A DNA stretch of 64,000 nucleotides. It comes from Bacteroidota bacterium. Its GTDB lineage: Bacteria > Bacteroidota > Bacteroidia > Chitinophagales > Saprospiraceae. The notes beneath the pieces were generated by a model. That model searched no databases. It saw only the letters and a list, made by a program, of their open reading frames with translations, and was not told where the DNA came from. This document shows positions 1 to 64,000 of the stretch, one piece after another. Position numbers and translations under genes: made by a program. The stretch lies in NCBI GenBank assembly GCA_039030655.1, contig JBCCDS010000029.1, positions 4,672-68,671 on the forward strand, read 5' to 3'. The stretch's first letter is position 1; every line of letters begins with the position of its first letter.

Positions 1-2
1 GT

Positions 3-2492
3 ATTTACCAACAGCTTTTCCAGCAGTTACAACAAGACGATCAGCCAGAACTACTTCAGGCAGGGCGTGAGTTGCAGCGTACCGAATCGGTGCTAAAAGC
101 CCTCATCGGCCTCCCTACTGATGGTAGCCTGTGGGACCGACTCGATGCCCGAGGACGCTACCAAAACACGATTGCAGCCATTGTCAACCTTTTTGCAGCC
201 GAAAGCTTGCTCCAGCCGACCGTCATCGAGCTGGAAGACACCCACTGGCTAGATGACGACAGCCGCGTCCTACTACAAGAATTACTGCGGCGCCTGCCTA
301 ATCATGCCATCTTCCTGATTTGTTCTTCGCGCTACACCGATGCCGGAGAAGCGCCGCAATTGATCTCCGCCGAGCTGTTGGAAGAGTTTAAGATCACCCC
401 TTTGCGGATCGACCTCAAGTCTCTCAGTCAGGCCGCCATTCGGGAGTTTGCCGAACAGCAATTAGGTGGCCCCATTTCCAGTAATTGCTTCGACGTCTTA
501 CTGCGTGCCAGTAATCGCAACCCTTTCTACCTCGAACAACTGCTTGGTTATTTCCACGAAAACGAGTTACTGCTCAAAGACAAAGGCAAGTGGGAGTTGC
601 GTGATGGTGACATCAAACTCTCCGAAAGCATTAACTCCATCCTGACAGCTAGAATCGATCGTTTGTCCAATTTGGTCCGGGAAACGGTAAAGGCCGCTGC
701 AGTTATTGGACGGGAGTTTGATTTACCCGTACTTCGGGAAGTACTTCGCCAGCAAACCGGCGAGGATGTCGATCAGATTGTGATTCGCGATCAGGTCAAA
801 AAAGCAGAGCAAGGTCAGATCTGGAGTGCCGTCAACGAACTGCGTTATATCTTCCGGCACAGCCTGCTACGCGAGGCTGTCTATAGTATGCAGCTCAATA
901 CCCGGCTACAGGAATTGCACCGGCAAATTGCTCAGGTGATTGAGCGTCTCTACGCCGCCAATATCGAAACGCATTACGTCGACCTCGCCTTCCACTACGA
1001 GCAATCGGGCGATGAACAAAAGACCGTCGAGTACTTACAAAAAGCGGCCGATTATGCCCGCGCCAACTATCAAAACCAGCTGGCGCTGGATCTTTATGAC
1101 CGCCTCCTGGTCAAAACCGGGAAGGATACCCAGCAGATTGATACGCTGAAGATTTATCTGAGCCGCGGGCAGGTCCTGGAAATTATCGGCAACTGGGAAT
1201 CCGCCCTGGATGCCTACCAAAAAGCACAGCGTATTGCCAAACGCAGTCGCGATATCATCCTGCTCGGCAAGACCAATAACCGCCTTGGTCACCTCTTGAT
1301 GTTGCGCGGCCGCTACGAAGAAGCCATGCAATACCTCCAGGTAGCTGCGGGCCTTTTCGAATCTATCGACGACCCCTTGGGCATCGCCAAAGTTTACGGC
1401 AACCTGGGTTTACTTTATTTCCGCCGGGCACGCTACCAGCAAGCTCTCGATTACTTCCAACGCTCACTGGAAACTGGCTTCAGCCGAGTAGGTACTACCA
1501 GCAGCGCTGAGACGGTGGCCTATCTGGGTTTAACCTACATGAATCGCGGAGAATACCAGCAAGGTATTGAAGTCATAAAAGAACAGATCCCGCTTCACCA
1601 GGAAAACAATGATAGCATGGGCCTGGCCAATCTACACACCAACCTGGGGATCATTTACTTTGAAAGTGGAAACGACGAAGCTGCGGAAGTACACTACCAT
1701 AAAGGCCTACAACTGGCTGAAGAACTCGGCAACAAGCAGCTACAGGCGATCGGTACCGGCTGCCTTGGTGGCGTTTACGAACGCCAGGGAGAATACCCCA
1801 AAGCCATGGAACTCTTCCAACGCGACTTGCAGCTCTGCCAAGAGTTGGGCGACTGGCAAGGCATAGCTATCGCCGAGGGACTGATTGGTGAGCTTTACAG
1901 CATCATGGGGCAGTTTCAGGATGCCGAAAAACATCTAGGGCGCTACCTCAACATCAGCAAAGATCTAGGCTACCAGAAAGGTGTAGCGAAAGCCGTCAAT
2001 ACCCTTGGCGACATTTGCTTCTTTCAGGCTCGCTACGATGAGTCCATCGCCTACTACGACCAGTCTATTGAAATCGCGCGCAAGACCAATAATGTCCCCG
2101 TACTTGGCAACAGCCTAATGGAAAAGGGGATGGTACTGCTCGCTGCTAATCAGTTGGACGACTTAGCGGCTACCGAAGATGAAGCGCTGAAAGTTGCTCA
2201 GGAGTTGGGCAACCCAGACTTACTCTACTCTACCCAACTGCTTAGCGCTCGCGCTGAGGTAGCGCGTGGCAAGGTGTCTGAAGGGCTTAGCATGCTACAA
2301 GACTTACTTAGTTCTCTCAAATTACGACCAGAACAAGAAGCCGCCGCTTACTATGAGCGTTTCCGAATTAGCGATCAGGACATTGAAGCCCGCGACATGG
2401 CGCGTATGCTCTACGAACAACTACATCAGGAAACGCCGAAATACTTATACGAAAAACGCTTGGAGCTGCTGCGTCAGGCCGCTGATAAGTAA
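3..2492 (+). CDS. NTPase (STAND/AAA_16-like) C-terminal part fused to a long TPR-repeat array; probable signal-transduction regulator. The 5' end lies outside the window.
   Basis: The frame is open from base 3 to the TAA at 2490-2492, and the ORF track only starts at an internal TTG (72). The C-terminal two-thirds is repeated 34-40 aa TPR-like units (e.g. YGNLGLLYFRRARYQQALDYFQRSLE, HTNLGIIYFESGNDEAAEVHYHKGLQLAEE). The N-terminal part has the LELEDTHWLDDDS walker-B-like segment typical of AAA_16-TPR regulators. Confidence 0.6.
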   Translation: MYQQLFQQLQQDDQPELLQAGRELQRTESVLKALIGLPTDGSLWDRLDARGRYQNTIAAIVNLFAAESLLQPTVIELEDTHWLDDDSRVLLQELLRRLPNHAIFLICSSRYTDAGEAPQLISAELLEEFKITPLRIDLKSLSQAAIREFAEQQLGGPISSNCFDVLLRASNRNPFYLEQLLGYFHENELLLKDKGKWELRDGDIKLSESINSILTARIDRLSNLVRETVKAAAVIGREFDLPVLREVLRQQTGEDVDQIVIRDQVKKAEQGQIWSAVNELRYIFRHSLLREAVYSMQLNTRLQELHRQIAQVIERLYAANIETHYVDLAFHYEQSGDEQKTVEYLQKAADYARANYQNQLALDLYDRLLVKTGKDTQQIDTLKIYLSRGQVLEIIGNWESALDAYQKAQRIAKRSRDIILLGKTNNRLGHLLMLRGRYEEAMQYLQVAAGLFESIDDPLGIAKVYGNLGLLYFRRARYQQALDYFQRSLETGFSRVGTTSSAETVAYLGLTYMNRGEYQQGIEVIKEQIPLHQENNDSMGLANLHTNLGIIYFESGNDEAAEVHYHKGLQLAEELGNKQLQAIGTGCLGGVYERQGEYPKAMELFQRDLQLCQELGDWQGIAIAEGLIGELYSIMGQFQDAEKHLGRYLNISKDLGYQKGVAKAVNTLGDICFFQARYDESIAYYDQSIEIARKTNNVPVLGNSLMEKGMVLLAANQLDDLAATEDEALKVAQELGNPDLLYSTQLLSARAEVARGKVSEGLSMLQDLLSSLKLRPEQEAAAYYERFRISDQDIEARDMARMLYEQLHQETPKYLYEKRLELLRQAADK

Positions 2493-2521
2493 GCCCAACG
2501 CAGCAACTTCATCCAACTGGT

Positions 2522-3337
2522 TTAGTTTCCTAAAATCAAGGGTAAACCATCGCCTTCTCCACCGACGACGACCACCTTCGTATTAGGCGAAGCGGCTAGT
2601 TCAAGGGTAGCCTCAATACCTTTATCGCGCAGAATATTAGCGGATAAGCTACTGGCCAGAATCCGGTTCGCTTCTGCCTTTGCTTCCGCCTCAATTAGAA
2701 TCCGCTGAGCTTCTTGTCGCTCTTGAGCCAGAATGTATTCGTACTTGAGTGCGAGCTGCTCTGCTTCCAGTTTTTCTTCAATGGCGGTACGCACCTTGTC
2801 TGGTAACTCAATATCGCGAATCAGTACTGCTCGCAAATCAATATAATTGTTGCTAAGAGTCGTCTCCAGATCTTCCTGGATCAAGGTTTGTACTTCGTCA
2901 CGCCGGGTAGAATACAATTCCTCAGGCGTAAACTTACCGAGGATCTGTCGTACACTGGAGCGTATTTCCGGACGAACCAATCGGGTGAGATATTCTTCGC
3001 CAAATTGCTCATGAATTTCCCCAATGCGACCATAATTAGGGTTGACCCGTACCGTTACGTCCACCTTAATATTCAAACCATTACTGGAGAGTACTTCCAT
3101 TTCTTCTTCCAGTTGAATCTCCCGAACATCGTAAACGAAGAGTCGGTTCCAGGGAGCTACTATGTGAAATCCTGGCGAGTAGATGTTTTCCTTGTCTAGC
3201 CCAGCACCGAAGCGGCGGAAAAGCACCCCGCGCTCTCCTGCATCGACCGTCCGAAAGGAGGTAGTTGCAAAAATGATGATTAAAACGAGTAGAAGGAATC
3301 CGAGGGCTCCAAATCGAGCCAGACCTTTTTGTTCCAT
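2522..3337 (-). CDS. SPFH/band-7 (prohibitin/HflC-like) membrane protein
   Basis: 271-aa ORF with an N-terminal TM segment (FGALGFLLLVLIIIFA), an SPFH core (GERGVLFRRFGAGLD...GFHIVAPWNRLFVYDVR) and a coiled-coil EAEAKAEANRILA tail. Confidence 0.8.
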   Translation of the reverse strand: MEQKGLARFGALGFLLLVLIIIFATTSFRTVDAGERGVLFRRFGAGLDKENIYSPGFHIVAPWNRLFVYDVREIQLEEEMEVLSSNGLNIKVDVTVRVNPNYGRIGEIHEQFGEEYLTRLVRPEIRSSVRQILGKFTPEELYSTRRDEVQTLIQEDLETTLSNNYIDLRAVLIRDIELPDKVRTAIEEKLEAEQLALKYEYILAQERQEAQRILIEAEAKAEANRILASSLSANILRDKGIEATLELAASPNTKVVVVGGEGDGLPLILGN

Positions 3338-3500
3338 GATTGGTGTTACTTAAAATCGAAACTGGGGCACTTTTTATGCCACCAGCACATATTACAGTTA
3401 TTTTTTGATCAGTTCCAGCTTTTTTTCTAATCACAATTGGTCCCTTAAGGGTTATACTTGCAACAGACTTAGCCAAATCGATCATATCCATTTACCTACT

Positions 3501-3851
3501 ATGAAACAATTTTCCCTCTTTCTGTTCTTAACCATCCTCATTTTTGCTTGCGGTGGTGGAGAAGAATCTACTTCTTCCAGTAGTAATAGCACCGTAAGTA
3601 GTGCTTCGGCTGATATCGACGTCGAAAAGCTTTGGAAGGTCCGCTGTATCGCCTGCCATGGCCTCTATGGCGACATGGGCACTAACGGTGCAGCCAACCT
3701 ACAAGAAGTCACTAGCCCTTTAGCCGATCGGGTCAAGATCATCACCAATGGTAGCGAGAACGGTATCATGACGGCCTTTGGCGAGATCTTATCCGAGGAA
3801 GAAATCGAAGCGCTAGCTCGCTATACGATGAGTTTTAACGAGAACCTCTAG
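3501..3851 (+). CDS. Class I c-type cytochrome, lipoprotein
   Basis: Start trimmed to the ATG at 3501. Lipoprotein signal MKQFSLFLFLTILIFAC, a single CIACH heme-binding motif and a distal Met (ITNGSENGIMTAF). Confidence 0.75.
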   Translation: MKQFSLFLFLTILIFACGGGEESTSSSSNSTVSSASADIDVEKLWKVRCIACHGLYGDMGTNGAANLQEVTSPLADRVKIITNGSENGIMTAFGEILSEEEIEALARYTMSFNENL

Positions 3852-3854
3852 CCG

Positions 3855-5051
3855 ATGACGCCAGCCGAGTATTGGGTACTGGGTTTAATGTCGGGCAGCT
3901 CCCTAGATGGGCTGGACATGGCGCTTTGTCGTTTTCAGCTAGCGGCGGCTTCCCAGCCTCAGATAGAGGAATGGGAAATTGTAGCGGCAACCACCCGAGA
4001 ATTCCCCAAGCCCTGGCAGGCGCGTCTGCGGATAGCTACCCATTTACCCGCGGCTGAGTTTTGGCGGCTGCACGTTGATTTAGGTCGCTACTTTGGCCAA
4101 CTGGCCAGACAATTCCTCGATCAACAATCGCAAAAGGCGCAGTTGGTCGGCTCTCACGGTCATACCATTTTTCATCGGCCTGATCAGCGGTACACCTGTC
4201 AGATTGGCGACGGAGCAGCCTTAGCTGCCGAACTAGGTCTCCCGGTAGTGGATCAACTGCGATCGAGTGATTTAGCTCAGGGTGGGCAGGGTGCCCCGAT
4301 TGCGCCTTTAGCAGACCGCTACCTTTTCCCCGAATACGGTGCCTTTCTCAATCTGGGGGGGATTGCCAATATCAGTATTCGTACTTCCGCAGGTCCTACC
4401 CCTCCGCTAGAGGCTGAGGACCTGCGGAAGTACAAAAACTCCAACCAATTCTTAGCGGGTGATGTATCTGGCGCCAATCAAATTTTGAATAAGCTAGCCG
4501 TCGCTGCCGGCTCATTACTTCCGTATGATGATGGTGGACGTTTAGCAGCCAGTGGCCATTTGCTGCCTGATTTATTAGAGACCTTAGTCGCCGTAGAATA
4601 TCATCAACAGACCTACCCGAAGTCCTTAGCCAATGCCTGGGTGCAAGAAACGCTCTGGCCAGTTGTCGAGCAAGCCGAAGGTACAGCCGTTGATAAGCTA
4701 CATACCTTTTGCCGTTTTCTGGCCCAACTCATTCATGATGACCTTCGCCGACTGGCCGAGCAAGCCAAGCTGCCCCCACAGCCCATCCAGGTAATGATCA
4801 GTGGAGGTGGCGGTCACAACCGATTTGTAGTGGAATGCCTCCGCAGCCTGGAGCAGGATGATCGCTACCCTTTGGGTTACGCACTTCCCGCCCTAAACAT
4901 CATCAATTTCAAAGAAGCAGCCCTCGTGGCCCTTTCCGCCTTGTGGCGAAAACTAGGCATACCCAATGCTTTTGCCAGCGTGACGGGTGCGAATCAAGAC
5001 ACGATCAACGGGGCATTATATCTACCAGCTCCCAGTTATAAAATCAGCTGA
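3855..5051 (+). CDS. anmK: Anhydro-N-acetylmuramic acid kinase
   Basis: 398 aa with the N-terminal GLMSGSSLDGLD signature, LNLGGIANIS and a C-terminal ISGGGGHN motif of the AnmK/ASKHA family. Carries an extra ~18-aa segment encoded by the hairpin at 4381-4433. Confidence 0.85.
   Translation: MTPAEYWVLGLMSGSSLDGLDMALCRFQLAAASQPQIEEWEIVAATTREFPKPWQARLRIATHLPAAEFWRLHVDLGRYFGQLARQFLDQQSQKAQLVGSHGHTIFHRPDQRYTCQIGDGAALAAELGLPVVDQLRSSDLAQGGQGAPIAPLADRYLFPEYGAFLNLGGIANISIRTSAGPTPPLEAEDLRKYKNSNQFLAGDVSGANQILNKLAVAAGSLLPYDDGGRLAASGHLLPDLLETLVAVEYHQQTYPKSLANAWVQETLWPVVEQAEGTAVDKLHTFCRFLAQLIHDDLRRLAEQAKLPPQPIQVMISGGGGHNRFVVECLRSLEQDDRYPLGYALPALNIINFKEAALVALSALWRKLGIPNAFASVTGANQDTINGALYLPAPSYKIS
4381..4433. 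repeat. 53-nt perfect hairpin element (16-nt arms GTACTTCCGCAGGTCC / GGACCTGCGGAAGTAC, 21-nt loop) embedded in the anmK reading frame
   Basis: The arms at 4381-4396 and 4418-4433 are exact reverse complements. The loop has an inner CCTC/GAGG pair (4401-4404 / 4410-4413). The arms carry the dispersed 12-mer. Confidence 0.85.
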
Positions 5052-6040
5052 TGCAAAACCCTATCCTCTTAACGGGCGCCACCGGCTTTTTAGGCCACCA
5101 CCTTTGCCGAAAGCTGCTGGGAGAAGGGTATCAGGTCCGAGCATTTTGCCGAGCAGAGAGTAATAAGGATTTACTTCCCGCTCCTCAGACTGGCTTTAGC
5201 ATCATTGAAGGTGATATTCTGGATATTTTCACCCTGGCTGACGCTATGGAAGGCTGCGGAGCCGTCATCCACACTGCTGCGCTGGTTTCTTTTCAGAGCA
5301 AGGACAAAAAGCAACTCTATCAAACCAATCAGGAAGGAACGGCTAATGTGGTCAACCTTGCTTTGGACTTAAAAATTCCCCGCCTGGTTTACGTCAGCTC
5401 TGTGGCAGCTCTGGGCAGGAATTCTGGTAGTGAAAAACCAACCAGTCTACGCGACAATTGGCACCATCAGCGAGCCCTTACCCCTTATGCCCGTTCCAAA
5501 TTTGCCGCTGAAAGAGAAGTCTGGCGAGCCCAGGCCGAGGGCTTATCCGTAGGGGCGGTCTATCCCTCAATTATGGTAGGAGCCGGCGACTGGAAACGCG
5601 GAGGCAGCCCAGGTATTTTTGACCATCTAGCTCAAGGTAGTCGCTACTACCCTAACGGCAGTGCCGGCTTTGTAGCGGTAGAAGATGTGGTGCTCAGCTG
5701 TCTTCACCTTTTACAGTCGGAGGAGGCGGCAGAAAGAATCCTTTGTAGTGCTGCCAATCTCAGTTGGGAGAGCTTTCTTACCCAGGCGGCCCGAGCACTC
5801 AAAGTGAAGCCGCCTAGTATCCGATTACGCTCCTGGCAGACGGGACTGCTCTGGCCAATTGTGGGTTTGACCGCTCGGATCAAAGGTAAAAAGCCAATGA
5901 TTACTAGGGCAACCCATCGTACTAGTCAGGCACGGTTCCATTACGATGGCAGTAGCTTTGAAACTATTTTGGGTCGGTCTTATAGCTCCGTTGATGAGGC
6001 TATAAGGCGTACTGCTGCTGCTTATTTGGGTAGCAGTTGA
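5051..6040 (+). CDS. NAD-dependent epimerase/dehydratase family protein (extended SDR)
   Basis: 329 aa with an N-terminal Rossmann motif LTGATGFLGHHL and YARSK (YxxxK). The ATG overlaps the anmK stop by 1 nt (TGATG). Confidence 0.75.
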   Translation: MQNPILLTGATGFLGHHLCRKLLGEGYQVRAFCRAESNKDLLPAPQTGFSIIEGDILDIFTLADAMEGCGAVIHTAALVSFQSKDKKQLYQTNQEGTANVVNLALDLKIPRLVYVSSVAALGRNSGSEKPTSLRDNWHHQRALTPYARSKFAAEREVWRAQAEGLSVGAVYPSIMVGAGDWKRGGSPGIFDHLAQGSRYYPNGSAGFVAVEDVVLSCLHLLQSEEAAERILCSAANLSWESFLTQAARALKVKPPSIRLRSWQTGLLWPIVGLTARIKGKKPMITRATHRTSQARFHYDGSSFETILGRSYSSVDEAIRRTAAAYLGSS

Positions 6041-6271
6041 TGAGGCAGCTTCTGGCTTGGGCAACTAGTAGTAAGCATCAAAACTAGTTTTATCTGTATC
6101 GACAATAGTTGCTACGGCAAACTGTTGGATTGATCCATCGTTCCAGCGATCCAGCAATCATCAATTTTCATCCCAACCATTTTCATGCTACACAACCACC
6201 TCTAACTTCAGCAGCGATTTATAAACCTTCCTGGACCTTCTGCGTTTGGCCTACCGCAAACGAATTACATC

Positions 6272-6964
6272 ATGGCAAACTATCTCATTATTGGAGGTAG
6301 CTCGGGTATTGGCCGAGCACTAGTTGATCAACTATTAGCAGAAGATCATCAGCTTTGGGTCTGGTCTCGCGAGCAGCGTGATTTACCATTGAGTCCACAA
6401 CTGCACTTTACTTCCGTCGATGTTGTGGAGGATGATTTACCCAAAGGCCAGCTACCTGAGCAATTAGATGGCCTCGTATACTGCCCCGGCTCTATTGATC
6501 TGCGATCCTTTCGGGGCTTAAAGCCGGAGGTTTTCCGTACAGCCTATGAATTAAATGTAATCGGTGCAGTACGTTGTATTCAGGCTGCTGAGCGTGCTCT
6601 TAAACAAACTGAGCAGGCAGGCATTGTATTATTTTCAACGGTCGCTGTACAAAAAGGAATGCCCTTTCACGCAGCCGTCGCGGCGGCAAAAGGCGGTGTA
6701 GAAGGCCTTACTCGTTCCTTAGCGGCTGAGTACGCGCCTAAAATTCGGGTTAATGCAATAGCTCCTTCTTTAACGGACACCCCACTAGCCGCCAAGTTGT
6801 TAAGCACCTCAGACAAGCGGCAGGCCAGTGCGGAGCGACACCCGCTTAAACGCGTAGCGGAGCCTACCGAAATAGCGGCTATGGCTGCTTTTCTGCTCAG
6901 TAGCCAGGCCGCATTTATGACGGCCCAGGTAATCGGCATGGATGGTGGAATCGGAAAAATTTAA
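6272..6964 (+). CDS. Short-chain dehydrogenase/reductase family protein (atypical active site)
   Basis: 230 aa with IIGGSSGIG cofactor motif and an RVNAIAPSLTDTPL segment. The position of the catalytic Tyr in YxxxK reads V (HAAVAAAK). Confidence 0.7.
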   Translation: MANYLIIGGSSGIGRALVDQLLAEDHQLWVWSREQRDLPLSPQLHFTSVDVVEDDLPKGQLPEQLDGLVYCPGSIDLRSFRGLKPEVFRTAYELNVIGAVRCIQAAERALKQTEQAGIVLFSTVAVQKGMPFHAAVAAAKGGVEGLTRSLAAEYAPKIRVNAIAPSLTDTPLAAKLLSTSDKRQASAERHPLKRVAEPTEIAAMAAFLLSSQAAFMTAQVIGMDGGIGKI

Positions 6965-6993
6965 AGCGATAGCTCCGGACTAGATATAAAAAA

Positions 6994-7020
6994 CCCCCCT
7001 TCTTAAAAGAAGAAGGGAGG
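6994..7020. terminator. Hairpin between convergent genes (CCCTTCTT aaaag AAGAAGGG)
   Basis: 8-bp stem at 6997-7004 / 7010-7017 flanked by A/T runs, located 30 nt after the SDR stop. Confidence 0.45.
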
Positions 7021-7125
7021 CCATCCCAAAAACCGATTTAAGTTCTTCGCGTCGATTGATTCACAGAGTCTTTTGGGAACTGACTCCTGGGTGAAAACGC
7101 TGTTCCTTGGTCGGTAGATAATATG

Positions 7126-7151
7126 TTTTGAGCAAGAATTAATGCTCAAAA
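7126..7151 (-). terminator. Hairpin downstream of the PorP/SprF gene
   Basis: TTTTGAGCA (7126-7134) pairs with TGCTCAAAA (7143-7151), 50 nt after the minus-strand stop at 7201. Confidence 0.35.
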
Positions 7152-7200
7152 GAAGGCTCTCAAACCTCTAGTAGCACCAAAGGTAATACATTTAGTCCAC

Positions 7201-8169
7201 TTATCTGCGACCTTCACGTACTTCTCGTTGGCGTGCTGCACGACGTTCCTGCATTTCTCCACGATCCAGGTGATAGCCCAGCGTCACTTCGTGAGACCCG
7301 TTGTTGTACTGCTGAAAAGTTGCGAAGGATAAATCGTAACTGTAGTAAATACGTAAGCCATCTAACTTGGTTCCTAATAGTAATCCGACAGCTCCCAAGT
7401 AGCGGTAAGACAAGCCAGTAATCAGTTGCTCATCCAGGAAAGAAGCCTGTAGATTGAAGTCCAGCATGAAGGGCGCATTCTGTACGTTTCGCATCATCAC
7501 TGAAGGCGTCAATATGACCTTCAATTCCGGTAGGTCAAAGTGGTGCCCCAGCAAGAAGGTGTAGTTAAAGCGACTTTCATCAGTAGCTCCTGATATATTA
7601 GCTAAGCGATTACTCACCAGATTATTAATCGTCACCCCACCGAAGGTCTTTTTGCGGAAGGTTCCGTAAAGACCAAATCCAGCATCAAACTCGTTAACCC
7701 CGTTCATGAAATCCATCAGGAGCTCATCACCTGCTTGAATCAAGGGGTTATTCAGTACGGCACCATCTAGCTGGATGCGCTGAAACTGAGTAAAGAAACC
7801 GAAGGCCGCCTGGAAAGCAGGTTGGTCTTTTTCTAGCTCTGGGCCAAATCCGAAGCGAAAAGCAACGTCTAATTGGCCCTTCACCCGATTTAATTGTGCC
7901 GCGGATTCTGAAAAAATGGCGGCACCCAATCCGAAGTTATTTCCGATCGGTCCGTTGAATCGTACGCCCAGCGTTGTAGGAGCATCATCAAAGCCCGCCC
8001 AGGCAGCCCGAGCATTAACCTGTAATTGGTATTCGTTTTCAAAGCCAGCAGCCCCCGGGTTAAGGATGATTGGGCTTTGTACGTAATGATTGAAAATCGT
8101 CTCCTCTTGGGCCGCAAGCCAGTTGGTCAACAGCCCCAGAAGTAGTAAAAGTGGTAGAGACTTTTTCAT
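7201..8169 (-). CDS. PorP/SprF family type IX secretion system membrane protein
   Basis: 322 aa with a signal peptide, an N-terminal QEETIFNHYVQSPIILNPGAAGF signature typical of PorP/SprF, and beta-barrel-like alternating sequence. Lies directly downstream of a gene with a type-B T9SS CTD. Confidence 0.8.
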   Translation of the reverse strand: MKKSLPLLLLLGLLTNWLAAQEETIFNHYVQSPIILNPGAAGFENEYQLQVNARAAWAGFDDAPTTLGVRFNGPIGNNFGLGAAIFSESAAQLNRVKGQLDVAFRFGFGPELEKDQPAFQAAFGFFTQFQRIQLDGAVLNNPLIQAGDELLMDFMNGVNEFDAGFGLYGTFRKKTFGGVTINNLVSNRLANISGATDESRFNYTFLLGHHFDLPELKVILTPSVMMRNVQNAPFMLDFNLQASFLDEQLITGLSYRYLGAVGLLLGTKLDGLRIYYSYDLSFATFQQYNNGSHEVTLGYHLDRGEMQERRAARQREVREGRR

Positions 8170-8195
8170 GGTGGGTATTTTAAGATCAGTTCTTG

Positions 8196-8240
8196 GGAAA
8201 AATAAAGAGCTCCTGCTTCGGCGAAACCGAAGCAGGAGCT
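8196..8240 (-). terminator. Rho-independent terminator after the 2947-aa gene
   Basis: Perfect 14-bp stem AGCTCCTGCTTCGG (8208-8221) / CCGAAGCAGGAGCT (8227-8240), followed on the minus strand by CTTTATTTTT. Confidence 0.7.
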
Positions 8241-8248
8241 AAAAGGAT

Positions 8249-11200
8249 TTATTCGCGAAGTATGGTCAAAGAACCACGCTTCTGTAGTCGGTCACCTGAA
8301 GGATTAGCATAATCCAGGATGTAGTAGTAAGGCCCTTCCGGTAGCTCAGAGCCATCATTGTTGCGGCCTTCAAAGCAGTTGAGACCTCCGTCCTGGCTAC
8401 AATCGTAGTCGTTGACCTTATACACTAGCTGTCCCCAGCGATTATAGATCTCCAGGACATTATCGTTGAAGTCAGCCCCATCGGTACAGAATAGGATGAA
8501 GGCCTCGTTCAGTCCGTCACCATTAGGAGTAATCACATTGCGTTCCGACAGACAGGGGAAGCGGCGATCGCGTACGGTTACTTCCACAATGATGGTTTGA
8601 CAACGAGCGTCATCCGAGACTTCAATCGTGTATACACCCGGACAGAGTCCTTCGGCTGTAGCTCCCGTCTGGCCCATTAATTGCGGCCATTCGTAGGTGT
8701 AGAGTCCGTTACCGCCGTTTACCGTTACATCAATGGTGCCGTTACAACCGTCATCAGCATCCGTAGAGCTGACCGTGGCCGTCAGGGCTTCCGGCGCATT
8801 AACCGAGAAGGTACCTTGAGCTAAACAGCCATTAGCATCCATTACTTCTACAGAATAGCGATTCGGACGCAGGAATGGAATCGCCGGCGTAATTCGGCCA
8901 TCTTCCCAGAGGTAATCATAATCGCCAGCACCGCCAGTAGCGACTAGCTCGATACGTCCATCGCGGGCGTCTTCACAACTAGCATCGGTGATATTAGCAA
9001 CCAACTCAATCGGGCTTGGTGCGATCACTTCCAGCTGCTCGTCGACGATACAACCATCTTCACTGATAACACGAAGGTCATAGGTTCCTGCCGGAGCGTC
9101 GTTGACGATTGCATCCATACTGACCAATCCGCCATTGCGGCGCCATTCGTAGGTATAGTTTCCTGTACCGCTAACTTCAGCCACCAGTTGTGCATCGCTA
9201 AATCCAGCACAGCTGACGTCAAAGCCATTGTAATCGGTCGTTACATTAGCCGTCACAAAAAAGCCATTAGCTGAGCTTATAGTGTAAGTCCGCACCAGGC
9301 TGGCACCAGTGTTGTCCGTAATGACAACGGTGTAGTCTCCAGCAGCAACCTCAGTAAGGTCTTCCGTTTCGGCAATTACGTCGGTGCTGCCTGCTTCTGT
9401 CCAGGAGAAGGTGTAAGGACCAACACCGCCAGCAACCGTAAGGTCTACGGAGCCCGTGGCATCCCCCGGACAGGCAACCTCAGTGGTCTCTCCCTCTTCG
9501 GTCAGTTCTCCAACGTTGAGGTCACTCACTATTTGTTGACAACCGTTGGCGTCCGTAATGGTAGCGGCATAAGTACCAGCACATAGCTCGCTGACCTGGA
9601 GGCCATCCAAATCAGGCTGGTTCCAGCTAACCGTATACATGGGGCTTCCCCCTTCTACGTTCAGGGTAATACTACCCACGCAGGCAGGATCTTCAGTATC
9701 AGAAACAATGGTTGTTCCGGCCACCACGATGGCATCGGGAGCAGTGATCGTAACATTAGTCGTTGACTGGTTACCCTGACCGTCCGTAACGGTGATTACA
9801 AAATCACCCGCCGGCAAGGCAATGATAAGCGTATCTGAATCACTGCTCCCCATCAGATCTCCTGGTTGAGCAACGGCCGTGTAAGGCCCCGTACCATTTA
9901 TGATGATCAACTCAGCGCTACCCAAGGAATCCGCACAAAGTGATGGAGAAGCCGTCGTACCGTCAATTGACATCGGTTGGGAATCGATGGTGAAGCACTC
10001 TTCCGTGGCACAACTGGACTGATCGTTGATCGTAACGCAGTAAACGCCGGGAGCCAGGCCGTCGACATCTTCCGTCATCGCAAAGATGTCGGTTTCACCG
10101 TCGACCCGCCACTCAAAAGTATAAGGCGCAGCCCCTCCCGTAGGACTCAGGTCAATCGTTCCGTTATCTCCGTTGGTAGAAGAAGAAGTCGACCCATTAG
10201 CTAGGATGGGGGTAGGAGCGAAGAGGGTAAAGTTTGAATTGATCGATTCCGTACCGCAGGTAATTTCTACGGAGTAGGTACCGGGTTCTAAACCATCGAT
10301 ATCTTCCATCATGCCAATCACCATACCTTCTGAGTCGGTCCAGACGAAACTACATTCGCCATTACCTCCAGCTACCGTGATGTCGATTGAACCATTGTTT
10401 GCGCCTACACAACCACTATTGATCGTTTGATCGACCAACACTAATCCTTCTGACACCTGGAAACATTGTGCTCTTTCACACATGCGGCTATCCGTCACAG
10501 TTACACAGTAGGTACCCACCATCGTAAGACCAGCAATATCCTCCGTACCTGCGCTAAAGCCACCAGGGCCTGACCAGTTGTAGGTATACTCTGGAGTGCC
10601 TCCATTAACCAGCAGATCGATAGCTCCATCGGTTCCAGCACTGATATTAGTGATCGAACCACTAGCCACCAGAATTTCTGGTTCTTCTACTTCGATGTCG
10701 ATAAGCTCACGACTACAGCCGTTCCCATCCGTCACGGTAACGGAGTAGAAGCCTGCGGCCAAATTGGTCTGCTGCAGCATTCCATCGGGCAGGTTGCCGC
10801 TCCAGTCGATGATGTAAGGACCATTACCCCCTAGAGTAGCAATCGTAATGCTGCCGTTGGCTTCGCCATTACAGCGCACGTCCTGGACATCTACCGCATT
10901 GACCGAGAAGGGCGGAGGTGCATTTACGGTGTAAGTGGCAGAGGCCGTTTCGTTGGTATTCGGGTTGGTAACTATTACGGTGTAGACCCCAGGCGGTAGG
11001 TCCATGACTACGGGGCCATTGCCCACGTTGGGCGACCATTCGTATTCCAGGTTAGCACCACCGGTAATCGTTAGGCTGATGCTACCGTCCGTATCACCTT
11101 CACAGCTGGTGCCTTGCACATCCGCGTCGACAATCATCGGCGCGTCCGAGCAATTGATACCTCCGTTGATCAGCGTAGCTGGAATCTGCCCGTCAGGGCC

Positions 11201-14200
11201 GAAGAATTCAACGGCAATTTGCTGATTGGTAAAGCTGACCGGCCCACATTCTTCCGACTGAATTTCGAAACAAAGTTCAAAGACCTGCGTCCCGTCCGCC
11301 ACTGTTTTTTCCAGACCATCTGGGGAAGGCCAGGCGACCCTTACATCATCATCTCCTGGATTGGTAATCAGGAAGGGGAATAGCCCAGGAATACAATCAA
11401 ATACCGGTCCGCCATCCAGCGGACAATTGGGTACGTTGGCATTCTGAAAAGTGATTACCGCCGGATCGAAAGTGATACCAAACTGGAAGCTGGATACTGC
11501 TTCAAAATTGAAGACCGTAACCGGCACACAAACGGTTTCTCCCACCATACCTTCGGCGGTACCGATGAGGAAGGTCAAACCACTACCTGGTGGCGGGAAA
11601 CCGCTATTAACGATTCCGCCCATCGCAACTACGCCTACATTTTGACCATTCGCATTTCCAGCAATGATAACCGTAGGTACGGCAGTAGGCGTCACCATGG
11701 TCTGAGCAGCTTCTAGTACTTCGAAGCAAATCGAAACCATCACTGAGCCATCCGCGAGGGTTTCACCTGCGGGAGTACCACTCTCCCACACAAAGGACAA
11801 GGCCCCGGGAGAGGGATTAGTGATATTCGCATTCGACAAGCCCGTCAGGTTGAAGTTGGTCGCGTTGTTGTAGCTCAGCACCGTGCTATTGTAGCTCACG
11901 GAAAATTCGAGCTCGGTGAGTTCATCAAAGTTCTCTACCGTAATGTCCAAACAGACTTCTGAGCCAACACCACCACTACCATCTCCAATATCGAAGATGA
12001 GGTTATCCGGCTGGTCGTTACAAGGAATACCATTATTGACCACTCCACCACTTACGTTGACGGTGACGTCGTCATTAGCGGCATTATTGGCCTCAATCAC
12101 TTGAGGCATATTGGTGATAGTAACCGGGGTAGTACAAGCTTCGATCACCGTATAACAGATGTCCAAAATGGTTTCCCCATTGGGCAAGGTCACACTACCA
12201 CTGGCCGCCGACCAGTTGACGATAATCTGCCCTGGAGTGGCGCCACTAGCAGTCAAGCCCGTTAGCGCACCATTAGGCGTCGCCACAGCAAACTGCAGCT
12301 TGGTTGGATCGTAATTGATGCTGAACTGGAAGTCGGTGATGGTATTAAAGTCAAAAGCATTGATATCGAGGCAAACCTGCTCGCCGACCATGCCCGTACC
12401 GTTACTAACCGTTAAGGTAATCTCATTGGGTGGACAAGCAGGACAGTCAGGACCACCACAGTCGATACCCGTCTCTTGGCCATTCATAATACCGTCTTCA
12501 CAGTCACCGGGGCATTCTGGGCAATCGGGACCGCCACAGTCCACACCCGTCTCCTGACCGTTTTGGATACCATCCTCACAGGTCGGCGGGCAAGCGGGGC
12601 AATCGGGACCGCCACAGTCGACGCCCGTCTCCTGGCCATTCTGGATGCCGTCGTCACAAGTCGGGCCACCACCGCAGCCGGCATTTACCGTGCCTGGGAA
12701 GACATCGATGGCCAGACTCTGCCCCAGGTTATTGGAGCCGGTAATGGAAATCGGGTCACCCGTTATTTCTACGGTAGTCGTACAATCATCCTCGATCGTG
12801 AAGCAGAAAGAAGCAATTACGGTTCCATCTGGAAAAGTAAGCCCCATAAACTCCGGGCTCTGATCTACCCAGACCACCCGCAGTGCATCACTGGGTGAAT
12901 TGGTCACCTGCATCGGGCTGAAGGCTGCCAGGAAGTCAGGATTTGCCGTAAAGCTGTTGTAGTTCAGGAAGGCTTCATCGAAATTGATGCTGAACTGGAA
13001 GGCCGTAACGTCGGTAAAGTTGGTCGTAACGACGTCTAGGCAAATTTCCGTGCCTACTCCACCTTCGCCGTTGAGGACGCGGAAGGTCAGGTTGTCCGAA
13101 CAGGGCGCACAGTTAGGACCACCACAGTCGATCTGCGTTTCGCCATTATTTAGGATACCATCATCACAAGTCTCGGTGGGCGGACAAGCAGCACAATCAG
13201 GGCCACCGCAGTCAACCCCCGTTTCTTGACCATTCTGAATACCATCCTCGCAGGTCGGAGGATTGATGCAAGGATCACAATCAGGACCGCCACAATCGAC
13301 ACCAGTTTCGTTGCCATTCTGGACACCATCATTACAAGTCGGACAGGGTGCACAATTGGGACCGCCACAATCGACATCCGTCTCGCCGTTGTTCTGGATG
13401 CCGTCATTACAGCTTTCAGTCGTACCGCCATTGACGATACCGCCACTGACGAATACATCCTGGCTCTGGCCCAGGTTATTGGAGGCTGTAATCGAAATGG
13501 GCGTACCCGTGATGTCCACCGGCGTTTGGTCGTCATCAAGCACCGTAAAGCAAAGCGTTGCAATCACCGTTCCGTCGGGGAAGCTGAGACCCATGAATTC
13601 CGGGCTCTGGTCTACCCAGACGATACGTAGAGCGTTGCTTGGCGAGTTGGTCACCTGCATCGGGCTGAAGGCCGCCAGGAAATCGGGATTGGCCGTGAAG
13701 TTATCGTAAGAAAGGAAGGCCTCGTCAAAGTTAACACTGAACTGGAAGGCCGTAATGTCGGTAAAGTTGGCCGTAGTAATATCCAGACATACCTGGCTAC
13801 CGACGCCACCGTTACCATCTTGTAGATCGAAAGTCAATAAGCTGTTACAGGGGGCACAGTTGGGGCCACCACAGTCGACTTCAATCTCACCGTTGTTCAG
13901 GATACCATCATCGCAGGTTTCCATGACGTTACAGGGCATACAATCAGGGCCACCACAGTCTATACCGGTTTCGTTACCGTTCTGGATGCCATCAGTACAG
14001 TTCGGTGGGTCGATACAAGGATCACAATTAGGACCGCCACAGTCCACGCCCGTTTCACCATTATTCTGGATACCGTCGTTACAGGTCTCGGTAGTCGAAC
14101 CGTTGACGATACCGCCATCGACAAATACATCCTGGCTCTGGCCCAGATTATTAGAGGCTGTGATAGAAATCGGCGAGCCCGTAATATCGACCGTTGTTTG

Positions 14201-17092
14201 ACCATCATCCACTACCGTAAAGCAGATGGTGGCAATCACCGTTCCGTCTGCAAAACTCAGGCCCAGGAATTCCGGGCTCTGGTCTACCCAGACCACCCGT
14301 AGTGCATCACTAGGCGAGTTAGTCACCTGCAGTGGGCTGAAAGCCGCTAGAAAATCAGGATTAGCCGTGAAGTTGTCGTAAGTCAGGAAGGACTCATCGA
14401 AATTGACACTGAACTGGAAAGCCGTAATGTCGGTAAAGTTGGCCGTGGTAATATCCAGACAGACTTGAGCGCCAATGCCCCCAGCGCCATTTTGAACATC
14501 AAAGGTCAGATCATCGCTCATGACCATACAAGGATCACAGCTACCGCCACAGTCTACGCCGGTTTCATCGCCGTTTTGAATTCCATCATTACAAGTCGTA
14601 CAAGGTGCACAACTACCGCCACAATCGACACCAGTTTCGTCACCGTTCTGGATGCCGTCGTTACAGGTCGGGGTCATCCCATCTCCATTAACGATGCCTC
14701 CTTGGGTGCTTACCGCCAGCGCCATACCGCTATTATCGGAAGCCGTGATGGAGATCGGTGAGCCGCTTATATCTACGAAAGTCTGACCATCGTCAACAAC
14801 CGTAAAGCAAATCGTAGCGATCACCGTTCCGTTAGGGAAGCTCAGGCCTTGGAATTCCGGGCTCTGATCCACCCAGACAACTCGTAAAGCATTGCTCGGT
14901 GAATTAGTCACCTGCAGTGGGCTGAAGTTGGCGATAAAATCGGGGTTGGCCGTAAAGTTGTCGTAAGTCAGGAAGGACTCGTCAAAATTGACACTGAATT
15001 GGAAGGCGGTTACATCCGTGAAGTTAGTCGTCGTGATGTCGAGACAAACCTGCGTACCTACATCGCCATCACCAGGCTGAATCGTGAAGCTCAAATCATC
15101 ACCTCCAGCACAAGGAGAGCAATTAGGGCCACCACAGTCAACGCCCGTCTCGCCATTGTTCTGGATGCCATCATTACAGCTTTCGCAAGGCGCACAAGAG
15201 CCACCGCAGTCAACACCAGTCTCTGTTCCGTTCTGGATACCGTCGTTACAAGTAGGCGTCGTTCCACCATTGACGGAACCACCCTGCGTATCCACCGGTA
15301 AGGCCTGTCCCATATTGTTGGCTGCCGTAATGACGATTGGGCTATTGGTAATGTCTACCGTAGTCGGGCCATCATCTACAATCGTGAAACATAGCGTAGC
15401 CAGGACCGTACCATCAGGGAAGGTAAGTCCCAGGAATTCCGGAGACTGATCCGTCCACACAATCCGCAGTACACCATCCGCTGAGTTAGTTACTTGCAGT
15501 GGACTAAAATTATTGGCGAAAGCCGGATTGGCCGTAAAGTTGGTATAGGCCAGGAAGTCGGTATCAAAATTGACACTAAACTGCCAGGCAGCAATATTGG
15601 TATAATTACTAGTGGTCAGGTCTAGGCAGATCTGCTGTCCGGCGTTGCCTGATCCATCAGCGATGGTAAAGCTCAGATTGTCGCTACCATTATCGCAGGG
15701 TGCACAACTGCCACCACAATCTACTCCCGTCTCCGTTCCATTCTGGATGCCGTCGTTACAGCTTGGTCCGCCGCCATTACCGGCATTGATCGTGCCATCG
15801 TCGGTGATTACGTTGAAGGGTACACCGTTGTTATTAAAGGCCTCGATTGGAATGGGCGTATTCGAAAAGACGACGTCCGTCTCACTATCGTCGAGGATGC
15901 GGAAACAAACCGAAAGCAAGATGGACCCATCGGGCAGGCTTGCACCCAGGTTATCCGCATTCTGGTAGAAATAGCTCACCCGAACTTGACCAGGCGTTCC
16001 ACTAGGTTGACTGGCCTGAATAGTAGGAAAAGCCAGGTTGTCGAAATTTTGGAATTGTAGGCGACTAGCGTCGTAGTTGATACTGAACTGCATCGCAGCC
16101 ACTGCTTCAAAAGCATTGACGGTGAGGTCCAGACAGACCGTAGTGCCGATGGCACCGTTACCATCTGACAAATCAAAGATGAAATCGTCACTGCCTCCTG
16201 CTGGTGGTGATGCCGTACCCGATAGCACGTCGGTTCCAATCATAGCCCCCGCGTCGGTGGTCGCGGAGCCGGCCGCGCCTTCGCTGATCACCTTCGTTCC
16301 TGGATCAGAATAGTTAGCGGGAATAGCATGACAGAGGCTAAAGGCCGTCAAGCCATCAGCTAGCGTTACCCCAGGCGTACTTCCGTGGGTATAACTGATC
16401 AAGGCAGTATTGTTCCCACTCACCGTCAGGTTGCCGGTCAGACTGGGGTGCACATTACTAATCGTAGGGGTGGCCACTGCTCCCAGTGGGTTACTCACCG
16501 TAAACTGGAAACTGGTGATCGCAGAGAACTCGGCGACCGTTACATCCTGACAAATAGTTTGCCCGGGCATAATTTGACCATTGCCGAAGTCGAAGACGAG
16601 ATCATTAGGTACCGCACCATTACCTTCATTGACCAGGCCATTGTTGTAGGTCACCCCGGCAATCGGCCCCGATTGGCCACTCACTTCTGCGGTAATCGGC
16701 GTGCTGGAGAAGACCACATTCGTCTCTTCATCAGACAGCACGTTGAAGCAAACAGTACCAATCAGAAAGGGGTCGGCGCTGGTAAAGCCTTCCAAGCCGA
16801 AAACGGACCATTGCACCCGGATATCTCCAGGGGCCGGATTGCTGATATTAACGGGAGCTCCAATCAGGATTTCTCCGGTTCGAGAGCCGTACTCCAGCAC
16901 ACTGGCGTCGTAATTGACGCTGAACTGAAATCCAAAGATGTTGTCGAAGTTGTCGCCGGTTATATCGAGACAGAGCTCCGTTCCAGTAGCGGCATCTTCA
17001 CTTTCGATCGTGAGAATTGGCACCTGAGAGAATAGTTGCGTAAAGCTGAACAAGCATAGGATGCCCGCCAGTAAACTGTAGCGTCCTTCCAT
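8249..17092 (-). CDS. Giant SprB-like cell-surface protein: 11 cohesin-like modules, 15 four-Cys motifs, about 11 SprB repeats and a T9SS type-B C-terminal sorting domain
   Basis: Uninterrupted 2947-aa ORF with a signal peptide ending LFSFTQLFSQ. The recurring FQFS[VI]N[YF]D motif marks the cohesin-like modules. Other repeats are the motif CxDGxxNxxETGxDCGGxxCxxC (x15) and SprB-type repeats (C.G..NGSI.L...GG..PY.Y.W) over roughly nt 8590-11110. The C-terminus ITPNGDGLNEAF...YNRWGQLVY...GPYYYIL matches the gliding-motility/type-B CTD. Confidence 0.9.
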   Translation of the reverse strand: MEGRYSLLAGILCLFSFTQLFSQVPILTIESEDAATGTELCLDITGDNFDNIFGFQFSVNYDASVLEYGSRTGEILIGAPVNISNPAPGDIRVQWSVFGLEGFTSADPFLIGTVCFNVLSDEETNVVFSSTPITAEVSGQSGPIAGVTYNNGLVNEGNGAVPNDLVFDFGNGQIMPGQTICQDVTVAEFSAITSFQFTVSNPLGAVATPTISNVHPSLTGNLTVSGNNTALISYTHGSTPGVTLADGLTAFSLCHAIPANYSDPGTKVISEGAAGSATTDAGAMIGTDVLSGTASPPAGGSDDFIFDLSDGNGAIGTTVCLDLTVNAFEAVAAMQFSINYDASRLQFQNFDNLAFPTIQASQPSGTPGQVRVSYFYQNADNLGASLPDGSILLSVCFRILDDSETDVVFSNTPIPIEAFNNNGVPFNVITDDGTINAGNGGGPSCNDGIQNGTETGVDCGGSCAPCDNGSDNLSFTIADGSGNAGQQICLDLTTSNYTNIAAWQFSVNFDTDFLAYTNFTANPAFANNFSPLQVTNSADGVLRIVWTDQSPEFLGLTFPDGTVLATLCFTIVDDGPTTVDITNSPIVITAANNMGQALPVDTQGGSVNGGTTPTCNDGIQNGTETGVDCGGSCAPCESCNDGIQNNGETGVDCGGPNCSPCAGGDDLSFTIQPGDGDVGTQVCLDITTTNFTDVTAFQFSVNFDESFLTYDNFTANPDFIANFSPLQVTNSPSNALRVVWVDQSPEFQGLSFPNGTVIATICFTVVDDGQTFVDISGSPISITASDNSGMALAVSTQGGIVNGDGMTPTCNDGIQNGDETGVDCGGSCAPCTTCNDGIQNGDETGVDCGGSCDPCMVMSDDLTFDVQNGAGGIGAQVCLDITTANFTDITAFQFSVNFDESFLTYDNFTANPDFLAAFSPLQVTNSPSDALRVVWVDQSPEFLGLSFADGTVIATICFTVVDDGQTTVDITGSPISITASNNLGQSQDVFVDGGIVNGSTTETCNDGIQNNGETGVDCGGPNCDPCIDPPNCTDGIQNGNETGIDCGGPDCMPCNVMETCDDGILNNGEIEVDCGGPNCAPCNSLLTFDLQDGNGGVGSQVCLDITTANFTDITAFQFSVNFDEAFLSYDNFTANPDFLAAFSPMQVTNSPSNALRIVWVDQSPEFMGLSFPDGTVIATLCFTVLDDDQTPVDITGTPISITASNNLGQSQDVFVSGGIVNGGTTESCNDGIQNNGETDVDCGGPNCAPCPTCNDGVQNGNETGVDCGGPDCDPCINPPTCEDGIQNGQETGVDCGGPDCAACPPTETCDDGILNNGETQIDCGGPNCAPCSDNLTFRVLNGEGGVGTEICLDVVTTNFTDVTAFQFSINFDEAFLNYNSFTANPDFLAAFSPMQVTNSPSDALRVVWVDQSPEFMGLTFPDGTVIASFCFTIEDDCTTTVEITGDPISITGSNNLGQSLAIDVFPGTVNAGCGGGPTCDDGIQNGQETGVDCGGPDCPACPPTCEDGIQNGQETGVDCGGPDCPECPGDCEDGIMNGQETGIDCGGPDCPACPPNEITLTVSNGTGMVGEQVCLDINAFDFNTITDFQFSINYDPTKLQFAVATPNGALTGLTASGATPGQIIVNWSAASGSVTLPNGETILDICYTVIEACTTPVTITNMPQVIEANNAANDDVTVNVSGGVVNNGIPCNDQPDNLIFDIGDGSGGVGSEVCLDITVENFDELTELEFSVSYNSTVLSYNNATNFNLTGLSNANITNPSPGALSFVWESGTPAGETLADGSVMVSICFEVLEAAQTMVTPTAVPTVIIAGNANGQNVGVVAMGGIVNSGFPPPGSGLTFLIGTAEGMVGETVCVPVTVFNFEAVSSFQFGITFDPAVITFQNANVPNCPLDGGPVFDCIPGLFPFLITNPGDDDVRVAWPSPDGLEKTVADGTQVFELCFEIQSEECGPVSFTNQQIAVEFFGPDGQIPATLINGGINCSDAPMIVDADVQGTSCEGDTDGSISLTITGGANLEYEWSPNVGNGPVVMDLPPGVYTVIVTNPNTNETASATYTVNAPPPFSVNAVDVQDVRCNGEANGSITIATLGGNGPYIIDWSGNLPDGMLQQTNLAAGFYSVTVTDGNGCSRELIDIEVEEPEILVASGSITNISAGTDGAIDLLVNGGTPEYTYNWSGPGGFSAGTEDIAGLTMVGTYCVTVTDSRMCERAQCFQVSEGLVLVDQTINSGCVGANNGSIDITVAGGNGECSFVWTDSEGMVIGMMEDIDGLEPGTYSVEITCGTESINSNFTLFAPTPILANGSTSSSTNGDNGTIDLSPTGGAAPYTFEWRVDGETDIFAMTEDVDGLAPGVYCVTINDQSSCATEECFTIDSQPMSIDGTTASPSLCADSLGSAELIIINGTGPYTAVAQPGDLMGSSDSDTLIIALPAGDFVITVTDGQGNQSTTNVTITAPDAIVVAGTTIVSDTEDPACVGSITLNVEGGSPMYTVSWNQPDLDGLQVSELCAGTYAATITDANGCQQIVSDLNVGELTEEGETTEVACPGDATGSVDLTVAGGVGPYTFSWTEAGSTDVIAETEDLTEVAAGDYTVVITDNTGASLVRTYTISSANGFFVTANVTTDYNGFDVSCAGFSDAQLVAEVSGTGNYTYEWRRNGGLVSMDAIVNDAPAGTYDLRVISEDGCIVDEQLEVIAPSPIELVANITDASCEDARDGRIELVATGGAGDYDYLWEDGRITPAIPFLRPNRYSVEVMDANGCLAQGTFSVNAPEALTATVSSTDADDGCNGTIDVTVNGGNGLYTYEWPQLMGQTGATAEGLCPGVYTIEVSDDARCQTIIVEVTVRDRRFPCLSERNVITPNGDGLNEAFILFCTDGADFNDNVLEIYNRWGQLVYKVNDYDCSQDGGLNCFEGRNNDGSELPEGPYYYILDYANPSGDRLQKRGSLTILRE
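12434..15760 (-). repeat. In-frame tandem module array inside the giant gene (cohesin-like module plus 1-4 Cys motifs per unit)
   Basis: The landmark CTGAA[CT]TGGAA (complement of the FQFS codons) recurs at 12321, 12990, 13737, 14409 and 14994, with variants at 15576 and 16083. Spacings are 669, 747, 672, 585, 582 and 507 nt. The first and last Cys motifs lie at 15695-15760 and 12434-12503. Confidence 0.85.
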
Positions 17093-17177
17093 GGGAGTAA
17101 TCGGGATTTGGGATATGATAGTAATTGGGACGAAAAACTAGGGCGGTTCAGGTGAATAGCTTACATCGGTATAAAAA

Positions 17178-17948
17178 CTAGCCGCCGGTAAAGACGACTT
17201 TTTGACTCAGTTGTAGCTCGTCGCCGGTCACCTCAATTAAGTAGGTGCCCGCGGCGGGCATATCGCTAGCTTCCAAAGATACTTGGTTCACACCAGCATC
17301 CAATTCCAGCGATCGTTGTTGCACCAAACGCCCTTGCAGATCATAGATACGCAACTGGGCCGTTTGTTCTTTTATCATTTCAATACGCAGCTGGGTCGCC
17401 ACGGAGAAGGGGTTGGGAAGGGCGGTCATTTGTACTTCCGCAGGTGTTCCCGTCAGGTCTGGCATTACGCGGATAGTGGCACCAGTAAACTGGGCAGGCA
17501 TTTCCTGACCTACACCGTTGCCCACTAAACAGCGGGTGGGTTGCTCGCTGAAATTGAGATGAACTTCCTCTCCTACCCGAGCCAATACTTTAAAGCGTAG
17601 ACTATAGAGTATAGTCCCGTCTTCCAGGTCATAGCCTTGCAGGGCCGGATCCATAAAAGTATAAGCCAACCGCCCTGCATCGGTCTGACGCAGATTGAAA
17701 TTAGCCGTAGCGGTAGCACCTAATGCTAAGTTCTTTACTTCCTGAAAACTTAATTGCTCTGGATCCCAATTGAGGGAAAGTTGAGCAGCTGCGACTGCAC
17801 GAAAGTCTTCTACAGACAAGTCCAGCTCCACGAACTGATCGGGAGCGGCTTCTACATCAGGAATGAAGAAGGTAGTAAGCTGTGCCTGGAGCTGGCTAGC
17901 CAATAGCAGCGGCAGGACTCCAAGGAAGCGGAGTAGCATTCTGCTCAT
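17178..17948 (-). CDS. Small secreted single-cohesin-domain protein with T9SS type-A C-terminal sorting domain
   Basis: Signal peptide MSRMLLRFLGVLPLLLASQLQAQ (ATG at 17948; the ORF track starts at a GTG at 17954). Cohesin-like signature VAAAQLSLNWDPEQLSF. C-terminal LPNPFSVATQLRIEM...IYDLQGRLV matches the Por secretion tail. Confidence 0.8.
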   Translation of the reverse strand: MSRMLLRFLGVLPLLLASQLQAQLTTFFIPDVEAAPDQFVELDLSVEDFRAVAAAQLSLNWDPEQLSFQEVKNLALGATATANFNLRQTDAGRLAYTFMDPALQGYDLEDGTILYSLRFKVLARVGEEVHLNFSEQPTRCLVGNGVGQEMPAQFTGATIRVMPDLTGTPAEVQMTALPNPFSVATQLRIEMIKEQTAQLRIYDLQGRLVQQRSLELDAGVNQVSLEASDMPAAGTYLIEVTGDELQLSQKVVFTGG

Positions 17949-18063
17949 ATTCACGGGATTATGTTAAACAAGTGGTTGCTGTTCGGACAGCCACTAAAGC
18001 TACGCTAAGGTAACTCTAAATTTCCGAACCGCCTGTGATTTTTGGTCTGCCCTAAAACATTAC

Positions 18064-18090
18064 GCCCCGCCTGCCAAAGGCAGACGGGGC
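18064..18090 (-). terminator. Terminator hairpin after the 1667-aa gene
   Basis: GCCCCGCCTGCC (18064-18075) pairs with GGCAGACGGGGC (18079-18090), 35 nt downstream of the stop at 18125. Confidence 0.55.
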
Positions 18091-18124
18091 GCTTGTATTC
18101 ATTAAGCTTAGGAAGTAGCCCTCT

Positions 18125-21100
18125 TTAGCGGACCACTACCATTTTTTTACTGGCTACGTATTCACCTGCGACTAAGGTGTAAGTCAGCACGCCACTAGCT
18201 TTCAGTTCAGTAGTACTAAGGTTCAGATTATTGTAACCTGCGCTGCCGTCAAACTGACGTACCAGCACTACCCGACCTGCTACATCCTGAACGGTCAACG
18301 TTACCTCTGCATCTTCTACTAGATTGAAGGCGATTTGCGTCCTGTCAGCTACTGGGTTAGGTGCATTTTGGTAAAGGTTGAAAACTTCCAGCTGCAGCTC
18401 ATCTTGACCGAAGTTTAGACCAAGGCCAAAGACTTCACCTACCGAATTGTAGGCTTCCGCACGGATAGCATCGCTAGTCACCATCAGCTGTTCGCTTAGG
18501 TTCACATCTTCTGTAGCACGGACAACCAAACTAAAGAGGACTTCATCGGTATCCAGGCTTTCCGCAAACTGGTTAAAGCTCATCGCCAATTGACCACGCT
18601 CCAGGCGGTTCAAGTTGAAGTTGGCGGTACCTAGCAATCCATAGTTCAAATCAACAAACTCCAGACTTTCTCCCAATTGCAGGGTACCCTGGAAACCAAT
18701 CAGTTCTGCAGCCTCAGCGGCGGTAAACTCAATGGTATACGTGTTCCCCGCTACTAGTTCGCGCTCCGCTACAGACAGTCCCAAGCTCGAACGACCTCCT
18801 TCTTCCATTCCTGGACGAGTGAGGCTGATATCGCCCGAAACGTTACCGACCATGATAGCGATGAAATCAGCACCACTAAGGTCACCAGACAAGTTATTGA
18901 CGTTGTATACCTCTGGGAAAGTTGTAGCCCAGGGGTTGGTAGGATTGGGGAAGACAAAGTCCGCATCAACAAAGCGCCAGGCCGAATTGAATGCATACTC
19001 TTGGTCCAGCCCCAGAATCAAGCGACGAATCGCAACTAGGTCAGTCACTGAAACCATCCGGTTACCATCCGCATCAGCTGCCAGGTATTCGTAAGGCGAA
19101 TCCAGTGCATTAATACCCAGGATGTGCTGAGTAATAAAGACCAAGTCAAGGGTAGAAATATCAAAGAGGTGGAAGCTGTAATCTTCCGAAGCAGGAGAGA
19201 TGGTGTAATCACCACCCAGCTCCAGATCGGAAACTACGTATACGCCTTGGTTGTCAGTCACTACTTGATCGGAAACTTCACCACTTACGTTTACATCCAC
19301 ACCAGGTACTAATTCAGCACCTTCCGTCAGGATAGTACCCTGGATAGATCCAGTTCCGTTTCCTGAACAGATATTATCATTGTTGAATTGTACCAGCAGG
19401 GTCGTCTCACAGTAGTCCGAATTCCCGGCTTGATCCATCGCGTAAACGCGGACGATCAGGGTCGCATCATCGTTACAAGTCAGAATAATTCCAGTATCGG
19501 CTGGATTAGGGCCTTCAAAGTCGGCCGCTGCTGCATCAGCAGCCCGGTAGATCGCATATTCTACTGGGCCAGAGCAATCTTCTGCACCACTGACAATGTA
19601 CTCGCTCGCCCAAATAGCGGCAGTACCCCCACCTAAGCCATCAGGCATTAGGGTCACTGTCAGACCATTGATACAAATAGGCGTCGGAGCCTTGGCATCC
19701 ACGATTTCGAAGATAATCAGGTCAATGTCACTATTACCACAGCCGTCCTCTGCACGAATGCGGATAGCGTGGCGACCTAACGGAAGATTATCCAGATTAA
19801 CCGTAAAGGTTCCGTCACCATTGTTGGTCACTTCACCATTTACCAGGTTGGAAGTCGTAATGAAGTCCGCTAGGTTGAGGACATCGTTACCGTCCGTATC
19901 TCCGAAGAAGGCATCAAGCTGAACCAGCGCACCGAAATCATCGGCTGAAGTACAGGCATCAGCAATGGTGAAGCCTAATTCGACATCTTCGACACAGTCG
20001 CCATCCTCATCCTCAAATGTATCAGGTATAGTGACGGTCAACTCGGGAGCAACATCGTCGTACACCTTGATAAACTGACGGTAGAGGAAGGCACCACGGC
20101 TTTCGTCCGTACCGTAGGGCTCCGTAGAAGAACCGAAGACGCGACCGTTAGGGTCGTGTAAATCTAAGGGGGAGATAAAGCCGTTGAAACGGTTATTGTC
20201 CCGGTCTAGATAAGCAATATCATCATCCAAAGTATTGATCGCACGTGGTAAGACGTGCAACCAAGTACGCTCCTCCAGGAAGTTATCGTCATCGGCATCG
20301 CGAGGAATGGTATAAGGATCTTCCTCGGTGCTATACTCACACCAGTTCAGTACTTCGTAAGTGATACGTAGTTTATAGCACTCATCGGCAGTAGCCTGGA
20401 AAGTATCGATTTCAGTAGTAGTAGTGATCAGATCACAACCCCGCTCGTCAAAGGTTACGGCATTGTAGTCGGGTTCAATACATTCCTCTGAACCAGCATC
20501 AGCGGGGAATACCACCGTGTAGTCATGGATACCCAATACCTGAATGAACTGGCTGCAAGTACCCGTAGAAACGAAGCCTTGCGCATCTTCAACGGAGAAG
20601 CTGCGAATGATCGCACCAACCCCACAAGAGTTACGCGTGTCGATTACCGATTGAGTAACGGTTATTCCAGGACAGTTGTCCAGACCGTTAGCAGCGCCGA
20701 AGATGGCGTCTAATTGAGCGCCCACGCCTACGGGGTCAGCAGCGAAAGCCGCCTCCAACTCCTGCGCCAAGGTAGCTAAATCTTCATCGTCACAAGTAGT
20801 CACCTCTGGACCAGGGGCCACACACTGAGGAGCTAATTTGTCTTCGACCAGTACGTTTAACCAGCAGGTATTGCTGTTGCCTTCGGCATCGGTCACCCGC
20901 AGTCCAATAGCTACTGTACCCAGGTGGTCACAGTTAAGGATCAGGCTTTCTTGCCAGCCTCCAGTACCAGGAAGGGGTAGGTTATCTTCACCAATAAAGG
21001 CGATTTCCCGAGTAATGCCCGAACATTCATCGTAAGAAGCACGGTCAATATCAGCAGGAACGAGGAAAGCCACCCCGGCTCCACCCAGGCTAATATCCAA

Positions 21101-23128
21101 CCCGTCTTCACAGATAGCAACGGGTGCCGTACGGTCTTCGATAGAAATAGGCACATCCAGTGTGTCGCGATTATCGCAGGCATCAGCAGCGATGTAACGT
21201 AAAACGTGTTGGCCAGCTGGAATTTCAAAGGCAGCACCATTTACCGCGAATGGTCCCAGAGCGGCAACTGCCGTGCTGCCACCAGGCAGGATGTAGGCAA
21301 CTACGGTGGGGTTGTCATCACAGTTGTCAGTCACACCTCCAGCGGGAACGATGAAGTTGGCCGAACAATCTGGGTTGCTGGTAGAGAAAATCAGCGGGTA
21401 AGCATCAGGCTCGCCGTTGAAGTCCAGATCCTGAGAAGGAGGCGTAATGGTTGGTGCATCAAAGTCACCGACTTTGACTAATTGTTGGAAAGTTTCTACT
21501 TCGTCGGGCTGACACCAGTCAATGACGGTGAAGGTCCGCACGAACTTGTAGGTCTGTTCGCAAGTCTGAATCCGGGGGCCGTCCTCGAAAGTGGAGCCGA
21601 TATTACAGAAGTTATCGTCTAGGAAGATCGGGCCGTTAGGACCTGCGAAGAAGGGATAATCACTAGGCTGTGGCTCCGGGTTAATATCACCGTACTGGTT
21701 AGGAACCGGCAGCAGTGGGAAGGTTTCGTCGCATTCGAAGATCGCTTCCTGGGCTACACCTTCTACATCATCGATAGAAGGACGGATGAAGGTAATGTCG
21801 TAACTAACTACTGCTGGTGCATTTTCTTCACCGCTGACCGAAGTACAGCTCAGACCGTCACGGGCCGTAAAAGTACGGGTGATGATAATGTCATCACAAG
21901 CACCCGTGTTGGTAACGATATCGTTGACACAAATCTCCAGATTAGAACAACCATCGAAAAAGGTTGGAATACCGCCGCCGGCCAGTAAGCGAGCGCGCAG
22001 TGCTGGGTTCATACTGTTATTCAAGGTGGCTCCGGAATCGCCGTCGGCAATCCAGCAGCGAGAAATTTCGCTAGGCAGGAGGGAGATGTTTACGGTTTCT
22101 ACGGCATCGCAGAAGAGATCATCCGGACCTTCGGGTACATTAACCGGCTCAGGAGAGGTTTTGTCTTCGGCATTAATAGTACCCCAAGCGGTAGTAAATC
22201 CAAATATTTGCTCTGGGTCGGCAGTAACCGTCCACTGCCAAACTCCACAACCATCAATAATTGGACCGTTACTTGGATCATCGTCCTGAACAACAATATT
22301 GTAAGCTTCTGGTGCAGGTACAAGTCCATTACCATCAACATCATAATCTCCTGAAAGAATCATCTCGACCACGACCATTGCCTGACAAGCATCATTCAAT
22401 GTGACATTAACATCGCTGATTGCTGCCAGATTTACTTCCTCTACCCCTGGAGGGATAACAATGACGTCATCATCAGGGTCATCGAACGAAACTCCCATAC
22501 CATCAGGCTGGAAAGTATTGAAAGAAAACTGATCGGCCGTTGCCCCGCCTCCATCTATACCGATGGTTGCAGAAGCAGCATTGTTTTGCCCACCAGCATC
22601 ATCGGCAGTTAAGTCTTGTAAGCTGAAAGCAATGATATTCGTTCCTTCCGTCAGTTGAACCTGAAAGGTGATTGGTTCAAATCCACCTATATAGTTGTAA
22701 ACATTCCATTGAATAATGAAAACTCGGTCTGGTGCTGCTCCTTGTGTTTCTACAAAAACTTGGCTATTGATTGTAGGTTCTTGAAACAGATCATCCCATA
22801 GAGGGAAGATAGCTGGACCAATGCTGGCTGGCAGAGCAGTATTCGTAAAAGGAACATCACCAGTATTAGTACCAATCAGTATCCCGCCGTTACCTCCAAT
22901 CTGGATATTAACCGGAGCGGTATATTCAACACCATAGAATGTAAAATCGAAGGGTATGAAAGAGCTTGCTTCTCCATCATCTCCGAAAGTCCCAGCAATA
23001 GTTCCCGTGCCTGAAATATCGATAAACGGCACTGTGCCCACTCCGCTAGTCACGGTGTATTGAGCCTGCAAGCTGAGACTTCCCAGGCAAAACAGACACA
23101 GTAGTAGATTTTGTAAAATTCGGTTCAT
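18125..23128 (-). CDS. Large secreted multi-domain protein with Ig/HYR-like modules, a dockerin-like segment, a cohesin-like module and a T9SS type-A sorting domain
   Basis: 1667 aa with signal peptide LFCLGSLSLQAQ and repeated D..AP....C module boundaries (DFDAPTITPP, DRTAPVAICEDG, DKLAPQCVAPG, DAKAPTPICINGL). A CarboxypepD_reg-like stretch GSIQGTILTEG...VVTDNQGVYVVSDL is present. The EF-hand dockerin-like DADGNRMVSVTDLVAIRRLILG is at nt 19007-19078. The C-terminus LYQNAPNPVADRTQIAF...VQDVAGRVV is a type-A CTD. Confidence 0.85.
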   Translation of the reverse strand: MNRILQNLLLCLFCLGSLSLQAQYTVTSGVGTVPFIDISGTGTIAGTFGDDGEASSFIPFDFTFYGVEYTAPVNIQIGGNGGILIGTNTGDVPFTNTALPASIGPAIFPLWDDLFQEPTINSQVFVETQGAAPDRVFIIQWNVYNYIGGFEPITFQVQLTEGTNIIAFSLQDLTADDAGGQNNAASATIGIDGGGATADQFSFNTFQPDGMGVSFDDPDDDVIVIPPGVEEVNLAAISDVNVTLNDACQAMVVVEMILSGDYDVDGNGLVPAPEAYNIVVQDDDPSNGPIIDGCGVWQWTVTADPEQIFGFTTAWGTINAEDKTSPEPVNVPEGPDDLFCDAVETVNISLLPSEISRCWIADGDSGATLNNSMNPALRARLLAGGGIPTFFDGCSNLEICVNDIVTNTGACDDIIITRTFTARDGLSCTSVSGEENAPAVVSYDITFIRPSIDDVEGVAQEAIFECDETFPLLPVPNQYGDINPEPQPSDYPFFAGPNGPIFLDDNFCNIGSTFEDGPRIQTCEQTYKFVRTFTVIDWCQPDEVETFQQLVKVGDFDAPTITPPSQDLDFNGEPDAYPLIFSTSNPDCSANFIVPAGGVTDNCDDNPTVVAYILPGGSTAVAALGPFAVNGAAFEIPAGQHVLRYIAADACDNRDTLDVPISIEDRTAPVAICEDGLDISLGGAGVAFLVPADIDRASYDECSGITREIAFIGEDNLPLPGTGGWQESLILNCDHLGTVAIGLRVTDAEGNSNTCWLNVLVEDKLAPQCVAPGPEVTTCDDEDLATLAQELEAAFAADPVGVGAQLDAIFGAANGLDNCPGITVTQSVIDTRNSCGVGAIIRSFSVEDAQGFVSTGTCSQFIQVLGIHDYTVVFPADAGSEECIEPDYNAVTFDERGCDLITTTTEIDTFQATADECYKLRITYEVLNWCEYSTEEDPYTIPRDADDDNFLEERTWLHVLPRAINTLDDDIAYLDRDNNRFNGFISPLDLHDPNGRVFGSSTEPYGTDESRGAFLYRQFIKVYDDVAPELTVTIPDTFEDEDGDCVEDVELGFTIADACTSADDFGALVQLDAFFGDTDGNDVLNLADFITTSNLVNGEVTNNGDGTFTVNLDNLPLGRHAIRIRAEDGCGNSDIDLIIFEIVDAKAPTPICINGLTVTLMPDGLGGGTAAIWASEYIVSGAEDCSGPVEYAIYRAADAAAADFEGPNPADTGIILTCNDDATLIVRVYAMDQAGNSDYCETTLLVQFNNDNICSGNGTGSIQGTILTEGAELVPGVDVNVSGEVSDQVVTDNQGVYVVSDLELGGDYTISPASEDYSFHLFDISTLDLVFITQHILGINALDSPYEYLAADADGNRMVSVTDLVAIRRLILGLDQEYAFNSAWRFVDADFVFPNPTNPWATTFPEVYNVNNLSGDLSGADFIAIMVGNVSGDISLTRPGMEEGGRSSLGLSVAERELVAGNTYTIEFTAAEAAELIGFQGTLQLGESLEFVDLNYGLLGTANFNLNRLERGQLAMSFNQFAESLDTDEVLFSLVVRATEDVNLSEQLMVTSDAIRAEAYNSVGEVFGLGLNFGQDELQLEVFNLYQNAPNPVADRTQIAFNLVEDAEVTLTVQDVAGRVVLVRQFDGSAGYNNLNLSTTELKASGVLTYTLVAGEYVASKKMVVVR

Positions 23129-23672
23129 ATGAGATTACGATGTACGTGAGATAAATTGCAAAAATTCATTTTTCGTGCTGAACTGATTTTTTGCGTTGGT
23201 GAATTCAGCCAGCACTTTACGACGAAACCGCTACTGCTAGGCAGTATACCCGGTGAAAAGACAGACGAAGGGGAGGGAAACAAGGGCAGCTCAATTCACC
23301 ATAGTCTTTGCCGACGTAGGCAAATGCGTGGTGTAAATGAGTGCTTGGGTATGTTTTAAGTCGCCTATCAAAACCAGGTATAGCTACTTTCACAAGTTGC
23401 TATTCTAGGCAAATATAAGCGGTAGCAGTTGAATTCCCGGACTTTTAACATACAATTCTGATGCTTGCCACTACAGTTTACCTCTAGCCACTAATAAAAT
23501 GGCCGATGCTGTGCAGGGCGTTTACACCTGCGGAAGTACCTATACAAATAGATATAAGTAAATCACCATCTGGAGTTTGGCGACCCAAGAATAGCTCATT
23601 TCAGTTAGACAATAGTTCTCAAAAATCAGCCGTGGATGCTTAACTAATTACCTCCTTTTTTGTTAATTAAGC

Positions 23673-24086
23673 ATGCGAAAAGACCATGCCATACCTCCTA
23701 CTCCCAAAGCGCCCACAGACTGGAACCCCTTGAGTCCAGAAGAGGAGTACGTTATTGCTCGCAAGGGTACTGAGCGCCCCTTTTCGGGGGAGTACAACGA
23801 CTTCAAGATAGACGGCGTTTTCGTCTGTCGCCGCTGTGATGCGCCCCTCTACGACAGTCAGGATAAATTCAGCAGCGGTTGCGGCTGGCCCAGCTTCGAC
23901 GATGAAGTGGAAGGGGCCGTACGCCATGAAACCGACGCCGACGGACGTCGCACGGAGATCCTATGCAACAACTGCGGTGGCCACCTGGGGCACGTATTTA
24001 AAGGAGAGCGGTTTACCGCCAAGAATACCCGCCACTGTGTCAATAGTCTGTCGCTTCGCTTCATCCCACGGGAAAAGCTGGCTTAA
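23673..24086 (+). CDS. msrB: Peptide-methionine (R)-S-oxide reductase
   Basis: 137 aa with [24 protein letters not shown] and [17 protein letters not shown] signatures (two CxxC zinc motifs and the catalytic region). Confidence 0.9.
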
Positions 24087-24120
24087 TCAGCAAGGGTAAG
24101 TCCGCTAAATCTCTCAATTT

Positions 24121-24639
24121 TTGGACACAAAAACCATCTACCTCGGTGCTGGCTGCTACTGGAGCAAGGAGTATCACTTAAGCCGTCTGGTGGGTGTGCT
24201 GGGCACCGAGGTAGGTTTTGCCGGCGGGCAGCTCGAAAACCCCAGCTATCTGGAAGTCTGTGGCAAAAAGACTGGACATGCAGAAGTGGTTGCCGTGCGC
24301 TATCAGCCTAAGCTGTTGAGTTTTTACTGCCTTTTACAGCACTTCTTCCAGCTACATCCCGCTCAGGTCGATCGACGGAAAAATGGTGGCCAGTACCGGT
24401 CGGCTATCTTCTTCCCCAACATAGCTAACAAATTGGAAATCAGTACCATAAATTGGATGTTCGGTTTTTTGACTTCCGCAGGTCTATCCCCTACTACCGA
24501 AGTGAAAGAATCCGTTTCGTTTTTTCGGGCTATGGATCGGCATCAAGGCTACTGCGAGCGCCTAAGCAGGCCACCGAAAAACGGGCTTGGTTTTCCGCTC
24601 TACTCCTGGCCAGCAGCGCCCAGCGGCCTTATTTTATAA
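24121..24639 (+). CDS. msrA: Peptide-methionine (S)-S-oxide reductase
   Basis: 172 aa with active-site GAGCYW, then GHAEVV and GGQYRSAIFF motifs. Only a TTG start (24121) is available upstream of the catalytic Cys, because there is an in-frame stop at 24106. Confidence 0.8.
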   Translation: MDTKTIYLGAGCYWSKEYHLSRLVGVLGTEVGFAGGQLENPSYLEVCGKKTGHAEVVAVRYQPKLLSFYCLLQHFFQLHPAQVDRRKNGGQYRSAIFFPNIANKLEISTINWMFGFLTSAGLSPTTEVKESVSFFRAMDRHQGYCERLSRPPKNGLGFPLYSWPAAPSGLIL

Positions 24640-25076
24640 AATTTTAACATTTCCTTAACGCATATTTCCTCCCTTCAGGTAATTAATGGACAAAGCAGTG
24701 ATAATTCTGCGCAGAGTCACAATACCATATTTGATAAGGCATTTAGTCTTCTAAGCCGCTCAAATCAGAAGTGTTAACGGTTGCGACCGATTCGGTCTTT
24801 CTGCCAGATTATCAAGCACTTAGGTTTTCCACAATCATTGTGGATAAAAAGCTTGGCAGGCCTGTTATATGCCCGTACCTTTGTGCCCAATTCGGAATAC
24901 ACGTGAAAACGCGCATTCTGACAGCCCAGACGCTAGCCGTCCTAAGCTGTGTTTTATAATCCCATTAGTCCACACCCCAGGGACTTACAAAAAAGCTGCG
25001 TAGCGGTGAGGCGGTTCGCTCCCCAATTATAGAGGACCACCAAGTCGGCAGCTATTGTTGAACGAAATTAGTTGTG

Positions 25077-26201
25077 ATGAGCAACATTTATCGCTTGTTG
25101 AAGCTAGCCATTATTATGGTTGCTTTTAGCAGCATCTCCACCCCAGCAAACGCTAATACCCTTAGCAACACCGAAAACCTGAACAGTGCCGCCGTTTATA
25201 CGGCTAAGTTGGAGCAACTCAACTTGCCACTGTCCGTTCCGGCCACGCGTCAATTGGAGCGTAAAATTGACCAGTACGTTACTACTGGAGGCCGCAGTAC
25301 CGAGCGCATGCTAGCCCGTATGGAGCTGTATTTCCCCGTTTTTGAACGCTATCTGCTCGAGTCCAAACTACCCAATGCATTAAAGTATCTCTCCATTGCG
25401 GAGTCTTTATTGCAGTCTCGTGCCGTATCCGCAGCCAGTGCTGCTGGTTTATGGCAACTGATGCCCCGCACGGCCCGCTCTTACGGTCTGCGCGTGGATG
25501 GCATTGTAGATGAGCGCCTCGATGTACATCTGTCTACCCAAGCAGCCTTGGACATGCTCACCGAGCTCTACACCGAATATGGTGATTGGAAACTAGCGCT
25601 GGCAGCCTACAATTGTGGACCTGCCCGGGTAAACCGTGCTATCCGCCAGGCAAACAGCACCGACTATCAACAAGTAGTGCGCTTTTTGCCCCGCGAAACT
25701 CGTCAGTATCTGTCGGCTTATCTCGCAGCAGCCTATACCGCCAACTTTTACCAGGACCACGGCCTGCAACCCCGCTTATCCAATTGGAACAGCCGCGAGT
25801 TGAGTGAGTTGGTCGTCTACCGTCAGCTACGGCTGCGAGATGCGGCCGAAGTCTGTGGCATGGAATACAAAGACTTAAGTCGCCTCAACCCAGCCTTTTT
25901 GCGGGGCTACGTGCCCAACAACAAGCAAGGCTACCAACTTCTGGTCCCTGCCGAATCAGTGTATGCGCTCCAGCGCTTCGTCTGGCAACGGGATAATCTG
26001 GTACAACTACCTCGCCAGCAAGAAGCCAAGCTGGCCATTGAAGTTGCTGCGAAGCAAGGCTTTGATGCCTATCGCTGGTTGATGGGTGTCTCTACGGAAG
26101 TGTTGATCGAATACAACGACCTGAGTTTCGCCGAGTACGCAGCGGATCAGCTGGTTCTCGGTGCTTTCCGCGACGCACAAAGACAAGCTATGCGGCCGTA
26201 G
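25077..26201 (+). CDS. Lytic murein transglycosylase (SLT domain, MltD-like) with a C-terminal LysM-like region
   Basis: Signal peptide, then an SLT catalytic block LSIAESLLQSRAVSAASAAGLWQLMPRTARSYGL...AAYNCGPARV. The ORF track starts 3 nt earlier at a GTG. Confidence 0.8.
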   Translation: MSNIYRLLKLAIIMVAFSSISTPANANTLSNTENLNSAAVYTAKLEQLNLPLSVPATRQLERKIDQYVTTGGRSTERMLARMELYFPVFERYLLESKLPNALKYLSIAESLLQSRAVSAASAAGLWQLMPRTARSYGLRVDGIVDERLDVHLSTQAALDMLTELYTEYGDWKLALAAYNCGPARVNRAIRQANSTDYQQVVRFLPRETRQYLSAYLAAAYTANFYQDHGLQPRLSNWNSRELSELVVYRQLRLRDAAEVCGMEYKDLSRLNPAFLRGYVPNNKQGYQLLVPAESVYALQRFVWQRDNLVQLPRQQEAKLAIEVAAKQGFDAYRWLMGVSTEVLIEYNDLSFAEYAADQLVLGAFRDAQRQAMRP

Positions 26202-26229
26202 ACTGATAAACGATGGTGTCCGCACACAA

Positions 26230-26270
26230 GAAGCCCCCTCTCGCAAAATGTGAGAAGGGGCTTCTTTTTA
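26230..26270. terminator. Bidirectional terminator hairpin
   Basis: GAAGCCCC (26230-26237) pairs with GGGGCTTC (26257-26264), followed by TTTTTA. Lies between convergent genes. Confidence 0.6.
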
Positions 26271-26288
26271 TTACTCCCAGTTCGCAAA

Positions 26289-27773
26289 CTAGCGATTTAC
26301 GACCTTAAACAAGGCTCCAGCTGGTAGCTGCTCGGTCAGTAAAATTCCGTTGAGTACAGAGAATTCATTCAAGCGGTCACGGGTAATGCCCTCGGCCAGT
26401 AAGGCTGATTCCATCGTTCGGTTCTGGCTATTGGAAGCAATACGGAGACGCTCTGGCTGACGGTTGATGTAACGCTGGTCAGTCAGGGTAGCAAAGCTGT
26501 TGATGGTTTGCTCAATCTCCCGCTGATAGCGAGCAAAATCCTGCTTGAGGGACATCCCCGTCAGCATGTAGACATTATTGTTGTAGGCAATGAAACCAGA
26601 CTCTACGCTAATTACCTGTTGCACCTGATTGGTTTGCTGATCGCGCTGTTCGACCTCCCCCTGTACCAAATAAGCATTCAGTCCATTGATCGTAATCGGA
26701 CGGCTACTCTGTACCTGGAGGTTGTTTTGTGTAACAAACTCCTGCGCTGCTGCCTCGGGACTGCTACCTTGCGATAGTCGGAGCTGCATAACCGCTTTCT
26801 GGTTAGGATCAATCATTTGTACCATTTGTGGCGAGTTGATCGTGGTCCAATTAGTCGGCACCCGGTACTGAAAGCGCAGCTCAGGGTGATAAAACACACT
26901 GTTTTCTACATAACCTTGCCGTGGGTCCTTACCGTAGATGATACCTTCAATCATACGTAGGTAGCCATCACGATTGACTTTGAAGCTAGTCGTTCCGCCT
27001 TGTTGTGACCGTACATTGTTCTGGGCTTCTACCGCCATTTCGCGCACTCGTAATTCCCGTTGAGCAGGATCGGGATGCGTACTTAAAAAGCTGGGCGCGC
27101 GATTGTCAGATCCACCAGAGAGTCGATCCAAGGTTTCAAAGAAACCAGCCATTTCCCGAGCATCATAACCCTGCCCTGTAGAGTAGCGAACTCCTAACTG
27201 GTCAGACTGACTCTCGGCGTCACGGCTGAATTTGAGAAAGAGTAATTGCAATCCTTGCATCAGGCTTTGCCCCTGGCTTGCTAATTCTGGACTGAGGATC
27301 ATTCCTCCGATCAAACCCAGCTGTGCTAGGGTCTGCTTGGACTGTTGCTGCACCGTATGGCGGGCAGTGACGTGTCCGATCTCATGCCCCAATACGCCGG
27401 CAAATTGTGCCTCATTATTAAAATGCGCCATAATTCCCCGGGTGAAGTAGATAAAGCCACCAGGAACGGCAAAGGCATTCACTACATCAGAATCTACAAC
27501 TTTGAAGCTCCAGGGTAAGGTCGGGCGTTCTGAGGCACGAGCCATAGCCAGGCCTCGAGATTCGATAAATTGCTGTAGGGCGTCATCTGGATACAAGCCA
27601 AATTCCGCAATCACTGCGGGGTCATACTGCTGCCCCATCTGAATCTCCTGTGCCTCAGAGATCATGGAAAACTCACGACGCCCCGTAACTGGATTGCGCG
27701 TACAATCCGTAAGGCCCGTAAAGCCAATCAGGAACACCAGAGAATAAGTAAGGATTCGTTGGGTTCTTTTCAT
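26289..27773 (-). CDS. M48 family zinc metallopeptidase (BepA/Ste24-like), lipoprotein
   Basis: 494 aa with a lipobox LTDC and the HEIGHVTARH (HExxH) motif in an M48-type context, followed by a long C-terminal domain. Confidence 0.8.
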   Translation of the reverse strand: MKRTQRILTYSLVFLIGFTGLTDCTRNPVTGRREFSMISEAQEIQMGQQYDPAVIAEFGLYPDDALQQFIESRGLAMARASERPTLPWSFKVVDSDVVNAFAVPGGFIYFTRGIMAHFNNEAQFAGVLGHEIGHVTARHTVQQQSKQTLAQLGLIGGMILSPELASQGQSLMQGLQLLFLKFSRDAESQSDQLGVRYSTGQGYDAREMAGFFETLDRLSGGSDNRAPSFLSTHPDPAQRELRVREMAVEAQNNVRSQQGGTTSFKVNRDGYLRMIEGIIYGKDPRQGYVENSVFYHPELRFQYRVPTNWTTINSPQMVQMIDPNQKAVMQLRLSQGSSPEAAAQEFVTQNNLQVQSSRPITINGLNAYLVQGEVEQRDQQTNQVQQVISVESGFIAYNNNVYMLTGMSLKQDFARYQREIEQTINSFATLTDQRYINRQPERLRIASNSQNRTMESALLAEGITRDRLNEFSVLNGILLTEQLPAGALFKVVNR

Positions 27774-27809
27774 TTTTTAGTTGGTTTACCGATTTGTTGA
27801 ATCAATGTG

Positions 27810-28616
27810 CTACACTTCAGCCTGCCCTAATTGCTGGGCTACGGTCTGAAAGTGATCGGGAAACTGCTGCTGAAACGATTTAGAATGGGTAAAGTACAAA
27901 ACTGTCGTCAAGGCAGCCCGATCTAGCTCGGCTAAACCGTGCCACTTTAGAGTAGCAGCCTCTTTGAAGCGGCTGACTGACTGTATTTGGTCCCATTCCA
28001 GTGCGGGCAATTCTACTTCCGGATAGGATAGTTGAAATGCCCGCGCGTATTCATAAAGCGCTAAATGCAGAAAATTATTGGATTCTACCGCCGATTGTAC
28101 CAAATCTGGCGTGCTAAAAATCAACACGCCATCACCAGCATGCAACTCACTAAGGTGAAGTTGTTGCTCTTGGGGGCTAGGAAAAGGATGTGGATAGCAG
28201 ACGACGGTACTAAAGTCATCGTAGACTGGTTCTTCTACGCCAAAATTGATTGTAGCGGCTGAGGCCGCAATTAATAAACGTACGTCTTCCGGCACTTTAG
28301 GCAGGGCCTGCCCGCGAAAGCTGGTAGCTTCCCGGTGCAAGAAGGCTCTGCGGCGAAACTCGCGTTTGCCGGGCTGATCCAACTGCTGATAAAAGGTAAA
28401 ATAATTGAGCAGCGGAGCAAAACGGGTGTCCAGATCAGGCGGGTAGCGCCGCCAATACCACCATTTGATCTGAGGCGCCAGCGCATAAACGATAGCTAAG
28501 CCCAGCAAAGGAGGAAGTGGCGCCCAACTGAAACGAGCTGCATCTTGACTGATGGCTAAAACCGCCAGAGCAGATAACATAAACAGTGGGACATAAAAAA
28601 AGCGAAGCGGGTTCAA
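27810..28616 (-). CDS. Membrane-anchored MtfA/M90-like protein with a degenerate zinc site
   Basis: 268 aa with two N-terminal TM segments. The body can be aligned by eye with MtfA (VRLLIAASAATINFG..., VCYPHPF), but the HExxH position reads YEYAR. Confidence 0.4.
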   Translation of the reverse strand: MNPLRFFYVPLFMLSALAVLAISQDAARFSWAPLPPLLGLAIVYALAPQIKWWYWRRYPPDLDTRFAPLLNYFTFYQQLDQPGKREFRRRAFLHREATSFRGQALPKVPEDVRLLIAASAATINFGVEEPVYDDFSTVVCYPHPFPSPQEQQLHLSELHAGDGVLIFSTPDLVQSAVESNNFLHLALYEYARAFQLSYPEVELPALEWDQIQSVSRFKEAATLKWHGLAELDRAALTTVLYFTHSKSFQQQFPDHFQTVAQQLGQAEV

Positions 28617-28715
28617 AAGCGCAGTTTTACGTAATCGGCTCCAAGTTAATCCAAACAGCCGGCATATAGGGTAACACCAAAATCTCTGAAAGTGACAAAA
28701 AAAGTGCCCGGAACT

Positions 28716-28745
28716 TTTGCCGTCCTAGAAAAGGTTGTAAATTTG
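28716..28745 (+). promoter_or_regulatory. Candidate Bacteroidota-type promoter (-33 TTTG, -7 TAAATTTG) for tRNA-Phe
   Basis: TTTG at 28716-28719 and TAAATTTG (TAnnTTTG consensus) at 28738-28745 with an 18-nt spacer, 33 nt upstream of the tRNA 5' end. Confidence 0.35.
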
Positions 28746-28777
28746 CCCCGCTTTAAGTAATAAAGCACAATCCAAAA

Positions 28778-28850
28778 GGTGCGGTAGCTCAGTTGGTAGA
28801 GCAATGGACTGAAAATCCATGTGTCGGCGGTTCGATTCCGCCCCACACCA
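28778..28850 (+). tRNA. tRNA-Phe (anticodon GAA)
   Basis: 73-nt cloverleaf: acceptor GGTGCGG/CCACACC (one C-A mismatch), D arm GCTCAGTTGGTAGAGC, anticodon stem ATGGA/TCCAT with loop CTGAAAA (GAA at 28811-28813), T arm GGCGG TTCGATT CCGCC. CCA is not encoded. Confidence 0.9.
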
Positions 28851-28868
28851 CCCAAACGAAAGAATAGT

Positions 28869-28928
28869 ATGCTTCAGCATCACCACCACTTGACTTTTCA
28901 GGCAGTTGCCCGGCGGCAGGTGGTGTAA
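28869..28928 (+). CDS. Candidate his-operon leader peptide (MLQHHHHLTFQAVARRQVV)
   Basis: 19-codon ORF with four consecutive His codons (CAT CAC CAC CAC, 28878-28889), 105 nt upstream of hisG and followed by a hairpin plus T-run. CACCACC (28881-28887) can pair with GGTGGTG (28919-28925). Confidence 0.5.
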   Translation: MLQHHHHLTFQAVARRQVV

Positions 28929-28958
28929 ACTTATTCTATCGTTACACAATTAATTAAA

Positions 28959-28991
28959 GGTTCGTCGGCAGTGCTGGCGGACCTTTTTTTA
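28959..28991 (+). terminator. Hairpin plus T7 run: candidate his attenuator and/or tRNA-Phe terminator
   Basis: GGTTCGTCGG pairs with CTGGCGGACC (10 bp including G-U pairs), followed by TTTTTTT at 28984-28990, 42 nt before the hisG GTG. Confidence 0.55.
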
Positions 28992-29032
28992 TGGCTCGAT
29001 GCTAGCACCCCCCGTTCCCAAAATCCCCACTC

Positions 29033-29887
29033 GTGAAACTAAAAATTGCTATTCAGAAGTCCGGTCGCTTGTTAGAAGACAGTATTCGTCTGCTTAAAGA
29101 GTGCGGTATTCGGATTGACAACGGCAAAGACCAGCTCAAAGCCAGCGCCCGCAACTTCCCGCTCGAAGTACTTTATTTACGCAATAGCGACATCCCCCAG
29201 TATATTGAAGATGGCGTAGCCGACGTGGCGATAATCGGCGAAAACACCCTCCTCGAAAAAGAGAAGGAAGTCGAAATCGTCGAAAAGCTCGGCTTCAGCA
29301 AATGTCGGCTTTCACTGGCCATCCCCCGCGGCAAAAGCTACACAAGCGTTCAGAGTCTGGCCGGGCAGCGGATTGCGACCTCCTACCCCAACTCCCTGCG
29401 CATCTATTTGAAAGAAGCAGGTGTAAGTGCTGATATCCACGAGATCAGCGGCTCAGTGGAAATTGCTCCCAACATCGGTTTGGCCGACGCCATCTGTGAC
29501 CTGGTATCAACGGGCTCTACCCTTTTCAAAAATGGCCTGGAAGAGTGTGAGGTCATCCTTAGATCTCAGGCCGTACTCGCTAAATCACCGCAAATCGGCC
29601 CCGAGCAGCAGGCCATTCTGGACAAATTGCTCTTTCGCCTCCGTTCTGTCCTAGCCGCCCGCGATAATCGCTATCTGTTGATGAATGCCCCCAACGAGCA
29701 GATCGACAATATCATTCGAATATTACCCGGCATGAAGGCTCCTACCGTTATGCCCTTGGCCACGGAGGGCTGGTCTAGCCTACATACGGTGATCGCCGAA
29801 GATCGGTTCTGGGAAATAATTGGCCAGTTACGTGAACTAGGGGCCGAAGGGATCCTTATTATTCCAATCGAAAAAATGATCCTCTAA
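29033..29887 (+). CDS. hisG: ATP phosphoribosyltransferase (long form)
   Basis: 284 aa with MKLKIAIQKSGRL, DLVSTGSTL and a C-terminal regulatory domain. GTG start. First gene of a his cluster. Confidence 0.9.
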   Translation: MKLKIAIQKSGRLLEDSIRLLKECGIRIDNGKDQLKASARNFPLEVLYLRNSDIPQYIEDGVADVAIIGENTLLEKEKEVEIVEKLGFSKCRLSLAIPRGKSYTSVQSLAGQRIATSYPNSLRIYLKEAGVSADIHEISGSVEIAPNIGLADAICDLVSTGSTLFKNGLEECEVILRSQAVLAKSPQIGPEQQAILDKLLFRLRSVLAARDNRYLLMNAPNEQIDNIIRILPGMKAPTVMPLATEGWSSLHTVIAEDRFWEIIGQLRELGAEGILIIPIEKMIL

Positions 29888-29891
29888 AATC

Positions 29892-31184
29892 ATGCAACTC
29901 CTTCAACAACTAGATCGTCGAGATTGGACATCCGTGCTTCAGCGCCCTGCCAAAGACCTCAGTCAGCTTCAAAGCCCCGTCAAGGAGATTATGCAAGCCG
30001 TGCGGGATGGAGGCGATGCTGCCGTGCGGGATTTTACTGCCCGTTTTGATGGCGTTGAGGTCGATAGCCTTCGGGTACCCCAGGAACAGTTAGCAAAGGC
30101 AGGACAACAATTGAGCTCCGATTTACGGGAGGCCATTCAAATAGCGAAGGCCAATATTGAAGCCTTTCACCGCGCTCAACTGACCAATCCGCAACCTCTT
30201 GAGACGATGCCGGGGGTAAGCTGCTGGCGCAAGCAAGTAGGCATTGACAAGGTAGGGCTGTACATTCCCGGTGGCACCGCTCCGCTTTTCAGCTCCGTAC
30301 TGATGTTAGCCATTCCGGCCGTGATTGCCGGCTGTCAGGAAATTGTGCTCTGCTCCCCCCCACAGAAGGATGGCCAGATTCATCCAGCTACTTTGTACGC
30401 AGCACATTTGTGTGGACTTCCGCAGGTGTATCGTATCGGCGGAGCTCAAGCCATTGCTGCGATGACCTACGGAACAGAATCAGTACCCGCCGTTTATAAA
30501 CTTTTTGGCCCTGGAAATGCCTACGTTACGGTGGCTAAACAGCTGGCCTTTCTAGATGGCCTCGCCATTGATATGCCGGCAGGGCCTAGCGAAGTACTCG
30601 TTTGTGCTGATCAGGGTGCTAACCCAGCCTTCGTTGCCGCTGATTTGCTCAGTCAGGCTGAGCACGGCAGCGATTCTCAGGTGGTCCTACTGACCTTCGA
30701 TCTAGCGCACAGCAAGGCTATCCTACAAGAAATTGACCGGCAGCTTGCCGCACTCCCTCGTCGGGAAATGGCCGCTGCTTCGCTCAGCAATAGTGTAGCC
30801 ATTGTGGTCAATAGCCAGGAAGAAGCCGCCGAACTCATCAATCACTACGCGCCGGAGCACTTGATTCTCAGTATGACCAATGCCCGGCAATTTGCTGAAA
30901 GCATCCGCAATGCCGGTTCGATATTTCTGGGCTATTACACGCCTGAAAGTGTTGGTGACTACGCCTCTGGCACCAACCATACCCTACCGACTTACGGCTA
31001 TGCGCGCCAGTACAGTGGCGTGAGCCTGGACTCTTTTGTCAAGCAGATCACTTTTCAAGAGTTGACGCCTGCAGGACTGCAATCACTGGGTCCTGCGGTA
31101 GCAACACTGGCCGAAGCAGAAGGTCTAGCTGCCCACCGATCGGCCGTAAGTCTTCGTTTAGCGGCTTTAAAAGTCAAGCCCTAA
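29892..31184 (+). CDS. hisD: Histidinol dehydrogenase
   Basis: 430 aa with IGGAQAIAAMTYGT, SQAEHGSDSQ and DYASGTNHTLPT signatures. Confidence 0.92.
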   Translation: MQLLQQLDRRDWTSVLQRPAKDLSQLQSPVKEIMQAVRDGGDAAVRDFTARFDGVEVDSLRVPQEQLAKAGQQLSSDLREAIQIAKANIEAFHRAQLTNPQPLETMPGVSCWRKQVGIDKVGLYIPGGTAPLFSSVLMLAIPAVIAGCQEIVLCSPPQKDGQIHPATLYAAHLCGLPQVYRIGGAQAIAAMTYGTESVPAVYKLFGPGNAYVTVAKQLAFLDGLAIDMPAGPSEVLVCADQGANPAFVAADLLSQAEHGSDSQVVLLTFDLAHSKAILQEIDRQLAALPRREMAAASLSNSVAIVVNSQEEAAELINHYAPEHLILSMTNARQFAESIRNAGSIFLGYYTPESVGDYASGTNHTLPTYGYARQYSGVSLDSFVKQITFQELTPAGLQSLGPAVATLAEAEGLAAHRSAVSLRLAALKVKP

Positions 31185-31257
31185 CTCAACCAAGCTAGCC
31201 CCCAAGCTGAGGGTATCATTAAAATACCAGGGCATCGGGCCCACCAAATAAACAAGC

Positions 31258-32316
31258 ATGACCACCACCAACATTCAATGGACCGACACCGCTATCCGCC
31301 AACTGGTCCGTCCTAACATCCTCAATCTTAAAGCTTACAGCAGTGCCCGTTCCGAATTTAAGGGTAAAGCAGAAGTTTTAATGGATGCCAACGAGAGCCC
31401 TTTTGAAACGGGTATGAATCGCTACCCCGACCCCTTGGCAACTGAGATTCGACTGGAGTTAGCCCGCATAAAGGCAGTCGAACCGTCACAAATTATGCTG
31501 GGCAACGGCAGTGACGAACTGGTCGACTACGTAACCAGAATTTTCTGCCGCCCCGGCGAAGATGCCGTAATAGCGCTGCCACCAACTTTTGGCATGTATA
31601 AAGTCGCTGCTGGCCTCAATGATGCCGAATTCGTCTCCATCCCCTTGACTCCCGACTTCCAGCTGCCCGTGGCCCAAATAGAAGCTGCGATTACGGAGCG
31701 CACTAAGGTGCTCTGGATTTGTAGCCCCAACAATCCTAGTGGAAACCTGATGAAGCGTGAAGAGGTAGCGTATTTGCTGCGGATCTTTCCGGGCATTGTC
31801 GTTATTGATGAAGCTTACGTAGAGTACACTCCTGAAGATTCCTTCATCCCTGAACTTGAAAAATACCCTAACCTCATTATTACCCAGACGCTGTCAAAAG
31901 CTTGGGGATTGGCCGGTATTCGCCTGGGCGCAGCCTATTCCAGCGAGCTCATCACCGGATTTATGCGGACGATTAAGCCTCCCTACAATGTCAATATCCT
32001 AACGCAAAAGGAAGCCTTAAAACAACTGCTACAGCCCGCTAAAATGCAGGAACGCGTTGAGTTTTTAGTTAGTGAACGTCAGCGCCTAGCTGCGGCCTTG
32101 GAAAAGTTAGGCTGTGTCGAACACATCTTCCCTTCGGTCACCAATTTCTTGCTTGTACGCTTTACCAACGGTCAGGCAGTTTATGAGCATTTGCTCGGTG
32201 AAGGCATTGTGGTCAGAAACCAAACCCAACAACCCAATTGTGCCAATTGCTTACGCATTACTGTGGGTACTGCGGAAGAAAACGAACGCTTCCTAAAGCG
32301 CTTAAGCGAGTTTTAA
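31258..32316 (+). CDS. hisC: Histidinol-phosphate aminotransferase
   Basis: 352 aa class II aminotransferase with NPNNPSGN-like CSPNNPSGN and the TLSKAWGLAGIRLG PLP-lysine motif. Confidence 0.9.
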   Translation: MTTTNIQWTDTAIRQLVRPNILNLKAYSSARSEFKGKAEVLMDANESPFETGMNRYPDPLATEIRLELARIKAVEPSQIMLGNGSDELVDYVTRIFCRPGEDAVIALPPTFGMYKVAAGLNDAEFVSIPLTPDFQLPVAQIEAAITERTKVLWICSPNNPSGNLMKREEVAYLLRIFPGIVVIDEAYVEYTPEDSFIPELEKYPNLIITQTLSKAWGLAGIRLGAAYSSELITGFMRTIKPPYNVNILTQKEALKQLLQPAKMQERVEFLVSERQRLAAALEKLGCVEHIFPSVTNFLLVRFTNGQAVYEHLLGEGIVVRNQTQQPNCANCLRITVGTAEENERFLKRLSEF

Positions 32317-32378
32317 TCATCCAATCGTTGCGTTCGTTGCGCTTCTGCGTTGTGTTCGTTGCGTGAAATAAGCTACTC

Positions 32379-33515
32379 ATGCAGAAAGTACTTTTTATCG
32401 ACCGCGACGGTACCCTGGCCCTAGAGCCTGCCGACTATCAGCTCGACCGATTGGATAAGCTGGAGTTTTACCCTGGCGTATTTCGGTGGATGGGCCGCAT
32501 TGCTAGGGAGCTAGATTATCGCCTGGTCATGGTTACTAACCAAGACGGTCTCGGTACAGAAAGCTTCCCGGAAGCTGACTTTTGGCCAGCTCATAACTTC
32601 ATCCTGAAGGCGCTAGAAAATGAAGGCGTTGTTTTTGATGAGATCGTAATTGATCGGACCTTCGCCAGGGACAATAAGCCTAGTCGTAAACCTGGCACAG
32701 CTTTACTAACTCATTATCTGAACGGAGATTACGACCTCACCAATAGCTATGTACTGGGCGATCGACTCACGGACATGCAACTAGCCAAAAATCTAGGTAG
32801 TAAAGGTATTTGGATAGCTACCGACCCTGAGCTGGCTACTGATGAGCTAAGTCAAGAGCAAATCAAACAGTTAGATACCACCATCGCCCTACGCACTACC
32901 GACTGGGAGGATATCTACCGGGAGCTAAGGCTAGCCAGCCGAACCGCCAAAGTACAACGAACGACCAAGGAAACCAATATTCTAATCGAACTAGATCTAG
33001 ATGGCAACGGCCAGACAACAATCGATACCGGACTAGGCTTTTTCGACCATATGCTTGATCAGTTAGGGCGACACAGTGGTTGCGATCTTCGGGTGCAAGT
33101 AAAGGGCGATCTAAACATCGATGAGCATCACACTATCGAAGACACCGCCCTGGCCTTGGGAGAAGCTTTTAAGCAAGCCTTGGGCGACAAATTAGGGATT
33201 CAACGCTACGGTTATTGCCTGCCAATGGACGACGTACTGGCCCAGGTTGCTCTTGATTTGGGGGGGCGGCCCTGGCTGGTCTGGGAAGCAGAATATCGAC
33301 GCGAAAAGATCGGAGACATGCCCACTGAAATGTTCTTCCATTTTTTCAAATCTTTCACCGATACCGCTCAGTGTAACCTCAATATTAAAGTAGCAGGCGA
33401 CAATGAGCACCACAAGATAGAGGGCACCTTCAAAGCCTTGGCCAAGGCCATTGGCATGGCGAAACGCCGAGACGTGGACAACATGCAGCTACCCAGCACT
33501 AAGGGCTTATTATGA
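32379..33515 (+). CDS. hisB: Bifunctional histidinol-phosphatase / imidazoleglycerol-phosphate dehydratase
   Basis: 378 aa with an N-terminal HAD motif FIDRDGTL and a C-terminal IGPD with DEHHTIED and [14 protein letters not shown] motifs. Confidence 0.9.
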
Positions 33516-33555
33516 TACCTCGCTTAGCCAAATACAGCAGATTTCAACCGACCAC

Positions 33556-34149
33556 ATGATCGCAGTAATTGATTACAACGCGGGAAACATCCGATCAGTG
33601 CTTTATGCGCTGGATCGATTAAATGCAGATTATCAGCTGACGGCGGATCATCAGCAGATTCGAGCAGCCGATAAAGTAATTTTTCCCGGCGTCGGCGCCG
33701 CAGGTTCTGCAATGGCTCACTTGAGAAAAACCGGATTGGACGAAGTCATCAAAGGCCTCCAACAACCCACCTTTGGTGTTTGCGTGGGTATGCAATTACT
33801 CTGTAACTATTCCGAAGAAAATGCAACGGACTGCCTGGGTATTTTCCCAGAAAGTGTTCGAAAATTCCAGCCTCAGCAAGGCGAAAAAGTCCCCCATATG
33901 GGCTGGAACACCATCGAGCTGAGTGATAATAACGACTGGGTAAGTCCCGAACTGAACGGTCAGTATTGCTACTATGTGCACAGTTATTACGTAGAATCCA
34001 GTCCGTACTGCTCCGCTACGACCAACTACTGTGGCCGTTTCAGTGCCATGCTGCACAAGGATAATTTCTACGCCGCCCAGTTCCACCCGGAAAAAAGTGC
34101 TAGGGCCGGCGAACGGATCCTTCAGGATTTTCTACAGCTAGGACATTAA
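33556..34149 (+). CDS. hisH: Imidazole glycerol phosphate synthase, glutamine amidotransferase subunit
   Basis: Start trimmed to the ATG at 33556 (MIAVIDYNAGNIRSV). Catalytic GVCVGMQLL and the FHPEKS motif are present. The longer ORF-track start overlaps hisB. Confidence 0.9.
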   Translation: MIAVIDYNAGNIRSVLYALDRLNADYQLTADHQQIRAADKVIFPGVGAAGSAMAHLRKTGLDEVIKGLQQPTFGVCVGMQLLCNYSEENATDCLGIFPESVRKFQPQQGEKVPHMGWNTIELSDNNDWVSPELNGQYCYYVHSYYVESSPYCSATTNYCGRFSAMLHKDNFYAAQFHPEKSARAGERILQDFLQLGH

Positions 34150-34170
34150 TTACCGCTCTAAATTCCAACT

Positions 34171-34902
34171 ATGCTCATCATTCCCGCAATCGATATAATT
34201 GACGGCCAGTGTGTGCGACTAACCCAGGGTGACTATGCACAAAAAAAAGTCTACAATGAAGACCCCGTGGAAGTCGCCAAAGCCTTTGAGGCAGCCGGAT
34301 TGACCCAGCTACATGTGGTTGATCTAGACGGCGCTCGCGGAGGAGGTATCGTCAACTACAAAGTACTAGAGCGGATTGCCAGTAATACCCAGCTGCATAT
34401 CGATTGGGGAGGAGGCATGAAAACGGACGACGATCTGCGCATTGCCTTTGAAAGTGGAGCGCAGCAAGTAACCGGCGGTACCATTGCCGTAAAGCAGCCC
34501 GAAGTCTTTCTGAATTGGCTAGAACGATACGGGGTCGAACGGATCATCCTCGGGGCAGACGTCAGAGGTCAATATATTGCAGTAAGCGGATGGGAAGAAT
34601 CCAGTGAGCGGGAGCTATTCGAGTTTTTGGCGGACTACGTAGCTCGCGGTGTTCGCTACACCATCTGTACGGACGTAGCTAAAGATGGTCTCCTGCAGGG
34701 TACTGCTCGAGAGCTGTACGCCCAAATCAGAGAAGCGCAGCCAGCACTAAAATTAATTGCTAGTGGAGGGGTCACTGATGTGGCGGATCTGGAAGACCTG
34801 CGGAAGTCCAAATGCTACGGAGCGATCGTGGGAAAAGCAATCTACGAGGGGAGAATAAGCCTGTCCACACTAGCTGATTTTTCAAGTACACCAAACCACT
34901 AG
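34171..34902 (+). CDS. hisA: Phosphoribosylformimino-AICAR-P isomerase
   Basis: 243 aa with [25 protein letters not shown] and [11 protein letters not shown] motifs. Confidence 0.9.
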
Positions 34903-34910
34903 ATAAAAGT

Positions 34911-35666
34911 ATGCTAGCTAAACGCATCATCCCTTGTCTCGATATTAAGGACGGCCGTACAGTCAAAGGCGTCAATTTTGTAGCCTTGCGCGATGCCGGC
35001 GACCCCGTAGAACTTGGCGCAAAATATAGCGAAGCCGGTGCCGACGAGCTGGTTTTTCTAGACATCACAGCTACACACGAAAAGCGTAAGACCCTGGCAG
35101 CGCTGGCTAAAGACATTGCCCGGCATCTGAACATCCCTTTTACCATCGGTGGCGGAATTAAGGCCATGGAAGACGTAGATGTACTGCTGGATGCCGGGGC
35201 CGATAAGATCAGCATCAACTCCGCTGCGGTACGCCGGCCCGAGTTGATCGACGACTTAGCCTACGGTTTTGGCAGTCAGTTTGTGGTGGTCGCTATCGAC
35301 GCTAAGCAAATCGACGGTGAATGGTTCGTTCATCTTAATGGTGGGCGCTTGGCTACGGAACATAGACTCTTCGACTGGGCCCACGAAGCCCAGGAAAGAG
35401 GCGCTGGAGAAATACTATTCACCAGCATGGATCACGATGGTACTAAGGCAGGATTTGCCCTGGAGGCTACGGCTCGCTTGAGCGAAGAGCTGGCCATTCC
35501 CATCATCGCTAGTGGTGGGGCCGGGCAGGTAGATCACTTTGTGGACGTGTTCACTCATGGTAAAGCCGATGCCGGGCTGGCCGCCAGTATCTTTCACTTT
35601 GGTGAAATAGGGATAGCACCCCTCAAACAAGAATTGGCTCGTAAAGGGATTCCCGTCAGGGATTAA
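34911..35666 (+). CDS. hisF: Imidazole glycerol phosphate synthase, cyclase subunit
   Basis: 251 aa with [41 protein letters not shown] and ASIFHFGE motifs. Confidence 0.92.
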
Positions 35667-36103
35667 AGGACATCACTTAAAATGGCGTAGGCATAAAAGA
35701 TAATGATTATGATAAGGAAAATGCCCCAAAAGCGAAAGAGGGCCAAAACACCAGCACTCATTTTATGTAGGCTTTCGCGACTACTACCTCCTTCGCCCAA
35801 TTGTCTGGCAGCATTTCCAAAAACAAAGTACCAGTAGATCAGAAAGATGTTGATCGCGAAGCCGATGACTATCGTAATAATGGATGTGCTATCAAAGATG
35901 CTGAAATAGGCGGACCTCATTGAGCTTAGACTACTAATAAAGTTGTAGCCACTGTAAAGCATAGTTAGTAAAATGACTCCGCCTAAAAAGATCGACCAGC
36001 CCCCCGCTACATTGAGGTTAGCGCGATCGAAGTTATTGAGCTTAGTTTCTTCGTCTAGTAGAGAAGATTGATAAACAGGCTGATTATTTTCAGGTTCTAG
36101 CAT
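35663..36103 (-). CDS. Small polytopic membrane protein, paralog 4 of a tandem family
   Basis: 146 aa starting MLE, with a short polar N-terminus, then [13 protein letters not shown] and further TM segments. Its stop overlaps the hisF stop by 4 nt (convergent). Confidence 0.65.
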
Positions 36104-36106
36104 GGC

Positions 36107-36559
36107 CTAGTAATTGTAGTAACTGTACTGATTGACAAGATAGAGGTAGGTGAAAATTCCAAGCAAGGCCATCAATAAAGTGACTACGCCGAAGGTAACG
36201 AAGGCTCTCTTTAAGCCAATACAGACATCTGCCACTTTTCTTTGCGTAAGTGCCCCCCAACGTAGAGCGCGGGTAGCGCTTGCCAATACTTGTAATTGAC
36301 GGCCGACAATAAATAATAAGCCGACAAACATTAGGTAAAAAATCAGATAAAGCAAGCCGTCTCCTCGTACTACCCCATCACCTTCTATGACTAAGGCGTA
36401 GAGAATGATCAGTATAAGCAGACTACCAAGGATATAAAGCAGGATTGAGATAAAGTTGATCCAGCCGCTGGCTTTGACTAAGCGTGAGACGGTTAGCAGG
36501 TCAAAAGCGCCTTTGCCGGAAAATTGGCTATCGTCTAATAATTGTTCTTGTTCGAGCAT
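36107..36559 (-). CDS. Small polytopic membrane protein, paralog 3
   Basis: 150 aa starting MLE, with ASGWINFISILLYILG, the same topology, and a central charged loop (ATRALRWGALTQRK). Only 3 nt separate it from paralog 4. Confidence 0.65.
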   Translation of the reverse strand: MLEQEQLLDDSQFSGKGAFDLLTVSRLVKASGWINFISILLYILGSLLILIILYALVIEGDGVVRGDGLLYLIFYLMFVGLLFIVGRQLQVLASATRALRWGALTQRKVADVCIGLKRAFVTFGVVTLLMALLGIFTYLYLVNQYSYYNY

Positions 36560-36593
36560 GGATATTAGGGGTTAGTGTAGGGTGGAAGGCTAC

Positions 36594-37073
36594 TTACTTC
36601 ATGAGGTTGAGCATCCAATAGAAGTTCCAGTAAAAATAAATCAGGATGAAGAGAAAAATAAAGACCGTTCCCCCGATAAAGATGGTCTGCGCACGAAAGG
36701 ACTGCCAAAGGTTATCGAGCATCCGTGCTATGCCTTGCTCACTCTGAGCGTTACCGATAACATCGGCATCTCTTCCGAATTGTAAAGTCTTGAAATAATA
36801 AATGACCTGAAATACGATAATGAGCAAATAAGAAATGATTAAGACTGTGAACAAGCCCCCCAGCATGCGGAATACTTGTAAAAACTCATCGCCATTAATG
36901 GGGCCAATATTGAAGATGTTTAATAGAATCCGTAAGAGGAAAATTCCCATTAAAATCAAGCCGGTAATCCCGATGAAGCGGGCCCAGGCTCCTGAGGTAC
37001 GGAGTGATTGAAGAGCGACCTGACTAAGTCCTTTTTCTTCACTAGCCGGGTTAGCAGATGATTCGCCTAACAT
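36594..37073 (-). CDS. Small polytopic membrane protein, paralog 2
   Basis: 159 aa starting MLG, with SGAWARFIGITGLILMG and the same architecture. Confidence 0.65.
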   Translation of the reverse strand: MLGESSANPASEEKGLSQVALQSLRTSGAWARFIGITGLILMGIFLLRILLNIFNIGPINGDEFLQVFRMLGGLFTVLIISYLLIIVFQVIYYFKTLQFGRDADVIGNAQSEQGIARMLDNLWQSFRAQTIFIGGTVFIFLFILIYFYWNFYWMLNLMK

Positions 37074-37100
37074 ATTGATCTAATTTAAAAGGTAGTGGAA

Positions 37101-37559
37101 TTAGGTGAGCTTATCAATCACGAAGGAAAGTAAGCTGTAGGCAATTAATACGGCAAAGGAGATGCCCAGTATTTTGAAGTAGGTCGCTAGCTCCTCCAGG
37201 GCAAATTCTAGCTGTTGTTTACTAGCAATTTGGGCGGCCTGATGTGCCTTATTGGCAAATTGGATCAATTTTGAAGCCAGGATGATTGACACCACAAAAA
37301 GGCCGAAGTAAAACAACAACAAAAGCCAGGCCTGAGGCGAGTCAATGGAGCTGAATATATCAGATAGCGGTAAGCCGAAGCGTAAAGCGATGTAAGCAAC
37401 CAGGAGAAAGATGACTCCCCAGAAACCGAGAATGGCTATTCCAGCCCAGCGCGCCCACTTACTGACCAGAACGAGTCGTTGCAAATTAGCGTGACCCAAG
37501 GCAGTCTGAGATTCTTCCATAGGGGCATCCATCGGCCCCGAATCGTAATTTTCCAACAT
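37101..37559 (-). CDS. Small polytopic membrane protein, paralog 1
   Basis: 152 aa starting MLE, with SKWARWAGIAILGFWG and the same architecture. Its start is 38 nt from the divergent hisIE start. Confidence 0.65.
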   Translation of the reverse strand: MLENYDSGPMDAPMEESQTALGHANLQRLVLVSKWARWAGIAILGFWGVIFLLVAYIALRFGLPLSDIFSSIDSPQAWLLLLFYFGLFVVSIILASKLIQFANKAHQAAQIASKQQLEFALEELATYFKILGISFAVLIAYSLLSFVIDKLT

Positions 37560-37570
37560 AGGGTTTTGAT

Positions 37571-37578
37571 TAACTTTG
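37571..37578 (+). promoter_or_regulatory. Candidate -7 box TAACTTTG for hisIE
   Basis: Matches the Bacteroidota TAnnTTTG consensus, 20 nt upstream of the hisIE ATG, within the 38-nt divergent spacer. Confidence 0.3.
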
Positions 37579-37597
37579 TGCCAAGTTAGTAAAGTGT

Positions 37598-38200
37598 ATG
37601 CAATCCGAATTACCCCAATTGAATTTTGCCAAAGGAAACGGCCTCTTACCCGCCATCGTACAAGATGCCGACAGCCGGGTCGTACTCATGCTCGGCTACG
37701 TCAACGAAGCAGCCCTGGATAAAACCCTAGCCAGCGGGAAAGTGACCTTCTTTAGCCGATCCAAGGATCGCCTTTGGACCAAAGGGGAAAGCAGCGGCAA
37801 CTACCTGGAATTTGTCAGCTGGGCCGCCGACTGCGACCAGGACGCCTTACTCATTTTTGCTCGCCCGCAAGGACCAACCTGTCATACCGGCACCGACACT
37901 TGCTGGGGAGCAACTAATGAGGGCGACTTCCTCTCCTATCTGGAAAAGATTATTCATCAACGACGCGACAGCGACGACAGTGGTTCCTACACTAAAAGTC
38001 TTTTGGAGCGCGGAATCAATAAGGTCGCCCAGAAAGTAGGCGAGGAAGCCGTAGAACTAGTTATTGAAGCCAAGGACGACAATAAGGAGTTGTTTCTCGG
38101 CGAAGCAGCCGACCTGATGTATCACTACCTGGTCTTACTGGCGGCTAAAGGGTATACCCTCGAAGAGGTGCTAGCCGTTTTACGTAGCCGACATAGCTAG
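37598..38200 (+). CDS. hisIE: Bifunctional phosphoribosyl-AMP cyclohydrolase / phosphoribosyl-ATP pyrophosphatase
   Basis: 200 aa with GLLPAIVQD, SRSKDRLWTKGESSGN, CDQDALL and CHTG (HisI), then a C-terminal SYT..L...G..K...KVGEEA.E (HisE). Confidence 0.9.
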   Translation: MQSELPQLNFAKGNGLLPAIVQDADSRVVLMLGYVNEAALDKTLASGKVTFFSRSKDRLWTKGESSGNYLEFVSWAADCDQDALLIFARPQGPTCHTGTDTCWGATNEGDFLSYLEKIIHQRRDSDDSGSYTKSLLERGINKVAQKVGEEAVELVIEAKDDNKELFLGEAADLMYHYLVLLAAKGYTLEEVLAVLRSRHS

Positions 38201-38207
38201 AATAGGC

Positions 38208-40406
38208 TTAGACATTCAGCCAGTAGGTCCATTTAAAGACCAGCGCCCGGTTTTTCACACCTAGATCCAGACTGTCATAATTGTCGGTATAGACCAAAAA
38301 GATATCTGAGACCGGTGCGTAACGCCACTGCAAACGAGCGTTGAGATTGATGTTATCGATCTGGTCGTTGTACTGGATGAAAGTGGTCAGGAAGATGGAC
38401 TTGCTGAAGGTCAAATCGATGCGGGGACCAATCAGAAAAAGCGCGGTGCTCGCAAAAGGCGCAGGCAAATCAATGTAACTATAATCTACTCTTAAGTTAA
38501 TACTCCCATAGGGTTGATAACGATAGGTTAGGTTACCACCTACCCCATAACGGTAACCATTGAAAAATTCGCCGGCCTGGCCACGCAGGTTCATACTAAA
38601 TCGCTTGCGGCGATCCGTACTCCAACCGACATTGAAGCGTGTATAATTGTAGCCTTGCTGCCCAGGTAATTCTTCGGAATCCGTACGAGTAGGGTCGAAG
38701 CCCTCCAATAGGTAGATGTAATTATAATCCAGTCCGAAGCCGAAAGAGGAGGTATTATTGTATTCCCAGCCATAGTCTAATGAAACCCGCTGGTCAGTAA
38801 ATCCTTCTCCTTTACTGAAAAGGCTTACTGACTCCACGGAAAGTCCTCGTTCAACGACACTACTACCCACTGGATATTTTCGAAAGCGTAAATCTAAGGC
38901 GGGGCTAAAGTAACCGCGTCTTGGTACAAAGCCTACTTCAGCATCGAAATCCTCTCCTACGTACTGGTGGGAGTAGCCCACAGTAAAGTTTCGTCTTCTA
39001 CGCTCAATAATCAATCCATGACTAAGTGCTTCCGGCCCGGAGTCAGGACCAAAAGAGCCATGTAAATAGACCTTGCCATTCAGGTTGTTGTTATTGGTAG
39101 CCAGATTATAGTCCAGGCCAAATACTCGGTTGTAATCAAGATTGGTTTCAGTAGTATCGGCGAAGTTGCCAAAGTTTTGCTTGTTAACGAAAATGGCTCC
39201 TAGGTTCGAACGCGCGCCAATCAAACGTTGGGCTGTCGCCACTGTATAATTATAACTCGGCAGTCCATTTTCATAATTGGCCGCTGCCTGCATGTTCAAG
39301 AACCCTACGCGCCAGTTATTGTCTAGCTTACCGCTTAAGCGCGCACCGTAGTAAATAGGGTTCTGTAGTGCTTCCCCCGTACTGGTATCCCTGGTCACCC
39401 CGATCCGGCGGGAGAAAAACGGATTGGCCGAGCGCGTGCCGAAACTACCGAAGAGATCGGCATTCTCCAGAAAGAACTGTCGCCGCTCCGGGAAAAACAG
39501 CTCAAAACGGCTGGTATTAATCACCTGCTGGTCGACCTCCACTTGACTAAAATCAGGATTAAAGGTCAGGTCAAGATTCAGTCCACTGGAGATAGCCACT
39601 TTAGCATCGCCACCAATATTACTCGTGAAATCGTTTGGTTGGTTTTCCTCAAAATCGCGGGCTACTCCACCGCTGAGGTAAGGAATCAGCGCAATGCCAC
39701 TGCCTCGTTGTTGAGGCGGTTCTTCAAAAAAAACAGAGCCCATATAAGCCAGACTCATGATCATCTGGTTTTGAGGAATATGGTGCCAGGTAGAACGGGA
39801 ATTGGTCTGGGTATCGAAGCGATAGCTATTAAAATACCATTCTTTTTCTCCTTCCGGGAAGCGCAGTGACGACCACGGAATCCGCAATTCACAAGACCAG
39901 AAGCCCTCTCCGATATAACTATCTCCAAACCAGCGATTATCCCATTCTTCTCGAAAATCCCGGCCACTTTCTCCGCCGTTGTAAATCAAAGCTTCCCGGT
40001 TAACACCCAGCGGATTCATACCAAAAACGATGGCATTGGTTTTGTCTCTGAAGGGGTTGAAAAGAAAAGTGATGTTATCATTCCCCCCGGCCCGGTAATC
40101 CCGCCGCAGACTGCTGATTACATAATCGTCATCTGGCACGTACATCTTGGCTCCTATATAGAGAAAGTCGTCGTCCATCCCAAAATAGATCTCCGTCTGG
40201 TATACCGCGCGTTGCGTATCACTAGGGAAGGTTTCCCAAAAATCGGTGGCGGGTTGCGAGCTCAGCCAGGCTTCCTCATTCAGTACACCATCGATTTCAA
40301 TTGGCTCGTCAAAAATAGGAGCCGTTGCTGACTGTGGTAATTCCAGAGGTTGCGCCCAGCTGGTTAAGGCCAGGCACCAACTAAGCAGACAGAGGGGAAA
40401 TTTCAC
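38208..40406 (-). CDS. Outer-membrane/secreted protein with an N-terminal CBM9-like domain and a large beta-rich domain (DUF5916-like)
   Basis: 732 aa with a GTG start and signal peptide. N-terminal IDGVLNEEAWLSSQPATDFW resembles family-9 carbohydrate-binding modules. The long C-terminal part has alternating aromatic/Gly beta-strand patterns and ends in ...WTYWLNV. Confidence 0.55.
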   Translation of the reverse strand: MKFPLCLLSWCLALTSWAQPLELPQSATAPIFDEPIEIDGVLNEEAWLSSQPATDFWETFPSDTQRAVYQTEIYFGMDDDFLYIGAKMYVPDDDYVISSLRRDYRAGGNDNITFLFNPFRDKTNAIVFGMNPLGVNREALIYNGGESGRDFREEWDNRWFGDSYIGEGFWSCELRIPWSSLRFPEGEKEWYFNSYRFDTQTNSRSTWHHIPQNQMIMSLAYMGSVFFEEPPQQRGSGIALIPYLSGGVARDFEENQPNDFTSNIGGDAKVAISSGLNLDLTFNPDFSQVEVDQQVINTSRFELFFPERRQFFLENADLFGSFGTRSANPFFSRRIGVTRDTSTGEALQNPIYYGARLSGKLDNNWRVGFLNMQAAANYENGLPSYNYTVATAQRLIGARSNLGAIFVNKQNFGNFADTTETNLDYNRVFGLDYNLATNNNNLNGKVYLHGSFGPDSGPEALSHGLIIERRRRNFTVGYSHQYVGEDFDAEVGFVPRRGYFSPALDLRFRKYPVGSSVVERGLSVESVSLFSKGEGFTDQRVSLDYGWEYNNTSSFGFGLDYNYIYLLEGFDPTRTDSEELPGQQGYNYTRFNVGWSTDRRKRFSMNLRGQAGEFFNGYRYGVGGNLTYRYQPYGSINLRVDYSYIDLPAPFASTALFLIGPRIDLTFSKSIFLTTFIQYNDQIDNINLNARLQWRYAPVSDIFLVYTDNYDSLDLGVKNRALVFKWTYWLNV

Positions 40407-40753
40407 GCTAGGTTTTATTTGGGCCTACGAAGGTAACTTGCTACTTTTTAAGCGCCGTTGCTTTTTATAGTTCATTAACAAGCTTTTTCACTTCCGCAGG
40501 TGTAAGCGTCAAGCGTGTTTATTGATTTCCAATCGTTAAGAGGTTTGCTAAAAAATTAGAACCTAGTAATAACTGAGGACCTCGAAGAGTCCGAACGCAG
40601 GAGGATCTTTGAGCGTTCAGATAGTCCTCGGAATTGAGCGTCTAGCTATATCCATAGAGCACCATAGCTTTTGAAACTAGTAAGTCGGCTCAACTGTCGC
40701 ACCCAACCATTTCCAAATATGTCTCATCTTAGTGGTACAACTACTACCGATTT

Positions 40754-41080
40754 ATGAAGTTACTCGGCTCACGTACCCCTAAGCATCAGCAATTCAAGTA
40801 CAAACCCCGTTTCTGGGATCCGGAAAAGGAAGAGTTAGAAGCACGTCGCAAACGGCGGGAGAAACTACAGGAAGACGGTATTGATGGCGCTAAAGAGCGT
40901 ATCCGCTCAGGTTTTGTCACGGGGCGAGGCGGGGCTGCTAGTGGCCGTTATCGCACCCAACAGGTCCGTCGTTCTAATTTCACCTTCCTGATCGTAGTAG
41001 CAGCATTGGTCGTTTTAGCCGTCTTATTATTGGTGGTATACCTCCCCCGTTTTGAAGCCTGGCTGGGCAGTGCGGGATAG
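40754..41080 (+). CDS. Small basic protein with a C-terminal TM anchor; function unknown
   Basis: 108 aa with an Arg/Lys-rich N-terminal half and a single TM segment FTFLIVVAALVVLAVLLLVVYL. Lies 30 nt upstream of mutL. Confidence 0.5.
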   Translation: MKLLGSRTPKHQQFKYKPRFWDPEKEELEARRKRREKLQEDGIDGAKERIRSGFVTGRGGAASGRYRTQQVRRSNFTFLIVVAALVVLAVLLLVVYLPRFEAWLGSAG

Positions 41081-41109
41081 CGTGATCTAATCCCTATCTT
41101 TGGGCTGGC

Positions 41110-43137
41110 ATGGAGCAAGATGTAATTCAATTGTTGCCCGACGCAATTGCCAATCAAATTGCGGCGGGAGAGGTGATTCAGCGGCCGGCCAGTGTGGTCA
41201 AGGAGCTGCTGGAAAATGCTATCGACGCCGGTGGACAAAACCTACAACTCATCCTCAAGGATGGTGGCAAAACTCTAATTCAGATTATCGACGACGGCTG
41301 CGGTATGTCTGAAACCGACGCGCGTATGTCGCTCGAAAGGCACGCAACCAGTAAATTGCGCACAGCGGATGACTTGTTCCGCCTCCGCACCATGGGTTTT
41401 CGCGGTGAAGCTTTACCCAGTATTGCCTCCGTAGCTCACCTAGAGATCAGAACCCGGCGGCATAACGACGAATTAGGCACACTGATCCAGGTAGAAGGAA
41501 GTACGCTTAAAAAGCAAGAAGCCTGCCAGTGCCCTCCCGGCACCAGTATGTCCGTCAAACATCTCTTTTTCAACGTACCGGCTCGGAGGAATTTCCTAAA
41601 AAGCGACTCCGTAGAATACAAGCACATCCGGGAAGAGTTTGTGCGTATCACACTGGCCCATCCGGAAATTTCCTTTTCGCTCTACAACAATGACCAGCTG
41701 GAGTTACAGCTGCCAGCCACCAAGCTACGGCGGCGGGTACTCGCCCTCTTTCCCAAGCGATTGGAGAGTATGCTGGTCCCTATCGAAGAAGAGACCGACA
41801 TCCTCTCGATCCGTGGTTTTGTTGGTAAACCCAGTGCCGCCAAGAAGTCGCGGGGTGAGCAATACTTCTTCGTCAATGATCGCTTCATCCGCTCCAGCTA
41901 CCTCAATCACGCCGTAGTATCGGCCTACGATGAGTTGCTGGCCGAAAAAGCGTATCCATTTTACATCATCTTTCTGGAGGTCGAGCCCGACCGGATTGAC
42001 ATCAACGTGCACCCCACCAAACAGGAAATCAAGTTTGAAGACGAGCGCCTGATCTACAACTTCCTCAAGGCTACCATCCGTTATGGCCTGGGGCGAGCCA
42101 GCATTACACCTACACTAGACTTTGAATCCGATAACGTTTTCCACCCTTCCAAGATAGGCTCTTTACGCTCTGAAGGAAGTCAGCTGGAACCTAGTCAACC
42201 TTTACCCTCAAAAATCAACGCGGGAGCAGCTGCTACACCCACAGAAAACCCCCAGCAAGTTTCGACCCCGCCAGCTCACCCATTCAGCGGTAGCGACAGT
42301 AGGCAGGACGACGCGCGAGGATCAAAACCTCCGCGGGAGGTTTCGACCGGCGGAAGTACACCAACTACCCCACGAACCGGCAGTAGTGAAGGCATCCGGC
42401 AGGCTAATAATTTGCGTAACTGGGAGCGCCTCTACGACGTACTGGGGCAAGAAGCAGAAACGCCTGCGGCCGACAGTAGCTTTAGTTTTGGCGACGAGGA
42501 AGAAAGTGAAATTTTACCCAGTCGATTCTCCAGCGACGAGCCCGAAGATGGACCCAAGCGAAAGGCAGGAGAGAAGCCACCCTATCAGCTACATCTCCGC
42601 TACATCGTGAGCCCGTTAAAAAGCGGTTTACTGTTAATCGACCAGCAGGCGGCCCACGAGCGCATTCTCTACGAGCAGTTCTTGCGGCAACTGCGCGAGC
42701 AAAACAGCCCTTCGCAGCAGAGTCTTTTCCCCCAAACGCTCGAACTATCCGTGGCGGAAGCCGGTTTATTGACCGAAATTCTACCCGATCTAAAAGAGCT
42801 GGGTTTTGACCTGGAACCATTCGGAGGACAATCCTTCATCATCCGCGGTGTGCCAGCTGAGCTGGCGGGAAAAACCAACGAATTAGAGCTGGTGCAGCAA
42901 CTCCTTGCCCGTTACGCAGAAAACCTGGATCCTGAGCTGGATGCCCACGAAAAAGTGGCTCGCTCGCTGGCCCGCTCCGCGGCTACCCGGCCTGGTCAAG
43001 AACTGAGTCAGGCGGAGATGTACAGCCTGATTTCCCAGCTTTTTGCCTGTGAGCAGCACCAGTTTAACCCCGGTGGTAAGCGACGTTGTTTCATTACTTT
43101 CGAACTGGATGAGTTAGAACGCCGTTTTCAACTGTAA
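41110..43137 (+). CDS. mutL: DNA mismatch repair protein MutL
   Basis: 675 aa with a GHKL ATPase N-terminus (IAAGEVIQRPASVVKELLENAIDAG, DDGCGM, GFRGEAL), a Pro/Ser-rich linker, and a C-terminal dimerisation domain. Confidence 0.92.
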   Translation: MEQDVIQLLPDAIANQIAAGEVIQRPASVVKELLENAIDAGGQNLQLILKDGGKTLIQIIDDGCGMSETDARMSLERHATSKLRTADDLFRLRTMGFRGEALPSIASVAHLEIRTRRHNDELGTLIQVEGSTLKKQEACQCPPGTSMSVKHLFFNVPARRNFLKSDSVEYKHIREEFVRITLAHPEISFSLYNNDQLELQLPATKLRRRVLALFPKRLESMLVPIEEETDILSIRGFVGKPSAAKKSRGEQYFFVNDRFIRSSYLNHAVVSAYDELLAEKAYPFYIIFLEVEPDRIDINVHPTKQEIKFEDERLIYNFLKATIRYGLGRASITPTLDFESDNVFHPSKIGSLRSEGSQLEPSQPLPSKINAGAAATPTENPQQVSTPPAHPFSGSDSRQDDARGSKPPREVSTGGSTPTTPRTGSSEGIRQANNLRNWERLYDVLGQEAETPAADSSFSFGDEEESEILPSRFSSDEPEDGPKRKAGEKPPYQLHLRYIVSPLKSGLLLIDQQAAHERILYEQFLRQLREQNSPSQQSLFPQTLELSVAEAGLLTEILPDLKELGFDLEPFGGQSFIIRGVPAELAGKTNELELVQQLLARYAENLDPELDAHEKVARSLARSAATRPGQELSQAEMYSLISQLFACEQHQFNPGGKRRCFITFELDELERRFQL

Positions 43138-43177
43138 TTATCCGTAGTGCGGGTGATTAAAACTGAAAGCCTCCTTC

Positions 43178-44005
43178 ATGCGCCTCACACCGGTTGTCAA
43201 AAATTTACTGATCCTCAATGTTGGTCTGTTCATCATCGTTCTCGTAAGTGAAATGATGGGGAACTATATGGGTCTAAAAGGCCTACTCTCCTTGCACTAC
43301 CCCAGCAGCGAGCTGTTTCGTCCCTTTCAGCTGGTATCACACTTCTTCATGCATGCGGACTTCATGCACATCGCCTTCAATATGTTTGCCCTGGTGATGT
43401 TTGGCCCACCGATTGAGAGCATGTGGGGACCAAAGCGCTTTTTGACTTTTTATATACTCTGCGCGCTTGGTTCTGCGGCCCTACACCTGGGTTATACCTG
43501 GTGGGAGGTGGATCAACTACAAGCTCAAATTGCTCAGTGGTGGACAACCCTGGATTACGACACCTACTACGAACTGGCCAGCAATTCTTTCTGGGCAGCC
43601 CAGGCAGAATTGGATCAGGCTAATGCCGTTTTGCAAGCCCTAGGCAACGGTAATCTAGAATTTGTCCGCCAAGAGGGCCCGGAGGTAATGGCTAATATTG
43701 TCGGCAATAAGGTTGACATTCCTATGCTGGGGGCTTCTGGTGCCATTTTTGGGGTGCTACTTGCCTTTGGGATGCAGTTTCCCGATCTCAAACTCATGTT
43801 GCTCTTCTTCCCCGTCCCCGTCAAGGCGCGTTACTTCATTCCAGCCATCATGGCCTTGGAGCTTTTCCTGGGTGTACAGCGCTACAGCTGGGACAACATG
43901 GCGCACTTTGCTCACCTTGGAGGCGCACTGATAGGCTTAATTCTTATTTTGTACTGGCGCAGGTTTGACCCTCCCGTTGGTAATCGCTGGGACCAAAATG
44001 CATAA
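43178..44005 (+). CDS. Rhomboid family intramembrane serine protease
   Basis: 275 aa, polytopic, with HFFMHADFMHIAFNM, catalytic GASGAIFG, and AHLGG. Confidence 0.85.
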   Translation: MRLTPVVKNLLILNVGLFIIVLVSEMMGNYMGLKGLLSLHYPSSELFRPFQLVSHFFMHADFMHIAFNMFALVMFGPPIESMWGPKRFLTFYILCALGSAALHLGYTWWEVDQLQAQIAQWWTTLDYDTYYELASNSFWAAQAELDQANAVLQALGNGNLEFVRQEGPEVMANIVGNKVDIPMLGASGAIFGVLLAFGMQFPDLKLMLLFFPVPVKARYFIPAIMALELFLGVQRYSWDNMAHFAHLGGALIGLILILYWRRFDPPVGNRWDQNA

Positions 44006-44090
44006 AATGTATTCGCTAAATCCAGGCTTTACCCAACCAAACGGCTAACTCCTCCGTTGACATATTGGTCCAAAGGCCAACATAGCTACT

Positions 44091-45047
44091 ATGCTGCAAT
44101 CTATCTGGGACGATATCAAACGGGAATTTGACTATGGTAACATGATCAAGCGGATCATCATAGTCAATATCGCCGTGTACGTGGCCATCAATCTGATTTG
44201 GGTCATCATTATCGGCACTGCCCCGGATTTGTACCGGGCCATTATTCGCAATCTATCGGTAGCAGCCGATCCATGGTTCATCCTCACGCATCCCTGGACG
44301 CTGATTACCCACATGTTCCTCCACGAGGGCTTCATGCATATTCTCTTCAATATGCTGTTCCTTTTTTGGTTTGGGCGCATTTTCGGTGATTTGCTGGGAG
44401 ATCGACGGGTATTTCCGCTCTATTTACTGGGCGGCTTAGCTGGTGCCGTAGCCGTTATTCTAGTCGGCAATTTAGGGTTCATCGGTCCAGATTTGAACGT
44501 CCCGGCCATGGGGGCTAGTGCGGCCGTTATGGCCATCTTGGTAGCTGCGGGTATGTTTGCGCCCAATTATGAGATACACCTTCTTTTATTGGGGCGGGTA
44601 AAACTGAAGTGGATTGTACTGGCCCTGGTCTTCATGAATATCCTGGGCGTGCGTGCCGCTACTAATGCTGGTGGTGCCTGGGGACATTTAGGGGGCATAC
44701 TTATGGGTTTTGTCTACGCCTATCAGTTGCAACGAGGTAATGATCTGGCTGCTCCGGTAATCCGCTGGATCAATGGTGTAGAAAACTTCTGGAGCCGACT
44801 ATGGTCTAGCAGGAAGAAAAAGCGCCCCGGTCCACGGGCGGCCTTCCGCCGTGGAGAATCAGTTAAAGCCGGAGTAGGGAAAAAAGATAAGGCGCGTCGG
44901 CAAAAGGGTAGCTCCAGTTCCAAGACGCGGCCAATACGCAGTCATCAAGAAGAGCTTGACGCCATTCTGGACAAAATCAAGGAACAGGGCTACGAGTCGC
45001 TCAGCCCTGAAGAAAAAGCCTTCCTCTTCCGCGCTAGTGAAAAGTAG
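44091..45047 (+). CDS. Rhomboid family intramembrane serine protease with a basic C-terminal tail
   Basis: 318 aa with HMFLHEGFMHILFNM, GASAAVMA and GHLGG, plus a Lys/Arg-rich tail. Confidence 0.85.
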   Translation: MLQSIWDDIKREFDYGNMIKRIIIVNIAVYVAINLIWVIIIGTAPDLYRAIIRNLSVAADPWFILTHPWTLITHMFLHEGFMHILFNMLFLFWFGRIFGDLLGDRRVFPLYLLGGLAGAVAVILVGNLGFIGPDLNVPAMGASAAVMAILVAAGMFAPNYEIHLLLLGRVKLKWIVLALVFMNILGVRAATNAGGAWGHLGGILMGFVYAYQLQRGNDLAAPVIRWINGVENFWSRLWSSRKKKRPGPRAAFRRGESVKAGVGKKDKARRQKGSSSSKTRPIRSHQEELDAILDKIKEQGYESLSPEEKAFLFRASEK

Positions 45048-45058
45048 TGTCAATAAAC

Positions 45059-45066
45059 TATCTTTG
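45059..45066 (+). promoter_or_regulatory. Candidate -7 box TATCTTTG upstream of efp
   Basis: TAnnTTTG match 56 nt upstream of the efp ATG. No clear -33 TTTG was seen. Confidence 0.25.
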
Positions 45067-45121
45067 CCGGCGCTTTAAGTAGTGAATTGGCTTTTCAAAT
45101 CAGATAGAACCTAGCTTACCA

Positions 45122-45688
45122 ATGGCCAAAACATCGGACATCCGTAAAGGCTTATGCATCAAGCATAGCAACGACATTTTCACTGTCGTCGAGTTTCAGC
45201 ACGTTAAACCAGGAAAAGGTGCCGCTTTCGTTCGCACTAAACTCAAGAGCCTGACCACGGGTCGAGTGCTGGATAACACCTTTCCTGCCGGTCACAAGAT
45301 CGACGAGGTAAGAGTAGAGCGTCACAAGATGCAATACCTGTATGAAGATGGTACTGCTTACCACTTTATGAATACGGAATCTTATGAGCAAGTAGGCCTC
45401 GATGGAAAACTGCTCGACAATGCCGGCTTACTCAAAGAGGGCATGATTGTAGAAGTGCTCTACAACACGGAGGATAACAATCCCTTGACCTTAGAAATGC
45501 CACAATACGTGGAAATGGAAGTAACTTACACCGAACCCGGTGTGAAGGGAGATACTGCCACCAATACCCTCAAGCCCGCTACGGTAGAAACCGGAGCAGA
45601 AGTGCGCGTACCTTTATTCATTAACCAGGGAGACCATATTCGGATTGACACTGCTAGCGGTGCCTACATGGAGCGTGTCAAAAAATAA
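45122..45688 (+). CDS. efp: Elongation factor P
   Basis: 188 aa with the [21 protein letters not shown] signature containing the conserved loop lysine. Confidence 0.93.
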
Positions 45689-45698
45689 CAGCGACCTT

Positions 45699-46199
45699 AT
45701 GACTTTCAAGGAAATTCAAGAGCTCATTAAGCTCATCACCAAGACCGAGCTTGCCGAGTTCAAGATTAAGGATGGCGATTTCCAGCTGCACATTCGTGGC
45801 AAGGAAGCCGCTCCTACCGAAACCACCCAAGTAATCAGTGTGCCCCAGGTAGCTCCGGCAGCTTTTGCCCCAGCTCCAGCAGCAGCCCCGGCTCCAACGC
45901 CAGCAGCAGCGGCTCCGGCAGCAGCCCCAGCTGAACCAGCTCCGGCAAGTGATGCCAATTTACTGGAGATTCGTTCACCAATGATTGGTACTTTCTATCG
46001 TTCTGCCAGCCCAGACAAGCCACCTTACGCTAAGGTGGGAGACAGTGTCAACAAAGGTGACGTAGTCTGTATCGTAGAAGCGATGAAGCTCTTCAACGAT
46101 ATTGAGTCAGAAGTAAGCGGTAAGATCGTTAAGGTATTGGTCGAAGACGCCCAGCCGATTGAATACGATCAGGTACTGTTTTTAGTGGACCCTTCTTAA
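45699..46199 (+). CDS. accB: Acetyl-CoA carboxylase biotin carboxyl carrier protein
   Basis: Start trimmed to the ATG at 45699 ([13 protein letters not shown]). Ala/Pro-rich linker and the biotinylation motif [10 protein letters not shown]. Confidence 0.9.
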
Positions 46200-46280
46200 G
46201 GGAGGATATTTTACCGTAGGAGCTTCCTCTGTTGTTGGGGCTATTCGCCACAGCAGATTGCTCTACTAAGCCAAATTCCA

Positions 46281-47639
46281 ATGGCAGAAAAGTTCAAGAA
46301 AGTCCTTATCGCAAATCGGGGCGAAATTGCCCTGCGCATTATTCGCACCTGTCGGGAGATGGGCATCAAAACGGTTGCAGTTTATTCTACCGCAGACCGT
46401 GAAAGTCTACACGTGCGCTTTGCCGACGAAGCCGTTTGTATCGGACCACCCTCATCGTCTGAATCTTACCTGAGTATACCCAAGATAATGGCAGCGGTGG
46501 AAATCACCAATGCCGATGCGGTACACCCTGGCTATGGCTTCCTGTCCGAGAATGCTGACTTCGCTGAAGTTTGCACTGAATACGGGATCAAGTTTATCGG
46601 CCCCACCCCAGAGCAGATCCGTATGATGGGCGATAAAGTAACGGCCAAGGATACGATGATCAAGGCCGGCGTGCCGGTTGTGCCGGGTAGTGATGGTCTG
46701 ATTTCTGGTCCGGATGAAGGAAAAATCCTCGCGAAGGACATCGGTTATCCGATCATGATCAAGGCAACCGCCGGCGGCGGCGGCAAAGGCATGCGGATCG
46801 TTCCCGATGAAGCATCCTTTGAAGCTCTATGGGAAAGTGCCCGTAAAGAAGCAGAGGCCAGCTTTGGTAATGCGGGGATCTACATGGAGAAATTCGTGGA
46901 GGAGCCTCGTCACATCGAATTCCAAATTATCGGCGATCAATTCGGAAAAGTCATTCACCTCTCGGAGCGAGATTGCTCTATTCAACGGCGCCACCAGAAG
47001 CTGTTGGAAGAGTGCCCAAGTCCGTTCATGACCGATGAATTGCGGGAAGCGATGGGCGAAGCAGCCATTCGCGCTGGTGAGTTCATTAAGTACGAAGGCG
47101 TTGGTACGGTCGAATTTCTAGTGGACAAGTACCGCAAATTCTACTTTATGGAGATGAATACCCGTATCCAGGTAGAACACCCGGTAACCGAGGAGGTCAT
47201 CGACCACGATCTGATCAAAGAGCAAATCAAGATTGCTTACGGCGAGCCTATTGAAGGCGGTAACTACTTGCCACAGGGCCACGCTATGGAGTGTCGGATC
47301 AATGCAGAAGACCCTTTCAATGATTTTCGCCCAAGTCCAGGTCGCATTAGTAGCTTCCATAGCTCCAAAGGCCACGGCGTACGCGTTGACACACACGTTT
47401 ATGCGGGATACGGAATACCGCCCTACTACGACAGTATGATCGCCAAACTGATCTGCCGGGCGCGTACGCGAGAAGACTGTATCAAAAAAATGGAACGAGC
47501 TTTGGATGAATTCATCATCGAGGGTATCAAGACTACGGTCCCCTTCCATCAATGGCTGCTCAAACAGCAGGACTTCAAGGATGGTAATTTCGATACCAGC
47601 TGGCTATCCACCCAGAATCCATCAGAAGAAGAAAGCTGA
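46281..47639 (+). CDS. accC: Acetyl-CoA carboxylase biotin carboxylase subunit
   Basis: 452 aa with [26 protein letters not shown]-grasp [10 protein letters not shown], and [14 protein letters not shown]. Confidence 0.93.
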
Positions 47640-47694
47640 TCAAAGAACTGGAGTCATCCCAAACTCTGAGCCGCTGTTCTAGCCTTATAGTTTG

Positions 47695-47911
47695 AAGGCT
47701 GCGCAGCAGCGCTCGACCATTACCCACTATTTTTTTAGAACGCGGATCTTTTCTTTTAGGAAGGTAAATGCCTGGGGCAGTGTAGAGGCAATAATGCGCC
47801 AGTGCGCTCAGCCAGTCGTGAGTAGCAGCATGGGAGCGGATGACCACTCACCTGCGGTTCGTTGCACGGATTTCGGTTGCTGCTAGGAGCTTGGTCTACA
47901 GTTTATTCAGT
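47695..47911. repeat. Intergenic repeat, copy 1 (~217 bp)
   Basis: Aligns along its whole length with 48088-48300 (same orientation, estimated by eye at 75-80 percent identity). Begins AAGGCTGCGCAGCAGCGCTCG and ends CAGTTTAT[TC]CAGT. Confidence 0.8.
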
Positions 47912-48087
47912 GGAGGAATCTGCGCGCAAAACTTCAGTTTTGGGTAGATCCGCTATACATCCAGTACTACGAAGAACGCTTTGGAAGAAGCCCATGAAAT
48001 AAACCGACTAGCCTCCAAATCAAAGCCCCAAAGTTGGCCCTGGCCAACATCTGCGGTAATCCGCGAACATCTCATCTGCGCCCAAAA

Positions 48088-48300
48088 AAGGCTGCGCAGC
48101 AGCGCTCGGCCACTATCCACCATTTTTTGGAATACGGATCTTTTTTATTGGGAAGGGAAATGCCGGGGGTAGTATAGGGTCAATACGCCAATGCACTCAG
48201 CCAATGGCGGGAAGCAGCATTGGAGCGGATGAGCACTCACCTACGGCTCGTTGCACGGATTATGGTCGCTGCTGGAAGGTAAGCCTCCAGTTTATCCAGT
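48088..48300. repeat. Intergenic repeat, copy 2 (~213 bp)
   Basis: Direct repeat of 47695-47911, offset by 393 bp. Both copies lie in the 705-bp non-coding gap between accC and rlmB. Confidence 0.8.
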
Positions 48301-48344
48301 TAATTGAATTTTCCATTCTCCCTAAAATTAGGGATGACTCCTAT

Positions 48345-49085
48345 TTATAGGCGAGCTTTCATGCTTTCGTAGAGCATGATCCCGGCGGCTACCGAAACAT
48401 TAAAGCTGTTCATGGTGCCGACCTGCGGAAGTCTAAAACGCCAATTTGCAGCCCGCGCAACCCCAGTACTGATACCTTCTCCTTCCGCGCCTAGCACCAA
48501 ACAGAGCGGAGCCTGTAGATCTAGTTCGGCCAGGTCCTGTTCCGCCTGGAGATCGCTGGCAGCTACTTGGAGACCACATTCTTGTAAGTACTCGATGGTA
48601 TTGATGAGGCTCTTTTCCCGGCAGACGGGTAAGCGAGCCAGAGCGCCAGCCGAGCTTTTCACCGCATCGGGCGTCAAACCAGCGCTATTCTTTTGGCCAA
48701 TAATGATAGCTTGGGCACCACATATTTCCGCCGAGCGGGCAATGGCGCCCAGGTTGCGCACATCCGTCACCCCGTCTAATAACAACAATAAGGGGGTTTG
48801 GCCCTGCTCATAGATAAAGGGCAGGATATCTGTAATCTTCTGGTAGGGAGCCGCCGCCATTTGAGCGGCTACCCCCTGATGGTTGCCTTTAACCATCCGC
48901 TGGAGTTTCTCCTTAGGCACCATAGTCAGTGGGACTTCACGATCACGACATAGGTGGCGCAACTCTTTTTCGAGCTCTCCGCGGGTGCCTTGCAGAAGAT
49001 AGACCTTATCAACCGGTTGCCCGGACTGTAAGGCTTCAATAACCGGATGACGGCCGTAGATTAATTGCTGGCGACTGGACTTCAT
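48345..49085 (-). CDS. rlmB: 23S rRNA (guanosine-2'-O)-methyltransferase RlmB (SpoU/TrmH family)
   Basis: LIYGRHPVIEAL N-terminal L30e-like domain and SPOUT motifs (LLLLDGVTDVRNLGAIARSAE, LVLGAEGEGIS, NSFNVSVAAGIMLYE). The start is placed at the ATG at 49085, which overlaps the upstream stop as ATGA. The ORF track allows 49112. Confidence 0.85.
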   Translation of the reverse strand: MKSSRQQLIYGRHPVIEALQSGQPVDKVYLLQGTRGELEKELRHLCRDREVPLTMVPKEKLQRMVKGNHQGVAAQMAAAPYQKITDILPFIYEQGQTPLLLLLDGVTDVRNLGAIARSAEICGAQAIIIGQKNSAGLTPDAVKSSAGALARLPVCREKSLINTIEYLQECGLQVAASDLQAEQDLAELDLQAPLCLVLGAEGEGISTGVARAANWRFRLPQVGTMNSFNVSVAAGIMLYESMKARL

Positions 49086-50533
49086 TGGGGGCGACTTTCG
49101 GTGATCAGCCATTCACGCCCGACCAGGAGCTTAGTGGCTACAATTTTTTGATGGAGCGTCTCCAGCTTGCGCTTAAACACCTCTTTATCGTAATACTGCG
49201 ACTGAAAGCGCAGATTTACTAATTGCTTAGCGAAGCGGCTGTAGTTGATGTAAGAACGCTTGTCGTTAGTACTAATTTTTTTCTGTCGCAAGACATAAAG
49301 GCGGAAGGTCTCCAGTTGATTCAACAAATAGGTAGACTCCTGCTGTTCGTAAGCAATTCGCACCTGTAGCAGCACCCGAGCCAGGTGATATTTTACGTCC
49401 GAGTCGTTGACTACCCGCAACAAATCACCAGCTTCCTCATAACGGCCACGGCTATAGAGAAACTGTGCTTTATTCAGGGTATAGGCATTGTCCCGTCGTT
49501 TTTCGGGAAGTTTTTCATAATGAGACTCGATGAAGTCTTCGGTCCATTCATACTCTCCCAGCTTACTACCTAGCGTAACTACATTTTTGTAGGCCCACTC
49601 ATCTATTTGGTTCTTTTGGTAGATCAGGCCCGTAGTTATGCCCCGCTGAAACAGGTCAAACAACTCACGTGGAAAGCGCTGGTCACCTTGGCGGATCCGT
49701 AGGATACAGTAGTTGTTAGCAAAGAGGTATAAATCACGCTGCTCGGCGGGTGCCAGTTGATCCAGGCCTGAATTGAGAAATTCCAGCAGCTGTTCGTAGT
49801 GCTGGAGATTCTCACTATCCCGCATGGTCATCAGGATGTGGTAATAACAACGAATGGAAGGCTCATGCTCAAACAGCTCTTGCCCCTGCTCACTTTTCAT
49901 AAAGCTGAGTACCTGATCCAGCAGACTGAAATCGTAAGTGGTGTTCATCACCAACATATTGGCCGACATGTGGCAGGCGTGGCGCAGTTTTTCGAGGACG
50001 TAGTAGCGATCCAGGTCATAGAACATTCCCTGCACCGTTTTCTGGTCGCCTCGATCTTCGTGATAGGTGCGGTAGTAACCGTAAATGGAGTTACTTAGGT
50101 AGCTCGCTTCCAGTACTTTTTTATCCCGAAAGTCGCTTTCCTTTAACATTCGCCCCAGGCGTTTATAGCGACTCTTCAAGAGGTCGTAGCGACCGTTGGC
50201 TTCTGCTCGACGCAGGGTGAGCACTTCGGCCATCAGGGGTTCTTCCTTCAGCTGTTCGACACTTAGGAACTGTCCCAGCAATTTCATCAGGCCAGACATT
50301 AAATCTGCCAGCCGCTGTTCTTTGTAGGGCGTATTGCGACCGAAAAGCTTACGGAAGAGGCGCTTACGGTCGAGGGCAGTACCGCCTTGCTCGATTCCTT
50401 CCAGCAGCAGGTCAAGTAACTGCTGCGTAGTTTGATGCTGATTGAAATAAGGACTAGCCACAAACTGGCGAAAGCGTTCTTGCTCACGGCTGTGCATAGC
50501 CGCTAACTGACGTGCCAGTTTGCTTTCAGTCAT
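49082..50533 (-). CDS. All-helical protein of unknown function (TPR-like helical repeats possible)
   Basis: 483-aa ORF with no signal peptide or TM segment and no motif I recognise. Translationally coupled to rlmB (ATGA overlap) and 12 nt downstream of the 269-aa gene. Confidence 0.55.
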   Translation of the reverse strand: MTESKLARQLAAMHSREQERFRQFVASPYFNQHQTTQQLLDLLLEGIEQGGTALDRKRLFRKLFGRNTPYKEQRLADLMSGLMKLLGQFLSVEQLKEEPLMAEVLTLRRAEANGRYDLLKSRYKRLGRMLKESDFRDKKVLEASYLSNSIYGYYRTYHEDRGDQKTVQGMFYDLDRYYVLEKLRHACHMSANMLVMNTTYDFSLLDQVLSFMKSEQGQELFEHEPSIRCYYHILMTMRDSENLQHYEQLLEFLNSGLDQLAPAEQRDLYLFANNYCILRIRQGDQRFPRELFDLFQRGITTGLIYQKNQIDEWAYKNVVTLGSKLGEYEWTEDFIESHYEKLPEKRRDNAYTLNKAQFLYSRGRYEEAGDLLRVVNDSDVKYHLARVLLQVRIAYEQQESTYLLNQLETFRLYVLRQKKISTNDKRSYINYSRFAKQLVNLRFQSQYYDKEVFKRKLETLHQKIVATKLLVGREWLITESRPQ

Positions 50534-50545
50534 CCAGAAGTAGGG

Positions 50546-51355
50546 CTACTCTTCCTCGTCTTTCGATGCCTCCGTTTTGGCGGGTTCTTCTTCTTTAGCC
50601 GGCGGAGGTGAAGCTTCCGCTGGTGCCTCCTTGGCTTTGCGCATCTGAATCTTATTAAGCAGCAGGGCCGCTTTCATCAGGAAGTCATCGTGATGCTCGG
50701 TATATTCATTGAATACCATCATCAAACGAGCGGCATCATAGGCAGCCGTTTTCGGTAGAATTTGGCGAGCAGCGATGGGGTGTAACCAGTACTCAAGATT
50801 ATTAGAGCGCAGGTAAGAGCGATCGGCTTCGAAGCCAGTAACGACCGCTAGTTTATTGAGACTGAAGAGGTAGTCCGTCTCCCGGTTTAGGTCCTTCTGA
50901 ATATCGATAACGTTGATCCCGTGGAAGTTGACTCCAGAACGCTCGCAGAGGAAGATATCCCGTCGGCCATCAAAAACAATCAGGTCACGGAAACGGTACT
51001 TCCGGAAATTTTTCAGCAGGAAATTCTTAATCGCCGGTTTAGTCGGGCGCAGACTACGGAAGGCATAAGCAAGGTCTTGCTCGCTCAGGCGGAAGTTTTC
51101 ATCAAATTCACGCCGGCGGTTGGTCCGCATATTGATGACTTCCTTACCCCGGCCGATGGTATGCCCTAGATCATCGATATTGGCAAAAACATCGACAATA
51201 TCCACATTGGCACCATTGATCCAGCTTTCGAGGAAAATCTTATTCGTTCCTTGTTCAAATACAAGTAGGGCTATCTCGCTGATAGCATAGAAATTGGGAT
51301 AGCCTCCGTAGATGTTGCCATACTTCAGCTCTAGAAAGGCGATGTTGTTATTCAC
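50546..51355 (-). CDS. Protein of unknown function with an acidic Lys/Glu/Pro-rich tail; weak DEDD-exonuclease-like layout
   Basis: 269-aa ORF. Segments AFLELKYG...AISEIAL, LIVFDGRRDIFL and AAYDAARLMMVF are spaced like Exo I/II/III motifs, but the canonical acidic residues are not all present. Confidence 0.5.
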   Translation of the reverse strand: MNNNIAFLELKYGNIYGGYPNFYAISEIALLVFEQGTNKIFLESWINGANVDIVDVFANIDDLGHTIGRGKEVINMRTNRRREFDENFRLSEQDLAYAFRSLRPTKPAIKNFLLKNFRKYRFRDLIVFDGRRDIFLCERSGVNFHGINVIDIQKDLNRETDYLFSLNKLAVVTGFEADRSYLRSNNLEYWLHPIAARQILPKTAAYDAARLMMVFNEYTEHHDDFLMKAALLLNKIQMRKAKEAPAEASPPPAKEEEPAKTEASKDEEE

Positions 51356-51495
51356 GGTTTGAGGTCAATTTGGTAGTTCGTTCTCTTAGTTTCTTCACGC
51401 CGGACGGTATTTTGCCGATACGCTTTGTTATCTGTTTGCTGTTCAAAACCTACAAGCAGAATAACAAATATACCGAGATTTAACCGGTAAATCGG

Positions 51496-52608
51496 CTAAG
51501 CGTTCAATATCTCTTGGACAAACTGTCCTTTTCGGTAGATTATTTTACCATCTGCGTAGATCTCGCCAGCTCTGGTCATGTCAGCTATCATATCCCAGTG
51601 GACGCTAGATTGGTTGCGCCCACCAGCCTGCTGGTAGCTCTGACCGATAGCCATGTGGATCGTTCCTCCGATCTTTTCATCGAAGAGGATATTCTTGGAA
51701 AAGCGGTCGATCTCATAATTGGTGCCAATCGCGGCCTCGCCGAAATGCCGGGTCCCTTCAATTTCGAAGGTACGATCTAACACTTCCTGACCGGATTCAG
51801 CAGTCCAGCGTTTAATTTCTCCATCTTCGACCCAGAGACTTACCCCACGGACCTCCTGGCCATCGCGGATAGCTGGATAGTCAAAATAAACTGTACCGTT
51901 GACGCTGTCTTCCTCGGGGCTGGTATAGACCTCTCCACTAGGCATGTTGGTGCGGCCATCGCTGTTGATCCAGTGGCGGCCTTTGGTCGTAAAACTGATG
52001 TCAGTTCGCTCATTTTTGTAGCGAAACAAGCTACAGTTATTCAAATAGTCGACGATATGCTGTTGCTTGCGGCCTACTTCTTGCCAAGCGGCAATCGGGT
52101 CTGGACTATTTAAGCGACAGCCTTGATAGACAAACGCACTGTATTCTGCCAGCGACATGCCGGCCGTTTCCGCCAAGCTAGGGCAGGGAAAAAGGCAGAG
52201 GCTGCGTTTGAGGCTTCCCTCAGCAGTACGCCGAGAATAGGTCTGCCAGAGATCCTCCATGGCTTGTTGCCGCAATTTCGCTCTTTCGGGGTACTTTCCC
52301 CCGCGCCCCAAATCAAAGGGAGCTTTGATGGCTAGATAGGCCTCGAAAGTTTCCATAGCCTGGCGGTAGGCTATGGGTAAATAGCTGATTTGGTCATCAT
52401 TTGCTAATTCAAGGAATGAATCCGCCTGTCCATCCATATTCATCTGGATTTCGCAGTGACCGCCCGCTTTAAGGCAGGCGCGATAGATCTCGCGAATCAA
52501 TGGCTCGGCCAGCGTGGTTGATTGTACAAAGAGCCGTTCGCCCGGCTGAATACTCAGGCAGTAATTGACCAGTAAATGGGCGTAACGAGAGAGTTGTTCT
52601 TGAGTCAA
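51496..52608 (-). CDS. M29 family aminopeptidase (AmpS/PepS-like)
   Basis: 370 aa. LLVNYCLSIQPGERLFVQSTTLAEPLIREIYRACLKAGG at the N-terminus and the GEVYTSPEE and HFGEAAIGTN blocks are typical of thermophilic-metalloprotease M29 enzymes. Confidence 0.8.
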   Translation of the reverse strand: MTQEQLSRYAHLLVNYCLSIQPGERLFVQSTTLAEPLIREIYRACLKAGGHCEIQMNMDGQADSFLELANDDQISYLPIAYRQAMETFEAYLAIKAPFDLGRGGKYPERAKLRQQAMEDLWQTYSRRTAEGSLKRSLCLFPCPSLAETAGMSLAEYSAFVYQGCRLNSPDPIAAWQEVGRKQQHIVDYLNNCSLFRYKNERTDISFTTKGRHWINSDGRTNMPSGEVYTSPEEDSVNGTVYFDYPAIRDGQEVRGVSLWVEDGEIKRWTAESGQEVLDRTFEIEGTRHFGEAAIGTNYEIDRFSKNILFDEKIGGTIHMAIGQSYQQAGGRNQSSVHWDMIADMTRAGEIYADGKIIYRKGQFVQEILNA

Positions 52609-52647
52609 GTAATATCCTTTACAAGCTGACGATTAGCAAGCCATTAT

Positions 52648-53859
52648 TTACCATTGTTTAGACAGGTAGGGGTAGCGTTGTTGGTAAGCGGCCTGTACCA
52701 GCTCGGTGAGTCGGGTGCGTAACAAATCGATGTTTTCGCGGGTGTGTGCAGAGATAAAGATAGCTTCTTGGCCGAATTGATGTTGCATACTACCACGTAA
52801 AGCACTTTCTACCTCCTCGCGACCTTCCTCATCTAGTAACTCATCGTAGTTCTTTTCGCGGAACAAATCGATCTTATTACAAACCAGCAGCGTTGGCTTA
52901 TCGTCCGCTTTGAGTTCGGCCAGCAATTGTTGTACCGTACGGATGTGGTCTTCGTGTTGCGGGTGGGCAATATCTACTACGTGCAGTAAAATGTCGCTCT
53001 CTCGTACTTCATCCAAAGTAGAGCGAAAGCTCTCGATTAGGTGAGTGGGTAGCTTGCGAATAAACCCAACGGTATCACTCAACAAGAAGGGCGTACGATC
53101 GAAGGCCAGTTTGCGCACAGTCGTGTCGAGGGTAGCAAAGAGCTTATTCTCGGCAAAAACATCACTCTTAGTGAGCAAATTCATCAGTGTACTCTTCCCT
53201 ACATTGGTGTAACCCACCAGTGCTACGCGAATAAGTTGTCCACGGGTCTTACGGCGGGTCTCGGCTTGGCGGCCGATTTTATCCAGGTCTTTTTTGAGCT
53301 TGGCGATCTTGTCTCGGACAATACGACGGTCCGTCTCGATCTCCGTTTCACCCGGTCCACGCATCCCGATCCCCCCTCGCTGACGCTCCAAGTGCGTCCA
53401 CAGACCTCGAAGGCGCGGCAGTAGATACTGCATCTGAGCGAGTTCTACCTGCTTTTTGGCTTGTGAGGTTTGTGCCCGTCGCGCGAAAATATCCAGGATC
53501 AAGGTGGTCCGGTCTATAATCTTAACCTTCAACTGCTCTTCCAGGATATTCGTTTGCTTGCCACTCAGATCGTCATCGAAGATAACCATAGTGATGTCTT
53601 CGTGTCGTTCGATGTAGTCCCCAATTTCTTCCACTTTCCCTTTACCGACGAAGGTGCGATTGTCAGGATGCGCCAGTTTTTGCAGGAAGCGCTTTTGGGT
53701 GACCGCCCCGGCGGTGAGCGCCAGAAACTCTAATTCGTCTAGGTGCTCCTGCACCAATTCTTCGGACTGCTGCCCGAGAATAGCGCCCACGATGATGGCG
53801 TATTCGGTTGCCTGTTTTTGCCCCGTTTTCTGTTTACCTACGGTCCACTCTGATGCCAT
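52648..53859 (-). CDS. hflX: GTPase HflX
   Basis: 403 aa with an HflX N-domain, G1 motif LVGYTNVGKSTL, DTVGFIRKLPTHLIESFRSTLDE, and NKID. Confidence 0.92.
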   Translation of the reverse strand: MASEWTVGKQKTGQKQATEYAIIVGAILGQQSEELVQEHLDELEFLALTAGAVTQKRFLQKLAHPDNRTFVGKGKVEEIGDYIERHEDITMVIFDDDLSGKQTNILEEQLKVKIIDRTTLILDIFARRAQTSQAKKQVELAQMQYLLPRLRGLWTHLERQRGGIGMRGPGETEIETDRRIVRDKIAKLKKDLDKIGRQAETRRKTRGQLIRVALVGYTNVGKSTLMNLLTKSDVFAENKLFATLDTTVRKLAFDRTPFLLSDTVGFIRKLPTHLIESFRSTLDEVRESDILLHVVDIAHPQHEDHIRTVQQLLAELKADDKPTLLVCNKIDLFREKNYDELLDEEGREEVESALRGSMQHQFGQEAIFISAHTRENIDLLRTRLTELVQAAYQQRYPYLSKQW

Positions 53860-53960
53860 GCGTACTTTTTAAATCAAGATCATCCCGCTAGGGGTACTAA
53901 AAGACTCATAAGCGACCGATAGTACCAAGAATAACTAAAACAGTCTAGCGTCTTTTGTTT

Positions 53961-54146
53961 GTACTTCCGCCCGGTACGGGCCCGTCTGGGCAGGTGTATT
54001 GGGGAACCGAGACCATCCTAGCAGCGCCAGGTATTGCGAGAAACGAGAGTCGAGATGGATGAAATGCACAGGTCTCGACTCTCGACTCTAGGAACCCTGA
54101 TTTAGTCGGGATGGTCTTGATTCTGCTTTTACACCTGCGGAAGTAC
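53961..54146. repeat. 186-bp MITE-like structured element bounded by inverted copies of the 18-mer GTACTTCCGCAGGTGTAA
   Basis: The right end TTACACCTGCGGAAGTAC (54129-54146) is intact. The left end is GTACTTCCGC (53961-53970) plus AGGTGTA (53992-53998), split by a 21-nt insert. Nested perfect stems are GAGAGTCGAGA / TCTCGACTCTC (54045-54055 / 54073-54083) and AGACCATCC / GGATGGTCT (54010-54018 / 54109-54117). Confidence 0.6.
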
Positions 54147-54757
54147 CAATTACAAACCCTAAAAACACCAATAAGTTCCCGCCGGAACAGAATCAATCCC
54201 TAAACCTATTTACCGCTCCTGACCATATTGCCTCCGCACCCTAAAAGGGTTTTTATTTTCCGGGCAGGACTAGACCATTACGCGACTTAGTCCGTTTACT
54301 TTGCAACTCCTCATAAGGAGAGAAGCACCTGAGACGAATTTTCGAGGTTGAATGAACGTAGTAGCTCAGTAGAACTTTTTGATACTTTAATAGAAGTAGT
54401 AATAGTCCTGGAGCGAATTTCCCCAGCATTTTCCACGCCCCCAGTTTAGTGGGCATTCCCATGAAAGTAATGAGTGTTTGACCCTCCCCTTGCGATCCCC
54501 TCGCAAGTGGAACAATAGTGCCTATGAGCAGTCAGTAGCTCGCCTATTCAAGCTAGGCGTCACTTGACCTCAGCAGCAGTATTGGGGCTAGCTCTATGCA
54601 CATTTCCTAAGGCTTTATCAAGGGTAGCTACACCCTTTGACTGGCACTGTAATAGCGCAGTGACTTACTGATATCCTATTGCCAATCACCAAGCAACCAA
54701 CCGAGCGACTGCACATGGTCGCGAGATAATAAACCAACTCAAAGACACGTAATTCAA

Positions 54758-57265
54758 ATGTTTCGTACATCCCAACTACTACTAAGCGGATTAATTCTCT
54801 TGCTGCAAATTCCCTCACTTTTAGCCCAGCAATCACTCCGGGCTATACAACAACAACCAACAGCCGTCAACCAGGCTATGATCGATGAAACGGAAGCGGA
54901 AAGTCCTCTCTTCTCCGTTTTGCCAGCAGCAGCACGCTCCAGTCAGCTGGCCAGTGAATTATCCGATTACCAGCTCTTGCAGATTAACACAGAGGCCCAA
55001 TCCGAATTGATCGCTGCCGCTCCCCAAGAACTGCGCTTAGCATTGCCTGCGGGCCCCAATGGGGAAGTCCTGGACTTGCAGCTCGAGCGGGTTCACTTTC
55101 TTGCCGAAGGCTTTCAGATACGGGAAGCCATTTCTGGTCAGTTACTGGATGCCAGTGTAGTCGGCCACCATTATCGTGGGCAGCTAGCCAATGATCCCAA
55201 TAGCGCTGTAGCCTTGAGTATCAGCGAAGCTGGAGGTATTCAGGGAGTAATCGCTCAGGCCGATGGCGGCAATTTGGTCCTTGGGCAAGTAGATGACCCC
55301 ACTTTGGGACCGGAGACCTACGTCCTCTACCCCGACGAACAACTAGCCGACCAAAACAGCTTCAGTTGCCAAACCCCCGACACCGAAGTAGAATACGATC
55401 CAGAAATGCTGCGAATCAACCCCGACCAAGTTGCGGGGCGATCTGATAATTGTGTACGCTTCTTTCTGGAAGTAGACCACGACATCTATCAGGACAAAAA
55501 CGGTACCGCCGGTGCGGCAGCTTACATCAGTGCAGCATTCAACGAAGTAGCCGCTCTCTACGCCACAATCGGGGTCGGTATTACCATCAGCGAGATCTTG
55601 GTCTGGGAACAGCCCAGTCCCTACCAGAGTAGCAGCTCTAGTGGTATGCTGTCTGCCTTTCAGGCTACGCGCACCAACTTCAACGGAGATTTAGCCCAGC
55701 TGGTCTCTTATAAAGCCAGTGGCGGCATTGCTATCGTAAATGGACTTTGCCACCCTTACGCTGGCGCAAAGCTGAGTTTTTCCAGCATCCGCAGCAGTTT
55801 TGCTGCGACGCCTACCTACAGCTGGACCGTAATGGTTATGGCCCATGAAATGGGGCACCAACTCGGTAGTCAACACACCCACGCCTGTGTCTGGAATGGA
55901 AACGGCAGCGCAATTGATGGCTGCCCCAGTTTTACCGAAGGCAACTGCCCCGTCCCCGGTATCCCAGCGGGTGGAGGCAATATCATGTCTTATTGCCACC
56001 TGACGCAAGCGGGGATCAACTTCAATGTTGGTTTTGGTCAGCAGCCAGCCGCCGTGATTTACAATACGGTTGCTGCAGCCAGCTGTGTCGGAACGGGCTG
56101 CGGTGGTGGCAATCCACCCGTCGGTGGCGGTGGTGGCAACCCGCCCGTTGATCCTCCAGTAGAGGAATGTGAGGACAACATCGTATACCTACGATTGGCT
56201 CCCGACAACTACGGCCCTGAAACAACCTGGCGCATCATCGATGGTACTGACGCCACCGTGGCCAGTGGCGGTCCCTATGGTAAAATGCTAGCTGGTACCC
56301 TTATCCTAGATACCCTCTGCCTGCCCAATGGCTGTTATAATTTTGAAATGCTGGATAGCTACGGCGACGGGATTTGCTGTGAGTATGGAGACGGAAGTTT
56401 CCGAATCACCGATGAAGATGGTCAGGTACTCGTAGATAACGATGAATTTGAGGAGGAGATCAGCGTCAACTTTTGCTTACCCTACACTGAGGAGCCAGGG
56501 GGAGACGATTGCGTCAACGTCAGCTTTGTTGACTATCCACCGATTAGCTACGGGATGAATCAGGACCAAGGGCAGATTACCGTTCAACAAAACGGCAATC
56601 AAATCTATCTGCGCAATAATGCCTGGAAGGCCATTGAGTTCCCTTACCTGCTGACGCCAGAAACGGTGATCGAATTTGATTTCCGGTCTACGATCGAAGG
56701 GGAAGTTCACGGAATTGGCTTCGACGATAATCTTTCCATTTCCTCACAGTTTACCTTCCGTTTGCACGGTACCCAGAGCTGGGGTAACGGCATTTATAAT
56801 ACCTACAACGGTAGCGGACAGTGGCAACACTTCGTGATTCCCGTCGGTGAATACCTACTGGGTGAAGCCTCTCATATGTTCTTTGTAGCCGACCATGATA
56901 ACGGCCTACGCAACGGTAACAGTTATTTTCGTAATATTAGGGTCTACGAAGGCCAGTCCTGTGACGCTGGCAGCAACCTGAATGGTCAGGCCAGCGCTGA
57001 AACAGTGGCACCTTCCGAAGCACTAGGCCTCTGGCCCAATCCTAATCTTGGACGTTTCAACGTAAGTCGACCTTTAAGCAGTCAGGACCTAGGCGGTGAG
57101 TACGAAATTGTATCTGCCACCGGTCAGCTAATGCGTAGTGGTCAACTGGAGGCTGGTACAACCAACTGGCAGCTTAATGTGCAGGACTTAACACCCGGCA
57201 CTTACTGGTTGCGCTACCGTGACGCCCAGGGCGAACATAGCGAGCGCTTTAACTTGCAGCAATAA
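54758..57265 (+). CDS. Secreted reprolysin-like (M12B-type) zinc metalloprotease with Cys-rich and beta-sandwich-like domains and a T9SS type-A sorting domain
   Basis: 835 aa with a signal peptide, HEMGHQLGSQH (HExxHxxGxxH), a Gly/Pro linker GGGNPPVGGGGGNPPVDPP, a Cys-rich module ...CYNFEMLDSYGDGICCEYGDGSF..., and a C-terminal LWPNPNLGRFNV...YWLRY tail. Confidence 0.8.
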   Translation: MFRTSQLLLSGLILLLQIPSLLAQQSLRAIQQQPTAVNQAMIDETEAESPLFSVLPAAARSSQLASELSDYQLLQINTEAQSELIAAAPQELRLALPAGPNGEVLDLQLERVHFLAEGFQIREAISGQLLDASVVGHHYRGQLANDPNSAVALSISEAGGIQGVIAQADGGNLVLGQVDDPTLGPETYVLYPDEQLADQNSFSCQTPDTEVEYDPEMLRINPDQVAGRSDNCVRFFLEVDHDIYQDKNGTAGAAAYISAAFNEVAALYATIGVGITISEILVWEQPSPYQSSSSSGMLSAFQATRTNFNGDLAQLVSYKASGGIAIVNGLCHPYAGAKLSFSSIRSSFAATPTYSWTVMVMAHEMGHQLGSQHTHACVWNGNGSAIDGCPSFTEGNCPVPGIPAGGGNIMSYCHLTQAGINFNVGFGQQPAAVIYNTVAAASCVGTGCGGGNPPVGGGGGNPPVDPPVEECEDNIVYLRLAPDNYGPETTWRIIDGTDATVASGGPYGKMLAGTLILDTLCLPNGCYNFEMLDSYGDGICCEYGDGSFRITDEDGQVLVDNDEFEEEISVNFCLPYTEEPGGDDCVNVSFVDYPPISYGMNQDQGQITVQQNGNQIYLRNNAWKAIEFPYLLTPETVIEFDFRSTIEGEVHGIGFDDNLSISSQFTFRLHGTQSWGNGIYNTYNGSGQWQHFVIPVGEYLLGEASHMFFVADHDNGLRNGNSYFRNIRVYEGQSCDAGSNLNGQASAETVAPSEALGLWPNPNLGRFNVSRPLSSQDLGGEYEIVSATGQLMRSGQLEAGTTNWQLNVQDLTPGTYWLRYRDAQGEHSERFNLQQ

Positions 57266-57281
57266 TATCACCTGAAGCCAC

Positions 57282-58277
57282 CTAAGACAAAGACGACCAA
57301 ACAGCCTGTATCTCAGCCACAATGGTCACGTGATTCAGGTCGCGCATACAGCGAAAATGTCCCTTGGGACAGCTGGCGTGGCCGATCTTAGAGCAAGGCC
57401 GGCAGGAGAGCCCTTCGATCTCCTGCCGCCTTGCTCTTTCTGTTGCTTCCTGGCCGGGCAGATAGGGGTACATCCCAAAGTCCGGCACGGTGTTGCCCCA
57501 GACGGAAATGATCGGCTTATGAAAAGCCGCGGCGATGTGCATCAGTCCGGTATCGTGGGTAAGCACTACCCTAGCCTGCTGCACCAAGGAAGCCGATTGG
57601 CCCAACTTGAAGCTGCCGCAGCTATTATAAACCTGAGGGCCCGCTGCAGTTGCCAGCCGTTCACCAATTTCTTTTTCTCCGGGTCCTCCCAATAAAACAA
57701 GGGGGTAGGGGCAAGCCTGACAGATGGCGAGTAGCTGATCTTCGGGCAAGCGTTTAGTCGCATGAGCGGCACCGATTACCATGGCGACATATTCCTGTGG
57801 CAAGCCAAATTTGCCCAGCGCAACTACATCTTCCGGTCCCAAAAAATAATCCAGCCCTCCACCGTCATTTTGGATGCCCAATGGCTTCGCTGCCGCCAGA
57901 TAACGATCGACAATATGTACTGCTGGCAAGCGATTCAACTTGAAGTTGGTCAGCAACCACTTCTGCCAGTTAAGCTTATTGAAGCGGTAGGTTTTGCACT
58001 TCCGCAGGTGTAAGTCCAGCTGCCGAGTTCGCAGATTATTGTGCAGATCAATGAGCGTATCGAATCCTTCAGCTTTTAGCTCATCGGTAATCTCCGTCAC
58101 TTCTTTTTCGATGGTCCACAACTTAGTCAGATAGGGATTGTGTTTCAAGACCCCTGCGTAGGCGCGTTTGGTGAGAAAGTGCACCTCCGCTCCCAGCTGC
58201 TGCTGTACGGCTCTGATCACCGGTGTGGTCAGTACAACATCCCCAATGGAGGAAAAGCGGACGATGAGGACTTTCAT
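57282..58277 (-). CDS. Glycosyltransferase family 9 (heptosyltransferase-like)
   Basis: 331 aa with MKVLIVRFSSIGDVVLTTPVIRAV at the N-terminus and GGPGEKE...THDTGLMHIAAAF blocks typical of GT9. Confidence 0.8.
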   Translation of the reverse strand: MKVLIVRFSSIGDVVLTTPVIRAVQQQLGAEVHFLTKRAYAGVLKHNPYLTKLWTIEKEVTEITDELKAEGFDTLIDLHNNLRTRQLDLHLRKCKTYRFNKLNWQKWLLTNFKLNRLPAVHIVDRYLAAAKPLGIQNDGGGLDYFLGPEDVVALGKFGLPQEYVAMVIGAAHATKRLPEDQLLAICQACPYPLVLLGGPGEKEIGERLATAAGPQVYNSCGSFKLGQSASLVQQARVVLTHDTGLMHIAAAFHKPIISVWGNTVPDFGMYPYLPGQEATERARRQEIEGLSCRPCSKIGHASCPKGHFRCMRDLNHVTIVAEIQAVWSSLS

Positions 58278-58461
58278 GAGGGTGAAGGTAAGAACTCCCT
58301 GCGGTCGGGGGGACTAGCTCCCTGCGGTCGCCGTGATGACTCGCTTCGCGAGTGGGATTAGCTCCCGATGGTCGCAGTGACTAAATCACAGCGAGCGATT
58401 GCGAGCAATCACGCGAAGGCAGCGCCCGAGTTATCACCACGAGCATAGCTAGTTATCACCT

Positions 58462-60219
58462 TTAAGGGACCACCCGCCCCACCGGATACAGATTATGCGT
58501 AGGCTCATAAAATTCCGACCGACGATAAATGAAGAGGAGCTGCCCGTAAGCATCGGCGGCCAGATCGGGATCAGCGGCCTTCGCTGTAGCCAATTCGGCC
58601 GCTAGATCAGGATTACTGGCCAACAGTTCTTCGGCAATGTCTTCGAAGACGTAGGGCGAGAAGTATTCCTTCTGCTGTAGGATCGCATCGAAGAAATTCC
58701 AGGCAAAGTAGCTATCGGGAGCCTGTGGTTCCAAAGTTTCGACGATGTAGCGCACGCCCGGTTGATCGGTGTAGACCAGATAATCTCCGGCTCGGTAGGT
58801 GACTTCGCGGGTAACGGGACGAAGCTGGACATTATAGTGTAGGTAGTGGCCCTCGTAGGGACTATTACGCGACTCGTAGCTATCGATATAGTACTGTTCT
58901 ACTTCCAGCGTGGTGTCACTGCTTAACTCTTGCAAGACGATACCATTGTTTTGGAGACGCTCAATGACTTCACCCCAGGCGAAGGGGATACAGTACGCAA
59001 ATGGGCGATCAACGGTAGTTGTGGTACTATAATAGTCATATAGCGGCACGGGTTTGACGTAGGGGGCCTCTCGATCGTAGTAGAGGCGATCCTGGCCAGT
59101 AATCGCACTTGGTTTTTGTTTGGCTTCGTAGCCTTTAAATTGGAGCGTGTCGGACCTGCGGGAGTCCAATTCCCAATTCAAAGCCAAGCTATCCGCAGCA
59201 CGGTCTTGAGCGATTGCTTCAGCTCGGGCCGACTGGATTTTCTCCCGATCGCGAGCCACCAAGTCTACGGCCGACTGCATAAACTGATAGACCGACTCCG
59301 AGCGATCGCCAAAGGGCTTGAACATATGGGTCTCGGGCATGAAACCGATGCTGTGATGCAGGGCCGCGTAGCCCGAAGAGTAGCGAGGTAGATCGAGGAA
59401 GCCGGCGATCCCTTCATCGGGGGTAGATCGTACATAAACATAGGGGGTCAAATCCCAGCCACGTACGGGTAGATTCTGATAAAAATGCGGCAACATTTCT
59501 TCTTTCAGGTAGCTGGCCAATGGAGCGCTGAGTTTGTTATGTTGGGTGGCAATCAGCGTAAGCGTGTACTGATAATCAGCCCCGTTGGAGGTATGGTTGT
59601 CGATAAAAACCTCAGGCTGCCAGTCGGTAAATAAGCGGTTGAAGCTACGGGCATTGCGGGAGTCACACTTGATAAAGTCCCGGTTGAGGTCGAGGTTGCG
59701 TGCGTTGCCCCGAAAGCCGTGCTCCAGGGGACCGTTTTGATTAGCGCGGCTATCGCGACCGCGATTCAGGACGCCTCCGATGCTATACATGGGAATAAAT
59801 ACCAACACTACTTCATCAGGAAAAGGAAAATCTTCCGGCAGTTGCAGGTAGTCACGCACCAGTCGCATGGTCGCATCTACTCCACAGGGCTCGCCGGCAT
59901 GAATGGCATTATTGACGAAGAGAATAATTTTATCTGCTGCCCGAGCCTCTTCTGCCGTATTGATGCCCTCATTGGAAAGCGTGCCGTAGAGTAAGGGATA
60001 GCCACTATCGGTCATACCGGCCTCCTGCAGACTGAAGCGACTGGGATAAGCCTCGGCCAATTGCTGATAGAAAGCTACAGACTGAGCGTGGGAAGCGGTC
60101 GTGTTATGTGCTTCGTCTTGCTCGTAGGGAGTGAGCAGGAATTCCAGGTCAGGATCAGTAGCGGGTTGACAGGTGGTGAGGAAGAGAATAAGGAGGAGGG
60201 GGTAGATGGGTAGTTTCAT
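58462..60219 (-). CDS. M14 family zinc carboxypeptidase
   Basis: 585 aa with a signal peptide, NNAIHAGEPCG (HxxE zinc ligands) and NRDFIK/NHTSNGADY blocks of the M14 fold, plus a long C-terminal extension. Confidence 0.75.
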   Translation of the reverse strand: MKLPIYPLLLILFLTTCQPATDPDLEFLLTPYEQDEAHNTTASHAQSVAFYQQLAEAYPSRFSLQEAGMTDSGYPLLYGTLSNEGINTAEEARAADKIILFVNNAIHAGEPCGVDATMRLVRDYLQLPEDFPFPDEVVLVFIPMYSIGGVLNRGRDSRANQNGPLEHGFRGNARNLDLNRDFIKCDSRNARSFNRLFTDWQPEVFIDNHTSNGADYQYTLTLIATQHNKLSAPLASYLKEEMLPHFYQNLPVRGWDLTPYVYVRSTPDEGIAGFLDLPRYSSGYAALHHSIGFMPETHMFKPFGDRSESVYQFMQSAVDLVARDREKIQSARAEAIAQDRAADSLALNWELDSRRSDTLQFKGYEAKQKPSAITGQDRLYYDREAPYVKPVPLYDYYSTTTTVDRPFAYCIPFAWGEVIERLQNNGIVLQELSSDTTLEVEQYYIDSYESRNSPYEGHYLHYNVQLRPVTREVTYRAGDYLVYTDQPGVRYIVETLEPQAPDSYFAWNFFDAILQQKEYFSPYVFEDIAEELLASNPDLAAELATAKAADPDLAADAYGQLLFIYRRSEFYEPTHNLYPVGRVVP

Positions 60220-60497
60220 TATTGGGAGTAGAATAGCAGATAGTCGGTAGTAGATAGTTGGGTAGCGACGCCAAAGGAAGTCTCGTAGCGCAGGCCCTCC
60301 GAAGTCTGGAGATTTTAGAATTGAGAGTAAGATAGTAGATAGTATGGTAGTAGGTAGCTGGGTAGTATTTTAGGGGGTAGACGAAGAATCGTTGATAGCC
60401 TTGGCCCGCGGAAATTGGTCGGTCTGAAATTGGGAGTAACCATCGACCCTGGTGATTTAGCTTGCGGATCTGTTACTAAAGCACTTTATTGTAGTCC

Positions 60498-61388
60498 ATG
60501 GCTAATAACAAACTACTCGTCAACGAGCGTAAAGCTGATCTTGGTAATTTTATGGTAGGGCGCTTATTACCTTTTCGTAAGAAACGACAAGTGGGCCCCT
60601 TTACCTTTATCGATCATATGGGGCCAGCTATCCTAGGCAATGGTCAATACGTTGACGTAGATCAGCATCCGCACATTGGCCTGAGTACCTTAACCTATCT
60701 TTTTGAAGGAGAGATCGAACACCGAGACAGCGTGGGTAGCGTACAAGTTATTCAGCCAGGTGATGTAGGCTTTATGACGGCAGGCAGTGGAGTGACGCAT
60801 ACCGAGCGAACACCACAGCATAGACGTGGCCAAGGCTCTTTTCAGCTACATGGTTATCAAATCTGGGTAGCGCTGCCGCCGGATCAAGAGGAAATGGACC
60901 CTCGCTTCGATTATTACCCCGCTGACACATTACCTAATTGGGAAGAAGCTGGTCTGCAATTTCGATTAGTAGCGGGTAATGCCTTTGGCAGAACGGCCAC
61001 CTTGCAAGGCTATTCTCCGCTATTTATGGTGGATATTTTCGCCCAGGAAGCCAACACGCTGAACCTGCGAGGGCAACTGCAAGGGGAGGTGGCATTCGTG
61101 ATTGTCCGTGGCGCCATTACAGAGGAAGACATGCGGGTGGAAGCTGGCCAGATGTTGATCAGCAAGACCGATGAGCAATGTGAAATCTGCATGGAGGCCG
61201 ACACCCGATTGCTCTTATTTGGTGGCGCACCGCTAGGCCAAGAACATTTTCTGTTGTGGAATTTCGTCTCACACAGTAAAGAGCGACTGCAAGAGGCCAA
61301 GGAAGATTGGAAGAATCACGAATTTCCCCAGGTACCGGGTGATGAGACTTATATTCCAATTCCAGCTATTTTTGATCGAAAGCGGTGA
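60498..61388 (+). CDS. Pirin family protein
   Basis: 296 aa bicupin with the HPHIGLSTLTYLFEGEIEHRDS metal-binding signature. Confidence 0.88.
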   Translation: MANNKLLVNERKADLGNFMVGRLLPFRKKRQVGPFTFIDHMGPAILGNGQYVDVDQHPHIGLSTLTYLFEGEIEHRDSVGSVQVIQPGDVGFMTAGSGVTHTERTPQHRRGQGSFQLHGYQIWVALPPDQEEMDPRFDYYPADTLPNWEEAGLQFRLVAGNAFGRTATLQGYSPLFMVDIFAQEANTLNLRGQLQGEVAFVIVRGAITEEDMRVEAGQMLISKTDEQCEICMEADTRLLLFGGAPLGQEHFLLWNFVSHSKERLQEAKEDWKNHEFPQVPGDETYIPIPAIFDRKR

Positions 61389-61569
61389 TTTTTTGTTGAT
61401 ATGCAGTTTTAGTAGAAAGAGCTTAGTTGGGTAGAAGTTGATTGAAGGGCGGCAGCGTCCGAGGCATGCCGACGCCAGGATGCTTCCTCCGAGGCCTGGA
61501 GCGAATCTAAAAACCAATACTTCTAGACAGCGTTAAGTCAGCGATTACGCTTCCAATAGCTTAGCAGCC

Positions 61570-62148
61570 ATGATCAAAACCGAAAACTTCGCCCAAATTC
61601 CCGTTGCTTCCACAAAAGAACTTCGGCAATGGCTGACCGCCAATCATCAGCAAAAGGAGAGTGTGTGGCTGGTCACTTACAAAAAGATTGTGCCCGACAA
61701 ATACCTCTCTACGTCTGAAGTATTGGATGAGTTACTCTGCTTTGGCTGGATCGATGGTATTCGTCGCAAACTGGATGAAGAGCGGACCATGCAGCTCATC
61801 AGTCCCCGCAAGGTGGAACACTGGACTAAGACTTACAAAGAGCGAGCGGCCCGACTGATTGCAGCAGGACGAATGGAGGAAGCCGGCCTGCAATCCATTG
61901 CGGCCTCAAAAGCCAGCGGCCTATGGTCTTTTATGGATGATGTGGATGCTTTGATTATTCCGGATGACCTGGACGAAGCTTTGGACAAGCATCCTACGGC
62001 AAAAGCATTTTTCACCAACATTAACCCCTCCAGCAAGCGTTTTGTATTGCGGTGGATTAAATTGGCTAAAACCGAAAAGACCAGGGCTAAGCGAATTGCG
62101 AAAATAGCCCTGCTGGCGGCTAATGGAGAGAAGTTAAAGGGTAGCTGA
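61570..62148 (+). CDS. YdeI/OmpD-associated family protein
   Basis: 192 aa with LRQWL....H......W, and a C-terminal RWIKLAKTEKTRAKRIAKIA helix typical of the YdeI family. Confidence 0.7.
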   Translation: MIKTENFAQIPVASTKELRQWLTANHQQKESVWLVTYKKIVPDKYLSTSEVLDELLCFGWIDGIRRKLDEERTMQLISPRKVEHWTKTYKERAARLIAAGRMEEAGLQSIAASKASGLWSFMDDVDALIIPDDLDEALDKHPTAKAFFTNINPSSKRFVLRWIKLAKTEKTRAKRIAKIALLAANGEKLKGS

Positions 62149-62218
62149 ACCTTAACTGGAACAATGGTAACACCTCCTCGTTAAGCTATCAGATTCTTCG
62201 GATAAAACAAACACACTG

Positions 62219-63142
62219 ATGGCCAAGGCAAGTATTTTAAGCAAGACCTTTGATCGCTTTCTATCCGAAGGTGTCAAGGAACGTAGTGAGCGAATTATCC
62301 TCTGGATCGCCATCGTTAGTTACCTCCTTCACCTAGCGATGATCGTCTTGGTTCAGCAAGGGTTTATTGAGCTGGACTCCAAATTCTTCAGCAGCCCGAT
62401 AGCCGCCATTTACACCCCTTTTTCATTCATCCTGGTTTACGAGGTCTACCTGCTCATTTTCTTTCTCCCCCAGTCGATCACCGTTTACATCGGCAAGCAG
62501 TACGAGATCATCACCTTGATTGTGATCCGGCGCATATTCAAAGACATCGCTAACATCAAATTGACCTCTAACTGGTTCCAAAATCAGGATGATTTGCAAT
62601 TCACCTATGACGTAGTTACCGCGGTGCTGCTCTTCTTTTTGATCTTTCTCTTTTTCAAGAATATCATTCAGTCGAGTAGTAAAAAACGGAAGAAATCCGC
62701 CAAGCGAAAAGCAAGGATCGAGCGCTTCGTCCATCTAAAAAAAGCCATCGCTGTAGTCCTGGTCCCGATATTAATCATCCTTGCCTTTTACACCATTTCG
62801 GACTGGATCTATGACGTCGTTCGAGATTACCAGAACGGGATTACGGCCTTTAAAAACATCAACAACATCTTCTTCGACGAATTCTTCACGATCCTCATTA
62901 TCGTCGATGTCTTGTTATTGCTAGCCTCCTTTTTCTATTCCGATAAGTTTCACAAGATTATCCGCAACTCTGGCTTTGTAATCTCCACCATTCTGATCAA
63001 AGTTTCTTTTTCTGTGGAAGGGATTGTCAATAACGCCCTCATCATTGGAGCGGTATTATTCGGTTTACTCATGCTACTCATCCACAACCGCTACGAGAAG
63101 ATGGAGGATGTAAACAAGATCGAAGCGAGCGAGCTTAAATGA
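62219..63142 (+). CDS. Polytopic membrane protein of unknown function
   Basis: 307 aa with about 6 hydrophobic segments and a central basic loop SSSKKRKKSAKRKARIERF. Overlaps the next gene by 4 nt. Confidence 0.55.
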   Translation: MAKASILSKTFDRFLSEGVKERSERIILWIAIVSYLLHLAMIVLVQQGFIELDSKFFSSPIAAIYTPFSFILVYEVYLLIFFLPQSITVYIGKQYEIITLIVIRRIFKDIANIKLTSNWFQNQDDLQFTYDVVTAVLLFFLIFLFFKNIIQSSSKKRKKSAKRKARIERFVHLKKAIAVVLVPILIILAFYTISDWIYDVVRDYQNGITAFKNINNIFFDEFFTILIIVDVLLLLASFFYSDKFHKIIRNSGFVISTILIKVSFSVEGIVNNALIIGAVLFGLLMLLIHNRYEKMEDVNKIEASELK

Positions 63143-63663
63143 GCAATAGCAGCATGAATTTATTTACTATCCGCTTACGGCAGGCCAAGCCCGAAGACCA
63201 GCCTCTACTCGAATACTGGGACCAACAAGCCCACGTCATCGCCTCAGATCCAGACGATGACTGGGAATGGGCCAAAGAATTAGCCTACGACCCGCCCTGG
63301 CGGGAGCAGCTCGTCGCCGAACTGGACGGCCACCCTTTAGGTTTCCTGCAAATCATCAATCCCGCAGAAGAGGTCACGCACTACTGGGGCGAAATCGAAC
63401 CACACTTACGTGCCATCGACATCTGGATTGGAGAGGCCGACCAACTGGGTAAAGGCTATGGCACTCAAATGATGCAGTTGGCCATAGAACGCTGCTTTCA
63501 AGAAAAAAAGGTCAAAGCTATTCTGGTCGATCCACTGGCTACCAATCAGGGCGCACATCGCTTTTATGAACGACTGGGCTTTATTCGTACCGAAGAACGC
63601 GTATTTTCGGGACGATTATGTTACATCTACCGGCTGGATCGCCCAAAATCCAAATCGACGTGA
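63139..63663 (+). CDS. GNAT family N-acetyltransferase
   Basis: 174 aa with the acetyl-CoA binding block QLGKGYGTQMMQLAIERCF and NQGAHRFYERLGF. Confidence 0.8.
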   Translation: MSNSSMNLFTIRLRQAKPEDQPLLEYWDQQAHVIASDPDDDWEWAKELAYDPPWREQLVAELDGHPLGFLQIINPAEEVTHYWGEIEPHLRAIDIWIGEADQLGKGYGTQMMQLAIERCFQEKKVKAILVDPLATNQGAHRFYERLGFIRTEERVFSGRLCYIYRLDRPKSKST

Positions 63664-64000
63664 AAAGTATTTATCGACTTCTTTTTTGCTGTAGCTGTTT
63701 TATGGCTTTGGCGCCTTTAAACGCTCAAGACTTCCCCGATAGTTGGAGCGGGCACTGGGCAGGCACGGTGGAAATATGGAGTCATAATACCATTATTGAC
63801 AGTTTCCCCATGTCAGTAACGATTAGTCCTGCCGATAGTAGCTGGGATTACACCCTCGTCTATGATCGCCCCGGTGCAGAACAACTTGATCAACGCAATT
63901 ACTCGCTGATTACCCTCAATGATAGCCTGGGCCACTACGGCATCGATGAGCACAACAGTATCATTCTAGATAGCTACCTCTTTGGCGATTGTTTCTATTC
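63660..64000 (+). CDS. Secreted protein of unknown function; 3' end outside the window
   Basis: The frame is open from a GTG at 63660 (overlapping the previous TGA) to the window end. It begins with a signal-peptide-like VKSIYRLLFCCSCFMALAPLNAQ. It is absent from the ORF track because no stop is reached. Confidence 0.45.
   Translation, partial: MKSIYRLLFCCSCFMALAPLNAQDFPDSWSGHWAGTVEIWSHNTIIDSFPMSVTISPADSSWDYTLVYDRPGAEQLDQRNYSLITLNDSLGHYGIDEHNSIILDSYLFGDCFY

Follow-up and report, generated by a model that had tools for sequence, protein, structure and literature searches.

A 186-bp hairpin element of a Saprospiraceae-like bacterium carries copies of an abundant, putatively uptake-sequence-like DNA word

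The 186-bp element located between the hflX gene and a protease gene (positions 53961–54146 of the analysed window, i.e., the whole 64-kb stretch of DNA under study) is explained here, with about even confidence, neither as a self-contained transposon nor as a conserved RNA gene but as part of a mosaic repeat family peculiar to its clade, of which it is the largest member and one specific to this locus; the core of the family is a putative DNA-uptake-sequence-like word. This word occurs approximately once per 4–5 kb, even in essential genes, and the element is therefore closer to DNA uptake sequences than to a transposon. The functional unit would be a double-stranded DNA word of about 22 nt that enters coding sequence through base substitutions and persists at orthologous sites across deep divergence; the word may be kept by drive or selection acting at the DNA level, as is the case for DNA uptake sequences, and the drive may consist of biased uptake or recombination of word-bearing DNA, or of an equivalent signal recognised by a protein. 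For annotators, this means that hairpins bounded by terminal inverted repeats in such genomes are not necessarily transposons or RNA genes.

The word contains a 12-nt core, ACTTCCGCAGGT, and has an extended consensus of about 22 nt, wTTTGkACTTCCGCAGGTstaa. The core is the most frequent 10-, 12- and 14-mer of the window, where it has 11 exact copies, compared to about 0.008 expected, and 20 exact copies were counted across 107 kb of clade DNA taken as a genome sample. The terminal 18-mer of the element has 10 matches in the window at three or fewer mismatches (0.04 expected); this 18-mer "terminal inverted repeat" is one copy of the commonest word of the window and is not specific to the element. 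The two orientations of the core are equally represented (9 vs 9, including four one-mismatch copies and the split copy), and the orientation alternates in 14 of 17 steps along the window. Among the copies with at most one mismatch, 12/15 are intragenic, in Pfam-supported genes, and the genic copies fall in each of the three phases and run either with or against transcription. A polar signal of the Chi/KOPS type was rejected because an orientation skew is absent, and a peptide motif was rejected because the word is read in every frame and in either sense. The TTTG flank called for consideration of a Bacteroidota −7 promoter box (TAnnTTTG), which was also rejected, since the TA part is unconserved and the genic copies occur in both senses. 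The copies outside the element, including two composite forms, are as follows:

4374–4440, no strand assigned: short inverted doublet inside the AnmK gene, 31-nt arms (84% complementary), 5-nt loop.
17434–17445, + strand: solo motif in a cohesin/T9SS-tail gene.
23526–23537, − strand: solo motif in a divergent intergenic spacer, kept in L103 at 3634, adjoining sequence differs.
24472–24483, + strand: solo motif in msrA, 12/12 bases kept in L103 at 4575.
30416–30427, + strand: solo motif in hisD (encodes GLPQV), substitutional, gap-free vs PDB 6an0; one mismatch at the L103 site.
34796–34807, − strand: solo motif in hisA, 12/12 bases kept in L103 at 14856.
40490–40501, + strand: solo motif in a divergent intergenic spacer upstream of mutL, kept in L103 at 20604.
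42315–42357, − strand: 43-nt "hairpin + motif" module in the MutL linker, 88% identical to L093 9372–9414.
48421–48432, − strand: solo motif in a SpoU/TrmH methylase gene, substitutional, 12/12 bases kept in L093.
57998–58009, + strand: solo motif in a GT9 glycosyltransferase gene, 12/12 bases kept in L093 at 13270.
59154–59165, − strand: solo motif variant ACCTGCGGGAGT in an M14-like gene, identical variant kept in L093 at 14500.

Alignments with solved homologues are gap-free at the copies in HisD, MsrA and SpoU, where the word came about by substitution and not by insertion; the hisA copy shows a 1-aa indel. The SpoU/TrmH copy encodes RLPQV and lies in the conserved IPMxG knot region. The core is self-complementary at only 8 of its 12 positions, the solo copies have no local partner, and, among the forms of the motif, a GC-rich hairpin is found only in the 37-nt split form described below. 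The core can be written as a partial palindrome, ACyTsCGsArGT. Folding of the surroundings of the intergenic copies at 23526 and 40490 revealed no comparable long hairpin (z −0.7 and −0.6, respectively). A degenerate partner is located at 23378–23397, near the copy at 23526, and may represent an eroded copy or a chance match.

The conservation of the word was assessed using a relative assembled as L093 and L103, which has 78% DNA identity to the source genome. All 9/9 comparable orthologous sites are kept, with 107/108 core bases identical, and the flanks at four of these nine sites have 71% identity over 320 bases. A more distant sequence, L098, the AnmK of which is only 58% identical, carries a solo left copy at the same AnmK codons and a second exact copy of the core within 5.7 kb. 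No copy of the core is present in 1.27 Mb of hflX surroundings from 80 other Bacteroidota genomes, and these 80 hflX loci contain no alternative "dialect" word either; the motif is also absent from the more distant protease loci L095–L097, and a search for the exact 18-mer in JGI metagenome contigs yielded 11 single matches, which is the chance level. As far as these comparisons go, the word is specific to one clade, a marine Saprospiraceae-like lineage.

The element itself is situated in a spacer of 898 bp between hflX (52648–53859, − strand) and a gene for an M12/reprolysin-like T9SS protease (54758–57265, + strand). The first-pass annotation, made from the sequence alone, had described this gap as ORF-free; the public assembly of the contig has no gene call there, but mechanical ORFs of 40–83 aa are present. 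The coordinates of the element, its split left terminus and both nested stems were all confirmed by direct reading, and the parts are the following:

53872–53887, + strand: local unit, third copy, AATCAAGATCATCCCG, lying outside the element and adjoining the hflX start (16 nt, 94%).
53961–53970, + strand: first half of the left motif copy, GTACTTCCGC, with the T-rich flank TTTGTTTG before it.
53971–53991, + strand: insert of 21 nt in the middle of the motif, quasi-palindromic, CCGGTACGGGCCCGTCTGGGC, containing the palindrome ACGGGCCCGT.
53992–53998, + strand: left motif copy, second half, AGGTGTA, pairing with 54130–54136.
54004–54018, + strand: outer interior stem, left arm, copy of the local unit AAyCrAGAyCATCC.
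54034–54055, + strand: apical stem, left arm, 22 nt, 82% complementary.
54056–54072, + strand: apical loop, the most variable part of the element among homologues.
54073–54094, + strand: apical stem, right arm, including the overlapping tandem TCTCGACTCTCGACTCT.
54107–54123, − strand: outer interior stem, right arm, the same local unit in inverted form (AATCAAGACCATCCCG, − strand reading).
54129–54146, − strand: right motif copy, TTACACCTGCGGAAGTAC, with the core ACCTGCGGAAGT (reverse complement of ACTTCCGCAGGT), the ancestral copy.

The cut point of the 21-nt insert has a one-base ambiguity (CCG/C or CCGC/), and its length corresponds to two helical turns. The outer interior stem has 15-nt arms that are 87% complementary, with a perfect 9-bp core (AGACCATCC, 54010–54018, pairing with GGATGGTCT, 54109–54117); the perfect core of the apical stem comprises 11 bp (GAGAGTCGAGA, 54045–54055, with TCTCGACTCTC, 54073–54083). 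Folding of 53950–54160 gave −96.4 kcal/mol for the + strand RNA (z −7.55, 0/200 shuffles as good), −88.6 for the − strand RNA (z −6.99) and −50.4 with DNA parameters (z −7.49). The arrangement is not due to chance, the fold surpassing shuffled sequences at z about −7.5 with RNA or DNA parameters. Within the window, AATCAAGAyCATCCCG and GAGAGTCGAGA, two units of the interior, are confined to this locality. The interior is shown by these repeats to be built, in part, from inverted copies of the local unit AAyCrAGAyCATCC; the L093 counterpart of the unit at 53872–53887 is TTTTAGACTCAAGATCGTCC.

A comparison with the relative sheds light on the history of the locus. At the position orthologous to the right copy, L093 has an identical 12-nt core (9403); the BLAST homology between the source and L093 is lost between 53907 and 54133, where it returns precisely at the right core. 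The left copy and the interior are missing from L093, which keeps the right copy and contains 179 nt of unrelated hairpin-rich sequence where the source has 225 nt. This alignment shows the right copy as the ancestral solo site, and the left copy and interior as lineage-specific, later additions. The order of events begins with an old solo right copy, continues with the addition of the inverted left copy and the interior, and ends with the 21-nt insertion at the centre of the left copy, all this taking place in a fast-evolving, hairpin-rich spacer. The doublets, the "hairpin + word" modules and the long hairpin may have arisen by word-anchored ectopic recombination or template switching beside pre-existing copies; the long hairpin would then most likely be a by-product, acting at most as a cruciform or an RNA hairpin between the divergent hflX and protease promoters.

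The first-pass annotation had proposed a non-autonomous MITE. Once the 21-nt insert is removed, 53961–53998 and 54129–54146 are complementary at 17/18 positions, as in the terminal inverted repeats of MITEs, and the terminal repeats and strong self-complementarity, as well as the small size and non-coding nature of the element, do agree with this proposal. It falters on the target-site duplication, since the flanks TCTTTTGTTT and CAATTACAAA have no direct repeat in common; these T-rich and A-rich flanks belong to the extended motif. Further copies of the whole element did not appear: the interior is single-copy in the source genome (depth flat at 24.9 over 54002–54100, run X1), and no second copy of it is present in the 64-kb window. 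Nhmmer and blastn comparisons of the spacer with 80 hflX loci of GTDB genomes revealed no homologue. The element also differs from MITEs in that its interior is partly derived from local repeats, one of its "terminal repeats" is older than the element, and the sequence of these repeats is a word found genome-wide.

Homologues of the interior were found in other metagenomes (runs X2 and X3), where the flanks are different; they are either orthologous or ectopic copies. The X2 and X3 variants have different loops and loose ends (...GAGAGTCGAGACGACGATAGCT and ...GAGAGCCGAGATTAAGACTA), and in the X3 homologue, the apical arm 54034–54055 is unchanged, with the loop differing at 5–6 positions. The insert CCGGTACGGGCCCGTCTGGGC, unique in the window, is absent from two run X3 homologues (loose ends TTTTTGTACTTCC/GCAGGTGTA and CATTTGTACTTCCGTAGTGGTAT). 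It had been noticed at the outset that the left copy is split, and the 21 nt can indeed be regarded as a true insertion because a homologue from another metagenome has an uninterrupted left terminus. The 37-nt split form (53958–53995) occurs, with 2–4 mismatches, on at least five other contigs of the same depth in run X1, belonging to the source genome; insertions thus recur at the centre of the motif, in line with the earlier suggestion that the termini are insertion targets.

Other composite forms also move or grow. The AnmK doublet reads in frame as an insertion of about 14–17 aa, and L098 AnmK has the left copy alone, at the same codons; by this comparison, the left copy is ancestral, and the loop and right copy were inserted later, in frame. 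Doublets resembling the one at 4374–4440 were found at no fewer than four other places in X1 and at two in X2. The match of the MutL linker module in L093 (9372–9414) lies in the hflX spacer, so that the 43-nt module is common to non-orthologous places. The 21-nt insert, the 43-nt module and the doublets behave like mobile REP/MITE-like DNA, which speaks against a drive by substitution alone.

These observations could be accommodated by a non-autonomous REP/REPIN- or MITE-like family, served in trans by an enzyme, e.g., RAYT or another HUH/Y1 transposase acting on single-stranded hairpins. This enzyme would recognise the motif, cleave it in the middle and insert copies of hairpin modules beside or into those already present, the element being one such insertion. 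Inverted doublets at several loci, as in REPINs, the palindromic 21-nt insert at the same central position in at least six copies, the 43-nt module at non-orthologous places, the in-frame insertion in the AnmK loop and probably in the MutL linker, and the related X2 and X3 interiors with different flanks all point in this direction. We nevertheless consider such a family unlikely: the solo copies in HisD, SpoU and MsrA are substitutional, the solos are base-perfect at orthologous coding sites despite the divergence of the flanks, the unit itself is not a palindrome, the target duplication is lacking, the interior is single-copy and partly composed of locally restricted units, and no transposase was found in 107 kb of clade sequence. 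The resemblance to REP/BIME and REPIN-RAYT systems is otherwise considerable, and includes units of about 20–40 nt, singlets and inverted doublets, mosaics with other small motifs, the formation of hairpins and long persistence at fixed places; the GTAC head loosely recalls the GTAG head of REPs. However, REPs are extragenic, imperfect palindromes, and here 12/15 copies are intragenic and the core forms no hairpin, the solo copies arise by substitution, and no RAYT was seen in the 107 kb. Rickettsia palindromic elements, which are palindromic repeats of 100–150 nt inserted in frame into protein genes, offer a parallel to the AnmK loop and the MutL linker, but most copies of the present word are substitutions of 12–22 nt.

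The first-pass annotation had also suggested a structured small RNA. In this case, the element would be a + strand small RNA or the 5′ leader of the protease or hflX mRNA, and the motif copies would serve only as a closing helix. The fold (z −7.5) is strong and real, and the + strand is more stable by 8 kcal/mol owing to G-U pairs. In a comparison with one partial homologue, from X3, changes affect 6/61 paired and 11/34 unpaired positions (p = 0.011), i.e., of the 17 observable changes, 11 are unpaired, and four of the six paired ones keep pairing; the apical stem is invariant and the loop is variable. Since the substitutions avoid paired positions and the G-U pairs favour the + strand, the hairpin may be under selection, e.g., as RNA, but the maintenance of a palindrome at the DNA level would yield the same pattern. 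A terminator-like hairpin with a T-run is present downstream (54238–54260), and upstream of hflX in L093 there is likewise a strong hairpin, unrelated to the element. On the other hand, Rfam searches gave no match, either for the whole window at the gathering score or for 53800–54800 at E up to 10, and no RNA-seq run holding the element stretch was found. No convincing promoter was recognised on reading 53920–53965, the sigma-70/terminator scan being uninformative for promoters. The 78%-identical relative shows no conservation of the interior, which cannot be aligned with L093, though the adjacent 600-nt leader aligns. The small-RNA reading is thus weak, and a structured RNA appears improbable.

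The layout of the locus also brings to mind an inverton, a type of invertible promoter common in Bacteroidota. On this view, a recombinase would act at the 18-bp inverted repeats, and inversion of the 130-bp interior would switch the protease or hflX. The usual layout is matched in size, in the 18-bp repeats and in location, the genes on either side being divergent and a secreted T9SS protease lying downstream, and the alternation of motif orientation in 14/17 steps would suit it as well. Identical "sites", however, occur as solos inside essential genes, 1–6 kb apart, so inversion or deletion between them would be harmful; the interior is near-palindromic, and flipping would therefore change little. 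No promoter of the TAnnTTTG type is found in the interior, and the contigs, which drop minor variants, contain no strand-switch joints. We regard an inverton as highly improbable.

Another explanation takes the word for the site of an abundant sequence-specific chromosomal protein, or for a "self" mark of a nuclease or repair system (Chi-, HIP1- or NBS-like), the hairpin being a by-product here too. It rests on the same DNA-level facts as the uptake-sequence explanation, and the two are indistinguishable on present data. The partly palindromic core and the two-turn length of the insert suit a protein-bound site, and a myovirus-like contig carries an exact inverted pair of the word inside a tail gene, as if mimicking a host signal in both directions. 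A site of this kind is, in our opinion, quite improbable, considering that the 9 vs 9 distribution shows no skew of the Chi/KOPS type, that the density exceeds that of known site-specific nucleoid proteins by a factor of more than 10 and that no candidate protein is known. The phage contig was not found in runs X1–X4; viral scans detected no pair of the 186-bp type, and the 17-mer gave four single matches, at the chance level. HIP1 of cyanobacteria, an 8-nt perfect palindrome, is very abundant in coding and non-coding DNA and spreads by substitution, and its function is debated; the word described here is likewise an abundant short word spread by nucleotide substitution in coding and non-coding DNA, but it is longer (12–22 nt), asymmetric and accompanied by doublets and mosaic modules.

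The preferred reading, that of an uptake-sequence-like word, is consistent with many properties of the DUS of Neisseriaceae and the USS of Pasteurellaceae. These too have a core of 9–12 nt with flanking preferences and are the most over-represented word of their genome; they occur in both orientations, with many copies in ORFs, in all frames and free of indels, are kept at orthologous sites among relatives, are clade-specific, and form hairpins when present as inverted pairs. More than 90% of inverted DUS/USS pairs are located in predicted terminators. The pairs described here, in contrast, do not lie at gene 3′ ends or terminators; they lie between divergent gene starts and inside AnmK. Further differences concern the density, which is about one per 4–5 kb instead of about one per kb (4–5 times sparser than in Haemophilus or Neisseria), the host phylum, Bacteroidota, and the presence of copy-paste modules and a recurrent 21-nt core insert. 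To our knowledge, no uptake sequence has been described in Bacteroidota. No competence genes were detected in 107 kb of clade sequence, and the uptake role is putative. Known uptake sequences number 765–1,892 per genome, with 34.5–65% within ORFs (PMC2817400); inverted pairs are common among them, and the class is known only from two proteobacterial families (bioRxiv 10.1101/2025.10.24.684340).

It is conceivable, if somewhat doubtful, that the clade has its own DNA uptake sequence system (core ACTTCCGCAGGT plus the TTTG flank), which would be the first outside Proteobacteria. If the uptake reading is true, motif-anchored recombination of imported DNA would have produced the doublets, modules and centre insert as side effects, and even a phage of the clade (uncultured marine Saprospiraceae/Lewinellaceae) would have acquired the word. 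How such words spread through genes, by drive, selection or mobile DNA, is an open debate, and this lineage would make the question directly comparable across phyla, as it combines three behaviours: deeply conserved, indel-free solos in essential genes, mobile hairpin modules in protein linkers and a recurrent mini-insert at the centre of the word.

The 186-bp element (53961-54146) lies in the 898-bp spacer of a divergent gene pair, hflX and a protease gene. Its sequence description in the first-pass annotation (a split left terminus, a facing right 18-mer and both nested stems) matches a direct reading of the DNA, where the following features were located:

52648-53859, - strand: hflX
53961-53970: left terminus, first half, GTACTTCCGC
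53971-53991: 21-nt insert, CCGGTACGGGCCCGTCTGGGC, with ACGGGCCCGT inside
53992-53998: left terminus, second half, AGGTGTA
54010-54018 with 54109-54117: perfect inner stem, 9 bp
54045-54055 with 54073-54083: perfect inner stem, 11 bp
54129-54146: right terminus, opposite the left one, TTACACCTGCGGAAGTAC
54758-57265, + strand: M12/reprolysin-like protease with a T9SS tail

Folding predicts a single long hairpin at 53950-54160, in which the 21-nt insert makes a side stem-loop; the energies are -96.4 kcal/mol (z -7.55) for the + strand as RNA, -88.6 kcal/mol (z -6.99) for the - strand and -50.4 kcal/mol (z -7.49) with DNA parameters.

The main result concerns these apparent terminal inverted repeats: behind them stands a motif family that is genome-wide. 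The 18-mer recurs at 10 places in the window with up to three mismatches (0.04 expected), and its 12-nt core, ACTTCCGCAGGT (complement ACCTGCGGAAGT), has 11 exact copies against an expectation of 2 x 64,000 / 4^12, or about 0.008, with four further copies at one mismatch. Among the 10-, 12- and 14-mers of the window the core ranks first, ahead of the repeats within a giant repeat-protein gene. When the 15 copies are aligned, the consensus extends to about 22 nt, wTTTGkACTTCCGCAGGTstaa, and 11-12 of them have the TTTG. The two orientations are balanced in the window (9 vs 9) and the copies are mostly solitary; the only inverted pairs are the 186-bp element and a short doublet at 4374-4440 (31-nt arms). 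Between 1679 and 59165, neighbouring motifs switch orientation in 14 of 17 steps (post hoc p about 0.006) and six of 15 inter-copy gaps measure 5.5-6.1 kb, in a sample too small for either pattern to carry weight. A degenerate inverted partner (23378-23397, 16/20 complementary) lies 128 nt from the solitary copy at 23526-23545, forming a second frame of about 170 bp; the interior of this frame shows no exceptional structure (z -0.74).

Of the 15 copies, twelve are intragenic, in Pfam-supported genes encoding AnmK, MsrA, HisD, HisA, the MutL linker, SpoU/TrmH, GT9, an M14-like protein and a cohesin/T9SS protein, among others. Each of the three codon phases occurs among them, and some run with transcription and others against it; this indicates that the word acts as double-stranded DNA and not as peptide or RNA. 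Comparison with solved homologues revealed no gap at the motif in HisD (GLPQV opposite GIKNI), MsrA and SpoU (RLPQVG opposite the conserved SIPMAG), and a one-residue indel in HisA. By these alignments, such copies arose via base substitution, a route by which MITEs and REPs do not spread. A 2947-aa gene of many diverged internal repeats (8249-17092; periods of 69 nt and roughly 600-750 nt) adjoins a PorP/SprF T9SS gene (7201-8169) and is followed by the cohesin/T9SS-tail gene and a 1667-aa T9SS-tail gene, together a large secreted-adhesin cluster.

HflX and protease relatives place the window, which comes from a marine metagenome, in the Saprospiraceae/Lewinellaceae (Bacteroidota), and the motif carriers form a narrow clade. 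The motif is absent from the hflX surroundings of 80 other genomes (1.27 Mb in all; HflX at most 75% identical) and from more distant protease loci, and it is not above chance in JGI metagenome contigs. It is carried by two contigs that belong to a single ENA assembly, L093 and L103, with 76-81% DNA identity to the window and synteny over 19.9-41 kb and 43.3-60.3 kb; by L098, from a sister sample (AnmK 58% identical); and by relatives in runs X2 and X3, both of them seagrass metagenomes. All nine comparable window sites are occupied in L093/L103, eight with identical cores and one with a single change (107/108 bases), while the flanks of four sites (80 bases each) are 71% identical (228/320). 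The left copy in AnmK (codons TSAG) is present in L098 too, which has diverged so far that its synonymous sites are saturated. Such site conservation across the three contigs implies that the word is maintained by selection or continuing drive.

In the hflX-protease spacer, BLAST homology between the window and L093 ends at 53907 and restarts precisely where the right core begins (54133). The right copy exists in L093 (9403), the left copy and the interior do not; against 225 nt in the window, L093 has 179 unrelated nt here, which include five copies of TTTTAGACTCRAGA spaced about 36 nt apart (three direct, two inverted) and a perfect hairpin whose arms are 24 bp long (9178-9337, 5' of hflX). 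The window has degenerate counterparts of this arrangement at 53868-53925; it may represent an array of regulator sites or a repeat prone to form palindromes. The interior stems of the element are built from inverted copies of a local unit, AAyCrAGAyCATCC (54004-54018 and 54107-54123); a third copy, outside the element at 53872-53887, has a counterpart in L093. Of the GAGAGTCGAGA arms the window contains no further copy. The source genome is in run X1, where read depth over 54002-54100 is the single-contig value (24.9) and rises several-fold over the two termini only, and direct reading of the flanks found no target-site duplication. Taken together, the break at the right core, the local units, the single-contig depth and the missing duplication indicate that the right copy is ancestral and the rest grew locally. 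The first-pass interpretation as a MITE or small RNA is partly supported: the structure is real, and a classical MITE is not borne out. The spacer is fast-evolving and hairpin-prone. Elsewhere, the 690-nt spacer from accC to the SpoU methylase gene holds two paralogous copies of about 220 nt (47690-47915 and 48083-48305; 81-90% identical) that share a predicted outer helix and have no Rfam match; L093 has only 226 unrelated nt there.

Run X3 contains two element homologues with uninterrupted left termini, with loose ends TTTTTGTACTTCC|GCAGGTGTA and CATTTGTACTTCCGTAGTGGTAT. In X1, the stretch 53958-53995 with its insert has matches at 2-4 mismatches on at least five other contigs of equal depth (18-25x), where the flanking sequence is unrelated. 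The 21-nt insert is therefore a recurrent, copy-pasted occupant of the motif centre (CCG/CAGG), and to this extent the first-pass suggestion that the termini are insertion targets was right. The inter-domain linker of MutL contains a 43-nt unit of hairpin plus motif (42315-42357). This unit matches L093 9372-9414, a non-orthologous site in the hflX spacer, at 88% identity, and one of the changes, in a hairpin arm, is compensatory; repeat modules can thus sit in frame in protein linkers. Short doublets like that of AnmK were found on at least four other X1 contigs and two X2 contigs. In AnmK the left copy is ancestral, and the loop and right copy were inserted later, in frame, as about 14-17 codons that a 93%-identical X2 relative shares and all orthologues at most 61% identical lack; this is the mirror image of the hflX-spacer event. 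These small copy-paste modules around the word (doublets, 43-nt unit, 21-nt centre insert, long hairpin) resemble REP/BIME mosaics and Rickettsia palindromic elements. A REP/RAYT-like mobile family, the main rival explanation, accounts well for them and leaves the indel-free, base-perfect solitary copies in conserved codons unexplained, and we consider it rather unlikely.

The hairpin itself is probably a by-product. It has no Rfam match, a promoter scan revealed no adjoining site, and a terminator scan gave a weak terminator-like hairpin at 54238-54260. Compared with one X3 homologue (about 82% identical over 53990-54144), changes fall at 11/34 observable unpaired and 6/61 paired positions (Fisher p = 0.011); four of the six keep pairing, and the apical 11-bp stem is unchanged while its loop is altered at 5-6 places. 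This pattern is compatible with selection acting on the hairpin, as RNA or as DNA, and also with arms of a palindrome being homogenised mechanically. L093, where the adjacent 600-nt leader aligns, lacks the interior, which counts against an old RNA gene; a small-RNA reading is unlikely. That leader (54147-54757, 5' of the T9SS M12 protease gene; about 73-80% identity, with one block near-identical around 54421-54456) may be cis-regulatory, or it may be a small gene. An inverton is also unlikely, since its would-be sites occur as solitary copies in essential genes, its near-palindromic interior lacks a promoter box, and the contigs examined show no strand-switch joints.

Being substitution-written, deeply conserved, orientation-neutral, clade-specific and present in genes and spacers, the word bears the hallmarks of DNA uptake sequences, and on this analysis it is most likely an uptake-sequence-like signal. 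It would be read by a protein as DNA and kept by drive or selection, and the modules, including the 186-bp element, would come from word-anchored ectopic recombination or template switching beside existing copies. Known uptake sequences number 765-1,892 copies per genome, 34.5-65% of them within ORFs (PMC2817400); they often form inverted pairs, and Neisseriaceae and Pasteurellaceae are the only families in which the class is known (bioRxiv 10.1101/2025.10.24.684340). Neither uptake-sequence-like nor REP-like genomic words have been described in Bacteroidota so far.

The word also occurs in a myovirus-like IMG/VR virus (four near-identical contigs, L099-L102; GC 42.5%), which was not found in runs X1-X4. 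An exact inverted core pair, 27 nt apart, lies at L102 7014-7064, inside a 73-aa phrog_46 baseplate-hub/LysM-like gene directly after the tape-measure gene, and a one-mismatch copy with a GTAA flank lies at 10401-10412. By chance, roughly 0.01 such pairs would be expected across the collection, if its size is taken, by rough estimate, as about 10^11 bases.
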